Below are positions 1 to 32,000 of a DNA stretch of 32,000 nucleotides, one piece after another. Numbering within the stretch: position 1 is the first letter of the stretch; each line of letters begins with the position of its first letter. The translations under genes were made by a program, and so were the position numbers. The notes under the pieces are model-generated. The model worked only from the letters and a program-made list of their open reading frames with translations, was not told the origin of the DNA and did no database searches. Source of the stretch: Pseudomonadota bacterium (GTDB taxonomy: Bacteria; Pseudomonadota; Gammaproteobacteria; Pseudomonadales; Oceanobacteraceae); contig JAIXHJ010000003.1 of the NCBI GenBank assembly GCA_030145845.1, positions 92,426 to 124,425 of the forward strand. The letters run 5' to 3'.

Positions 1-99
1 GCCACCGGCACCCTGTGAGCGGATGGCGCTCATGTCGATATCGCTGAAGGGAATCTGTACGCTGTTGCTGATAAACAGCGGGTCCGTTATGTCGTTCAT
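1..99 (-). CDS. arfB: Alternative ribosome-rescue factor ArfB (RF-like peptidyl-tRNA hydrolase); N-terminal 33 codons only, gene runs off the left edge
   Basis: Manual minus-strand translation from ATG at 99-97 gives MNDITDPLFISNSVQIPFSDIDMSAIRSQGAGG. This parallels the E. coli ArfB/YaeJ N-terminus (..ELEITAIRAQGAGGQ) up to the GGQ motif. Absent from the ORF track because it is truncated. Confidence 0.7.
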   Translation of the reverse strand, partial: MNDITDPLFISNSVQIPFSDIDMSAIRSQGAGG

Positions 100-138
100 G
101 GCAGCTGGTGGTTACGGATGGCCGGCCAAGGCTACCCC

Positions 139-171
139 TTGTGCGGCGCTATTTCAAAGTGCGCCGCACAA
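139..171. other. Intergenic inverted repeat with an 11-bp stem (ttgtgcggcgc / gcgccgcacaa) and 11-nt loop, between the trhA stop and the arfB start
   Basis: Perfect complementarity read directly. No U-run follows on the minus strand, so it is not a canonical intrinsic terminator. It could be an RNA-stability or REP-like element. Confidence 0.4.
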
Positions 172-176
172 TGGCC

Positions 177-833
177 TCAGCGGACCGGGACGTCGGCCAG
201 ATAAAAGGCAATGGCCCAGAAATGACAGAAACCACCGCCGATGACAAACAGATGCCAGATTTCGTGGAAACCAAACCATTTCGGCCAGGGGTCCGGCCAT
301 TTAGTGGCGTAAATCACGGCACCGATGGTGTAGCTGATACCGCCATAGGCGATCCAGCGCAGGGCATCGGCCGGGATCTGATCCACCACCGGCCAGACGA
401 ACACGACCAGCCAGCCCATCAGCACATAAATCACGGTTGAAAACCAGCGTGGCGCACTGATCCATACCACCTTAAGAATCACACCGGTGACCGCCAGTCC
501 CCATACCACACCAAACAGCCACCAACCGGTGGGACCGTTCAGCGGTACCAGACAGATGGGCGTATAAGTGCCGGCAATCAGCAGGAAGATGGCCATGTGG
601 TCGACCCGCTTCAGCCACTGAATCACTGCATCGGAGGCGTGAATCAGGTGATATACCGTGCTGCTGGTAAACATCACCAGCAGGGTGGCGCCGAAGATCA
701 TAAAAGACACCATATGCCAGACCCCACCATGGATGGCGGCCTGAGCGGCCAGGATGCACAGTGCCACAATGGCGAATACGGCTCCGGCAAGATGAGTCAG
801 ACCACTGATCGGATCGCGGAAAACTTTGTGCAT
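177..833 (-). CDS. trhA: Hemolysin III / PAQR family membrane protein (TrhA-like), 218 aa
   Basis: The C-terminal 218 aa of ORF 177..1304 start at ATG 833-831 ([20 protein letters not shown]...). The protein is multi-TM and has the family-typical motifs ..STVYH.., ..[15 protein letters not shown].. and ..HEIWHLFV... The upstream 157 codons overlap yhbQ antisense and look non-coding. Confidence 0.8.
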
Positions 834-902
834 ACAGGGCTTAACCTCTTTATCAACAGGACGGTACGATACGGTTTTCTGTATTTTCAACAAGGTAGAA
901 TT

Positions 903-1217
903 ATGTCCGCCACAGCAGCAAAGGCCGGACAGGCTGAGGATGATAGCTGGAACCTGTATCTGATCAGAACCCGTCAGGGCAGTCTGTATTGTGGCATCAG
1001 CAAAGATGTTGCACGGCGTTTCCGCGAGCATACCGCCGGTGGGGCAAAGTGCGCGCGGGCCCTGCGTGGACGAGGCCCGTTGCAGCTGGTGTTCAGCTGC
1101 CGGGCGGGCAGCCACCGCCGGGCGTTGCAACTCGAATACCGCGTCAAACAACTGAGTAAAGCGGCCAAAGAAGCCCTGATCCGGGGCGATACCGGGCTGC
1201 CTCAGCTGGATGTTTAG
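903..1217 (+). CDS. yhbQ: GIY-YIG nuclease superfamily protein (UPF0213, YhbQ-like), 104 aa
   Basis: From ATG 903: ..[28 protein letters not shown]...[13 protein letters not shown]...[13 protein letters not shown]. This is collinear with E. coli YhbQ ([50 protein letters not shown]). AAGG RBS lies 7 nt upstream. Confidence 0.85.
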
Positions 1218-1369
1218 CACTGCAGTTGTTCCGTTATGGAAACAATTATCCTCTCCTTTCAGGCCAGGGCTGCGCGGTGACGCTATTCTGAAACTATGGT
1301 ACAAACAAGGCGTGTCGGCCGGCGTCTGTCCGGTTGCCGGAAAAATAATAAAAAAAGGTATCCGTTCTC

Positions 1370-3475
1370 ATGCGTCTTTTTCCGTTGCTGCGGCGGCTGT
1401 TGCCGGCCTGGTCGTTGCTGTTGTTATCTGCCTGTGCTGCGACGCAGGAAATTGTGGTAGAGCAGCCTGAGGCTGCGGCGCTGCCGGCGTCCGGCACCGC
1501 CACGGCCTGGGCCGTGGCGGTGGATATCACGCCGCCGCCGGGTATGCCGATGGGCGGTTATTCGGTGATGGCCAACCGCGGTAAGGGGTTCCGCACCCGC
1601 ATCAAGGCGCGGGTGGTGTATCTGAATGATGGCCGCGGTCAGTCGCTGGCGCTGGTGCAGACGGATCTGACCGCCGCTTCTCTGCTGCTGCATCATGAGG
1701 TGGCGGCGCGGGTGGCGGCGAGCACGGGTCTGCGCCCGGCGGACATTGCCATTACCGCAAGTCACAGCCATTCGGCGCCGGTGAATTTCTTCGATAACGA
1801 CTTTTATAACAAGCATACGTCCAGTGGTCAGTGGCTGGAGCCCGGTTTCCTGACTTTCGTCGCTGAGCAGATTGCTGATGGCATTGTACAGGCGTATGAG
1901 CAGCGCCGGCCGGCCATGATTGCCACTGGCAAAAAGGATATTTATGGCTATAACCGCAACCGCTCACTGGATTCCTACCTGCTTAACGACAATGTGCACG
2001 GCATCCGCGCCGAGGACCCGCAGGCCAAGTTCCGTGCGGTGAACCCATCCCTGTATATGGTGCGGGTGGATGTGCGTGACGATGAGGGCGAATACCGGCC
2101 ATTGGCAGCCTTCTCCAGTTTTTCCGTGCATGCCACGGCGCTGACCGCACCAGTGGAGGTCTACAACGCCGACCTGTTTGCCTATGCGCAGAAAGATCTG
2201 GAATGGAAAATCCACGATAAATACCAGACCCCGTGGCCGGTGGTGCATGCCCTGAGTACCGGCACCCAGGGGGATATGGCGCCGGCACTGCCCGATCAGG
2301 GGGATAACTGGTTCAGCCATTTTCAGGTGAACTGGAAAGCGGCCAAAGAGGTGGGGCAGGGCATTGGCGCTGAAGCCATCAGCCTGTTTGAAGCGCTGCA
2401 GCCTGAGCTGACTGCCGATGTGCAGCTGGCGGCTGCTGCCAGAGAGGTGAATATCCGCGAACACAACCGCGCCGGAGACGTGGAGATCTGTCACGATGCG
2501 GCGGTCGGTAACCCGGTGGCGGCCGGTGCTTATGAACGGCGTACCCCCTGGCTGACGGCGCTGCCCTTCTTTCATGGCGGGAATCTGATGGCACGGCGCT
2601 GGTGGTTCTTTACCTCCGGCTGTCAGGGCAATAAACGTCATCTGGGGTTTTCATTCCTGCAGCCGTTACTGGAGCCGAAAGACAGCTTTCCCGATACCGT
2701 GCTGTTCCAGCTGCTGAAAATCAACGATATGGCCGTGCTGCCGCTGCCGTTTGAGGCCACCACCGAATCCGGCCGCCGTATCAGTGAACGGGTAGCGCAG
2801 ACATTCCGCGATGCCGGTGAAGCCCTGCAATACGTCTGGGTGGCCAGCAATGCCAACGGTTATTTCGGTTACACCACCACCCCGGAAGAATACGCCCGGC
2901 AGAACTATGAGGGCGGGCATACCTTGTACGGCCGTAATTCCACCCCCTATCTGACGGAGCAGCTGGGCCAGCTGGCGGGCGATTATCTGCAGCAGGGGCC
3001 ACTGCAGGAGCTGCAGCAGGAATGGCGCTATGAGCTGAAAGTGAATGATTTCCTGCCGCCACCTGTCCACAGTGAAGGCCGCCGCCACTGGCTGGGGCAG
3101 CCGCTGAGTTACCGTGCGGAAAAAGCCACAGAGGAGGATTACATCGCCCTGCGCTGGGTGGATGTGGCGCCGGCGGCTATCCGTCTGCATGAGCCGCTGG
3201 TGCGGGTGGAAAGCGACACTGACGGTGAGTGGCAGCTGCTGCGGGTTAATGGCGAGCCGGTTGATGATGATGGCTACGATATCGAAGTCCGTTATCTGCA
3301 TGACAGCGGTGACGGTATGGCAGAGTATGAAGCGCGCTGGTACAACCCGCTGGCCGGTGGCAATTACCGTATGGTCATCGCGCCACGGGGCGGGCAGAGC
3401 GCGCTGATTTCAGCGCTGTTCCGCTGGCAGGAGGGCGCCGGTGGCAGCCTGGTCAGTCTGATACCGGCGGACTGA
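1370..3475 (+). CDS. Neutral/alkaline (non-lysosomal) ceramidase-like protein, predicted lipoprotein, 701 aa
   Basis: Signal peptide with lipobox LLSAC|AAT. The N-terminal domain pattern (..DITPPPGMPMGGYS...G..TRIKARVVYL...LVQTDL...ITASHSHSAP) resembles the neutral ceramidase N-terminal domain, including a THTHSGP-type metal site. Family assignment is from memory of the motifs, not from a search. Confidence 0.65.
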   Translation: MRLFPLLRRLLPAWSLLLLSACAATQEIVVEQPEAAALPASGTATAWAVAVDITPPPGMPMGGYSVMANRGKGFRTRIKARVVYLNDGRGQSLALVQTDLTAASLLLHHEVAARVAASTGLRPADIAITASHSHSAPVNFFDNDFYNKHTSSGQWLEPGFLTFVAEQIADGIVQAYEQRRPAMIATGKKDIYGYNRNRSLDSYLLNDNVHGIRAEDPQAKFRAVNPSLYMVRVDVRDDEGEYRPLAAFSSFSVHATALTAPVEVYNADLFAYAQKDLEWKIHDKYQTPWPVVHALSTGTQGDMAPALPDQGDNWFSHFQVNWKAAKEVGQGIGAEAISLFEALQPELTADVQLAAAAREVNIREHNRAGDVEICHDAAVGNPVAAGAYERRTPWLTALPFFHGGNLMARRWWFFTSGCQGNKRHLGFSFLQPLLEPKDSFPDTVLFQLLKINDMAVLPLPFEATTESGRRISERVAQTFRDAGEALQYVWVASNANGYFGYTTTPEEYARQNYEGGHTLYGRNSTPYLTEQLGQLAGDYLQQGPLQELQQEWRYELKVNDFLPPPVHSEGRRHWLGQPLSYRAEKATEEDYIALRWVDVAPAAIRLHEPLVRVESDTDGEWQLLRVNGEPVDDDGYDIEVRYLHDSGDGMAEYEARWYNPLAGGNYRMVIAPRGGQSALISALFRWQEGAGGSLVSLIPAD

Positions 3476-3486
3476 GCGTCCGGCAG

Positions 3487-3519
3487 AGCAGGCTCTGGCC
3501 GACAGATGCCTGCTTTGTT
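3487..3519 (+). terminator. Probable intrinsic terminator after the ceramidase-like gene
   Basis: agcaggc-tctg / cag(a)tgcctgct forms a stem with a 1-nt bulge and a 5-nt loop, followed by TTTGTT. Confidence 0.5.
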
Positions 3520-3606
3520 ACAGGATTGTCATATTCTTCCTTTAATTTTGGCGCCCCTGTTAAGTAGAATGACCCGCTGATCAGATCAGGGACTACAAGC
3601 ATCATC

Positions 3607-4377
3607 ATGTTTAAAGCCATTTGGGCGGCCCGTTGGTATGTGTTACTGGGCTTCTTCACATTCGTTATCGTTCTCGCCGTTAATACTCCTCTGCATTTCG
3701 TCTGGGGCTACGTTAAACCGCAGCTGGGGCGACTGCCTGTCCAGGTTGACCAGATTACCGGCACCGTCTGGGACGGCTCTGCGCGCCTGCGGGTCCCCAG
3801 GCTGAACAGCCTGGGCCCACTGGATGTCCGCTGGCAGCTGAGCCCTGTGGGCCTGCTGGGCGGTCAGGCGGATCTGGATGTGCACCTCAGTGGCAATGGC
3901 GTACGGCTCGATAGCGCCGCGTCTGTGGGCCTGAATCAGGTGCTGACACTGAGCGATGCCAGTGGTTATCTGGATGCTGCGGTGATTGCCCCGTTACTGA
4001 AACGGAACCGCGTGAATATTGCCGGCAGTTTTGAACTCAGCCAGCTGAATACCACGCTGGACACCAGCGCCGGGAATATTCAGGCACTGAGTGGCCGGCT
4101 GGTGTACAGCGGTGGTGCGATCGGTTTTCCGGTCAATAACAAGCCGGTTTCTGCGACCATGCCGGTGGTGGTGGGTGTGCTGGGAATGGATGGTGATAAA
4201 GCCGTTATTGATGCCGCCACCACGGATAATCTGCCGCTGATGCAGGGCTATATGCAGGCCGATGGCTGGGGCGGCGTGTCTATCCGCCGACGTTTCCTTG
4301 ATGTGCTGGGGCAGCAGTGGCCGAACCCGGCAGAAGAAGACACGGTTATTTTTGAAGTGTCTCATAAGGTTCTGTAA
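3607..4377 (+). CDS. gspN: Type II secretion system protein N (GspN), 256 aa
   Basis: N-terminal membrane anchor (WYVLLGFFTFVIVLAV) followed by ..LPVQVDQITGTVWDGSARL.., as is typical of GspN. It lies immediately upstream of gspC and gspD. Confidence 0.7.
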   Translation: MFKAIWAARWYVLLGFFTFVIVLAVNTPLHFVWGYVKPQLGRLPVQVDQITGTVWDGSARLRVPRLNSLGPLDVRWQLSPVGLLGGQADLDVHLSGNGVRLDSAASVGLNQVLTLSDASGYLDAAVIAPLLKRNRVNIAGSFELSQLNTTLDTSAGNIQALSGRLVYSGGAIGFPVNNKPVSATMPVVVGVLGMDGDKAVIDAATTDNLPLMQGYMQADGWGGVSIRRRFLDVLGQQWPNPAEEDTVIFEVSHKVL

Positions 4378-4409
4378 CCTTGAGCGCCTTGTAAACGGAG
4401 TATGACGCT

Positions 4410-5264
4410 TTGGCTGAACAGTTAGCAGAGTTAACAGGCTGGCAGCGCTTGTCGCTGGTGCTGGGTAAGACAGTACTTACCCTGCTGATTGCCACCCAGC
4501 TGGCCTGGCTGACCTGGCTGATTATTGCCCCGGAACCCCTGGTTCTGCGCGCGCCGGCCAAAGGACAGGTGGCTGAGGACAGTGCGGCGACTGCCGGTAC
4601 CGGTCAGTACCACCTGTTTGGTGATTACACGGCGGCACCGGTGGAGGAAGTACCACAGGAAGTTGAAGCACCGGATACCCGTCTGCGTCTTGAATTGCTG
4701 GGCGTTACCCGCTCCTCACGCAACGAATTGTCGTCTGCGATTATTGCGCCGAAGGGTGGCGCCGGTGATTTTTACCGGATCGGCGATGTGGTGCAGGGTC
4801 GTACCCGGCTGGCGGCGGTTTATGACGACAAGGTGATTCTGGATACCAACGGTAAGCTGGAAACCCTGAAGTTTGATGAAGAGTCCAAACGGGGGCTGGA
4901 AGCCCGGGCAGTCCAGGCACCGGAGCCGGACAGCTCCATACGTGACCGCTTCAAAGAGGTCCGTAATCCGACCGATTTTATGAATCTGGTGAATGAAGAA
5001 GCCGCGTCCGACCCGGAAGGGGCTCTGCGTGAAATGGGGCTGAAAGCAGCCGGGCCGGGGCAGGGTTATGTGGTGCAGAAAGGCTCAATGCTGACGGCGC
5101 TGCAGCTGCAGCCGGGCGATATCGTACTGTCAGTGAATGGTCAGCCGCTGGGGGATCCACAGTCGGATCAGCAGATTCTGCAGCAGGTGACAGAAGAAGG
5201 TAATGCCCGCATTGAAGTGCAGCGGGGTAACAGTCGTTTTGTCGTCAATCACAGTCTGAATTAA
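4410..5264 (+). CDS. gspC: Type II secretion system protein C (GspC) with C-terminal PDZ domain, 284 aa
   Basis: TTG start with GGAG 9 nt upstream. Single N-terminal TM (VLTLLIATQLAWLTWLII), an HR-like middle region (RLELLGVT...AIIAP.G..DFYRIGD...AVYDDKVILD) and a PDZ-like C-terminus (LQLQPGDIVLSVNGQPLGD). Directly precedes gspD. Confidence 0.8.
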   Translation: MAEQLAELTGWQRLSLVLGKTVLTLLIATQLAWLTWLIIAPEPLVLRAPAKGQVAEDSAATAGTGQYHLFGDYTAAPVEEVPQEVEAPDTRLRLELLGVTRSSRNELSSAIIAPKGGAGDFYRIGDVVQGRTRLAAVYDDKVILDTNGKLETLKFDEESKRGLEARAVQAPEPDSSIRDRFKEVRNPTDFMNLVNEEAASDPEGALREMGLKAAGPGQGYVVQKGSMLTALQLQPGDIVLSVNGQPLGDPQSDQQILQQVTEEGNARIEVQRGNSRFVVNHSLN

Positions 5265-5276
5265 AAGGAAATAAGT

Positions 5277-7184
5277 GTGTTTAAGCAGTGGGCATTCCTG
5301 TTCTTAATGTTTATCAGCGCCGGTGTTCAGGCTGCGGCCAAGGATAACTGGCAGATCAATATGAAGGACGCTGACATCGGCGCCTTTATCAGTCAGGTAG
5401 CGGATATTACCGGCCGCAGTTTTGTCGTTGACCCCAGGGTCAAAGGCAAGATCAATGTGTTGTCCAGCGAGCCGATGGATCAGGAAGGTGTGTATGAACT
5501 CTTCCTGTCCGTACTGCAGGTGCAGGGCTATGCGGCTGTACCGGCGGGGAATGTCACTCTGATTGTGCAGCAGAATGACGTCAAACAGGCCGGACGTGAC
5601 CTGAATGACAGTTACCCGGATGGCAGTCAGGAACTGCTCACCAAAGTCATTATGATCAAAAATACCCCGGCGCTGGATCTGGTGCCTATCCTGCGTCCGC
5701 TGGTGGCCAAATATGGTCATCTGGCCGGGGTGAAATCCGCGAATGCGCTGATTATTTCTGATCACGCGGCCAATATCAGCCGCATCGAACAGATTATTGA
5801 CCGGCTGGATAAATCCGGCAGTGAAGAACTGGAAGTGATTCAGCTGAAGGAAGCCTGGGTCGGTAATGTAGTGACCATGCTGCAGAATCTGGACCCGTCC
5901 AGGGTGGCGCAGGGTGCTTCCGCCAATGCCGCTGAAAATACCGCCGGTTCCATCCGCGTAGTGGCGGACGAGCGCAGTAACCGCCTGATTATCAAAGGCG
6001 AGAAAAGTGCGCGTGAGCGTATCCGCAAGCTGATTGAAGAGCTGGATCAGCCATCCTATTTCTCCGGTGCCGCCAAGGTTATCCGTCTGCAGTATGCGGA
6101 TGCCACCAAGCTGGCCGAAATGCTGAAAAATCTGCTTTCTGAAAGCACAACAACGGCTGAGAAAGAAGAGCAGCAGGTAAAAGGTTCGGTCGGGATTTAT
6201 GCCGATGAAGAACTGAATGCGCTGGTGGTGCGTGCTGAACCGTCGGTGATGAAAGAAGTCGAGGAACTGGTGAATTCACTGGATGTACGCCGGGCTCAGG
6301 TGCTGATCGAATCGGCGATTGTTGAAATCAGCGGCGACATTAATGATGCCCTTGGTGTGCAGTGGCTGTTCGGTGATCTGGATAATCCGGTTGCGGCGAC
6401 CAACTTCTCTGACGCCGGTACCTCACTGGCCGGTATTGCAACCTCGGTTGCCAGTGGCGATTACACCGATGCCATCAGCAATGGTCTGACGCTGGGCGGC
6501 TACAGTGAAATCAACGGTGAAGTCAGTTTTGGTGCCATCCTGCAGGCACTGAAAAGTAACTCCCATACGAACCTGTTGTCGACCCCGAGCATCATGACGC
6601 TGGATAACCAGGAAGCGGAAATTGTAGTGGGCCAGAATGTACCTTTCCTCACCGGCTCAACCGCATCCAGCAGCAACAGCAATCCGTTTACCACCATTAC
6701 CCGGGAAGATGTGGGTATCACCCTGAAAGTGAAACCCCATATTCATGATGGTGAAGCCATCCGTCTGGAAGTGGAAGCAACGGCGGAGTCAGTTTCCTCG
6801 ACTACCGTTGCCGGCAGTGCGGACCTGATCACCAATAAACGCTCCATCAAAACCATGATTCTGTCGGATGATCAGGAAACCATTGTACTGGGTGGACTGA
6901 TCCGTGATGACGTGACAGAGACTGAAAGCAAGGTGCCGCTGCTGGGCGATATTCCGCTGCTGGGCTGGCTGTTTAAATCCAAGTCCAAAAGCCATACCAA
7001 AAACAATATGATGGTTTTCCTGCGCCCGACGATTGTTGATAACCCGGGTAAAGCGAAGGAACTGACGCACGATAAATTCAATGGTATCTGGGAATTCAGT
7101 GTGTCGGACCAGCTGGGTGCCGAGGATATCAACAACCGCCTGAATCTGTTGTTTGACGGCTTACCGATCAAGCGCGAAGACTGA
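5277..7184 (+). CDS. gspD: Type II secretion system secretin GspD, 635 aa
   Basis: Signal peptide, then an N0 domain (NMKDADIGAFISQVADITGRSFVVDPRVKGKINV), N1-N3 repeats, and a secretin core (LLSTPSIMTLDNQEAEIVVGQNVPF...VPLLGDIPLLGWLFKS...MVFLRPTIV). GTG start with AAGGAA RBS. Confidence 0.95.
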   Translation: MFKQWAFLFLMFISAGVQAAAKDNWQINMKDADIGAFISQVADITGRSFVVDPRVKGKINVLSSEPMDQEGVYELFLSVLQVQGYAAVPAGNVTLIVQQNDVKQAGRDLNDSYPDGSQELLTKVIMIKNTPALDLVPILRPLVAKYGHLAGVKSANALIISDHAANISRIEQIIDRLDKSGSEELEVIQLKEAWVGNVVTMLQNLDPSRVAQGASANAAENTAGSIRVVADERSNRLIIKGEKSARERIRKLIEELDQPSYFSGAAKVIRLQYADATKLAEMLKNLLSESTTTAEKEEQQVKGSVGIYADEELNALVVRAEPSVMKEVEELVNSLDVRRAQVLIESAIVEISGDINDALGVQWLFGDLDNPVAATNFSDAGTSLAGIATSVASGDYTDAISNGLTLGGYSEINGEVSFGAILQALKSNSHTNLLSTPSIMTLDNQEAEIVVGQNVPFLTGSTASSSNSNPFTTITREDVGITLKVKPHIHDGEAIRLEVEATAESVSSTTVAGSADLITNKRSIKTMILSDDQETIVLGGLIRDDVTETESKVPLLGDIPLLGWLFKSKSKSHTKNNMMVFLRPTIVDNPGKAKELTHDKFNGIWEFSVSDQLGAEDINNRLNLLFDGLPIKRED

Positions 7185-7186
7185 GA

Positions 7187-7217
7187 ATAAAAAAATCCCC
7201 GTCAGGGGATTTTTTTA
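7187..7217. terminator. Bidirectional intrinsic terminator between convergent gspD and yceF
   Basis: A-run, then atcccc-gtca-ggggat hairpin (7195-7210), then T-run. The T-run overlaps the yceF stop codon. Confidence 0.8.
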
Positions 7218-7799
7218 TTGTGCGTACTGCAGTGGTGGCATGCCGGCAGCCATCATCAGATCCGTCAGGCCGATCAGCGGCAGGCCAACCAGGCTGTTGA
7301 TGTCGCGGCCTTCCAGTCGTTCAAACAGGGTAATGCCCAGACCTTCCACCTTAAAGCTGCCGGCACAGTCGAGTGGCTGTTCCAGTTCCACGTAGCGGCT
7401 GACCTGGGCGGCCGTCAGTTCGCGGAAATGCACACTGAAGGGCTCACACAGCGTCCATTGTTGTCCGTACGGCGCCTGCAGGCACAGCCCGGTCAGAAAG
7501 CTGACCGTCTGACCGCTGGCGGCCAGCAACTGGTTCACGGCATTTTCAGCATTGCCGGGTTTGCCACAGATACGGCCGTTGAGCACGCTGGTCTGATCAC
7601 TGCCGATAATCCAGTAATCCGGGTATTCAGGCCGCAGTGCAGCCGCTTTTTCAGCTGCCAGACGCACAACATAGTCCTGCGCTGTTTCGTCCGGGTGGGG
7701 CGTTTCATCAATATCGGGTGAACGGAACGCAAACGGAATGCGCAGCCGCTGCAGCAGTTCACGGCGGTAAGGGGAGCCAGAGGCAAGAAGCAGTTTCAT
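7215..7799 (-). CDS. yceF: Maf-family nucleoside triphosphate pyrophosphatase, YceF subfamily, 194 aa
   Basis: MKLLLASGSPYRRELLQRLRIPF...DIDETP...RLAAEKA...IIGSDQTSVLNGRICGKP is collinear with E. coli YceF ([45 protein letters not shown]). ATG at 7799; a GTG two codons upstream is an alternative start. Confidence 0.9.
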   Translation of the reverse strand: MKLLLASGSPYRRELLQRLRIPFAFRSPDIDETPHPDETAQDYVVRLAAEKAAALRPEYPDYWIIGSDQTSVLNGRICGKPGNAENAVNQLLAASGQTVSFLTGLCLQAPYGQQWTLCEPFSVHFRELTAAQVSRYVELEQPLDCAGSFKVEGLGITLFERLEGRDINSLVGLPLIGLTDLMMAAGMPPLQYAQ

Positions 7800-7818
7800 A
7801 AACACTCAAAAACAGTCA

Positions 7819-7851
7819 TAAAAAAACCGGGCGCAAGCCCGGTTTCTTTTT
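7819..7851 (-). terminator. Intrinsic terminator downstream of sodB (symmetrical, usable in both directions)
   Basis: accgggc-gcaa-gcccggt hairpin (7826-7843) flanked by an A7 run and TTCTTTTT. On the minus strand it is followed by a U-run about 25 nt after the sodB stop. Confidence 0.8.
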
Positions 7852-7867
7852 ACCACACCAGACAGGA

Positions 7868-8449
7868 TCAGGCGGCGAAGTTTTCGTTCGCGAAGTCCCA
7901 GTTAACCAGAGCCCAGAAAGCTTTCAGGTAATCAGGACGGACATTGCGGTAATCGATGTAGTAAGCGTGTTCCCACACGTCAACTGTCAGTACCGGAGTC
8001 AGACCTTCAGTGATCGGCGTGCCGGCATTGGAGGTGTTAACGATATCCAGGGAACCGTCGGCTTTTTTCACCAGCCAGGTCCAGCCGGAACCGAAGTTGT
8101 TCACAGCCATGTCGTTCAGTTTGGCCTGGAAGTCAGCGAAAGAACCGAAAGAAGCGTTGATGGCTTCTGCGATGGCGCCGGTTGGTTCGCCACCGCCGTT
8201 AGGGCTCAGGCTGTTCCAGTAGAAAGTGTGGTTCCACACCTGAGCAGCGTTGTTGAAAACACCGCCGGAAGAAGACTTGATGATGTCTTCCAGGGATTTG
8301 CCTTCAAACTCAGTACCTTCGATCAGACCATTCAGTTTGGTTACGTAGGTGTTGTGGTGTTTGCCGTAGTGGAATTCCAGAGTTTCGGAAGAAATGTGCG
8401 GTTGCAGAGCGTCTTTTGCGTACGGCAGGGCTGGTAATTCAAATGCCAT
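7868..8449 (-). CDS. sodB: Superoxide dismutase [Fe], 193 aa
   Basis: [36 protein letters not shown]...[27 protein letters not shown] is near-identical in pattern to E. coli SodB. GGAGA RBS. Confidence 0.97.
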
Positions 8450-8719
8450 AGGTCATCTCCATTCAATGCTGAGTCGGGTTGCGTACAGTTGCATAGATCT
8501 GCGACCGGCTGTACTGCTGTGAGTTCAGGCCAGTCGTCTTTATCAGTCAGAGGATCATAGCACTCCGGGAAAAGTCGCGCTATTCATGAAGACTATAAGG
8601 AATTACGATGAAACGGTCCGTGCCGTCAGTTCAACGATAGCCTTCATAATTTCTCCTGACAGAGGTTGTCGTTATACTGGCCGGATAATAAAGAACGCCA
8701 GCCATTAACAGGGGCAACG

Positions 8720-9514
8720 ATGGATAAAGAAAAAGAACCGATTGTGCCGGGTATGAAGCCGTCACAGGAAGATATTGCACTGCGTCAGAAGCAGCTGGCA
8801 GCCCGCCGTGCGGCGGCCCAGCGCGCAGCAACCTCGAAGCCGCGTGCAACTCAGGCGGCGGTTGTGGCGCAGCCGCAGAAGCAGACACTGGCCATCATCG
8901 CGCTGCTGATTGCGCTGGCAATGGGTGGGCTGGCGGCGTTCAGTTTTATGCAGTTGCAGAAGGTTCAGCAGAAACTTGGTAATGCTGAAGCTATCATCCG
9001 CGATCAGGCTGACAACCTGAAAGTCCTGAATGAAAAACTGTCGGTGACCGGTGAAAACGCCAATCTGTCGGTGGATGCACTGAAGGCCATTGTGAAAGAC
9101 AATGCCAGTGAAATCCGCAAGCTGTGGGACGTTTCCAATAAACGTAACAAAGCGAACATTGCCAGCAATGAGAAAGCCATCGGTAGTGTGAAAGGCCAGC
9201 TCAGCAGTCTGCAGAAAGAGCTGAAATCCGGACTGGCAGCACAGCAGAAAAGTGTGGCCGCGGTGGAGAAAAAACTCAGTGAAAAAGAGCAGGCACTGAC
9301 CAGCCGGATCGCCCGGGTGGAAAAGGATGCGGCAAGCATCCCGGCTGAGAATCAGATCCGTATCTCGCAGAACACTGAAAACCTGCAGTTGCTGGAAGCC
9401 TCAGTACAGAAGCTGCGCAACGGTGGTGATGTCGGCGATATGAAACTGGAGATTGAAGATATTCAGATCCGTCTCGACCGTATCCAGAATGCGCTGGGTG
9501 GTACCACCCCCTGA
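8720..9514 (+). CDS. Hypothetical single-pass membrane protein with a long coiled-coil ectodomain, 264 aa
   Basis: Start taken at ATG 8720 (MDKEKEP...). Basic N-terminus, one TM (LAIIALLIALAMGGLAAFSF), then about 180 aa of heptad-like K/E/Q/L-rich sequence. No family recognised. Confidence 0.55.
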   Translation: MDKEKEPIVPGMKPSQEDIALRQKQLAARRAAAQRAATSKPRATQAAVVAQPQKQTLAIIALLIALAMGGLAAFSFMQLQKVQQKLGNAEAIIRDQADNLKVLNEKLSVTGENANLSVDALKAIVKDNASEIRKLWDVSNKRNKANIASNEKAIGSVKGQLSSLQKELKSGLAAQQKSVAAVEKKLSEKEQALTSRIARVEKDAASIPAENQIRISQNTENLQLLEASVQKLRNGGDVGDMKLEIEDIQIRLDRIQNALGGTTP

Positions 9515-10335
9515 TGGGTAGCGGAACGGTCAGCCTCAGCGCCGCTCCTGATGTGCTGCGCAGTGCGTTGGCTGATCTGCTGACGCAGCAACCTTCCCAC
9601 CAGGCTGCCCGCCTTGCCGGGCAGCAGGCGGATACGCCGGGAACGGCATTTTTCTGTGGATATCAGGCGGCCATGCGCTGTCTGGTGCCGGCGCTGCCCG
9701 CTGATCTCTGGGCCGCTTTCTGTATTTCCGAGCGCGGGCTGCGCTCTCTGTCAGCGATGCAGACCCATTACCTTGACGGGCACCTGTATGGTGGCAAATC
9801 CCATGTGATGCTGGCCGGTCAGGGGCTGGATCGTCTGTATGTGGTAGCACTGGATGAACAGCAGCGGCTGGTGTGCGTGCAGGTGGACGCCACGGCCAGC
9901 GGACTGCGTGCGGAAGCGCCCGGGAAAGCGCAGTCGTTTCTGCCGGAAGTACCGCATTTCCCGGTGACATTCGATGGTGTTGCGGTCAGTGCGCTGATCT
10001 CCACCGATGCCCACCGGCAGCTGAACCGGCCTTTCCGTTACTGGGAAGATGTGCATGTCGCACTGGCCATGGCCGGCTGGATGAATGCGCGGACAGAAGC
10101 GGCGGCGCTGGCGGCCGCCGCTGATGAGCTGGCAGCCGCTTATGCCTCACAGCCCGGTGGCTACGGTCTGCCGGCTCTGGATCGGCTGGAGTCTCTGCTG
10201 CAACGTCTGGATCAGGCGGCAGCGGGGCTGACCGCTGAGGATAACAAGCACTGGCAGCGTGACCGCATGCTGTTAGTGCTGGGACAGCCGCTGCGCCAAC
10301 GTATCCGGGCCGGTCTCAGCGCACCGTCACCCTGA
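9514..10335 (+). CDS. Hypothetical Ala/Leu-rich cytoplasmic protein, 273 aa. A distant acyl-CoA-dehydrogenase-like relationship is only a weak impression.
   Basis: Its ATG overlaps the upstream stop (TGATG at 9512-9516), suggesting translational coupling. Third-position GC richness is consistent with coding. The motif ..FFCGYQAAMRCL.. vaguely recalls ACAD-family proteins, unverified. Confidence 0.5.
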   Translation: MGSGTVSLSAAPDVLRSALADLLTQQPSHQAARLAGQQADTPGTAFFCGYQAAMRCLVPALPADLWAAFCISERGLRSLSAMQTHYLDGHLYGGKSHVMLAGQGLDRLYVVALDEQQRLVCVQVDATASGLRAEAPGKAQSFLPEVPHFPVTFDGVAVSALISTDAHRQLNRPFRYWEDVHVALAMAGWMNARTEAAALAAAADELAAAYASQPGGYGLPALDRLESLLQRLDQAAAGLTAEDNKHWQRDRMLLVLGQPLRQRIRAGLSAPSP

Positions 10336-10693
10336 CTGATGCCGCCGCTGGCGGGGTAAAGGAAGGCAAGGGTTGCTCTGCTTCCTGTTGTTCTGTTTCC
10401 GGTGCTGGCCGGTAGCCGGCATTGTAACGGGCCGCATCGGTGGGGTTCAGGCCGGCAGCCTGGCCAGGCGTTGCGATCAGGGTGTCGGCCATTTCCTGAT
10501 TCAGCAGCCGTGGAATGGGAATGCTCTGAGAGGTTGAGCGGTTATAACGCAGGGCATGGCTGTAGTCATAATGATGTGTGCGCTGACGGGCTTCTTCCAC
10601 GGCAGTGAAAATATCCGCTGCATAGTAATTATCCTGTGGCGAAGCGGCGCCGGGCAGTGGCAGCAGTATCATCAGCAGGCAGGCTCTGAACAT
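10316..10693 (-). CDS. Small secreted protein, paralog A of a tandem pair, 125 aa
   Basis: Signal peptide MFRACLLMILLPLPGAAS. The core YYAADIFTAVEEAR...YNRSTSQSIPIPRLLNQEMAD aligns with the upstream neighbour. GAGGAGG RBS 4 nt before the ATG. Confidence 0.65.
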   Translation of the reverse strand: MFRACLLMILLPLPGAASPQDNYYAADIFTAVEEARQRTHHYDYSHALRYNRSTSQSIPIPRLLNQEMADTLIATPGQAAGLNPTDAARYNAGYRPAPETEQQEAEQPLPSFTPPAAASVRVTVR

Positions 10694-10702
10694 TATGCCT
10701 CC

Positions 10703-11203
10703 TCACGGACGGGCCGAAGCTTTGATGGAAACCGACGCGCGGACGTTACTCACACGGCTGTCTTTCGAACGTGCTTCGCGGATATAAATATCCGATCCTT
10801 GGCTTTCAAATTCGTCTTCGCTGTCCGGCTCTTCCTGATTGTTTTCATCGCTCAGCGTGCGTCGTACCTGGCGGCCGAGAGAGGCATCCCGCAATGGCTG
10901 CTGAGCTTCCACGGCGGCGGCTTCACCGGCTGCGGTGGGGCCCATGGCACCTTCGATCACTTCGTTATCCATTTCGGAATTCAGCATTCTGGGCAGGGCA
11001 AAACTGCGTGAGGTTGAGCGGTTGTACCAGGAGGCACCAACGTATTCGGTATCCACCGGATTGCTTCTGGCCGCCGATACGGCGTCATCAATATTCTGTG
11101 AATAGTAGGCGGTGGCAGACGTGTCGGCCTGCAGGTCAGGGCAGCAGGCGATGGCGGTCAGGGCGGTGAGAACACCCGTCAGCCGGGACCAGGATGTTTC
11201 CAT
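10703..11203 (-). CDS. Small secreted protein, paralog B of a tandem pair, 166 aa, with an acidic C-terminal tail
   Basis: Start at ATG 11203 (METSWSRLTGVLTALTAIACCPDLQA...). Core YYSQNIDDAVSAAR...YNRSTSRSFALPRMLNSEMDN. Its TGA stop lies inside the RBS of paralog A (TGAGGAGG). Confidence 0.65.
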   Translation of the reverse strand: METSWSRLTGVLTALTAIACCPDLQADTSATAYYSQNIDDAVSAARSNPVDTEYVGASWYNRSTSRSFALPRMLNSEMDNEVIEGAMGPTAAGEAAAVEAQQPLRDASLGRQVRRTLSDENNQEEPDSEDEFESQGSDIYIREARSKDSRVSNVRASVSIKASARP

Positions 11204-11300
11204 ATTCTGAACCCTTTTGTTTTTGTTATTTTTTGTAATTGTGTCATCATAGCAGCCGTCCCGGAATGTGTACACAGCCTGTAAAGGCCGGAAAATAATA

Positions 11301-11984
11301 ATGATAAAAATACTCTCACTTTTGTCCGCAGCGGCCGTTCTGCTGCTGAGCGGATGTACAGTTCACCAGTCAATCGGCGACAGTTTCGGCTCCTATGTAG
11401 CGGAACCCGACGGCCAGAGTTTCCGCCCGGTCGGCCAGCGCTGGGACTATGAACATACCGCCCTGCTTTACGTCTACCGTCCGGCGACCGAATGGTCGAT
11501 GGATGAGCTGGAAAGCCCCAGTTTTAACGTCGCTGATGAGCGCCTGTTCAATGTGAAGGGCGGTGGTTACACCTGGTATGAAATGCAGCCCGGTAGCTAT
11601 GACATTGTGATGCGGCGCGGGCTGCTGGGTCTGGAAGGCATCGGCGGTTTTGACCTCAAGGTCATTGCCAGGCTGGTACTCGACGTGCAGGTGGGTAAGG
11701 TCTATTACCTGCGTTATTCCGAGGTGGATCCGCCGCAGATTGATCCTGAAGCAGAGACCGTACCGCTGGGCGATGGTCCACTGCAGCTGGTATCACCGGC
11801 GCTGGCGATGACGGAGCTGCCGCTGACGCATATGATTCACCACGGCCGGGGCATGCTGACGCCGGAGCAGGCGCCGCAACAGCAGGCTGCTGTGAGTCCG
11901 GAGCAGGAAGCGGACACGGCTGATGAAACGGATACGGTGAATTCCGGAGGTGGGACTAAAGGCGGGGACTGGTGGCCGTTTTAG
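11301..11984 (+). CDS. Predicted lipoprotein, DUF2846-like, 227 aa
   Basis: Start at ATG 11301. Lipobox LLLSGC|TVH. ..ALLYVYRP....FNV..GGYTWYEMQPGSYDIVMRRG.. resembles the DUF2846 pattern as I remember it. Low-complexity Q/E/D-rich C-terminus ending DWWPF. Confidence 0.6.
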   Translation: MIKILSLLSAAAVLLLSGCTVHQSIGDSFGSYVAEPDGQSFRPVGQRWDYEHTALLYVYRPATEWSMDELESPSFNVADERLFNVKGGGYTWYEMQPGSYDIVMRRGLLGLEGIGGFDLKVIARLVLDVQVGKVYYLRYSEVDPPQIDPEAETVPLGDGPLQLVSPALAMTELPLTHMIHHGRGMLTPEQAPQQQAAVSPEQEADTADETDTVNSGGGTKGGDWWPF

Positions 11985-12110
11985 AGCTGCCCCGGGTGAG
12001 GTACAATACGCCCCGCTTTTTGCGCCCACTGAGTGGGCGTTGTCACGCCCGCCAGCTGCCAGAGCCGGGCGGATGCCGGCCGCCGGCTTAATCCTGAGAG
12101 AGAATTCACC

Positions 12111-13619
12111 ATGACTGTGATCAAGCAAGAAGATCTGATCCAGAGCGTAGCTGATGCTCTGCAGTACATCTCCTACTACCATCCGAAAGATTTTATCGAC
12201 GCTGTTAACGAAGCGTACGAGCGTGAAGAGTCCAAGGCCGCCAAAGATGCCATGGCTCAGATTCTGATCAACTCCCGCATGTGTGCCATGGGCCACCGCC
12301 CGATCTGTCAGGATACCGGTATCGTGACCGTGTTCCTGACCATTGGTATGGACGTAAAGTTTGAAGGCGATATGAGCGTGGAAGATATGTGTAATGAAGG
12401 CGTACGCCGTGCTTACACCCACCCTGATAACGTGCTGCGCGCCTCCGTGCTGGCCGATCCTGACGGTGCCCGTAAGAATACCAAAGACAACACGCCGGCC
12501 ATCATTCACATGAAACTGGTACCGGGTAATACCGTTGACGTCCATGTGGCGGCCAAAGGTGGTGGTTCTGAAGCCAAATCCAAGTTCGCTATGCTGAATC
12601 CGTCTGATGATGTGGTGGAGTGGGTACTGAAGCAGATCCCGACCATGGGTGCCGGCTGGTGTCCGCCGGGCATGCTGGGTATCGGTATCGGCGGTACCGC
12701 TGAAAAAGCCATGATGCTGGCCAAAGAATCCCTGCTGGAGCCGATTGATATTCACGAACTGCAGGCCCGTGGTGCACAGAACCGTGCCGAAGAACTGCGT
12801 CTGGAACTGTTCGATAAGGTAAACAAGCTGGGTATCGGTGCTCAGGGCCTGGGTGGTCTGACCACCGTACTGGATGTGAAAGTGATGGATTATCCGACCC
12901 ATGCGGCGAACAAACCGGTGGCGATCATCCCGAACTGTGCCGCAACCCGTCACACCCACTTCACCCTGGATGGTACTGGCCCGGCGAAACTGGAAGCCCC
13001 GAAACTGGAAGACTGGCCGGAAATTACCTGGGAAGTGGGTGATTCCGTGCGTCGCGTGAATCTGGATACGGTGACGCCGGAAGACGTGAAAGACTGGAAA
13101 ACCGGTGAGACCATTCTGCTGTCCGGTAAAATGCTGACTGGCCGTGACGCGGCACACAAGCGTATGGTTGATATGATCTCCAAAGGCGAAGAGCTGCCGG
13201 TGGATCTGAAGGGCCGCTTTATCTATTACGTGGGTCCGGTGGATCCGGTACGCGAAGAAGTGGTTGGTCCTGCCGGTCCGACAACGGCTACCCGTATGGA
13301 TAAATTCACCCGCACCGTGCTGGAAAAAACCGGCCTGCTGGGCATGATCGGTAAATCCGAACGTGGTCAGATTGCGATTGATGCCATCAAAGACAACGAA
13401 GCCGTTTACCTGATGGCTGTTGGTGGCGCTGCTTATCTGGTGTCGCAGGCAATCAAGGCGTCGAAAGTGGTTGGCTTTGACGATCTGGGCATGGAAGCTA
13501 TCTATGAATTTGACGTTCAGGATATGCCGGTGACCGTGGCCGTGGATACCAAAGGTGAGTCTGTTCACCGTACGGGTCCGCAGCAATGGTATGCCAAGAT
13601 CAACGCTACTGAGGTGTAA
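12111..13619 (+). CDS. Class I (Fe-S dependent) fumarate hydratase, fused N- and C-terminal domains, 502 aa
   Basis: From ATG 12111: MTVIKQEDLIQSVADALQYISYYHPKDF...RPICQDTGIVTVFL...GGGSE.KSKF..L...GAGWCPPGMLGIGIGGTAEKA....IPNCAATRH. The C-terminal domain carries LSGKMLTGRDAAHKRM...GPAGPTTATRMD. These are typical of Fe-S hydro-lyase fumarases. Confidence 0.9.
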   Translation: MTVIKQEDLIQSVADALQYISYYHPKDFIDAVNEAYEREESKAAKDAMAQILINSRMCAMGHRPICQDTGIVTVFLTIGMDVKFEGDMSVEDMCNEGVRRAYTHPDNVLRASVLADPDGARKNTKDNTPAIIHMKLVPGNTVDVHVAAKGGGSEAKSKFAMLNPSDDVVEWVLKQIPTMGAGWCPPGMLGIGIGGTAEKAMMLAKESLLEPIDIHELQARGAQNRAEELRLELFDKVNKLGIGAQGLGGLTTVLDVKVMDYPTHAANKPVAIIPNCAATRHTHFTLDGTGPAKLEAPKLEDWPEITWEVGDSVRRVNLDTVTPEDVKDWKTGETILLSGKMLTGRDAAHKRMVDMISKGEELPVDLKGRFIYYVGPVDPVREEVVGPAGPTTATRMDKFTRTVLEKTGLLGMIGKSERGQIAIDAIKDNEAVYLMAVGGAAYLVSQAIKASKVVGFDDLGMEAIYEFDVQDMPVTVAVDTKGESVHRTGPQQWYAKINATEV

Positions 13620-13636
13620 CGCCTCAGGGTGATAAG

Positions 13637-13659
13637 AAAGGCGCTGCGGCGCTTTTTTT
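13637..13659 (+). terminator. Probable intrinsic terminator after the fumarate hydratase gene
   Basis: aaag(g)cgc-tgcg-gcgcttt is a short GC stem with one bulge, followed by T7. Confidence 0.55.
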
Positions 13660-13764
13660 GTGCCTGAAAGGCCTGCTCAGGTCAGTATTCTGGCCCGTTC
13701 TGCCTGTTCTGATATCCACCTGAAGGCGCATACTGTGCCTTCCGGTGAATGGGCGGAGAAAATA

Positions 13765-14091
13765 ATGAATAACGATCTGATCAACGAACAGGAACTGGCC
13801 GTCTGGCTGGCTGAACACAGCGACTGGCAGGTTAAGGACAGCGACGGTGTTCCTGCCCTGTACCGGCATATTCTGTTAACGGATTTCAGCTGTGCCATGC
13901 ATCTGGCCAACCAGATTGCTGTACTGGCTGAGCAGCAGGATCACCACCCACAGCTGCAGCTGGCGTGGGGCTGGCTCGACGTGTTGTGGTGGAGCCACGA
14001 TGTGAAGGGAATTTCACGCCGTGACCTGAACCTGGCCGTGATGACCGACCGGGCGCTGGCGGAACTGAAACGCCGTATGCACGCCGCCTGA
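13765..14091 (+). CDS. 4a-hydroxytetrahydrobiopterin (pterin-4a-carbinolamine) dehydratase, 108 aa
   Basis: From ATG 13765 with GGAGAA RBS: ..LAVWLAEHSDWQV.....L.R...F.DF..AMHLANQIAVLAEQQDHHPQL...W..LDVLWWSHDVKGISRRDLNLA is the PCD/DCoH family signature. Confidence 0.85.
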   Translation: MNNDLINEQELAVWLAEHSDWQVKDSDGVPALYRHILLTDFSCAMHLANQIAVLAEQQDHHPQLQLAWGWLDVLWWSHDVKGISRRDLNLAVMTDRALAELKRRMHAA

Positions 14092-14097
14092 TTCTGC

Positions 14098-14451
14098 TCA
14101 GCGGCGGATACCGATCCCCTCAACCAGCATGGCCGTGCCTTCGCAGCCGGCCGTGCTGACCCTCAGTGTTGCCTGTTGTGCAAACGCATCCCTGACCAGC
14201 TGGAATTTCCTTTCCGCAACCTCGCTGTAGCGGCTGTAGGCACGGAAGCGGTTGGATGCTTTGCCACCACAGCGGTGCAGTTTCTCTGAGCTGAAGAACT
14301 CAAACGGCGCACTTCTTTCGTCTTCTGTCTGGTAAACAGCAATAACTTTCACACTGACATAATCGCTGGCATATACCTCCGTAATCCCTCCTGCACTGAG
14401 CGCGAGTGATGAAAAAATATACGCTGTGGTTTTCAGCTTGCTGGCAATCAT
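14098..14451 (-). CDS. Hypothetical small secreted protein, 117 aa
   Basis: N-terminal signal-like segment (TTAYIFSSLALSAGGITEVYA|SD) and two Cys in the mature part. AGGAA about 11 nt upstream of the ATG. No family recognised. Convergent with the dehydratase gene with a 6-nt gap. Confidence 0.5.
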   Translation of the reverse strand: MIASKLKTTAYIFSSLALSAGGITEVYASDYVSVKVIAVYQTEDERSAPFEFFSSEKLHRCGGKASNRFRAYSRYSEVAERKFQLVRDAFAQQATLRVSTAGCEGTAMLVEGIGIRR

Positions 14452-14536
14452 AACGTGTGCGTTCCTGAAGAGTTTTTTGGGTCCGGTTATCAGGCGCTTA
14501 GTGTAGATGAGACAGCGCTGCTTTTCTTATTGATAA

Positions 14537-14602
14537 CTGTAATTTTATTGTCTTGTTTTTGTCACAAAACTGCACGCGGATTGTCATTTTCCTGCTCTAG
14601 CC
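14537..14602 (+). promoter_or_regulatory. Array of six Pho-box-like half-sites in strict 11-bp phase (three candidate PhoB boxes) upstream of the PhoX-like gene
   Basis: ctgtaat-ttta / ttgtctt-gttt / ttgtcac-aaaa / ctgcacg-cgga / ttgtcat-tttc / ctgctct. Each is a 7-mer plus a mostly A/T-rich 4-mer, compared with the E. coli consensus CTGTCAT-A(A/T)A(T/A)-CTGTCA(C/T). All are in the + orientation, 36-100 nt upstream of the CDS. Confidence 0.65.
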
Positions 14603-14637
14603 TACGCGCTCGGGGAAATAAATCCTTTTTATAACCT

Positions 14638-16620
14638 ATGAGAGAGATGGCTATGAAATTCCTGGAAAAGAATCGCCTGGCTCAGGCGGTCGCGGTTTCC
14701 ACGCTGACAGCAATGCTGGCAGCCTGTGGTGGCAGCAGTAGCAGCAGTAATGACAGCACCAGCGGTGATAATTCAACCGTAACTTCAACAACTGCCTTTA
14801 CCGCCAGCACTGCCTGCCCGAACGGTGGTATCACTGTTGAAAGTGGTATCGACGAAAACGGTAACGGTGTTCTGGACGCAAGCGAAGTCGATAACACTCA
14901 GGAAGTGTGTAACGGTTCTGATGGTGAAGACCTGACTGTTGCGGATCACACCACAGCAACTTACGGTACTGATCTGGTTTTCTCCGGTGTAAGTGCTCCG
15001 GCTACTGACGCTGAAAAACGTACAATCACGGCATCTGATGCTGTTATTAACGAGACTGTTTTCGGTGGCACGTACAACACTCTGGCCCGCTCCGGTACTG
15101 ACTACAACGGTGTGACTTTCGGTCAGCTGGTAAACGAGTCCGGCACTGTACTGCAGAGCACTGATGGCAGCATCAATGTCACCAACTCCAACGAACACAC
15201 TTCTCTGCTGCCGATCGGTGACAAACTGTTCTCCGTGTCACAGATGGAATCCACTCCGGGTGCAATGTTCCTGATGGAACTGAACCAGGATGATGAAACC
15301 GGTGCTCTGTCGGTTAAAAACATGACACAGATTGATCAGTCCGGCGTTAATGGTGGCTGGGTGCACTGTGCGGCTTCTGTGACGCCATGGACCACACACC
15401 TGGCTTCAGAAGAATACGAACCGAATGCCCGTAAACCGGACAGCGGTCAGCGCGGTATGCTGTCTTACTACGAAGACGAAGCTGACTGGAACCCCTACTT
15501 CTACGGCTGGAATATTGAAATTGAAGTCTCAGAAGATTCCTCAACTGAGCTGACCAAGCACTATGCCATGGGTCGTCTGGCGTTCGAACTGGCATACGTC
15601 ATGCCTGACTCCAAAACCGCTTACATGACTGATGACGGCACCAATGTCGGCTTCTTTATGTTTGTTGCTGATACGGCCGGCGATCTGAGTGCAGGTACCC
15701 TGTACGCGGCCAAGTGGACTCAGACTTCCGGTGACAATGGTGGTGCAGCAGATATCAGCTGGATCGACCTGGGTCATGCTTCTGACGATGATATCCTGCC
15801 ATATGTGGTTGGTACCGATACCCAGGCGCAGCTGGCCTTCACCGATCTGTTTGAAACAGAAGATGTTGTCAGCGGTGCCTGCAGCACTGACGGCTTCACT
15901 TATGTGAATACAGCGAGTGGTGGTGCAGAGTGTCTGAAAGTGGTTGACGGTATGGAAACTCTGGCTTCCCGTATGGAAACCCGCCGCTACGCTGCTGTTC
16001 AGGGCGCTTCTATTGAATTCAAGAAAGAAGAAGGTGTGACCTTCGATCCGGTACGCAGCAAACTGTACGTTGGTATGTCCAGTGTCGGCAGTGGTATGAG
16101 CGATACCAGTGGTGATATTCAGCTGGCTGAAGGTAATTCCTGTGGCATCGTCTATGAACTGGATGTGGCTGCTGACACCAATATCGGTTCCAGCTATGTT
16201 GCCAACAACATGAGCGCTATGGTTCTGGGTCGTCCGGTTTCTGCTGAAGATCCTCAGGTTGCCGGTTATGAAGATAACAACAGCTGCCACATTGATGGTA
16301 TCGCTAACCCGGATAACGTTACCTACATGTCCGGTTACGATAAGCTGATTATCGGTGAAGATACCGGTGGTGGTCACCAGAATGACGTGATCTGGGCTTA
16401 TGAGTTTGATGATGAGTCCCTGACCCGTATTCAGACTACTCCTTACGGTGCAGAAACCACGTCGCCATACTGGTACCCGAACATTAATGGCTGGGCTTAC
16501 CTGATGTCTGTGGTACAGCATCCATATGGCGAGTCTGACTCGGATAAAAATACCGGTGCCGGCGAAGAATATGCTTACACTGGTTATATCGGTCCTTTCC
16601 CGGGTGTAACCGAAGAGTAA
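14638..16620 (+). CDS. PhoX-family (DUF839) putative phosphatase, predicted lipoprotein, 660 aa
   Basis: Lipobox MLAAC|GGSSSS. DUF839/PhoX-like segments: ..NGGWVHCAASVTPWTTHLASEEYEP.., ..GRLAFELAYVMPD.KTAYMTDD.., ..LIIGEDTGGGHQND.. and ..GAETTSPYW.....AYLMSVVQHP... The start could instead be ATG 14647 or 14653 (MKFLEKN..). Confidence 0.75.
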   Translation: MREMAMKFLEKNRLAQAVAVSTLTAMLAACGGSSSSSNDSTSGDNSTVTSTTAFTASTACPNGGITVESGIDENGNGVLDASEVDNTQEVCNGSDGEDLTVADHTTATYGTDLVFSGVSAPATDAEKRTITASDAVINETVFGGTYNTLARSGTDYNGVTFGQLVNESGTVLQSTDGSINVTNSNEHTSLLPIGDKLFSVSQMESTPGAMFLMELNQDDETGALSVKNMTQIDQSGVNGGWVHCAASVTPWTTHLASEEYEPNARKPDSGQRGMLSYYEDEADWNPYFYGWNIEIEVSEDSSTELTKHYAMGRLAFELAYVMPDSKTAYMTDDGTNVGFFMFVADTAGDLSAGTLYAAKWTQTSGDNGGAADISWIDLGHASDDDILPYVVGTDTQAQLAFTDLFETEDVVSGACSTDGFTYVNTASGGAECLKVVDGMETLASRMETRRYAAVQGASIEFKKEEGVTFDPVRSKLYVGMSSVGSGMSDTSGDIQLAEGNSCGIVYELDVAADTNIGSSYVANNMSAMVLGRPVSAEDPQVAGYEDNNSCHIDGIANPDNVTYMSGYDKLIIGEDTGGGHQNDVIWAYEFDDESLTRIQTTPYGAETTSPYWYPNINGWAYLMSVVQHPYGESDSDKNTGAGEEYAYTGYIGPFPGVTEE

Positions 16621-16641
16621 TATTCTGGCAGTAACCTCAGA

Positions 16642-16666
16642 GGGCGGGATTATCCCGCCCTTTTTT
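16642..16666 (+). terminator. Intrinsic terminator between the PhoX-like gene and the next same-strand gene
   Basis: gggcggga-tta-tcccgccc (8-bp GC-rich stem) followed by T6. It ends 18 nt before the next start codon. Confidence 0.8.
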
Positions 16667-16683
16667 ATGTGTGAGAGGTTGTT

Positions 16684-18342
16684 GTGAGAATTATTTCCCT
16701 GATGTTTGTAGCCGCTGTTGCAGTATCCGGCTGCACAGCATCATCCGAGCCGGTCAGTGATCATCTGACGGCCGACCGCCTGCTTAATAAAACCCCTTAT
16801 CTTTTACCTCAGTGTTATACCGATCCGGTGGATGACTCAGGAACATACAACCCTTGCTACGCCTGTCACACGGAAAGCAAAGAGCCGAATTATTTCAGCG
16901 ACATTGATGTTCAGCTGGCTTACAACATGCCGGAACCCGGTGTTAAGCATTCCTGGATGAATGTGTATAAGGACCGTAGCCAGGCGATCAGCAATATCAG
17001 TGATGAAGAGATTCTGACGTATGTCCGGCAGGATAATTATTTAGGTGAAGATGGCCGTATTACGCTGGCAGATAAACTGAATGAGGTTCCGGCTGAATGG
17101 GACCGGAATAAGAATGGCCAGTGGGATGGTTATATCCCGGATGTGTATTTCAATTTTAATGAGGCGGGTTTTGATCTGTCACCTGCAGGCCAACCAACAG
17201 GCTGGCGGGTATTTGCCTATTACCCCTTCCCAGGTACCTTTATGCCAACCAATGGCTCCACCGATGATGTGCTGATCCGTTTACCGGAAGCGTTCCGTGA
17301 ACTGGAAGCGGGTGTCTACGATCAGGAAACCTACCTGATCAACCTGGCCATTGTCGAGAGCATGGTAAAGGAGCAGGATGTCCGTATTCCGCAGGTTGAT
17401 GAAACCCGCTATGGCGTTGACCTGAACAAAGACGGTGAATTAACAACGGCTTCTGTCATCCGCTATGACTGGGCACCACTGAAAAACATTTATATGAGTT
17501 ATGTTGGTCAGGCCCGCTCCCTGCTTGAGCAGGGTAAGGTGCACCTGGCGGCACGCCTGTATCCGGAAGGTACCGAGTTTGTTCACACCGTGCGCTATGT
17601 CGATGTGGATGACTCAGGCAAGGCCGGTATTTCCCCCCGGATGAAAGAACTCCGCTATGGCCGTAAAGCCAGCTGGCGTAATTACTTTAATCTGCAGCGT
17701 TACGTTGAAAAAGAAGAGAAAGAGCGTCATGACTTTCCGGAGCGGACCAAGCAGGTTATCGGCAATATGGAAGAAGGACTGATTGTCGCTCAGGGCTGGG
17801 TATATCAGGGCTTTATTGAAGATAAAGAAGGTGAACTCCGGCCTCAGACTTATGAGGAAAACTATTTCTGTGTCGGTTGTCATACCGGTATCGGCGTGAC
17901 CACGGATACAACCTTTGCCTTTCCCCGCAAGTTTAAAGCAGAAGGGACCTTTAAGGATGGCTGGTATCACTGGATGGAAAAAGGATTTGATAATATCCCG
18001 GATTCTGTCCGCGAAGATGGTCACGGTGAGTATTCTTACTATCTGGAACATAACCCGACCGGTAATGAATTCCGTACTAATGATGAAGTTAAAGCGAAGT
18101 TCTTTAATGCCGATGGCAGTAAAAAAGCCGGGGCATTTGCAAAACTGGAGTCGGATATCAGCTATCTTCTGCTACCGACAAAAGAACGGGCTCTGATGCT
18201 GAATAAGGCCTACAGGGTTATCGTTGAGGAACAGAGTTTCACCGAAGGGCGGGATGCGGTTGTCAGGCCAATGGATATTGTGCAGAAAGAGGTTCAGTTG
18301 AATGGACCTACCGGCATCAAAGAGGTGCTCAGCTATTACTGA
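16684..18342 (+). CDS. Uncharacterised lipoprotein with two CXXCH (haem c attachment-type) motifs, 552 aa
   Basis: GTG start with GAGAGG RBS 5 nt upstream. Lipobox AVSGC|TAS. CYACH at nt 16855-16869 (aa 58-62) and CVGCH at nt 17869-17883 (aa 396-400). I recognise no family. Confidence 0.7.
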   Translation: MRIISLMFVAAVAVSGCTASSEPVSDHLTADRLLNKTPYLLPQCYTDPVDDSGTYNPCYACHTESKEPNYFSDIDVQLAYNMPEPGVKHSWMNVYKDRSQAISNISDEEILTYVRQDNYLGEDGRITLADKLNEVPAEWDRNKNGQWDGYIPDVYFNFNEAGFDLSPAGQPTGWRVFAYYPFPGTFMPTNGSTDDVLIRLPEAFRELEAGVYDQETYLINLAIVESMVKEQDVRIPQVDETRYGVDLNKDGELTTASVIRYDWAPLKNIYMSYVGQARSLLEQGKVHLAARLYPEGTEFVHTVRYVDVDDSGKAGISPRMKELRYGRKASWRNYFNLQRYVEKEEKERHDFPERTKQVIGNMEEGLIVAQGWVYQGFIEDKEGELRPQTYEENYFCVGCHTGIGVTTDTTFAFPRKFKAEGTFKDGWYHWMEKGFDNIPDSVREDGHGEYSYYLEHNPTGNEFRTNDEVKAKFFNADGSKKAGAFAKLESDISYLLLPTKERALMLNKAYRVIVEEQSFTEGRDAVVRPMDIVQKEVQLNGPTGIKEVLSYY

Positions 18343-18360
18343 TTTTCTCTGAAGCAATAA

Positions 18361-18386
18361 AAAAGCGGCCTGTCGGCCGCTTTTTT
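18361..18386. terminator. Bidirectional intrinsic terminator between the convergent CXXCH-lipoprotein gene and ppnN
   Basis: A-run, then gcggcc-tgtc-ggccgc hairpin (18365-18380), then T6. Confidence 0.85.
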
Positions 18387-19746
18387 ATTTTACAATTTCA
18401 TAACAGGGTTCGTACCCTCCGCTGATTTTCATCCTGCCATGATCGACCATGGCTGATAACAGGGTATCCATACCTGTCATGATCTCCTCATCGCCTTGCA
18501 GCTGATAGGGGCCGTGCTCCTGCACCCGTAATACGCCACTGGCTTTGACGTTACCGGCGACGATGCCGGAAAATGCGCGCCGCAGGTTTGCCGCCAGCTG
18601 GTGATGGGGCAGGGCTTTGCTCAGGTTCAGACTGGCCATGGCTTCATGAGTCGGATCAAACGGCAGCTGGAAATCTTCGGCGATCGTCAGTGCCCAGTTA
18701 AAGAAGAAGGCATCGTTGTTGGAGCAACGGTATTCTTCAACGGCTGTCATACCGGTTTTCATATAACGGGCTACCGCTGCTGCGTCATCAATAATCAGCT
18801 CATAACGCTGGCGGGCCTCATCCCCAAGAGTGGTGGCAATAAAATTATCCAGATCACGCAGATAGGCTTCTGACTCAGCCGGGCCGGTTACGACCACAGG
18901 GAAAGGGATGGCCTGGTTATCCGGGTGGGAAAGAACCCCTAACAGATACAGGAGCTCTTCGGCAGTGCCCGGGCCGCCGGGGAAAATCACAATACCATGC
19001 GCCATACGCATAAAGGCTTCCAGACGTTTTTCAATGTCCGGCAGAATAACCAGTTCGTTAACAATCGGGTTGGGGGCTTCGCTGGCGATAATGCCCGGTT
19101 CGGTAATGCCGATATAACGTCCTTCGCGGTTATGTTGTTTGGCGTGAGCGATGGTGCAGCCTTTCATCGGCCCTTTCATCGCACCCGGACCACAGCCGGT
19201 ACCAACATTCAGGCCGCGTAAGCCCAGTTGGTAGCCAACATCTTTGGTGTACTGGTATTCGTGTCTGGGAATGGAGTGCCCACCCCAGCAGATCACCAGG
19301 TCGGGTCGTCTGTCCGGTTTCAGCAGGTTGGCGTTGCGCAGCAGGTGAAAAACGGCGTTGGTGATATCTTCACTGCGGTTAAGATCAAAGCGGTGTGCTT
19401 TTAATATGGATTCCTGTGCATACAGTACATCACGCAGAACAGAAAACAGCTGCTCGCGTACACCGCGGATAATTTCGCCATCGACAAAAGCGCTCTGAGG
19501 CGGATTGATCAGGTTAAGAATGATACCACGATCTTCCTGCTCAACGCGGATATTGAAATCGCGGAACTCAGTTTCCAGGTCAAGGTAATTATCAGACTGA
19601 CTGCCGGCGCTGAGGACTGCGTAGCAGCAGCGTCTGACCAGTTCATGTGATTCGCTGCTGACATCTTTCAGCATCTGAATTTCATAGCGTGACAGAACAC
19701 GCAGGTGGGTTTTCGGGTGAATCAGTTCGTAATGGGTTGTTGCCAC
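18385..19746 (-). CDS. ppnN: Nucleotide 5'-monophosphate nucleosidase PpnN (LOG family, YgdH), 453 aa
   Basis: Length and sequence are collinear with E. coli PpnN: ..MLKDVSS...C.YAVL.SGS..DN...L...F.DFNI.V....RGI.L.LINPP..AFVDG.IIR. It carries the LOG motif VIFPGGPGTAEEL. GTG start with GAGGAG RBS. Confidence 0.92.
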   Translation of the reverse strand: MATTHYELIHPKTHLRVLSRYEIQMLKDVSSESHELVRRCCYAVLSAGSQSDNYLDLETEFRDFNIRVEQEDRGIILNLINPPQSAFVDGEIIRGVREQLFSVLRDVLYAQESILKAHRFDLNRSEDITNAVFHLLRNANLLKPDRRPDLVICWGGHSIPRHEYQYTKDVGYQLGLRGLNVGTGCGPGAMKGPMKGCTIAHAKQHNREGRYIGITEPGIIASEAPNPIVNELVILPDIEKRLEAFMRMAHGIVIFPGGPGTAEELLYLLGVLSHPDNQAIPFPVVVTGPAESEAYLRDLDNFIATTLGDEARQRYELIIDDAAAVARYMKTGMTAVEEYRCSNNDAFFFNWALTIAEDFQLPFDPTHEAMASLNLSKALPHHQLAANLRRAFSGIVAGNVKASGVLRVQEHGPYQLQGDEEIMTGMDTLLSAMVDHGRMKISGGYEPCYEIVK

Positions 19747-19774
19747 AAACTACTCCTCAGACTGGCTCCGGATA

Positions 19775-20359
19775 TCAGGCCCAGAGTTCCATCGGTCCGT
19801 AATGGCTAAGCAATTTGAGAATATCGCTGCGGGTAATAATTCCGCACAGTTCATTCTCTTCATTAATAACCGGCAGTGCGCCGATGTTGTATTCGTAAAG
19901 AATATTACTGGTCTGGCGGATGTCGGTTGTTTTACGGATACAGATAACCGGCCGGCTGGCGTAGGCGAGAATCCCGTTCTGCCAGATATCACCCTGTTTG
20001 ACCAGTGCCTGCATGAGGTCGCGGTCAGACACAATCGCGAGAATATGACGGTTTTTATCAATCACCGGCAGATGGTGATAACCGCTGGATGATAGCAGGT
20101 TCCAGGCGCGCTGAATCGTGTCGTCAGATGACAGTGTGTGCACGGTGGTACGCATAATGTCTTCAGCGAAAGCGATTCGGTCAGGTTTTTTTTCATGCTG
20201 CCGGTAGGCTTCGGGCAGGGTGCTGCTGCCATCACCGTAGGTTCTGTCTTTCTGAACCGGTTGTATGCGTGCGGTTGCTTCGGTTGCGCGGACACGGAAA
20301 CGTTCCGGTTGAACCGGTGTTTCAACCCGTCTGCCCATATCGAAAACAATCAGTGACAT
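19775..20359 (-). CDS. CBS-pair domain protein, 194 aa
   Basis: Start chosen at ATG 20359. About 60 aa of apparently disordered N-terminus, then two CBS repeats (..IMRTTVHTLSSDDTIQRAWNLLSSSGYHHLPVIDKNRHILAIVSDRDLM.. and ..RPVICIRKTTDIRQTSNILYEYNIGALPVINEENELCGIITRSDILK). 28 nt upstream of ppnN on the same strand. Confidence 0.8.
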   Translation of the reverse strand: MSLIVFDMGRRVETPVQPERFRVRATEATARIQPVQKDRTYGDGSSTLPEAYRQHEKKPDRIAFAEDIMRTTVHTLSSDDTIQRAWNLLSSSGYHHLPVIDKNRHILAIVSDRDLMQALVKQGDIWQNGILAYASRPVICIRKTTDIRQTSNILYEYNIGALPVINEENELCGIITRSDILKLLSHYGPMELWA

Positions 20360-20460
20360 CTCTGAATCCGTAAAGAAAGTGATTCCATCTATCTGACAGG
20401 GACTATAGCAGCGCTGAATCAGACTTGTCAGTAATAAGCTGGTGCGTGGTGGGTCCGTCC

Positions 20461-20477
20461 TGCACAGCACTGGTGCT
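20461..20477 (+). promoter_or_regulatory. Candidate NtrC enhancer site upstream of amt
   Basis: TGCACAG-CAC-TGGTGCT compared with consensus TGCACCA-N3-TGGTGCA (11 of 14 specified positions). Centred about 80 nt upstream of the -12 element of the sigma-54 promoter. Confidence 0.55.
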
Positions 20478-20540
20478 GTTCCCACTGGCGAATAATGTAA
20501 ACGGCAGAAATAAAAGCGTTACTCAGCATGTTTATCTCCA

Positions 20541-20556
20541 TGGCACATCCTTTGCT
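20541..20556 (+). promoter_or_regulatory. Sigma-54 (-24/-12) promoter of the amt operon
   Basis: TGGCAC-atcct-TTGCT matches TGGCAC-N5-TTGC(A/T) exactly in the conserved GG/GC core and spacing. It lies 44 nt upstream of the amt ATG. Confidence 0.75.
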
Positions 20557-20599
20557 CCTGCTATTCAATGAATTGCCAATAAGGATGGGTGGGGTAGAC

Positions 20600-21901
20600 A
20601 TGATTAAGATTGCACAAGCATTGATTCTGATCTGCCTGATATCGTCAGCCGGGCAGGTGCTGGCTGACGATGCTGCGGCGACACAGGGACGGAATACACT
20701 GTGGGTGGTTGTGGCCGCCGCACTGGTGTTCTTTATGCAGGCCGGATTCGCGCTGCTGGAAAGCGGTATGTCGCGCGCCAAAAATGCCGTTAACGTGATG
20801 ATGAAAAATTACATGGATGTGTGTCTCGGTAGTCTTATTTTCTGGCTGGTTGGTTATGGCCTGATGTTCGGCGAAAATTTTTCCGGTTTTTTTGGCAGTA
20901 CTATGTTTGCCGTGTCGCATGCTGAGCCATGGGATTATACCGTGCTGCTTTTTCAGACTATGTTTGCTGCCACGGCTGTGACCATCTGCAGTGGTGCGAT
21001 GGCAGAACGCACAAAATATGATGCCTACCTGATAGCGGCCTGTCTGATTACCGCGTTTATTTATCCGGTGTTCGGCAGCTGGGTCTGGGGTGGCCTTTAT
21101 GGTGGCTCAGGCTGGCTGGCGAGACTGGGCTTTATTGATTTTGCCGGCTCGACGGTGGTGCACTCGGTCGGCGCCTGGTGCGCGTTGGCCGGAATTATTG
21201 TGCTGGGGGCCAGAACCGGCCGCTTTGACCGTCAGAGCGGTGCGCCGCGTCCGGTACCGGGGCACAACCTTTCATTGGTGGCACTCGGTGGTTTTATTCT
21301 CTGGCTGGGCTGGTTTGGTTTCAATGGCGGCAGTACGCTGGAAGCCAATGAACATGTCGGACTGATTGTGCTTAACACACAACTGGCAGCGGCGGCGGGT
21401 GCTGTCGGGGCACTGCTGTTCAGCCGTCTGACGCGCAAACCTGTGCTGTTAACGGCAACGGTGAATGGCAGTATTGCCGGCCTGGTTGGTATTACCGCCG
21501 GCTGTGCGTCGATGACACCGGCGTTTGCGGCATTTACCGGTCTGATTGCCGGTGTTATTTCCGTGTATGGTGCCGGCTGGATGGAACGCCGCCGGCTGGA
21601 TGATGTGGTCGGAGCCATTCCGGTGCATGGTTTTGCCGGTGCCTGGGGCACGCTCGCTGCGGGATTATTTCTTGATGGTAATATGTTTGATCTGACGCAG
21701 GTCGCAGTACAGATCATCGGCATTGCTTCGGCATTTTTCTGGGCTTTCCCATTATCCCTGATTATTTTCTTTCTGATCGACCGCACACTGGGCTTACGTT
21801 CCACGACCCAGAACGAGCAGCTGGGACTCGATTTTACTGAACATGATGAGGTGGGCTATCCGGAATTTCACCAGCATGTTACTTACCACAGGGAATCGTA
21901 A
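20600..21901 (+). CDS. amt: Ammonium transporter (Amt family), 433 aa
   Basis: From ATG 20600: signal peptide MIKIAQALILICLISSAGQVLA, then ..WVVVAAALVFFMQAGFALLESGMSRAKN..., ..FIDFAGSTVVHSVGAW..LAG..VLG.R.GRF. and ..GWFGFNGGS... It ends with the ..AIPVHGFAGAWGTLA.. twin-His region. Confidence 0.95.
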   Translation: MIKIAQALILICLISSAGQVLADDAAATQGRNTLWVVVAAALVFFMQAGFALLESGMSRAKNAVNVMMKNYMDVCLGSLIFWLVGYGLMFGENFSGFFGSTMFAVSHAEPWDYTVLLFQTMFAATAVTICSGAMAERTKYDAYLIAACLITAFIYPVFGSWVWGGLYGGSGWLARLGFIDFAGSTVVHSVGAWCALAGIIVLGARTGRFDRQSGAPRPVPGHNLSLVALGGFILWLGWFGFNGGSTLEANEHVGLIVLNTQLAAAAGAVGALLFSRLTRKPVLLTATVNGSIAGLVGITAGCASMTPAFAAFTGLIAGVISVYGAGWMERRRLDDVVGAIPVHGFAGAWGTLAAGLFLDGNMFDLTQVAVQIIGIASAFFWAFPLSLIIFFLIDRTLGLRSTTQNEQLGLDFTEHDEVGYPEFHQHVTYHRES

Positions 21902-21905
21902 GTAA

Positions 21906-22571
21906 ATGAATATGACAACCGAAGGCAAGCGCCGCGCTGTCTTTACTGTGCTGTCTGAATTTGTGGATGGCCGTGAGCTGTGGCAGGCGATGTGGCGTTG
22001 GCAGAATAATTATTCTGATAAATCCCAGTTTGAGCTGAATGCGTTTTTATCAGATTGCCGTGATATTGAAGGTATTGCCGTTAACCGGCCCACGCTTTAC
22101 CGACGGCTGATTGGTATTCTGATGAATAACAGTGCGGATATGAAGCCTGATCCGATTCAGGATATGCTGCAGTTCCGTGAACAAACCGCCATGGACAGCG
22201 GAGCGTCGGCAGCAGAGGATTGGTCAGAAACTTTCACTCTGGTGCTGCAGGGCATCTTTGCGCAACTGCGGTCTGATACCGCCAGAATGGTGAAGCAATA
22301 CGCCACAGAGCAGGCAAGCCGGGACCATCTGGCCAAATCCCTGGTGTATGAATTTACCCTCTGGGAGGGCGATCAGCTGCTCGGCGTCAGCGGTGTGCCA
22401 TTACAGGATCTGCGTCGCCTGCTGAATGTTATTTATATCGGCGTGTGTGAGTCGCTGGGGCCGGTTGCAGCAGACCGTATTCTCAGTACTGCGGTGACGG
22501 ACGCGGCTGATGCGCTGGCAGCACAGAACGTCAGTGCACCAGAGCCGCGGCTGTTGCTGAGCAGGCCATGA
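21906..22571 (+). CDS. Hypothetical cytoplasmic protein co-transcribed with amt, 221 aa
   Basis: ATG 4 nt after the amt stop, same strand. No signal peptide or TM segment. No family recognised (MNMTTEGKRRAVFTVLSEFVDGRELWQAMWRWQNNYSDK...). Confidence 0.55.
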   Translation: MNMTTEGKRRAVFTVLSEFVDGRELWQAMWRWQNNYSDKSQFELNAFLSDCRDIEGIAVNRPTLYRRLIGILMNNSADMKPDPIQDMLQFREQTAMDSGASAAEDWSETFTLVLQGIFAQLRSDTARMVKQYATEQASRDHLAKSLVYEFTLWEGDQLLGVSGVPLQDLRRLLNVIYIGVCESLGPVAADRILSTAVTDAADALAAQNVSAPEPRLLLSRP

Positions 22572-22656
22572 CGAACGGATTAAACAGGTGAGATACAGCC
22601 CACTTGCGGATACCATATTGTCCACTTTGGATCTTATGTAAACCCTGTGAGTAGTT

Positions 22657-23508
22657 ATGGAACGTGTATACCGTTTAATCATTTCCTGCCCTGACCGGGT
22701 CGGCATCGTTGCCCGCGTCGGCGATTTTTTTGCCGGGCATGGCGGCTGGATCGTCGAGGCCAATCATTATTCCGATCCGGAAAGCGGCCGTTTCTTTATG
22801 CGTCACTGCATCCGTGCCTCGTCATTGCCATTCGACCTGGATGGGCTGAAAGAAGAGTTTGCGCCCATTGCGGCCGAGTTTGATATGGACTGGCAGGTCA
22901 GCGATTCCGGTCAGGCGAAAAAAGTGGTGCTGATGGCCAGTAAAGACAGCCACTGTCTGGTGGATCTGCTGCACCGCTGGCACAGTAAGGAGCTGGAGTG
23001 CGACATTCCCTGTGTGATTTCCAATCACGATACCCTGAGATCCCTGGTCGAGTGGCACGGCATTCCTTTTTTTCATGTACCGGCCGACCGGGATAATAAA
23101 GCAGAGCACTTCAGCCGTGTGAACGCCATCGTGGAGGAACACAATGCCGATACCATAGTGCTGGCCCGTTATATGCAAATCATCCCGCCGGAGCTGTGTC
23201 TGCAATACCACGGTCAGGTCATTAACATTCACCACAGTTTTCTGCCTTCCTTCGTCGGAGCACGGCCTTACCATCAGGCGGCAGAGCGGGGAGTGAAACT
23301 GATTGGTGCCACCTGTCACTATGTGACTCAGGAACTGGATGCTGGGCCGATTATCGATCAGGACGTTATCCGTATCAGTCATAACGACAGCGTGGATGAT
23401 ATGGTTCGGCTGGGTAAGGATGTGGAGAAAATGGTGCTTTCCCGCGGCGTGCGCAGCCATCTGGAAGACCGGGTATTGCTGCACGGTAACAAGACCATTG
23501 TTTTCTGA
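22657..23508 (+). CDS. purU: Formyltetrahydrofolate deformylase, 283 aa
   Basis: N-terminal ACT domain (YRLIISCPDRVGIVARVGDFFAGHGGWIVEA) plus a formyltransferase domain (..VLARYMQIIPPELC....G.VINIHHSFLPSFVGARPYHQA.ERGVKLIGATCHYVT.ELDAGPII.Q). Confidence 0.95.
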   Translation: MERVYRLIISCPDRVGIVARVGDFFAGHGGWIVEANHYSDPESGRFFMRHCIRASSLPFDLDGLKEEFAPIAAEFDMDWQVSDSGQAKKVVLMASKDSHCLVDLLHRWHSKELECDIPCVISNHDTLRSLVEWHGIPFFHVPADRDNKAEHFSRVNAIVEEHNADTIVLARYMQIIPPELCLQYHGQVINIHHSFLPSFVGARPYHQAAERGVKLIGATCHYVTQELDAGPIIDQDVIRISHNDSVDDMVRLGKDVEKMVLSRGVRSHLEDRVLLHGNKTIVF

Positions 23509-23637
23509 AGCGGCCTGCGCCGGCGCAACCTTGTTAAAAACAGGCCAGGGAATAATCATCCGGTACTGGTAAGCCCGGTTTTTTTGGCCGGTATTTCCTT
23601 GTTCTGCTTGCCCGATAATGTTTCAGGAACAGCATCA

Positions 23638-23678
23638 TAAAAAAACGGGAGTCGCTGCCAGGCGACTCCCGTTTTTTT
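23638..23678. terminator. Bidirectional intrinsic terminator between convergent purU and the thiolase gene
   Basis: A7, then cgggagtcgc-tgccag-gcgactcccg (10-bp stem, 23646-23671), then T7. Confidence 0.85.
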
Positions 23679-23701
23679 GTGGCTCAGAATTTATCTGCTC
23701 G

Positions 23702-24889
23702 TCAGATCAGCTCAATCGCCACGGCAGTGGCTTCACCACCACCGATACACAGAGCGGCAACACCTTTGCTGCCACCGGTATTTTTCAGGGCGTTCATCAG
23801 GGTAACGATCAGACGGGAACCGGTAGACCCCACCGGGTGACCCTGGGCACAGGCGCCGCCGTAAATATTGACTTTGTTGATGTCCAGTTTCAGCTCATCG
23901 ACCGGCATCATGGCAACCATGGCAAAGGCTTCGTTGATTTCATACAGGTCAACGTCATCCTTGCTCCAGCCGGCTTTGGCCAGAACTTTTTCGATAGCAC
24001 CGACCGGCGCGATGGTGAACTCAGACGGATGCTGTGACTGAGTGGCGTGGGCAACGATACGGGCCATCGGTTTGATGCCTTTTGCGCTGGCAGCGGCTTC
24101 GCTCATCAGCACCAGTGCCGAGGCGCCATCAGAAATGGAAGAAGCGTTGGCGGCGGTGATGGTGCCGTCTTTGCTGAATGCCGGGCGCAGGGACGGGATC
24201 TTCTCAATATTGGCGTTGAAGGGCTGTTCATCCTGATCGACAACGGTTTCACCCTTGCGGGTTTTGACCGTAACCGGAACAATTTCAGCCGCGTTCAGGC
24301 CTTTTTCGATCGCATCTTTGGCACGGGTCAGTGACATGATGGCGTACTCGTCCATCTGTTCACGGGTATAGCCTTTCTTGTCCGCCATTTCCTGCGCGAA
24401 CGCACCCATCAGTTTGCCGGTTTCGGCATCTTCCAGACCATCCAGGAACATATGGTCCTTGGCCTGGTCGCCGTGACCCATGCGGTAACCACCACGGGCA
24501 CTTTCCAGAATGTAGGGCGCATTGGACATGGATTCCATGCCGCCGGCGACGGCAATGTTCACGGAACCGGCTTTGATGGCATCGAAGGCCATCATGGTGG
24601 CTTTCATACCGGAACCACACAGTTTGTTCACGGTGGTTGCACCGGTGGCATCCGGCAGACCGGCTTTACGCATGGCCTGACGGGCCGGGCCCTGCTTCAG
24701 GCCGGCAGGCAGAACATTGCCCATGATCACTTCTTCGACATCGGCGGCTTCAATGCCGGCACGCTTGACTGCCTCAGCAATGGCGAGGGAGCCAAGTTCA
24801 GTTGCGCCAACAGGGGCCAGGCTGCCACCGAAGCCCCCCATTGGGGTACGGGCGCCGGCAACGATGACTACAGAGTTCTGGTCAGACAT
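23702..24889 (-). CDS. Acetyl-CoA C-acetyltransferase (thiolase II), 395 aa
   Basis: MSDQNSVVIVAGARTPMGGFGGSL...VNKLCGSGMKA (active-site Cys)...NEAFA...NIYGGACAQGHPVGSTGSR...ALCIGGGEATAVAIE. AGGAGA RBS. Confidence 0.95.
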   Translation of the reverse strand: MSDQNSVVIVAGARTPMGGFGGSLAPVGATELGSLAIAEAVKRAGIEAADVEEVIMGNVLPAGLKQGPARQAMRKAGLPDATGATTVNKLCGSGMKATMMAFDAIKAGSVNIAVAGGMESMSNAPYILESARGGYRMGHGDQAKDHMFLDGLEDAETGKLMGAFAQEMADKKGYTREQMDEYAIMSLTRAKDAIEKGLNAAEIVPVTVKTRKGETVVDQDEQPFNANIEKIPSLRPAFSKDGTITAANASSISDGASALVLMSEAAASAKGIKPMARIVAHATQSQHPSEFTIAPVGAIEKVLAKAGWSKDDVDLYEINEAFAMVAMMPVDELKLDINKVNIYGGACAQGHPVGSTGSRLIVTLMNALKNTGGSKGVAALCIGGGEATAVAIELI

Positions 24890-25179
24890 GTTCTGTCTCC
24901 TGAATCAGATAACAAAAGGGTGGCTATTTTAGAGGAATGTGTTTGTGAATCACAATCACAGCTCTGTGGACTGAAAATGGCAGGTGCGACGGATTCTGCG
25001 ACTAACGTCTTGGTTACATACAGATACAAAATGGGAGGGTGATAAGACAGGAATCATACTTTTGAGTGATGAGGGTGCGCTTCGGCCAGATTATAGTCAT
25101 GGCTTCACTCTGGGGTGGGGAGACTCTCATTACTCTCCGGAGTGCACTAATAACCATAAAAACACAGACAGGTAGCAAT

Positions 25180-28100
25180 ATGGTGAAGAAGACCCTTCTC
25201 AGTCTGGCCATCGCAGCCACCGCAGCGGGCCTTGCCGGCTGTAATATCAGTAGCGTTGAAAAGTACAACGACGATGTCGATCAGACAGCTGTCAACTCCG
25301 GCTTGCCTGGCGCGACCCCTGGCCGGGTTGCACCGGTATTTTCTGCGGGTAATAAAGACCTGCCACTGATTACCGACTTTATCTTCAGCGAGGCGGCGGC
25401 GACGGATGGAACTGCAAGTGTTGATGACACAACACCTCCGGTCACGACCGCGATGAATTCCATTGAAGGTGCATCCGTTGTTGCACCTATTGATATTGAA
25501 TTCAATGCTCCGCTGGACGCTGAATCACTGAACCAGCCTCTGGCGGTAAACCTGATTAAGTTGCGTAATTATCAGGATGACCCTGATATCGACGCGCTTG
25601 ATATTGACACTATTGTTGCTAACTCTGATGTTGAAAATGGTATCCCGCAGGTCGTTGCGGATGACCAGCCTGTAGCTGGTGTAGATTACACGGTTTCTTT
25701 CCTGAACCTTGATAGTGGTGACACACCAACATTACGTATCAATCTTATCAACCCATTGGATGCACGTTCCAAATACATCGTTGCCCTGACGTCTAATCTG
25801 AAAGCTGAAAATGGGGAGAATGCAGGTCCATCGGCAGAATATGAGCTTCTTTCCGGCAGCCTTGAACTTCCATCTGATGCGCTGGAACCTGTGCGTACAG
25901 CGATTCAGGGATGGGAGCAGATTGCTGAGGGATATCTGACTCAGGTTGCTGCGCTGTACAGCATTGCTAAACCGGATGTCATTCTGAGTTATGCCTTTAC
26001 GACCGGTGGTACCAATGAAGTCCTCAAAAGTATCGCGGCACCGAAACTGTATGTGATGGCCCTGGCTTCCCGGCCTGATACGGCGAAATCATTGTATCTG
26101 GCAGTGCTGAGCTCTTTAAATGGTGGAGATCTGACTGCTGTTCAGACTGCCTATATCACGAATATTATTGTGCCGGCAGCTACCGCTGAAAGTATTACTC
26201 TGAGCGGGACTCCGACAGCAGAAGAAATTGCTGCTGTTGAAGTGACTGATACCTATAAAACGATGATTGTCACTGCAGCCAGCAGCTCTGCGGTTATTGA
26301 TGCTGTTGCTGCGACTTTGTATACACCTTCCAGTCAGACTTATAAGCCTATTATGAAACCTGCCAGTCTTGGCGGTGACGTCGTGGCGCTTTCTCCCAGC
26401 AATATCCCGGCGTTTACCGGAACCGCTTTTTCTGCCGATACCCTGACTCACTATGTTCAGGGGCAGCTTCAGCTTCCTGTGGGGCTGACCTCTCCGGCTT
26501 TAACAAATACTCAGGCTCTTGCTTCCGGTGATCCGGCGACTATCGCCGGAGCTGTTAAGCTAAGCATGGCTTCTGATAGCGTCTGGAGCGCGTACTCTGT
26601 TAATGGTGGGTTGACACCTCCATCAGATAATAAAATTTTTGATCCTGCGACGGGTACCCTGACCAGTGAAGGCGTGACTGTTGTGTCAACCGATGAGGAT
26701 GGTAGTCCGGAAGAATACAGTGGTGGCATGACCAATGTAACCTATCGTTATCCGCTGGCGGACTTAAGTGAAACAGAATATGCGCCGGTGATGGTGACTC
26801 TTCCTGGCGGTGATTATACATTCGGTGGAGCAAACCCGGATACGACCGCTCAGGATTGTTCAGCTTATTCAAAATATCCGGTTCTGTTGTACGTTCATGG
26901 CATCACATCAGACCGTACATCCAGTCTTGCAATAGGTGCGGCAGCTGCATCCAAAGGGTGTTTTGCAACTGTTGCTCTGGATCTCCCTCTTCATGGTGTG
27001 GCTCCTCTGGTCTCCGATCGTGATGGGACTTCCGAGCTGAATGGCGCCATGGCGTTCAATGTTGAGCAGGCAACAGATCTGTCGTCTTTAACTGTCGGTA
27101 GCGCCGAGTACATCACAGCTTTTTCTGAGGCCCCTTATGCCAATGCGGCCGCTATTGATGGCTCGTTTGACCTGCAGGAGCGTCACTTCAATATCGGAGC
27201 CGAACCGGCCAGCAGTGCCCGGGTAAGTATGGTATATGGTGATTCAGCGGCGACTTCACTTGGTAAGTCCGGCGATCTGTTTATCAACTTAGCCAATATG
27301 GGGCGGCTGCGGGACAACATGCGTGAAGCAGTTGTTGATCAGATGCACTTACTGGCTTCCCTGGCAGATATGGATGTTGATGGCGACGGCGTTGCTGATC
27401 TCGATGCTGATAATGTCTATGTCGCCGGTATTTCTCTGGGGGCTATTGTCGCTTCGTCTTTGGTTGCAACCGTTAATGATCCTCAGGTTCAGGCGGTCAA
27501 TGGTCTGGATAATGGTGGTACGCTTCCATTGATTAAAGGCGTTGTGTTGTCCAGTCCTGGTGGTTCTCTGCCGAAAATGCTGGAAAACTCTCCTGCTTTC
27601 TCCACTAAGGTTCTGGCAGGTCTGAATCTGGCTCAGGACAGTTCAGCACTGCAGAAGTATGAAGCAATGTTGCAGACTGCGCTGAACAGTGTTGATCCGA
27701 TTAATTTCGCGTCTGCCATGAGTCAGCAGAATACGCCGGTGCTGATGTTCAGTATGGTTGGTGGCGGTGATTGCCCTGCTTTTGACATTGCTACTGCCGC
27801 CTGTTCGGACGGTTCTCAACGCTTACCATCGGATCTTACTCTGGCCTTCCAGGGGAAATATCCGGCAGATCATGTGGTTCCTAATTACGACTACTTCAAA
27901 GCTGCTGACAGTAATCCGTTTACAAATGTTATGCCTGGCCTGACTTATGAGTTAGGTGATCTGGGGGCAAAAACTGAAATTGCTTTGACGGAAATGACTT
28001 CTTCTGCGATGCCTCTGGCTGGTACCGCCCCTCTGGCAGAACAAATGGGTCTGAAACCAGTTGTCGGGGATAATATCGCTAGTGTATCCGGTAATAAATA

Positions 28101-28263
28101 TGTGCTGCAGTTTGATAAAGGTACACATTCGACCTTTGCAGCTGCTGATGACACTGCTGTGTTTACTACCATGATGGCCCAGATGCTGACATTCTTCTCT
28201 GGAGGTACTGCTAATGGTCTTAACCCATTAACAACCGATGGCATTAAACCTGCTGCAGAATAA
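25180..28263 (+). CDS. VolA/Pla-1-family extracellular lipase/(lyso)phospholipase, predicted lipoprotein, 1027 aa
   Basis: Start at ATG 25180. Lipobox GLAGC|NIS. The N-terminal region (..APVFSAGNKDLPLITDFIF....DGT......PVTTAMNSIEGASVVAPIDIEF..PLD..SL) resembles the bacterial virulence-factor lipase N-terminal domain. An alpha/beta-hydrolase part follows (YPVLLYVHGITSDR....ALDLPLHG) with the nucleophile elbow G-I-S-L-G at nt 27427-27441. Confidence 0.65.
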   Translation: MVKKTLLSLAIAATAAGLAGCNISSVEKYNDDVDQTAVNSGLPGATPGRVAPVFSAGNKDLPLITDFIFSEAAATDGTASVDDTTPPVTTAMNSIEGASVVAPIDIEFNAPLDAESLNQPLAVNLIKLRNYQDDPDIDALDIDTIVANSDVENGIPQVVADDQPVAGVDYTVSFLNLDSGDTPTLRINLINPLDARSKYIVALTSNLKAENGENAGPSAEYELLSGSLELPSDALEPVRTAIQGWEQIAEGYLTQVAALYSIAKPDVILSYAFTTGGTNEVLKSIAAPKLYVMALASRPDTAKSLYLAVLSSLNGGDLTAVQTAYITNIIVPAATAESITLSGTPTAEEIAAVEVTDTYKTMIVTAASSSAVIDAVAATLYTPSSQTYKPIMKPASLGGDVVALSPSNIPAFTGTAFSADTLTHYVQGQLQLPVGLTSPALTNTQALASGDPATIAGAVKLSMASDSVWSAYSVNGGLTPPSDNKIFDPATGTLTSEGVTVVSTDEDGSPEEYSGGMTNVTYRYPLADLSETEYAPVMVTLPGGDYTFGGANPDTTAQDCSAYSKYPVLLYVHGITSDRTSSLAIGAAAASKGCFATVALDLPLHGVAPLVSDRDGTSELNGAMAFNVEQATDLSSLTVGSAEYITAFSEAPYANAAAIDGSFDLQERHFNIGAEPASSARVSMVYGDSAATSLGKSGDLFINLANMGRLRDNMREAVVDQMHLLASLADMDVDGDGVADLDADNVYVAGISLGAIVASSLVATVNDPQVQAVNGLDNGGTLPLIKGVVLSSPGGSLPKMLENSPAFSTKVLAGLNLAQDSSALQKYEAMLQTALNSVDPINFASAMSQQNTPVLMFSMVGGGDCPAFDIATAACSDGSQRLPSDLTLAFQGKYPADHVVPNYDYFKAADSNPFTNVMPGLTYELGDLGAKTEIALTEMTSSAMPLAGTAPLAEQMGLKPVVGDNIASVSGNKYVLQFDKGTHSTFAAADDTAVFTTMMAQMLTFFSGGTANGLNPLTTDGIKPAAE

Positions 28264-28283
28264 GATTGGGGCGGAGAATAAAT

Positions 28284-30179
28284 ATGAAAATAACAAATAT
28301 GGGTTTGCGCTCAATGAAAAAATTACCTTTATCTCTGGCTGTATCTGCTCTGGCTGCGTCTTCAGTGCAGGCCGTCGAGTTTAATTTCGGAGACCTCAGT
28401 GCCCAGTTCGATAATACCGTCAGTTATGGTGTCGCATGGCGTACCTCTGACCGTGATAAAGGCCAGATCATGCCGGGTAATGGGGCGGCCATTGGCGAAA
28501 CAACTTATGGCTCTTCTTACAACTATGACGACGGTACTCTGAACTACAGCAAAGGTGATATTTACACCAATGTTGTTAAATGGAGTGGGGATCTGGAGCT
28601 GAATTATCAGAATTATGGCGGTTTCTTCCGTGCCCGCGCTTACTATGATACGGCAATTATGGATGAAGATACTGACTTCAAACCACTGAGTGACGGTACC
28701 AAAGATGCTGCTGGCAAAGGTGCTGAACTGCTGGATGCTTATGTCTGGGCTGACTATGAAATTGGCTATACGCCAATCAACGTCCGTGTTGGTCGCCAGG
28801 TGGTAAGCTGGGGCGAAAGTACCTTTATTCAGGGTGGCATTAACAGCATTAACCCGGTGGATGCTTCTGCATTCCGTAAACCCGGAGCTGAAGTTAAGGA
28901 AGGTCTGCTGCCGGTTAATATGGTGTATACCTCAATCGGTCTGTCCACGGATTTAACACTGGAAGCTTTTTATCAGCTGCAATGGGAAAAAACCCGTACT
29001 GATCCATGTGGTACATTCTTTTCCACCGTTGATTTTGTCGCGGATGACTGTAGCCCGGTAATCCTGGGTGGAACGGCAGATGAGCGCGATATGCTTGCTT
29101 TCCGTGATGCGGAAATTGAAGCGGGCGTTCCGTTGTCTGATCGTGTTTCTCCGGTGACCGAACGTCTGCCGGATGATCAGCCGAAAGATTCCGGTCAGTA
29201 TGGTCTGGCTTTGCGCTGGTATTCAGAAGCACTGGGGGATACAGAATTCGGTCTGTACTACATGAATATCCACAGTCGTCTGCCATATATTAATGGTGCG
29301 GTGACCAATTACGATACGCTGGGTACTATCACCGGTACCGTCGGTGATCAGGTTAATGCCGATGCAACATACGATACTTACCGCCCTCTGTATCAGATTG
29401 CTTATCCTGAAGACATTCAGATCATGGGTATCAGTTTTGCGACCAGTACCGAAGATGGTGCATCCATTTCCGGTGAAATCAGTTACCGCCCGGATATGCC
29501 GGTGCAGTGGAACGCTTTTGAGCTGATTCTGGCCGGAACCGGTACGCCGTGGAGCCGTCTGTATCAGGCGCGTGCTGCTGAAGCCGATGATATTACCGAT
29601 CTTTATGGTGAGCTCACTAAAGGTTATGACGAACTTGATATCTGGCAGGCGCAGATGACGTATATCAAATTCTTTGACCGGGTCCTGGGGGCCGACCGCC
29701 TGGCTGTGGTGGGTGAAATCGGTATGACTTACGTAAACGACCTGCCGAGTACGGATGAAGCACGTTATGGCCGTTCCGGTGCTTATGGTATCGGTAATAA
29801 TGGTGGCGTATATGATTCCGTGAACCACTGTGCGGCCAGCGGTGATGCAACGGCAAACGTAAATACCGACTACTGTACCAATGACGGTTATACCACTGAG
29901 CTTTCCGGCGGTATCCGTGTGCGCAGTATTCTGGATTTCAATAACGCCTTTGCCGGTATTAACGTCAGCCCGATGCTGTCTGTTGCCTATGATAAAGGGA
30001 ATGGTCCGGAGCCGGGTGCGCAGTTTATTGATGATCGTCTGACCGTGGGTCTGGGGGTAACCTTTGTTTATCTGAACAAGACATCGGTGGATGTGACTTA
30101 CACCAACTTCTCCGGTGGCGACTACAATCAGATGGTTGACCGCGACAACATCGCCTTGTCTGCGAAATATTCGTTCTGA
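28284..30179 (+). CDS. DUF1302 family protein (predicted outer-membrane beta-barrel), 631 aa
   Basis: ATG 28284 with GGAG 7 nt upstream. Signal peptide ..LAVSALAASSVQA|VEF. The N-terminus VEFNFGDLSAQFDNTVSYGVAWRTSDRD is typical of DUF1302. The C-terminus ..IALSAKYSF has a terminal aromatic beta-signal. Confidence 0.85.
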   Translation: MKITNMGLRSMKKLPLSLAVSALAASSVQAVEFNFGDLSAQFDNTVSYGVAWRTSDRDKGQIMPGNGAAIGETTYGSSYNYDDGTLNYSKGDIYTNVVKWSGDLELNYQNYGGFFRARAYYDTAIMDEDTDFKPLSDGTKDAAGKGAELLDAYVWADYEIGYTPINVRVGRQVVSWGESTFIQGGINSINPVDASAFRKPGAEVKEGLLPVNMVYTSIGLSTDLTLEAFYQLQWEKTRTDPCGTFFSTVDFVADDCSPVILGGTADERDMLAFRDAEIEAGVPLSDRVSPVTERLPDDQPKDSGQYGLALRWYSEALGDTEFGLYYMNIHSRLPYINGAVTNYDTLGTITGTVGDQVNADATYDTYRPLYQIAYPEDIQIMGISFATSTEDGASISGEISYRPDMPVQWNAFELILAGTGTPWSRLYQARAAEADDITDLYGELTKGYDELDIWQAQMTYIKFFDRVLGADRLAVVGEIGMTYVNDLPSTDEARYGRSGAYGIGNNGGVYDSVNHCAASGDATANVNTDYCTNDGYTTELSGGIRVRSILDFNNAFAGINVSPMLSVAYDKGNGPEPGAQFIDDRLTVGLGVTFVYLNKTSVDVTYTNFSGGDYNQMVDRDNIALSAKYSF

Positions 30180-30218
30180 GTTATTGGCTGATATAAGAAT
30201 TACAGAGGTCTATGAAGC

Positions 30219-31580
30219 ATGTTGAATAAACACAGTAAATTCTGGGGCAGCGCGCTGGCGCTGTCCCTGATGATCGGTACAGCAGATGCTGCTGTGTCTG
30301 AGGCAGAAGCTGCAAAACTTGGCAAAGAACTGACCCCGGTTGGTGCTGAAATGGCAGGCAGTGGAGCTATCCCTGCCTGGACCGGCGGTCTGACCAAACC
30401 ACCGGCAGGCTATGTCGCGGGTGGTAAACCGGTTGACCCGTTTCCGGATGACAAAGTTAAGTTTGAGATTACGGCCAGGAATTATAAGCAGTATGCGGCA
30501 AATCTGACGGATGGTCAGAAAGCGATGTTTGAGAAATATCCGGACACCTACAAGATGCCGGTATATGAAACACGCCGTACCGCTGCCTATCCGCAGTTTA
30601 TTTATGATGAAACCAAAAAGAATGCGACCACAACCAAACTGCTTGAGGGCGGTAATGGCCTGACTAACTATTCAGAAGGCACGCCGTTCCCTATTCCGCA
30701 GAGTGGTGTTGAGGCCATCTGGAATCACATTGTGCGTTACCGTGGTGGCAGTGTCCGCCGTATTGTTGGTCAGGTGACACCACAGGTTAACGGTGATTTT
30801 ACTCTGGTCCGTTTCCAGGATGAGTTCACCTTCCGGAATAAACTGAAGGATTATAACCCTGAGCAGGATCAGAACGTGCTGTTCTACTTTAAGCAGGATG
30901 TTCTGTCTCCGGCGCGTCTGGCCGGTAACGTACTGCTGGTACATGAAACACTGGATCAGGTAAAAGAGCCGCGCAAAGCATGGGTATATAATGCCGGTCA
31001 GCGCCGTGTCCGCCGTGCGCCTCAGGTTTCTTATGATGGTCCGGGAACCGCGTCAGATGGTCTGCGTACCTCGGATAACCTGGATATGTATAACGGTGCC
31101 CCGGATCGCTATGACTGGAAACTGCTCGGTAAACAGGAAATTTATATCCCCTATAATTCCTATAAACTGAAAGATCCGAAGCTGAAGTACACTGACATCA
31201 TCAAGCCGGGACATATCAACCAGGATCTGGCCCGCTATGAACTGCACCGTGTATGGAAAGTCGAGGCAACCCTGAAAGAAGGTAAGCGTCACATCTATGC
31301 CAAGCGGGTATTCTATATTGATGAAGATACCTGGCAGGCAGCTGAGATTGATCATTACGATGGCCGTGGTGAACTGTGGCGTGTGGCTGAAGCCTACAGC
31401 CTGATGTACTACGAGCAGCTGGTTCCGTGGTACGCCCTCGAAACCCTGTACGATCTGAACTCCGGACGTTATCTGGCTCTGGGTCTGGATAATGAAGAAG
31501 AAGGTTCTTACGTGTTTGGCTTTGAACGTACTTCTGCGGATTACACACCGGCCGCTCTGCGCCGCAGTGGTGTCCGTTAA
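30219..31580 (+). CDS. DUF1329 family protein (periplasmic, outer-membrane lipoprotein-sorting-like fold), 453 aa
   Basis: Signal peptide ..LSLMIGTADA|AVS. AVSEAEAAKLGKELTPVGAEMAGSGAIPAWTGGL is the characteristic DUF1329 N-terminus. AGAGG RBS. Confidence 0.85.
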   Translation: MLNKHSKFWGSALALSLMIGTADAAVSEAEAAKLGKELTPVGAEMAGSGAIPAWTGGLTKPPAGYVAGGKPVDPFPDDKVKFEITARNYKQYAANLTDGQKAMFEKYPDTYKMPVYETRRTAAYPQFIYDETKKNATTTKLLEGGNGLTNYSEGTPFPIPQSGVEAIWNHIVRYRGGSVRRIVGQVTPQVNGDFTLVRFQDEFTFRNKLKDYNPEQDQNVLFYFKQDVLSPARLAGNVLLVHETLDQVKEPRKAWVYNAGQRRVRRAPQVSYDGPGTASDGLRTSDNLDMYNGAPDRYDWKLLGKQEIYIPYNSYKLKDPKLKYTDIIKPGHINQDLARYELHRVWKVEATLKEGKRHIYAKRVFYIDEDTWQAAEIDHYDGRGELWRVAEAYSLMYYEQLVPWYALETLYDLNSGRYLALGLDNEEEGSYVFGFERTSADYTPAALRRSGVR

Positions 31581-31600
31581 TATTCATACGGATACAGAAT

Positions 31601-31629
31601 AAAAAAAGGGGCCATCAGGCCCCTTTTTT
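31601..31629. terminator. Bidirectional intrinsic terminator after the DUF1329 gene, convergent with the OMP gene
   Basis: A7, then ggggcc-atca-ggcccc hairpin (31608-31623), then T6. Confidence 0.85.
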
Positions 31630-31644
31630 ATGTCATTCTGCTGA

Positions 31645-32000
31645 TCAGAAATTAAACACCAGACTGGCCTGATACACGGATGATGCGTCTTTGTTAATAA
31701 ACTCTGCGCGGACGTCCACTTCTTTGCTCAGATGAAAACCACCACCGGCACCGAGCAGGATGCCATCATCATCGCCGAAGTCGAGGCCGATACGGGCAAG
31801 GGCGAACAGATTAGGGTTGATTTCCGGCAGGTTTTTTTCCACGACGCCGGCGACCCACAGGCCGTTAATATCATTGTCGCCACCACGGTAAAAATCATCC
31901 GTATCTGAATAGCCGAGTTCGGCAGTGGTTTTTACGCCACGCATATCGTTAGCAAATTCATAACCGGCAAAAACGGAAAAGCCGAGTGCATCTTCACTGC
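31645..32000 (-). CDS. Outer-membrane beta-barrel (porin/OmpA-barrel-like) protein, C-terminal part; gene runs off the right edge
   Basis: The reading frame stays open to nt 32000 (..SEDALGFSVFAGYEFANDMRGVKTTAELGYS...). It has an alternating-hydrophobic beta-strand pattern and ends ..YQASLVFNF with a terminal Phe beta-signal. Confidence 0.6.
   Translation of the reverse strand, partial: SEDALGFSVFAGYEFANDMRGVKTTAELGYSDTDDFYRGGDNDINGLWVAGVVEKNLPEINPNLFALARIGLDFGDDDGILLGAGGGFHLSKEVDVRAEFINKDASSVYQASLVFNF

Follow-up and report, generated by a model that had tools for sequence, protein, structure and literature searches.

A two-gene module of a PhoX-like phosphoesterase and a putative dihaem lipoprotein of the uncharacterised Aq_1262 family

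Layout and regulatory signals of the locus

The window, by which we mean the whole stretch of 32,000 nucleotides (32 kb) that was analysed, carries a gene for a putative dihaem lipoprotein of the Aq_1262 family behind a gene of the PhoX family. The following features define the locus:

14537..14587, forward strand: Pho-box-like array, five 7-mers with an 11-bp period, which lies 51-101 nt ahead of the PhoX-like ORF
14638..16620, forward strand: PhoX-family beta-propeller lipoprotein gene (660-aa ORF), directly upstream of the haem gene
16639..16669, forward strand: GC-rich hairpin and T-run (AGAGGGCGGGATTATCCCGCCCTTT + TTTTAT), intrinsic-terminator-like; the hairpin spans 16639-16663 with 11 pairs, 7 of them GC
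16673..16678, forward strand: Shine-Dalgarno sequence GAGAGG, read from the sequence, 5 nt ahead of the GTG start codon of the haem gene
16684..18342, forward strand: gene for the Aq_1262-family (PF27085) putative dihaem c-type lipoprotein, with a translation of 552 aa
18365..18380, no strand assigned: bidirectional intrinsic terminator (GCGGCC-TGTC-GGCCGC with A5/T6 flanks), as read from the sequence
18385-19746, reverse strand: PpnN gene, convergent with the haem gene

The first-pass annotation had placed the haem gene on the same strand directly behind a PhoX-like gene, with a Pho-box upstream of the pair and no room for a conventional promoter between the two genes. All three claims held, the Pho-box at the sequence level. 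The upstream protein scores 77.2 bits against PF05787 (PhoX, cut-off 24) and also contains DUF7151; the true start of its gene is probably the ATG at 14647 or 14653, behind GAGAGAG. The gap to the haem gene measures 63 nt and is mostly taken up by the hairpin, so that no standard -35/-10 pair fits between the hairpin and the haem-gene start. One correction is needed, namely that a terminator-like hairpin lies between the two genes.

The Pho-box-like array, which we infer from sequence alone, consists of the 7-mers CTGTAAT, TTGTCTT, TTGTCAC, CTGCACG and TTGTCAT. The triple-repeat pattern gave three overlapping matches in the window against 0.5 expected, all of them within the array, and none of 100 shuffles reached three. 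Tandem Pho-box-like sites were also found upstream of PhoX-like genes in 25 of 74 related loci, compared to 14 of 337 control windows (Fisher p = 1e-11).

The local fold of the intergenic hairpin has an energy of -21.8 kcal/mol. About 25 of some 60 related loci also have a GC hairpin in this gap with an energy of -14 kcal/mol or stronger, though the hairpins are not homologous. We have no RNA data, and it is only from the sequence that we consider the hairpin likely to attenuate expression of the haem gene. Because it is terminator-like and lies between the genes, co-transcription would probably amount to attenuated read-through and not to simple coupling. The downstream terminator closes the two-gene unit and also ppnN, which converges on it, and an Rfam scan of the window returned no RNA family. 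At the sequence level, the haem gene and the upstream PhoX-family gene form a two-gene module between the Pho-box array and a terminator.

The haem protein and its family

The translation of the haem gene contains the following features, all on the forward strand:

16684..16734: signal peptide and lipobox (VRIISLMFVAAVAVSGC), V-S-G-C17 followed by T-A-S
16813..16815: Cys44 codon (QCYT), a lone conserved cysteine 14 residues ahead of haem motif 1
16855..16869: haem-binding motif 1, CYACH, aa 58-62
17539..17937: beta-sheet sub-domain with weak likeness to cytochrome P460 / c'-beta, aa ~286-418, containing haem motif 2
17869..17883: haem-binding motif 2, CVGCH, aa 396-400

The lipobox and both CXXCH motifs had been claimed in the first-pass annotation together with a spacing of roughly 335 residues, and the translation confirms them; the first cysteines of the two motifs are 338 residues apart and there is no further CXXCH in the 552 residues. 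The sequence V-S-G-C17 meets the lipobox pattern [LVI][ASTVI][GAS]C and follows a basic, then hydrophobic N-terminus, from which we infer that Cys17 is the lipidated residue. The threonine at position +2 suggests Lol sorting to the outer membrane. A lipobox-like motif was present in 32 of 78 relatives in the fetched loci, and the rest have plain Sec-type N-termini. CcmE was found in the same genome, so c-type haem attachment is feasible. There are no haem-binding data, but judging from the CXXCH motifs, the export signal and CcmE, the protein should hold two covalent c-type haems.

The first-pass annotation had not been able to place the protein in any family, and this held only in part. By homology it belongs to Pfam PF27085 "Aq_1262", a family which is already catalogued, yet has no characterised member. 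The assignment rests on homology to annotated members and not on a direct match to the model: all of the top 120 listed homologues (out of more than 3400 found) have a precomputed PF27085 hit, with identities of 51-98%, the closest being 98% identical, and coverage of 83-100%, nearly always at least 94%. Searches of the literature for Aq_1262 and for PhoX with cytochromes recovered nothing on the family, and no experiments exist on any of its members. The hosts include both strict anaerobes and aerobes.

Both CXXCH motifs are invariant in 88 close homologues, and so is Cys44 (88/88). Among diverse family representatives, motif 1 is retained almost without exception (C58 72/73, C61 72/73, H62 73/73), as is motif 2 (C396 69/74, C399 71/74, H400 72/74) and Cys44 (72/73). 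Taken together, the CXXCH pair and the cysteine of QC(Y/H)T are kept in 93-100% of 75 diverse representatives and also in a 31%-identical subfamily of 685 aa. The motifs are thus kept family-wide, and their invariance in the close homologues and presence in 69-73 of 72-75 diverse representatives show that they are not due to chance. No partner cysteine for Cys44 is conserved outside the two CXXCH motifs. Cys44 might be an axial ligand or a redox-active thiol, but haem ligation has not been determined. Met271 was also considered as a haem ligand and dropped, as the residue is not conserved in the diverse representatives.

The AF2 model of the haem protein is confident (pLDDT 92.5, pTM 0.90), but the protein has no confident match to any characterised dihaem family. 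Foldseek against PDB gave no match at E <= 0.001, sequence and profile searches of PDB chains gave no usable match, and a search of NCBIfam gave none. In Pfam, only PF16694 (Cytochrome_P460) came close, with 26.8 bits (E 7.6e-6) against a gathering cut-off of 27, which is not reached, and over profile positions 40-124 only. An hhalign comparison with a custom-built P460 alignment gave a probability of 71% (E 3.6e-5) over aa 320-418, i.e. half of the domain, and the N-terminal half of the P460-like domain did not align to P460. The top Foldseek matches in PDB were likewise P460/c'-beta proteins (E 0.04-0.9, target TM 0.35-0.59; best 6hiu, E 0.04, TM 0.59).

The region aa ~286-418 weakly resembles cytochrome P460 / c'-beta (PF16694; PDB 6HIU, 2JE2, 7EAD). 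Both may have a beta-sheet haem domain in which CXXCH lies towards the C-terminus, and they have in common a GW-aromatic motif and, behind the haem site, a D-x-x-F motif. Its conserved residues are H301, Y305, K321, K328 and W372. His301, on the distal side, is replaced by Gln in some family members, as expected for a pocket residue that does not ligate the haem. However, the P460/c'-beta proteins are single-haem proteins of ~135-200 residues that handle NH2OH or NO, whereas the protein studied here has 552 aa and two haem motifs. We also considered MauG / bacterial dihaem cytochrome c peroxidase and rejected this identity, as there was no PF03150 match, the PDB profile search was empty and no CCP/MauG appeared among the Foldseek matches. 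The haem protein has a confidently predicted fold but no solved relative, and an unusual lone conserved cysteine beside a haem site.

The PhoX-like partner and its linkage to Aq_1262

The PhoX-like protein is composed of a lipobox (LAAC followed by GG), a Ser-rich linker, the DUF7151 module and the propeller. A profile search matched it to PhoX structures 3ZWU/4AMF (E 4e-15); C244, the Fe-ligand Cys, and E258/E259 are among the aligned residues. Its AF2 model (pLDDT 85.6) has PhoX 3ZWU as the top fold match (E 1.5e-17). The correspondence of the active sites was inferred by aligning the protein with 3ZWU/4AMF and with 30 canonical PhoX sequences. Residues C244, E258, E259, E294, E317, D332, D333, E465, D559, D575, E606 and H628 are common to the 30 canonical sequences and the PhoX-like protein, and the Fe-ligand Cys and about 12 acidic/His residues shared with canonical PhoX are invariant in PhoX-like proteins. 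From these residues and the fold match we infer that the enzyme is intact.

The partner shares with canonical PhoX (P. fluorescens, PDB 3ZWU/4A9V; PF05787) the beta-propeller fold, the Fe-ligand Cys, the acidic/His residues and the Pho-box. It differs in that it is a Sec lipoprotein and not a Tat substrate, and its 77-bit match covers profile positions 146-454 only. Moreover, its clade has invariant His254, His308 and His580 in place of the Tyr, Arg and Gly of canonical PhoX, and extra disulfide cysteines. The protein has no twin-arginine motif, and an RR (Tat) motif was present in only 0-2 of 74 partnered PhoX-like proteins, 43 of which have a lipobox. Canonical PhoX, in contrast, displays a SRRxxL Tat motif in at least 24 of 30 loci and has no dihaem neighbour. 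The same genome encodes both types, and its canonical, Tat-exported PhoX lacks a dihaem partner. Where a PhoX-like gene lacks a partner, positions that are otherwise invariant are substituted in five of six cases.

Linkage of the haem gene to PhoX-like genes is conserved across phyla. Of the 80 closest genomic relatives, 79 have a PhoX-like gene in the locus, and in 76 this gene immediately precedes Aq_1262 in the same orientation. The loci span Gammaproteobacteria, Campylobacterota, Desulfobacterota and Leptospiraceae. We also sampled 301 genomes evenly across the class, and here a PhoX-family gene adjoins Aq_1262 in 15 of 18 carriers, including cases of reversed gene order and of divergent PhoX types. 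In two cases (G103 and G088) Aq_1262 at first seemed to stand alone, but its partner proved to be a PhoX-family gene of a more divergent kind. Clustering of 857 ORFs in the 80 loci revealed no third conserved gene, only lineage-specific neighbours such as PpnN. Pairwise distances of PhoX-like and Aq_1262 proteins correlate (r = 0.72, Mantel p <= 0.001). The accessory domain DUF4214 was gained by both partners in one lineage, and DUF7151, found here on the PhoX-like protein, also occurs on an Aq_1262 homologue. In one Sulfurovum locus, PhoX-like, Aq_1262 and MauG-like trihaem genes are consecutive.

The association extends to gene fusions. An AcpA/PLC-type phosphoesterase, whose fold is unrelated to PhoX, is naturally fused to Aq_1262 in at least 10 cases, and it is myxobacteria that carry this fusion. 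Related AcpA/PLC enzymes are fused to a cupredoxin or a mono-haem c domain. The mono-haem C-terminal domain of the related myxobacterial phosphoesterases was tried as half of an Aq_1262 protein and rejected (hhalign probability 3%).

The pairing is not without exceptions. No Aq_1262 relative was detected, even by profile search, in five near-complete genomes with a Sec-type PhoX-like gene, which rules out that every Sec-exported PhoX-like enzyme needs Aq_1262. One complete genome has Aq_1262, near a flavohaemoglobin gene, and no PhoX-like gene, although here only the clade profile was used and no general PF05787 search was made.

Possible roles of the haem protein

The first-pass annotation suggested a redox lipoprotein with two haems and a functional tie to the PhoX-like enzyme, and the sequence evidence supports this view. 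Three findings that it had named as refuting the idea did not come up: a confident match to a characterised dihaem family, a lack of conserved linkage to PhoX-family genes, and CXXCH motifs that are not conserved among homologues. The roles it proposed, i.e. cofactor assembly, redox maintenance or oxidation of reduced phosphorus, are still inference only.

The closest parallel comes from Flavobacterium, where a PhoX-like lipoprotein was inactive when expressed alone, its gene invariably shares an operon with a co-induced gene for a dihaem protein of the MauG-like kind, and the authors proposed a MauG-like maturation role for the dihaem protein (PMC8812569, PMC8115612). The phoX operon of Flavobacterium johnsoniae encodes the PhoX-like lipoprotein Fjoh_2478 and the MauG-like dihaem cytochrome c peroxidase Fjoh_2477. 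By analogy, both systems have a lipid-anchored distant PhoX relative followed by a c-type dihaem gene, and induction by phosphate depletion, which in our case is suggested by the Pho-box only. However, our haem protein is not a CCP/MauG (PF03150) but a PF27085 protein with 338 residues between the motifs and another predicted fold. The mechanism has been demonstrated in neither system, kinship of the two PhoX-like clades is not established, and the parallel remains an analogy.

MauG of Paracoccus denitrificans is a dihaem enzyme for the oxidative maturation of methylamine dehydrogenase. The haem protein may resemble it as a periplasmic dihaem protein encoded beside, and dedicated to, one client enzyme, and possibly also in having one reactive and one relay haem. 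There is no kinship in sequence or fold, and the client of MauG is a redox enzyme that acquires a quinone cofactor, whereas that of the haem protein would be a metallo-hydrolase.

The explanation we favour, although we would put it no higher than as likely as not, is that the haem protein is a dedicated periplasmic redox helper of the PhoX-like phosphoesterase. Phosphate starvation would let PhoB drive transcription of the two-gene module, and the intergenic hairpin would pass only part of the transcripts, leaving the haem protein scarcer than the enzyme. The haem protein may then withdraw electrons so that Fe(II) acquired outside the cytoplasm is oxidised to Fe(III) for the Fe-Ca active site; alternatively, it may re-oxidise or repair this site. 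Canonical PhoX, exported folded via Tat, would not need such a helper. Following a MauG-like logic, one haem would sit in the P460-like pocket, maybe open to a small oxidant, and the haem near Cys44 would relay electrons. This reading is inferred, and neither redox activity nor an effect on the phosphatase has been shown experimentally. It is supported by the linkage to PhoX, the fusions, the Pho-box array, the Tat/Sec contrast, the intact enzyme and the Flavobacterium analogue, as well as by the mostly substituted partnerless PhoX-like genes and by CcmE in the genome.

Several observations speak against the helper. The five near-complete genomes with a PhoX-like gene and without Aq_1262 show that, at least there, it is not required. 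The AcpA/PLC-type fusion partner is not known to use a redox-active metal, so the Fe(II)-to-Fe(III) version transfers poorly to it. No single oxidant is evident for a family hosted by anaerobes and aerobes alike, the terminator-like hairpin could mean that both genes are expressed independently, and in one complete genome Aq_1262 occurs where the clade profile detected no PhoX-like gene.

Four other readings were weighed against the redox helper. The haem protein might be a catalytic electron acceptor: the metal site would oxidise phosphite, hypophosphite or another substrate, the haems would carry the electrons to the periplasmic cytochrome pool, and the pair would be a redox enzyme instead of a hydrolase with a helper. 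In its bolder form, the PhoX-like/Aq_1262 pair and the AcpA-type/Aq_1262 fusions would constitute a Pho-controlled periplasmic phosphite:cytochrome c oxidoreductase. In favour of this reading, phosphoesterases of two unrelated folds are linked to the haem domain, PhoX by operon and AcpA/PLC by fusion, and the AcpA/PLC fusions to Aq_1262, cupredoxin and mono-haem c domains point to redox chemistry at phosphoesterase sites generally and not at the PhoX iron alone. PhoA, PafA and P. fluorescens PhoX slowly oxidise phosphite (PMC12704751), and Pho-box control suits phosphorus acquisition. However, the known phosphite oxidation by phosphatases yields H2 and can do without an acceptor, the hairpin points to a sub-stoichiometric haem protein, no phosphite transport or ptx genes lie nearby, and the PhoX-like protein keeps the full set of hydrolase residues. 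We find the acceptor role improbable in both forms. A role in iron-mineral reduction or iron supply seems unlikely too. Here the haem lipoprotein would reduce Fe(III) (oxyhydr)oxides, and so free adsorbed phosphate and phosphoesters or supply iron for the enzyme beside it on the cell envelope. In favour, both proteins have a predicted lipid anchor and a +2 residue other than Asp, which suggests an outer-membrane location; sediments, sulfidic interfaces and particles are home to many of the hosts; and single-electron carriers fused to secreted phosphoesterases would fit. Against it, there is no evidence of surface exposure or of an outer-membrane electron conduit, many relatives lack a lipobox and are apparently soluble in the periplasm, and a P460-like pocket is atypical of mineral reductases.

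A protective or sensing role would have a five-coordinate, P460/c'-beta-like haem bind NO, O2 or H2O2, and either protect the Fe-thiolate site of the PhoX-like enzyme by detoxifying oxidants that would otherwise destroy it or redox-gate the enzyme. The remote P460/c'-beta likeness, the change of His301 to Gln in some members and the orphan Aq_1262 near a flavohaemoglobin gene agree with it. But the likeness is weak and sub-threshold, the second haem, Cys44 and the near-obligate pairing are left unexplained, and the orphan context is a single case with separate transcription units, which leaves this role doubtful. The least likely reading by far is an unrelated cytochrome that merely shares the locus. 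The terminator-like hairpin separating the genes and the few genomes with only one of them could be taken this way, but adjacency persists across four phyla while other neighbours vary, phosphoesterase gene fusions exist, and the two proteins diverge in a correlated manner.

Enzymes of the PhoX type contribute heavily to the recycling of organic phosphorus in the sea and in soils, and since they need iron, they tie the phosphorus cycle to the iron cycle. The near-constant pairing or fusion suggests, by inference, a phosphatase branch that needs a redox helper, with the chemistry as yet undetermined. If the redox-helper reading is true, assembly of an Fe(III)-Ca cofactor outside the cytoplasm would become testable with a two-gene system. 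If the Sec-exported branch does depend on its cytochrome, heterologous expression without the partner will fail, as it did once in Flavobacterium, and counts of phoX genes alone would misjudge phosphatase capacity. That secreted phosphoesterases are repeatedly fused to electron carriers with haem or copper hints at a redox-linked phosphorus chemistry that has not been described.

The two-gene locus and its conservation

The haem protein (family Aq_1262, PF27085) is encoded by a gene with a GTG start and a ribosome-binding site, GAGAGG, five bases ahead of it. The locus is arranged as follows.

14537-14587: Pho-box-like array upstream of the PhoX-like gene, five 7-mers in a phase of 11 bp
14638-16620, + strand: PhoX-like gene (Pfam PhoX 77 bits, plus a DUF7151 module), preceding the haem-protein gene on the same strand
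16639-16663 plus T-run: strong terminator-like hairpin between the two genes, occupying most of the 63-nt gap
16684-18342, + strand: haem-protein gene, translation of 552 residues
18365-18380: bidirectional terminator ending the two-gene unit and facing the convergent ppnN gene

A short signal peptide, closed by a lipobox (VSGC followed by TAS), opens the haem protein, which has two haem c motifs and no more, CYACH at 58-62 and CVGCH at 396-400, with a spacing of 338 residues. The PhoX-like protein is also a lipoprotein (LAAC followed by GG) and lacks a twin-arginine motif. The first-pass annotation had described a lipoprotein with two widely spaced CXXCH motifs encoded directly after a Pho-box-controlled PhoX-like gene, and this description of locus and protein held in every detail open to checking. 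The Pho-box-like array is unique in the 32-kb window, its observed count being reached by 0/100 shuffles. The PhoX-like ORF is listed with ATG 14638 as its start, a codon that lacks a ribosome-binding site; the alternative starts ATG 14647 and 14653 (window 14638-14655) are preceded by GAGAGAG and agree better with the N-termini of homologues (MKF/MEF...KKN.L). Elsewhere in the window (25066-31580, + strand), a protein of 1065 aa has a bacterial lipase domain at its N-terminus and precedes a DUF1302/DUF1329 pair; the opposite end (1370-7184) holds a gene resembling neutral ceramidase and one for a GspD secretin.

Scanning one genome per species, we recovered 566 loci with relatives of the haem protein. 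The best 80 come from Gammaproteobacteria, Campylobacterota, Desulfobacterota, one betaproteobacterium and Leptospiraceae. A PhoX-like gene was present in 79 of them. In 76 it immediately precedes the haem-protein gene on the same strand, at a distance of 19-612 nt; at the one locus without it the contig reaches just 88 nt upstream. Comparison of related loci revealed no conserved neighbour besides these two genes. As this set is skewed to close relatives, an evenly drawn sample of 301 class genomes was added. The haem protein was detected at E <= 1e-20 in 16 of these genomes, and the PhoX-like gene adjoins it in 11. Two more carriers, G103 (with reversed gene order) and G088, have an adjoining PF05787 gene of a more divergent type, and the remaining three comprise a genome in which both genes are present but unlinked, a carrier whose gene lies where its contig ends, and the complete genome G220, in which no PhoX-like gene was found by the clade profile, a search narrower than general PF05787. 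The Aq_1262 gene of G220 (locus L119, 6366-8021, + strand) is located 1.4 kb downstream of a flavohaemoglobin gene (globin, FAD and NAD), with a homocysteine S-methyltransferase gene on the opposite strand between them. In two further sampled genomes the partner of the PhoX-like gene encodes a lipoprotein of 685 aa, which is a 31%-identical member of the Aq_1262 family (hhalign probability 100%, E 3e-45).

Five near-complete genomes with a Sec-type PhoX-like gene had no Aq_1262 relative, profile search included. In five of the six orphan enzymes, residues that never vary among the partnered ones are substituted (E294Q, H254L/P, K307G, D332S, N500L/I and Y260N/L; loci L121, L122, L124, L127 and L128), a pattern that might reflect constraint relaxed once the partner was lost. 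Across 64 loci, the pairwise distances of one protein correlate with those of the other (r = 0.72, Mantel p <= 0.001), and shared species history adds to this correlation. Accessory domains are shared as well: DUF4214 is found on both partners in Competibacteraceae (L003, 5448-10046), and DUF7151, present on the window's PhoX-like protein, occurs elsewhere on an Aq_1262 homologue. A small Metallophos gene lies just upstream of the Competibacteraceae pair and likewise in Bowmanella (L002).

Tandem Pho-box-like sites are enriched upstream of PhoX-like genes (25/74 loci against 14/337 control windows, Fisher p = 1e-11). The PhoX-family lipoprotein and the two-CXXCH lipoprotein form a conserved two-gene module preceded by a Pho-box. 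GC-rich hairpins without sequence relation to each other recur in the gap at about 25 of about 60 loci, and we read them, tentatively and without RNA data, as a sign of attenuated read-through with the haem protein as the minor product.

Family and predicted fold of the haem protein

In the Pfam release searched, which predates PF27085, the only match was Cytochrome_P460 over residues 286-411, just under threshold (26.8 bits vs 27). The NCBIfam search gave no match, nor did sequence and profile searches of the PDB. More than 3400 relatives were recovered from a large protein collection, the closest of them each with a precomputed match to PF27085 'Aq_1262', a name not mentioned in the literature searched, and an exhaustive search of cluster representatives gave 557 clusters at E <= 0.001. 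The family already has a database entry, yet none of its members is characterised, and no structure related to its fold has been solved.

Across 88 close relatives there is no variation in either CXXCH motif, at Cys44 or His301, or at about 80 further positions. Among 75 diverse full-length representatives, motif 1 is nearly universal (Cys58 72/73, Cys61 72/73, His62 73/73), as is motif 2 (Cys396 69/74, Cys399 71/74, His400 72/74). Cys44 is kept in 72/73, His301 in 67/72 with Gln in the other five, and Tyr305 is universal. Met271 showed no conservation in this set.

The AlphaFold2 model, based on the 88-sequence alignment, is a confident single body (pLDDT 92.5, pTM 0.90). Foldseek against the PDB returned nothing at E <= 0.001; the top matches, cytochrome P460 and c'-beta, cover one sub-domain only (E 0.04, target-normalised TM 0.59). 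A profile-profile comparison with a P460 alignment, made here from 27 genomic sequences, gave 71% probability (E 3.6e-5) over residues 320-418 and superposed the GW-aromatic motif and the CXXCH. We therefore predict a novel two-haem architecture, with the second haem probably housed in a domain that remotely resembles P460/c'-beta. Haem binding itself is inferred from sequence; CcmE is encoded in the genome, so covalent attachment is possible. Cys44, which has no conserved partner cysteine, could serve haem 1 either as axial ligand or as a reactive thiol, and two residues on one strand of the P460-like sheet, His301 and Tyr305, may face the distal side of haem 2.

The partner enzyme and its export

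A profile of 28 partnered PhoX-like proteins matches P. fluorescens PhoX (E 4e-15), aligning the Fe-ligand cysteine with C244 and also the subsequent Glu-Glu. The top fold match of the AlphaFold model (pLDDT 85.6) is PhoX 3ZWU, at E 1.5e-17 vs about 1e-5 for other propellers. An alignment with 30 canonical sequences showed that both groups share the Cys together with about twelve positions that are acidic or His, whereas His254, His308, His580 and Glu574, invariant in the partnered clade only, are replaced in canonical PhoX by Tyr, Arg, Gly and Thr.

The groups also differ in export signals. Canonical PhoX carries an SRRxxL Tat motif in at least 24/30 loci and has no dihaem neighbour, whereas partnered proteins have an RR motif in 0-2/74 and a lipobox in 43/74. 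The window's genome also encodes a canonical PhoX on another contig (C17:25560-27215, - strand; locus L086, 1387-3381). It scores 530 bits on PF05787, has an obvious Tat motif (SRRRWLQGGAALAA) and lies next to no haem-protein gene, so this organism retains PhoX of both kinds, Tat-type and Sec/lipoprotein-type.

Proposed role of the haem module

A haem protein as accessory to a PhoX-like lipoprotein is an idea already in print, for a non-homologous partner, and that pairing is itself unexplained. In F. johnsoniae, the PhoX-like lipoprotein Fjoh_2478 is strongly induced on phosphate depletion and supplies part of the inducible phosphatase activity, but was inactive when P. putida expressed it by itself. 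Across all Flavobacterium genomes, a gene of this type forms an operon with a co-induced MauG-like c-type dihaem peroxidase, Fjoh_2477, and the authors suggested that Fjoh_2478 may require a MauG-like maturation step (PMC8812569, PMC8115612). The window's haem protein belongs to a different family from Fjoh_2477. A Sulfurovum MAG (L070) has a PhoX-like gene, an Aq_1262 gene and a MauG-like trihaem gene in one row, the last at 5759-7219 (+ strand; 486 aa, three CXXCH, cytochrome c domain and CCP_MauG, 144 bits).

The module also occurs at the C-terminus of PF04185 (AcpA/phospholipase C-type) phosphoesterases in at least 10 distinct proteins of 1030-1100 aa from Polyangiaceae and metagenomes (P0146, P0273-P0281; locus L118, 8001-11213). 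All are lipoproteins with both CXXCH motifs, and their genes stand alone. Given these fusions and the PhoX-like pairing, the haem module is tied to two unrelated phosphoesterase folds. In other members the module is joined to a PD40 or YncE/cd1-like beta-propeller (L132, 268-3522, - strand, in genome G143; P0128, P0170, P0132). The 1084-aa fusion of G143 comes after a normal PhoX-like/Aq_1262 pair. The nearest unfused PF04185 relatives have instead a cupredoxin or a small mono-haem c domain at the C-terminus, its CxxCH preceded by a Gly-rich linker (P0282-P0295; P0301, P0302, P0306).

The first-pass annotation had proposed a two-haem redox lipoprotein linked to the PhoX-like enzyme. From sequence and gene context we infer that the haem protein acts as a dedicated redox partner in the periplasm, although redox activity is untested. 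It would oxidatively assemble or maintain the Fe(III)-Ca site of PhoX-like enzymes, which would traverse the membrane unfolded. We favour this reading on four grounds: Tat and Sec export divide the two groups cleanly, the metal site keeps its residues, Flavobacterium offers a precedent, and enzymes without a partner appear to be decaying. Even so, it may as easily prove wrong as right. Against it speak the existence of orphans, the fusions to AcpA-type enzymes, for which no redox metal is known, and the occurrence of family members in strict anaerobes.

The alternatives appear weaker than assembly or upkeep. Foremost among them, the haem protein could be a catalytic electron acceptor for reduced phosphorus, which we consider unlikely; PhoA, PafA and PhoX are reported to oxidise phosphite slowly (PMC12704751). 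A service in iron-mineral reduction or iron supply is likewise doubtful and ranks next, followed by protection or sensing via a P460-like pocket, also improbable. Co-location of the two genes by chance ranks last and is very unlikely. More widely, the so far unexplained joining of secreted phosphoesterases to one-electron carriers is a recurring theme, and seemingly a broader one.

Follow-up and report, generated by a model that had tools for sequence, protein, structure and literature searches.

A VolA/Pla-1-related lipoprotein lipase gene linked to a DUF1302/DUF1329 pair: a candidate operon for the acquisition of acyl esters and lipids

The window analyzed here is a single 32,000-nt stretch of DNA from a marine bacterium that degrades oil. 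Near its end, three same-strand genes encode a predicted outer-membrane lipoprotein serine hydrolase, a DUF1302 protein, and a DUF1329 protein; they are bordered by a divergent thiolase gene on one side and a convergent gene on the other (Table 1). The gaps between the three genes are exactly 20 and 39 nt, and each gene is preceded by its own ribosome-binding site (AGGT, 6 nt ahead of the ATG of gene 1; GGAG, 7 nt ahead of gene 2; GAGG, 11 nt ahead of gene 3).

Table 1 Features at the lipase-DUF1302-DUF1329 locus, in window coordinates
Feature	Position	Strand	Basis
Acetyl-CoA C-acyltransferase (thiolase), divergent from the lipase operon	23702-24889	-	Pfam, NCBIfam
Shared intergenic region, putative conserved promoter/leader of the lipase operon	24890-25179	+	Conserved blocks
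Gene 1, outer-membrane lipoprotein serine hydrolase, VolA/Pla-1 relative, 1027 aa	25180-28263	+	Pfam, NCBIfam, AF2, Foldseek
Gene 1, signal peptide and lipobox	25180-25242	+	
Gene 1, GISLG motif (residues 750-754)	27427-27441	+	
Gene 1, Ser752 codon	27433-27435	+	
Gene 2, DUF1302 outer-membrane beta-barrel, 631 aa	28284-30179	+	PF06980 (560.8 bits), AF2
Gene 3, DUF1329 periplasmic LolA-like protein, 453 aa	30219-31580	+	PF07044, LolA_like
Bidirectional intrinsic terminator, shared end of the operon and of the convergent gene	31602-31629		AAAAAAGGGGCC-ATCA-GGCCCCTTTTTT
Small outer-membrane beta-barrel protein, convergent, cut by the window end	31645-32000	-	Syntenic neighbor, homologues

An earlier sequence-only reading had described this spacing and the individual ribosome-binding sites, and had placed no strong terminator before the operon end; both descriptions were confirmed. 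In the sole strong terminator, 12 base pairs, 6 of them GC, form the stem; the loop is 4 nt long, and T/A runs flank the structure on either side. Seven other terminator-like matches are weak and intragenic, the total of eight being at the expectation from shuffled sequences (6.0 ± 2.3), while the six promoter-like matches are under theirs (9.0 ± 2.9). Rfam returned only a chance-level match for the terminator. The thiolase is assigned by Thiolase_N (E 3e-84), Thiolase_C (E 1e-42), and TIGR01930 (409.9 bits, over the cutoff), and a thiolase gene adjoins the lipase or DUF1302 gene in nearly all Oceanospirillaceae-type loci that retain upstream sequence. The convergent small barrel, about 166 aa long in relatives, has homologues in about 14 related loci, 165-170 aa long except for the 182-aa one of L023; three of them match PF13505 (OMP_b-brl). 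They occupy the same position in 12 loci and lie further downstream in L010 and L023. It is counted here as a syntenic neighbor only.

The shared intergenic region contains conserved blocks at approximately 25013-25033, 25051-25077, 25091-25098 (TTATAGTC), and 25148-25179 (leader and ribosome-binding site), which are invariant across 16 aligned loci of at least six genera, with spacing fixed in 34 loci. A hairpin at 25106-25144 varies in sequence, yet was predicted in all 14 leaders folded. RNAalifold gave no consensus structure for the MAFFT-aligned leader and Rfam matched no family in the intergenic region, so the hairpin rests on per-sequence folds, the z-scores of which are non-significant. 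An exact-motif search for the blocks gave matches in Thalassolituus/Oleispira-type loci only and no sign of a regulon common with DUF-less lipases or lipase-less DUF pairs. Within the operon, a putative conserved promoter/leader is found only upstream of the lipase gene, and the three genes are probably co-transcribed.

The product of gene 1 begins with MVKKTLLSLAIAATAAGLAGC, in which the lipobox LAGC is followed by Asn at position +2 (LAG/C21-N-I-S), so that the +2 residue is not Asp. Of 72 homologues, at least 90% keep Cys21. A disordered tether (residues 22-43) leads to a Lipase_bact_N region (PF12262, 43.8 bits versus a cutoff of 22.3; residues 75-285), a helical and beta-rich middle part, and a C-terminal alpha/beta-hydrolase, in which Ser752 of the GISLG motif, Asp897, His983, and His573 are invariant in the 72 homologues. 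The AF2 model has a pLDDT of 87.8 and a pTM of 0.91, and its Foldseek matches in the PDB are all alpha/beta-hydrolase esterases or lipases; a PDB sequence search found nothing for either this protein or DUF1302. The earlier identification of gene 1 as a VolA-like lipase lipoprotein, made from the lipobox and GISLG, is borne out by the Lipase_bact_N match, the invariant Ser-Asp-His residues, and the fold. Its profile check came out less cleanly: TIGR03502 (VolA/Pla-1) does match (211.7 bits, E 1.7e-62), but under the curated cutoff of 383.9 bits. Eight related lipases (types B, C, D, and E, Marinobacter-type, Bermanella-type, and L080) likewise score under it, at 167-279 bits. By these profile scores, gene 1 is homologous to VolA/Pla-1 but falls outside the curated subfamily. 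Lipoproteins of about 880 aa near some Marinobacter-type lipases were considered as further VolA relatives and rejected; they are PvdQ/penicillin-amidase-like acylases.

The domain assignments, signal peptides, and C-terminal beta-signal previously proposed for genes 2 and 3 were all confirmed. Gene 2 matches PF06980 (DUF1302) over model positions 8-541 of 541, far above the threshold of 23.2 bits; its signal peptide ends SVQA/VEF and its C-terminus reads AKYSF. The AF2 model (pLDDT 82.9) is a large barrel, with MOMP, Omp-Pst1, OccAB2/3, AlgE, and chitoporin as the top Foldseek matches. FadL is absent from the best 50 of these matches, and the Pfam family Toluene_X gave no match; the modeled fold is thus porin/OccAB/AlgE-like, not FadL-like. 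Gene 3, directly downstream, matches PF07044 (DUF1329) at 548.5 bits and LolA_like at 37.6 bits (cutoff 30). It carries a signal peptidase I-type signal peptide ending TADA/A, and its PDB sequence match, to the lipoprotein-sorting protein 9tp6, is weak (E 0.003). A published AF-multimer model predicts a DUF1302-DUF1329 complex with an ipTM of 0.84.

The census of lipase-DUF1302 adjacency gave a divided answer: the arrangement is conserved in one lineage and absent elsewhere. Among the informative genome loci of Oceanospirillaceae type, all 30 have DUF1302 directly after the lipase (33 lipase genes in total, each with DUF1302 next at no more than 60 nt), as do 25 of the 26 metagenome loci that are informative and carry a DUF1302 of at least 46% identity. 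This spacing across many genomes upholds the proposal that the three genes act as one unit. The lineage is of family level and comprises Thalassolituus, Oleispira, Bacterioplanes, Bacterioplanoides, Oceanobacter, and Bermanella. The Bermanella locus keeps the linkage with a DUF1302 of about 50% and a lipase of about 30-40% identity, in the order lipase-DUF1302-DUF1329-MalT, with a FadL-family (Toluene_X) gene 5 kb further downstream; one metagenome locus of the clade (L071) has no lipase. Related DUF1302 loci were sought with a 10-sequence alignment, and the near-identical contigs L137 and L138 were reached via P0122 (98% identical) as a proxy query. Outside the lineage, DUF1302 directly follows none of 18 Marinobacter/Hahella/Halomonas-type lipases, and in 41 informative, more distant loci no lipase-family gene stands upstream of DUF1302. 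Neither DUF gene occurs within 10 kb downstream of orthologous lipases in Marinobacter, Hahellaceae, Oleiphilaceae, or Halomonadaceae, most of which have no substantial same-strand gene next downstream, and most DUF1302/DUF1329 pairs have no lipase. Since the adjacency is missing from every other lipase orthologue and DUF1302 locus sampled, it is essentially a single evolutionary invention and not a recurrent association, so that the many loci do not count as independent in phylogenetic terms. Even so, related genomes conserve the arrangement, which shows it to be more than chance.

Among the distant DUF1302 genes, the upstream neighbor is an acyl-CoA ligase gene in 13 loci and a thiolase gene in 8, and a MalT/LuxR regulator gene lies downstream of DUF1329 in 18 of 38 other loci. 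In the eight loci with a thiolase gene, all of them lipase-less metagenome loci, it has + orientation and lies directly upstream of DUF1302; no larger beta-oxidation operon is evident there, because the genes further upstream resemble his/housekeeping genes, as judged from N-terminal sequences only. Judged by these neighbors, DUF1302 and DUF1329 occupy fatty-acyl catabolic contexts in other lineages too.

Comparison with a near-identical sister genome (L034) points to inheritance of the three genes as a block. The flanks are 97-99% identical, whereas the lipase body cannot be aligned and identity in the DUF genes is 70-88%. One breakpoint falls just past the lipoprotein signal peptide (~25300) and the other at the terminator (~31570), from which nucleotide identity is back to 99%. 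The dS values are 0.02 for purU, 0.97 for DUF1302, and 1.05 for DUF1329, and a dN/dS of 0.09 for each DUF gene indicates purifying selection on both. The sister genome has swapped the lipase-DUF block by recombination. Oleispira carries two lipase-DUF1302 pairs at two different positions and one common DUF1329. Each Oleispira barrel groups with barrels of genomes bearing the same lipase type; thus, DUF1302b is 83-92% identical to these and only 65% to the co-resident DUF1302a. Given thiolase, the partial correlation of lipase distances is 0.41 with DUF1302 and 0.15 with DUF1329. The block swap and the Oleispira pairs support, in our opinion, a coupling of the lipase and DUF genes.

That coupling bears on two alternatives. 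The first is a historical accident, in which a DUF1302-DUF1329 cassette landed beside an ancestral lipase in one lineage and the functions are independent. The single origin of the adjacency fits this account, as do the lipase-less locus L071 and the ancestral lipase neighborhood (fumarase, pterin-4a dehydratase, purU), which is common to DUF-less Marinobacter/Hahella-type loci. However, close spacing with no intervening terminator has been kept despite lipase identities of about 30% and DUF1302 identities of about 46-50%, the pairs duplicate and translocate together, the block recombines as a single tract, and the promoter/leader stands only before the lipase; we therefore regard an accident as improbable.

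The second alternative makes DUF1302 the cognate partner of the lipase, that is, its docking platform or surface-translocation device: the surface lipoprotein hydrolase would cap or dock on its own barrel, and DUF1329 would be a shared LolA-like chaperone or shuttle. Lipase and barrel might then form a co-diversifying, physical "lipid utilisome", comparable with SusC/SusD barrel-lipoprotein complexes and Slam-dependent surface lipoproteins. The paired duplication and relocation of lipase and DUF1302 around a single DUF1329, the grouping of barrels by lipase type, the stronger lipase-DUF1302 correlation, and the LolA-like fold would all agree with this, as would the hypervariability of the block between near-identical genomes, a frequent trait of proteins exposed at the surface. 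Lipase and barrel do not co-vary strictly: the barrel beside the type A lipase of L001 resembles partners of type C lipases, and the barrels of the window and L034, though paired with different lipase types, are most closely related to one another. Moreover, the 18 lipase orthologue loci without a linked DUF pair and the 41 distant DUF1302 loci without an upstream lipase-family gene count against a dedicated partner. VolA is surface-exposed when expressed heterologously in E. coli K-12 and thus needs no such partner (PMC3656444). On balance, a partner barrel seems unlikely to us. If it were true, lipase and barrel would undergo exchange and duplication together, as a cassette, altering substrate range or surface identity, and the P. 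putida esterase, for which Pseudomonas-type loci have yielded no identified gene, would be a barrel-dependent lipoprotein and not the DUF proteins.

The explanation toward which we lean, with modest assurance, is that the three genes form one operon encoding a cell-envelope module that acquires acyl esters and lipids. Anchored in the outer membrane and, by analogy with VolA, possibly surface-exposed, the serine lipase/esterase of gene 1 would attack extracellular or envelope-proximal acyl esters. DUF1302, as a large porin-like barrel in the outer membrane, and DUF1329, as a LolA-like periplasmic carrier of hydrophobic ligands predicted to bind this barrel, would move hydrophobic cargo over the outer membrane and periplasm towards beta-oxidation, the thiolase gene being divergent from the same intergenic region. 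The inward direction, the cargo, the physical coupling, and the location of the lipase are parts of this scheme that we infer.

Both DUF families occur widely in Pseudomonas and among marine and hydrocarbon-degrading members of the Proteobacteria. To our knowledge, neither has a solved structure or a defined biochemical function, despite strong fitness phenotypes on fatty esters. Published proposals have cast them as esterases, as exporters of an envelope component, and as a transport system. That a genuine lipase is hard-wired into the operon speaks for DUF1302 and DUF1329 as a transport or handling partner and against their being the hydrolase; lipid or fatty-ester acquisition is, in our opinion, the best reading of their place in this operon, with direction and cargo presumptive. 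The matter is relevant to the uptake of water-insoluble esters by marine bacteria that degrade oil and lipids, and Thalassolituus, Oleispira, and Bermanella are cultured organisms bearing the operon.

Among the closest known systems is PP_0765/PP_0766/PP_0767 of P. putida KT2440 (DUF1302, DUF1329, and LuxR/MalT; Thompson et al. 2020; Foldy 2024), with the same two Pfam families in the same order, a link to fatty-acyl catabolism, and a predicted barrel-carrier complex. The growth failure of mutants in these genes is specific to Tween 20 and butyl stearate, so that the fatty-ester transposon-fitness phenotype mentioned in the sequence-only reading is real; the DUF1302 and DUF1329 mutants show no failure on laurate or myristate. 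This argues against free fatty acid as cargo; the intact ester or lipid, or else a product passed on directly at the lipase, is more likely than free fatty acid from the medium. That reading had also offered the operon as a handle on two DUF families: the linkage is real, but a transport role was already proposed (Foldy) and the Ame homologue has been read as an exporter. The systems differ in that Pseudomonas has an acyl-CoA ligase gene upstream, where the window has the lipase, and in the convergent small outer-membrane protein downstream in the window. The MalT regulator, kept downstream in Bermanella as in Pseudomonas, is absent from the window and from 10 kb downstream in the near-identical contigs.

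RND pumps normally work outward. In AmeABCD of Castellaniella defragrans, AmeA (DUF1302), AmeB (DUF1329, LolA superfamily), AmeC (BNR, COG4447), and AmeD (HAE3 RND, COG1033) are co-encoded, and deletion mutants tolerate monoterpenes less well and accumulate more Nile Red, which was interpreted as loss of an exporter (PMC6394551). Price et al. observed that the same four families are co-fit and suggested that they export a component of the envelope. The Tween 20 phenotype is seen for PP_2018/PP_2019 (BNR and RND) as well. These results count against an acquisition module. They suggest instead an export or tolerance module, in which an Ame-type tetrapartite HAE3-RND system would expel hydrophobic or amphiphilic molecules, with DUF1302 as its outer-membrane part and DUF1329 as its periplasmic one; the lipase link would then reflect protection from membrane-active products of hydrolysis (free fatty acids, lysolipids), or lipid export to reach oily substrates. 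Like the window operon, AmeABCD places the two DUF genes amid catabolic genes for a hydrophobic substrate, but it has BNR and HAE3-RND genes and no lipase, whereas the operon is opposite on each: no BNR or HAE3-RND gene occurs in the 32-kb window or within 10 kb downstream in L137 and L138. Further, the DUF genes have catabolic genes (acyl-CoA ligase, thiolase, lipase) or an activator gene (MalT-type) as neighbors and not typical efflux repressors, butyl stearate gives the phenotype although it is no detergent, and failure of the ame mutant on hydrocarbon, not oxygenated, monoterpenes fits uptake equally well (PMC6394551). Export is, for these reasons, a rather unlikely account of the present operon, if the least unlikely of the alternatives.

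FadL/TodX channels, including AupA of Marinobacter, resemble DUF1302 in being outer-membrane proteins for hydrophobic substrates encoded beside catabolic or lipolytic genes, but have no sequence or fold relationship to it. AupA and AupB were considered as DUF1302/DUF1329 equivalents and rejected, both being FadL-like (AupA is so described in its paper). The sequence-only reading had suggested that the DUF pair may substitute for FadL as the conduit for lipase products; the lipid-module context of this idea stands, but the fold is not FadL-like, related bacteria retain FadL genes (TOL_1625 in T. oleivorans, the Toluene_X gene in Bermanella), and the P. putida homologues are required on esters but dispensable on free fatty acids. 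Its premise that VolA is encoded beside fadL is documented: VolA (VCA0863) and FadL (VCA0862) are co-transcribed in Vibrio cholerae and couple lipid hydrolysis to uptake, VolA itself being the only member for which surface exposure and lysophospholipase activity are demonstrated (PMC3656444). The window lipase is about 230 residues longer than VolA, with extra helical and beta-rich regions and the subthreshold TIGR03502 score; the genes stand in the opposite order, DUF1302 takes the place of FadL as the barrel, and a LolA-like periplasmic protein is added. In both systems the lipase is a serine enzyme and a lipoprotein, its N-terminus is of the Lipase_bact_N type, its +2 residue is not Asp, and it has a GxSxG motif; in both, too, the lipase gene lies tight against a barrel gene, at 16-23 bp in Vibrio and 20 bp in the window.

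The lipase, DUF1302 and DUF1329 genes form a compact array on one strand, with gaps of 20 nt between genes 1 and 2 and 39 nt between genes 2 and 3, and a Shine-Dalgarno-like motif precedes each of the three ORFs. Gene 1 starts with MVKKTLLSLAIAATAAGLAGC, which forms a lipobox around Cys21 followed by Asn at +2; its residues 750–754 read GISLG. The array is as the sequence-only reading described it. The remaining terminator-like and promoter-like matches in the window occur at or below shuffle expectation.

Coordinates of the operon, of other window features and of related loci (window-internal unless a locus is named)
Feature	Position	Strand	Remarks
Haemolysin-III family protein	177-1304	-	
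Neutral/alkaline ceramidase homologue	1370-3475		
Type II secretion genes N, C, D	3607-7184		
Thiolase-lipase intergenic region	24890-25179		conserved blocks ~25013-25033, 25051-25077, 25091-25098, 25148-25179
Gene 1, lipase	25180-28263	+	ORF, 1027 aa
Gene 2, DUF1302	28284-30179	+	631 aa; signal peptide; C-terminus ...KYSF
Gene 3, DUF1329	30219-31580	+	453 aa; signal peptidase I type signal
Bidirectional terminator hairpin	31602-31629	both	12 pairs; sole convincing terminator of the window
Small outer-membrane beta-barrel gene	31645-32000	-	converges on operon terminator; PF13505 in some relatives
Bermanella marisrubri locus (L139, CP051183.1)	13884-20642		MalT/LuxR gene (897 aa) directly after DUF1329; FadL/Toluene_X gene ~5 kb downstream
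Oleispira MAG double-pair loci	L004 4442-16401; L005 3031-16477; L006 4704-16389		lipase types C + A

The small beta-barrel protein has about 166 aa in relatives, where its gene holds the same position in about a dozen genomes; the gene caller overlooked it in the near-identical contigs L137 and L138. Elsewhere in the same 32 kb, the ceramidase gene encodes a further lipid-active enzyme, and the type II genes belong to a secretion system. Three ORFs of 282, 273 and 221 aa (within 8666–10335 and 21906–22571) lack a Pfam match; the first two share one base (9514) and may therefore be translationally coupled. The stretch 14638–18342 encodes a PhoX-like protein of 660 aa that has a DUF7151 domain and, after it, a protein of 552 aa whose cytochrome P460 match is below threshold.

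Profile searches matched all three proteins to the expected families: gene 1 to the lipase N-terminal model (Lipase_bact_N in Pfam, 43.8 bits), gene 2 to DUF1302 over its full length (560.8 bits), and gene 3, likewise full-length, to DUF1329 (548.5 bits), with LolA_like also above threshold. The VolA-like label for gene 1 holds as homology to the NCBIfam model TIGR03502, “VolA/Pla-1 family phospholipase” (E 1.7e-62), but not as membership of the curated subfamily, the score of 211.7 bits being under the 383.9 cutoff. The protein is 100% identical to the MAG protein KYX62_05360. The window belongs to an uncultured gammaproteobacterium, and the closest relatives are the marine oil degraders Thalassolituus, Bacterioplanoides and Oleispira. 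The AF2 model of the lipase is confident (pLDDT 87.8, pTM 0.91); in it, residues 22–43 after the signal peptide are predicted to be disordered and would form a tether, followed by beta-rich and helical N-terminal regions and a C-terminal alpha/beta-hydrolase. Foldseek against the PDB returned only generic esterases and lipases at 10–14% identity, including acetyl xylan esterases, esterase D and the membrane phospholipase A PlaF (6i8w), and a PDB sequence search found no solved close relative. Across 72 homologues there is no variation at Ser752, Asp897, His983 or in the oxyanion motif His573-Gly. The DUF1302 model is a large barrel (pLDDT 82.9), with MOMP, Omp-Pst1, OccAB2/3, AlgE and chitoporin as its best PDB matches, in agreement with the 18-stranded OccAB/AlgE-like barrel described in a 2026 paper, which also reports an AlphaFold-Multimer DUF1302-DUF1329 complex with an ipTM of 0.84. 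FadL is absent from the top 50 Foldseek PDB matches.

Among one-genome-per-species contigs, a search based on 16 aligned lipases gave 56 loci, and in 30 of them a DUF1302 gene follows the lipase (33 lipase genes, spacing −44 to +60 nt; values below zero reflect over-extended ORF starts). The adjacency is confined to a single lineage (Oleispira, Thalassolituus, Bacterioplanes, Bacterioplanoides, Oceanobacter, and Saccharospirillaceae/Oceanospirillaceae MAGs), and neither DUF1302 nor DUF1329 was found within 10 kb in 18 further informative loci; the other eight were uninformative. A divergent thiolase gene is common to nearly all positive loci (undetected in one, L019), and purU shows up only in loci with enough upstream sequence to include it. 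The loci without the DUF pair come from Marinobacter, Hahellaceae, Oleiphilaceae, Halospina, Salicola, Tamilnaduibacter and Halomonadaceae; their next 3′ gene mostly runs the other way or is a small ORF that lacks annotation, and in a few it is a larger same-strand ORF. Many of them keep the fumarase neighbourhood of the window, some also pterin-4a dehydratase/purU, so the lipase is the older resident, which the DUF pair joined once. Among the loci sampled, the lipase-DUF operon is confined to a single marine family. Near lipase genes of the Marinobacter/Salicola type, there are lipoproteins of some 880 aa (L039 14701–17355, L042 13145–15778, L047 13187–15877, L056 12330–14954, all on the minus strand); the two tested, those of L042 and L047, are PvdQ/penicillin-amidase-like acylases (NF051460, 445 and 441 bits, below cutoff) and not lipases.

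The DUF1302 side of the census was drawn from 1.84 billion cluster representatives, among which phmmer found 2795 DUF1302 clusters, and from a 10-sequence alignment that yielded 80 metagenome loci at 38–100% identity to the loci's best reference copy. At 46% identity or above, a lipase homologue lies directly upstream in 25 of 26 informative loci (the exception being L071); at 45% or below, in none of 41. The upstream neighbour in lipase-less loci is an AMP-binding acyl-CoA ligase in 13, a thiolase about 80% identical to that of the window in 8, and occasionally a BNR, MFS or other protein. Of 38 such loci, 18 have a MalT/LuxR regulator of about 900 aa directly after DUF1329. Bermanella makes up the subgroup at about 50% identity; B. 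marisrubri carries thiolase (minus strand), lipase, DUF1302, DUF1329 and MalT/LuxR in this order, with a FadL-family gene further on, and its locus connects the lipase operon with the cassette of the Pseudomonas type. Neither the MalT/LuxR nor the FadL gene occurs in the window or in L137/L138, where pyrophosphatase, TonB-dependent receptor and hybrid sensor kinase genes lie downstream instead. These neighbour patterns therefore make the lipase operon a family-level variant of an [acyl-metabolism gene]-DUF1302-DUF1329-[MalT] cassette.

The intergenic blocks are invariant, with fixed spacing, across at least six genera; among them are a TATAGT box and a leader of 32 nt that runs up to the start codon. 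A hairpin between the blocks (25106–25144) varies in sequence yet folds in 14 of 14 leaders tested. The region has no Rfam family match, nor a sigma-70 −35 box at the proper distance. This strongly conserved candidate promoter/leader lies upstream of the lipase only, and we count it as evidence for a three-gene unit.

The three-gene block recombines as a single tract. Against the sister genome L034 (OY821639.1), the flanks of the window are 97–99% identical in nucleotides, and identity collapses at about 25300, just past the lipoprotein signal peptide, to return to 99% from the terminator (block 25300–31570 against L034 10120–16020). The signal-peptide codons are unusually conserved (93%), whereas the rest of the lipase gene is unalignable because the L034 lipase is of another type; for DUF1302 and DUF1329 the identity is 70–88%. 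Values of dS rise from 0.02 (purU) and 0.28 (thiolase) to 0.97 (DUF1302) and 1.05 (DUF1329), and dN/dS is 0.09 for both DUF genes. The whole block was thus brought in by recombination and has since been under purifying selection rather than decaying. It is a recombination mosaic between near-identical genomes, the lipase swapped for another type. The lineage has at least five such types, A–E. In three Oleispira genomes there are two pairs of lipase and DUF1302 (types A and C) beside a single DUF1329, the second pair lying on either side of the thiolase depending on the genome (the other side in L005). That the genes are neighbours by history alone accords with a single joining event; set beside the paired duplications and the recombination of the block as one tract, we regard it as quite improbable.

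The type C partner barrel is 83–92% identical to barrels of type-C-lipase genomes and only 65% to its co-resident barrel. With thiolase distance controlled, lipase and DUF1302 distances correlate at partial r 0.41 and lipase and DUF1329 at 0.15, values that are descriptive only because the pairs are non-independent. Such pairing would suit a barrel acting in cognate docking or translocation of the lipase; VolA, for its part, is also surface-located in E. coli (PMC3656444), and we rate this role as rather unlikely.

In our opinion, the operon is, by a modest measure, probably a module acquiring lipids or fatty esters. In P. putida, mutants in PP_0765 (DUF1302), PP_0766 (DUF1329) and PP_0767 (LuxR) are severely impaired on Tween 20, as are the first two on butyl stearate, and all three are unimpaired on laurate or myristate, which bears out the fatty-ester phenotype named in the sequence-only reading. 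That study identified no esterase, and its authors speculated that the DUF proteins might be the esterase; a genuine lipase within the operon argues that they are instead a handling or transport partner. The interpretation in the sequence-only reading is partly supported; its mechanism, a FadL substitute taking up released fatty acids, loses ground in three ways: the phenotypes in P. putida are specific to esters, the DUF1302 fold is not FadL-like by Foldseek, and related bacteria retain FadL genes. A likelier cargo is the ester itself or some product passed on at the lipase. We infer the direction of transport from the catabolic and activator context. Export or tolerance is the opposite reading: Price et al., who observed that the pair is co-fit with BNR and COG1033 RND proteins, proposed export of an envelope component, and Castellaniella AmeABCD, the same four-family set, was interpreted as a monoterpene exporter (PMC6394551). 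The failure of the ame mutant on hydrocarbon, not oxygenated, monoterpenes fits uptake equally well, and co-folding led Foldy (2024) to propose a substrate transport system in which DUF1329 binds both the barrel and the BNR-RND pair; we consider export unlikely here. The finding overturns nothing; it gives a clean, genetically tractable handle on two widespread DUF families.

The general DUF1302-DUF1329 cassette has its studied example in P. putida PP_0763-0767. In T. oleivorans, the MMPL(RND)-LolA-like fusion TOL_3187 is 42-fold up on the n-C28 alkane, and the adjacent porin-like TOL_3188 was detected only on n-C28 (PMC6304351); their parts list (RND, LolA-like, barrel) is that of the DUF1302/DUF1329/RND systems, here in the use of a very hydrophobic substrate. 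A literature search found no paper tying a VolA-like lipase to DUF1302/DUF1329. The likeness is to the Vibrio cholerae pair, in which VolA, a surface-exposed lipoprotein lysophospholipase, is co-transcribed with fadL at 16–23 bp spacing (PMC3656444): in both, a lipoprotein lipase is coupled to an outer-membrane conduit, which here is the PP_0765/0766-type pair.
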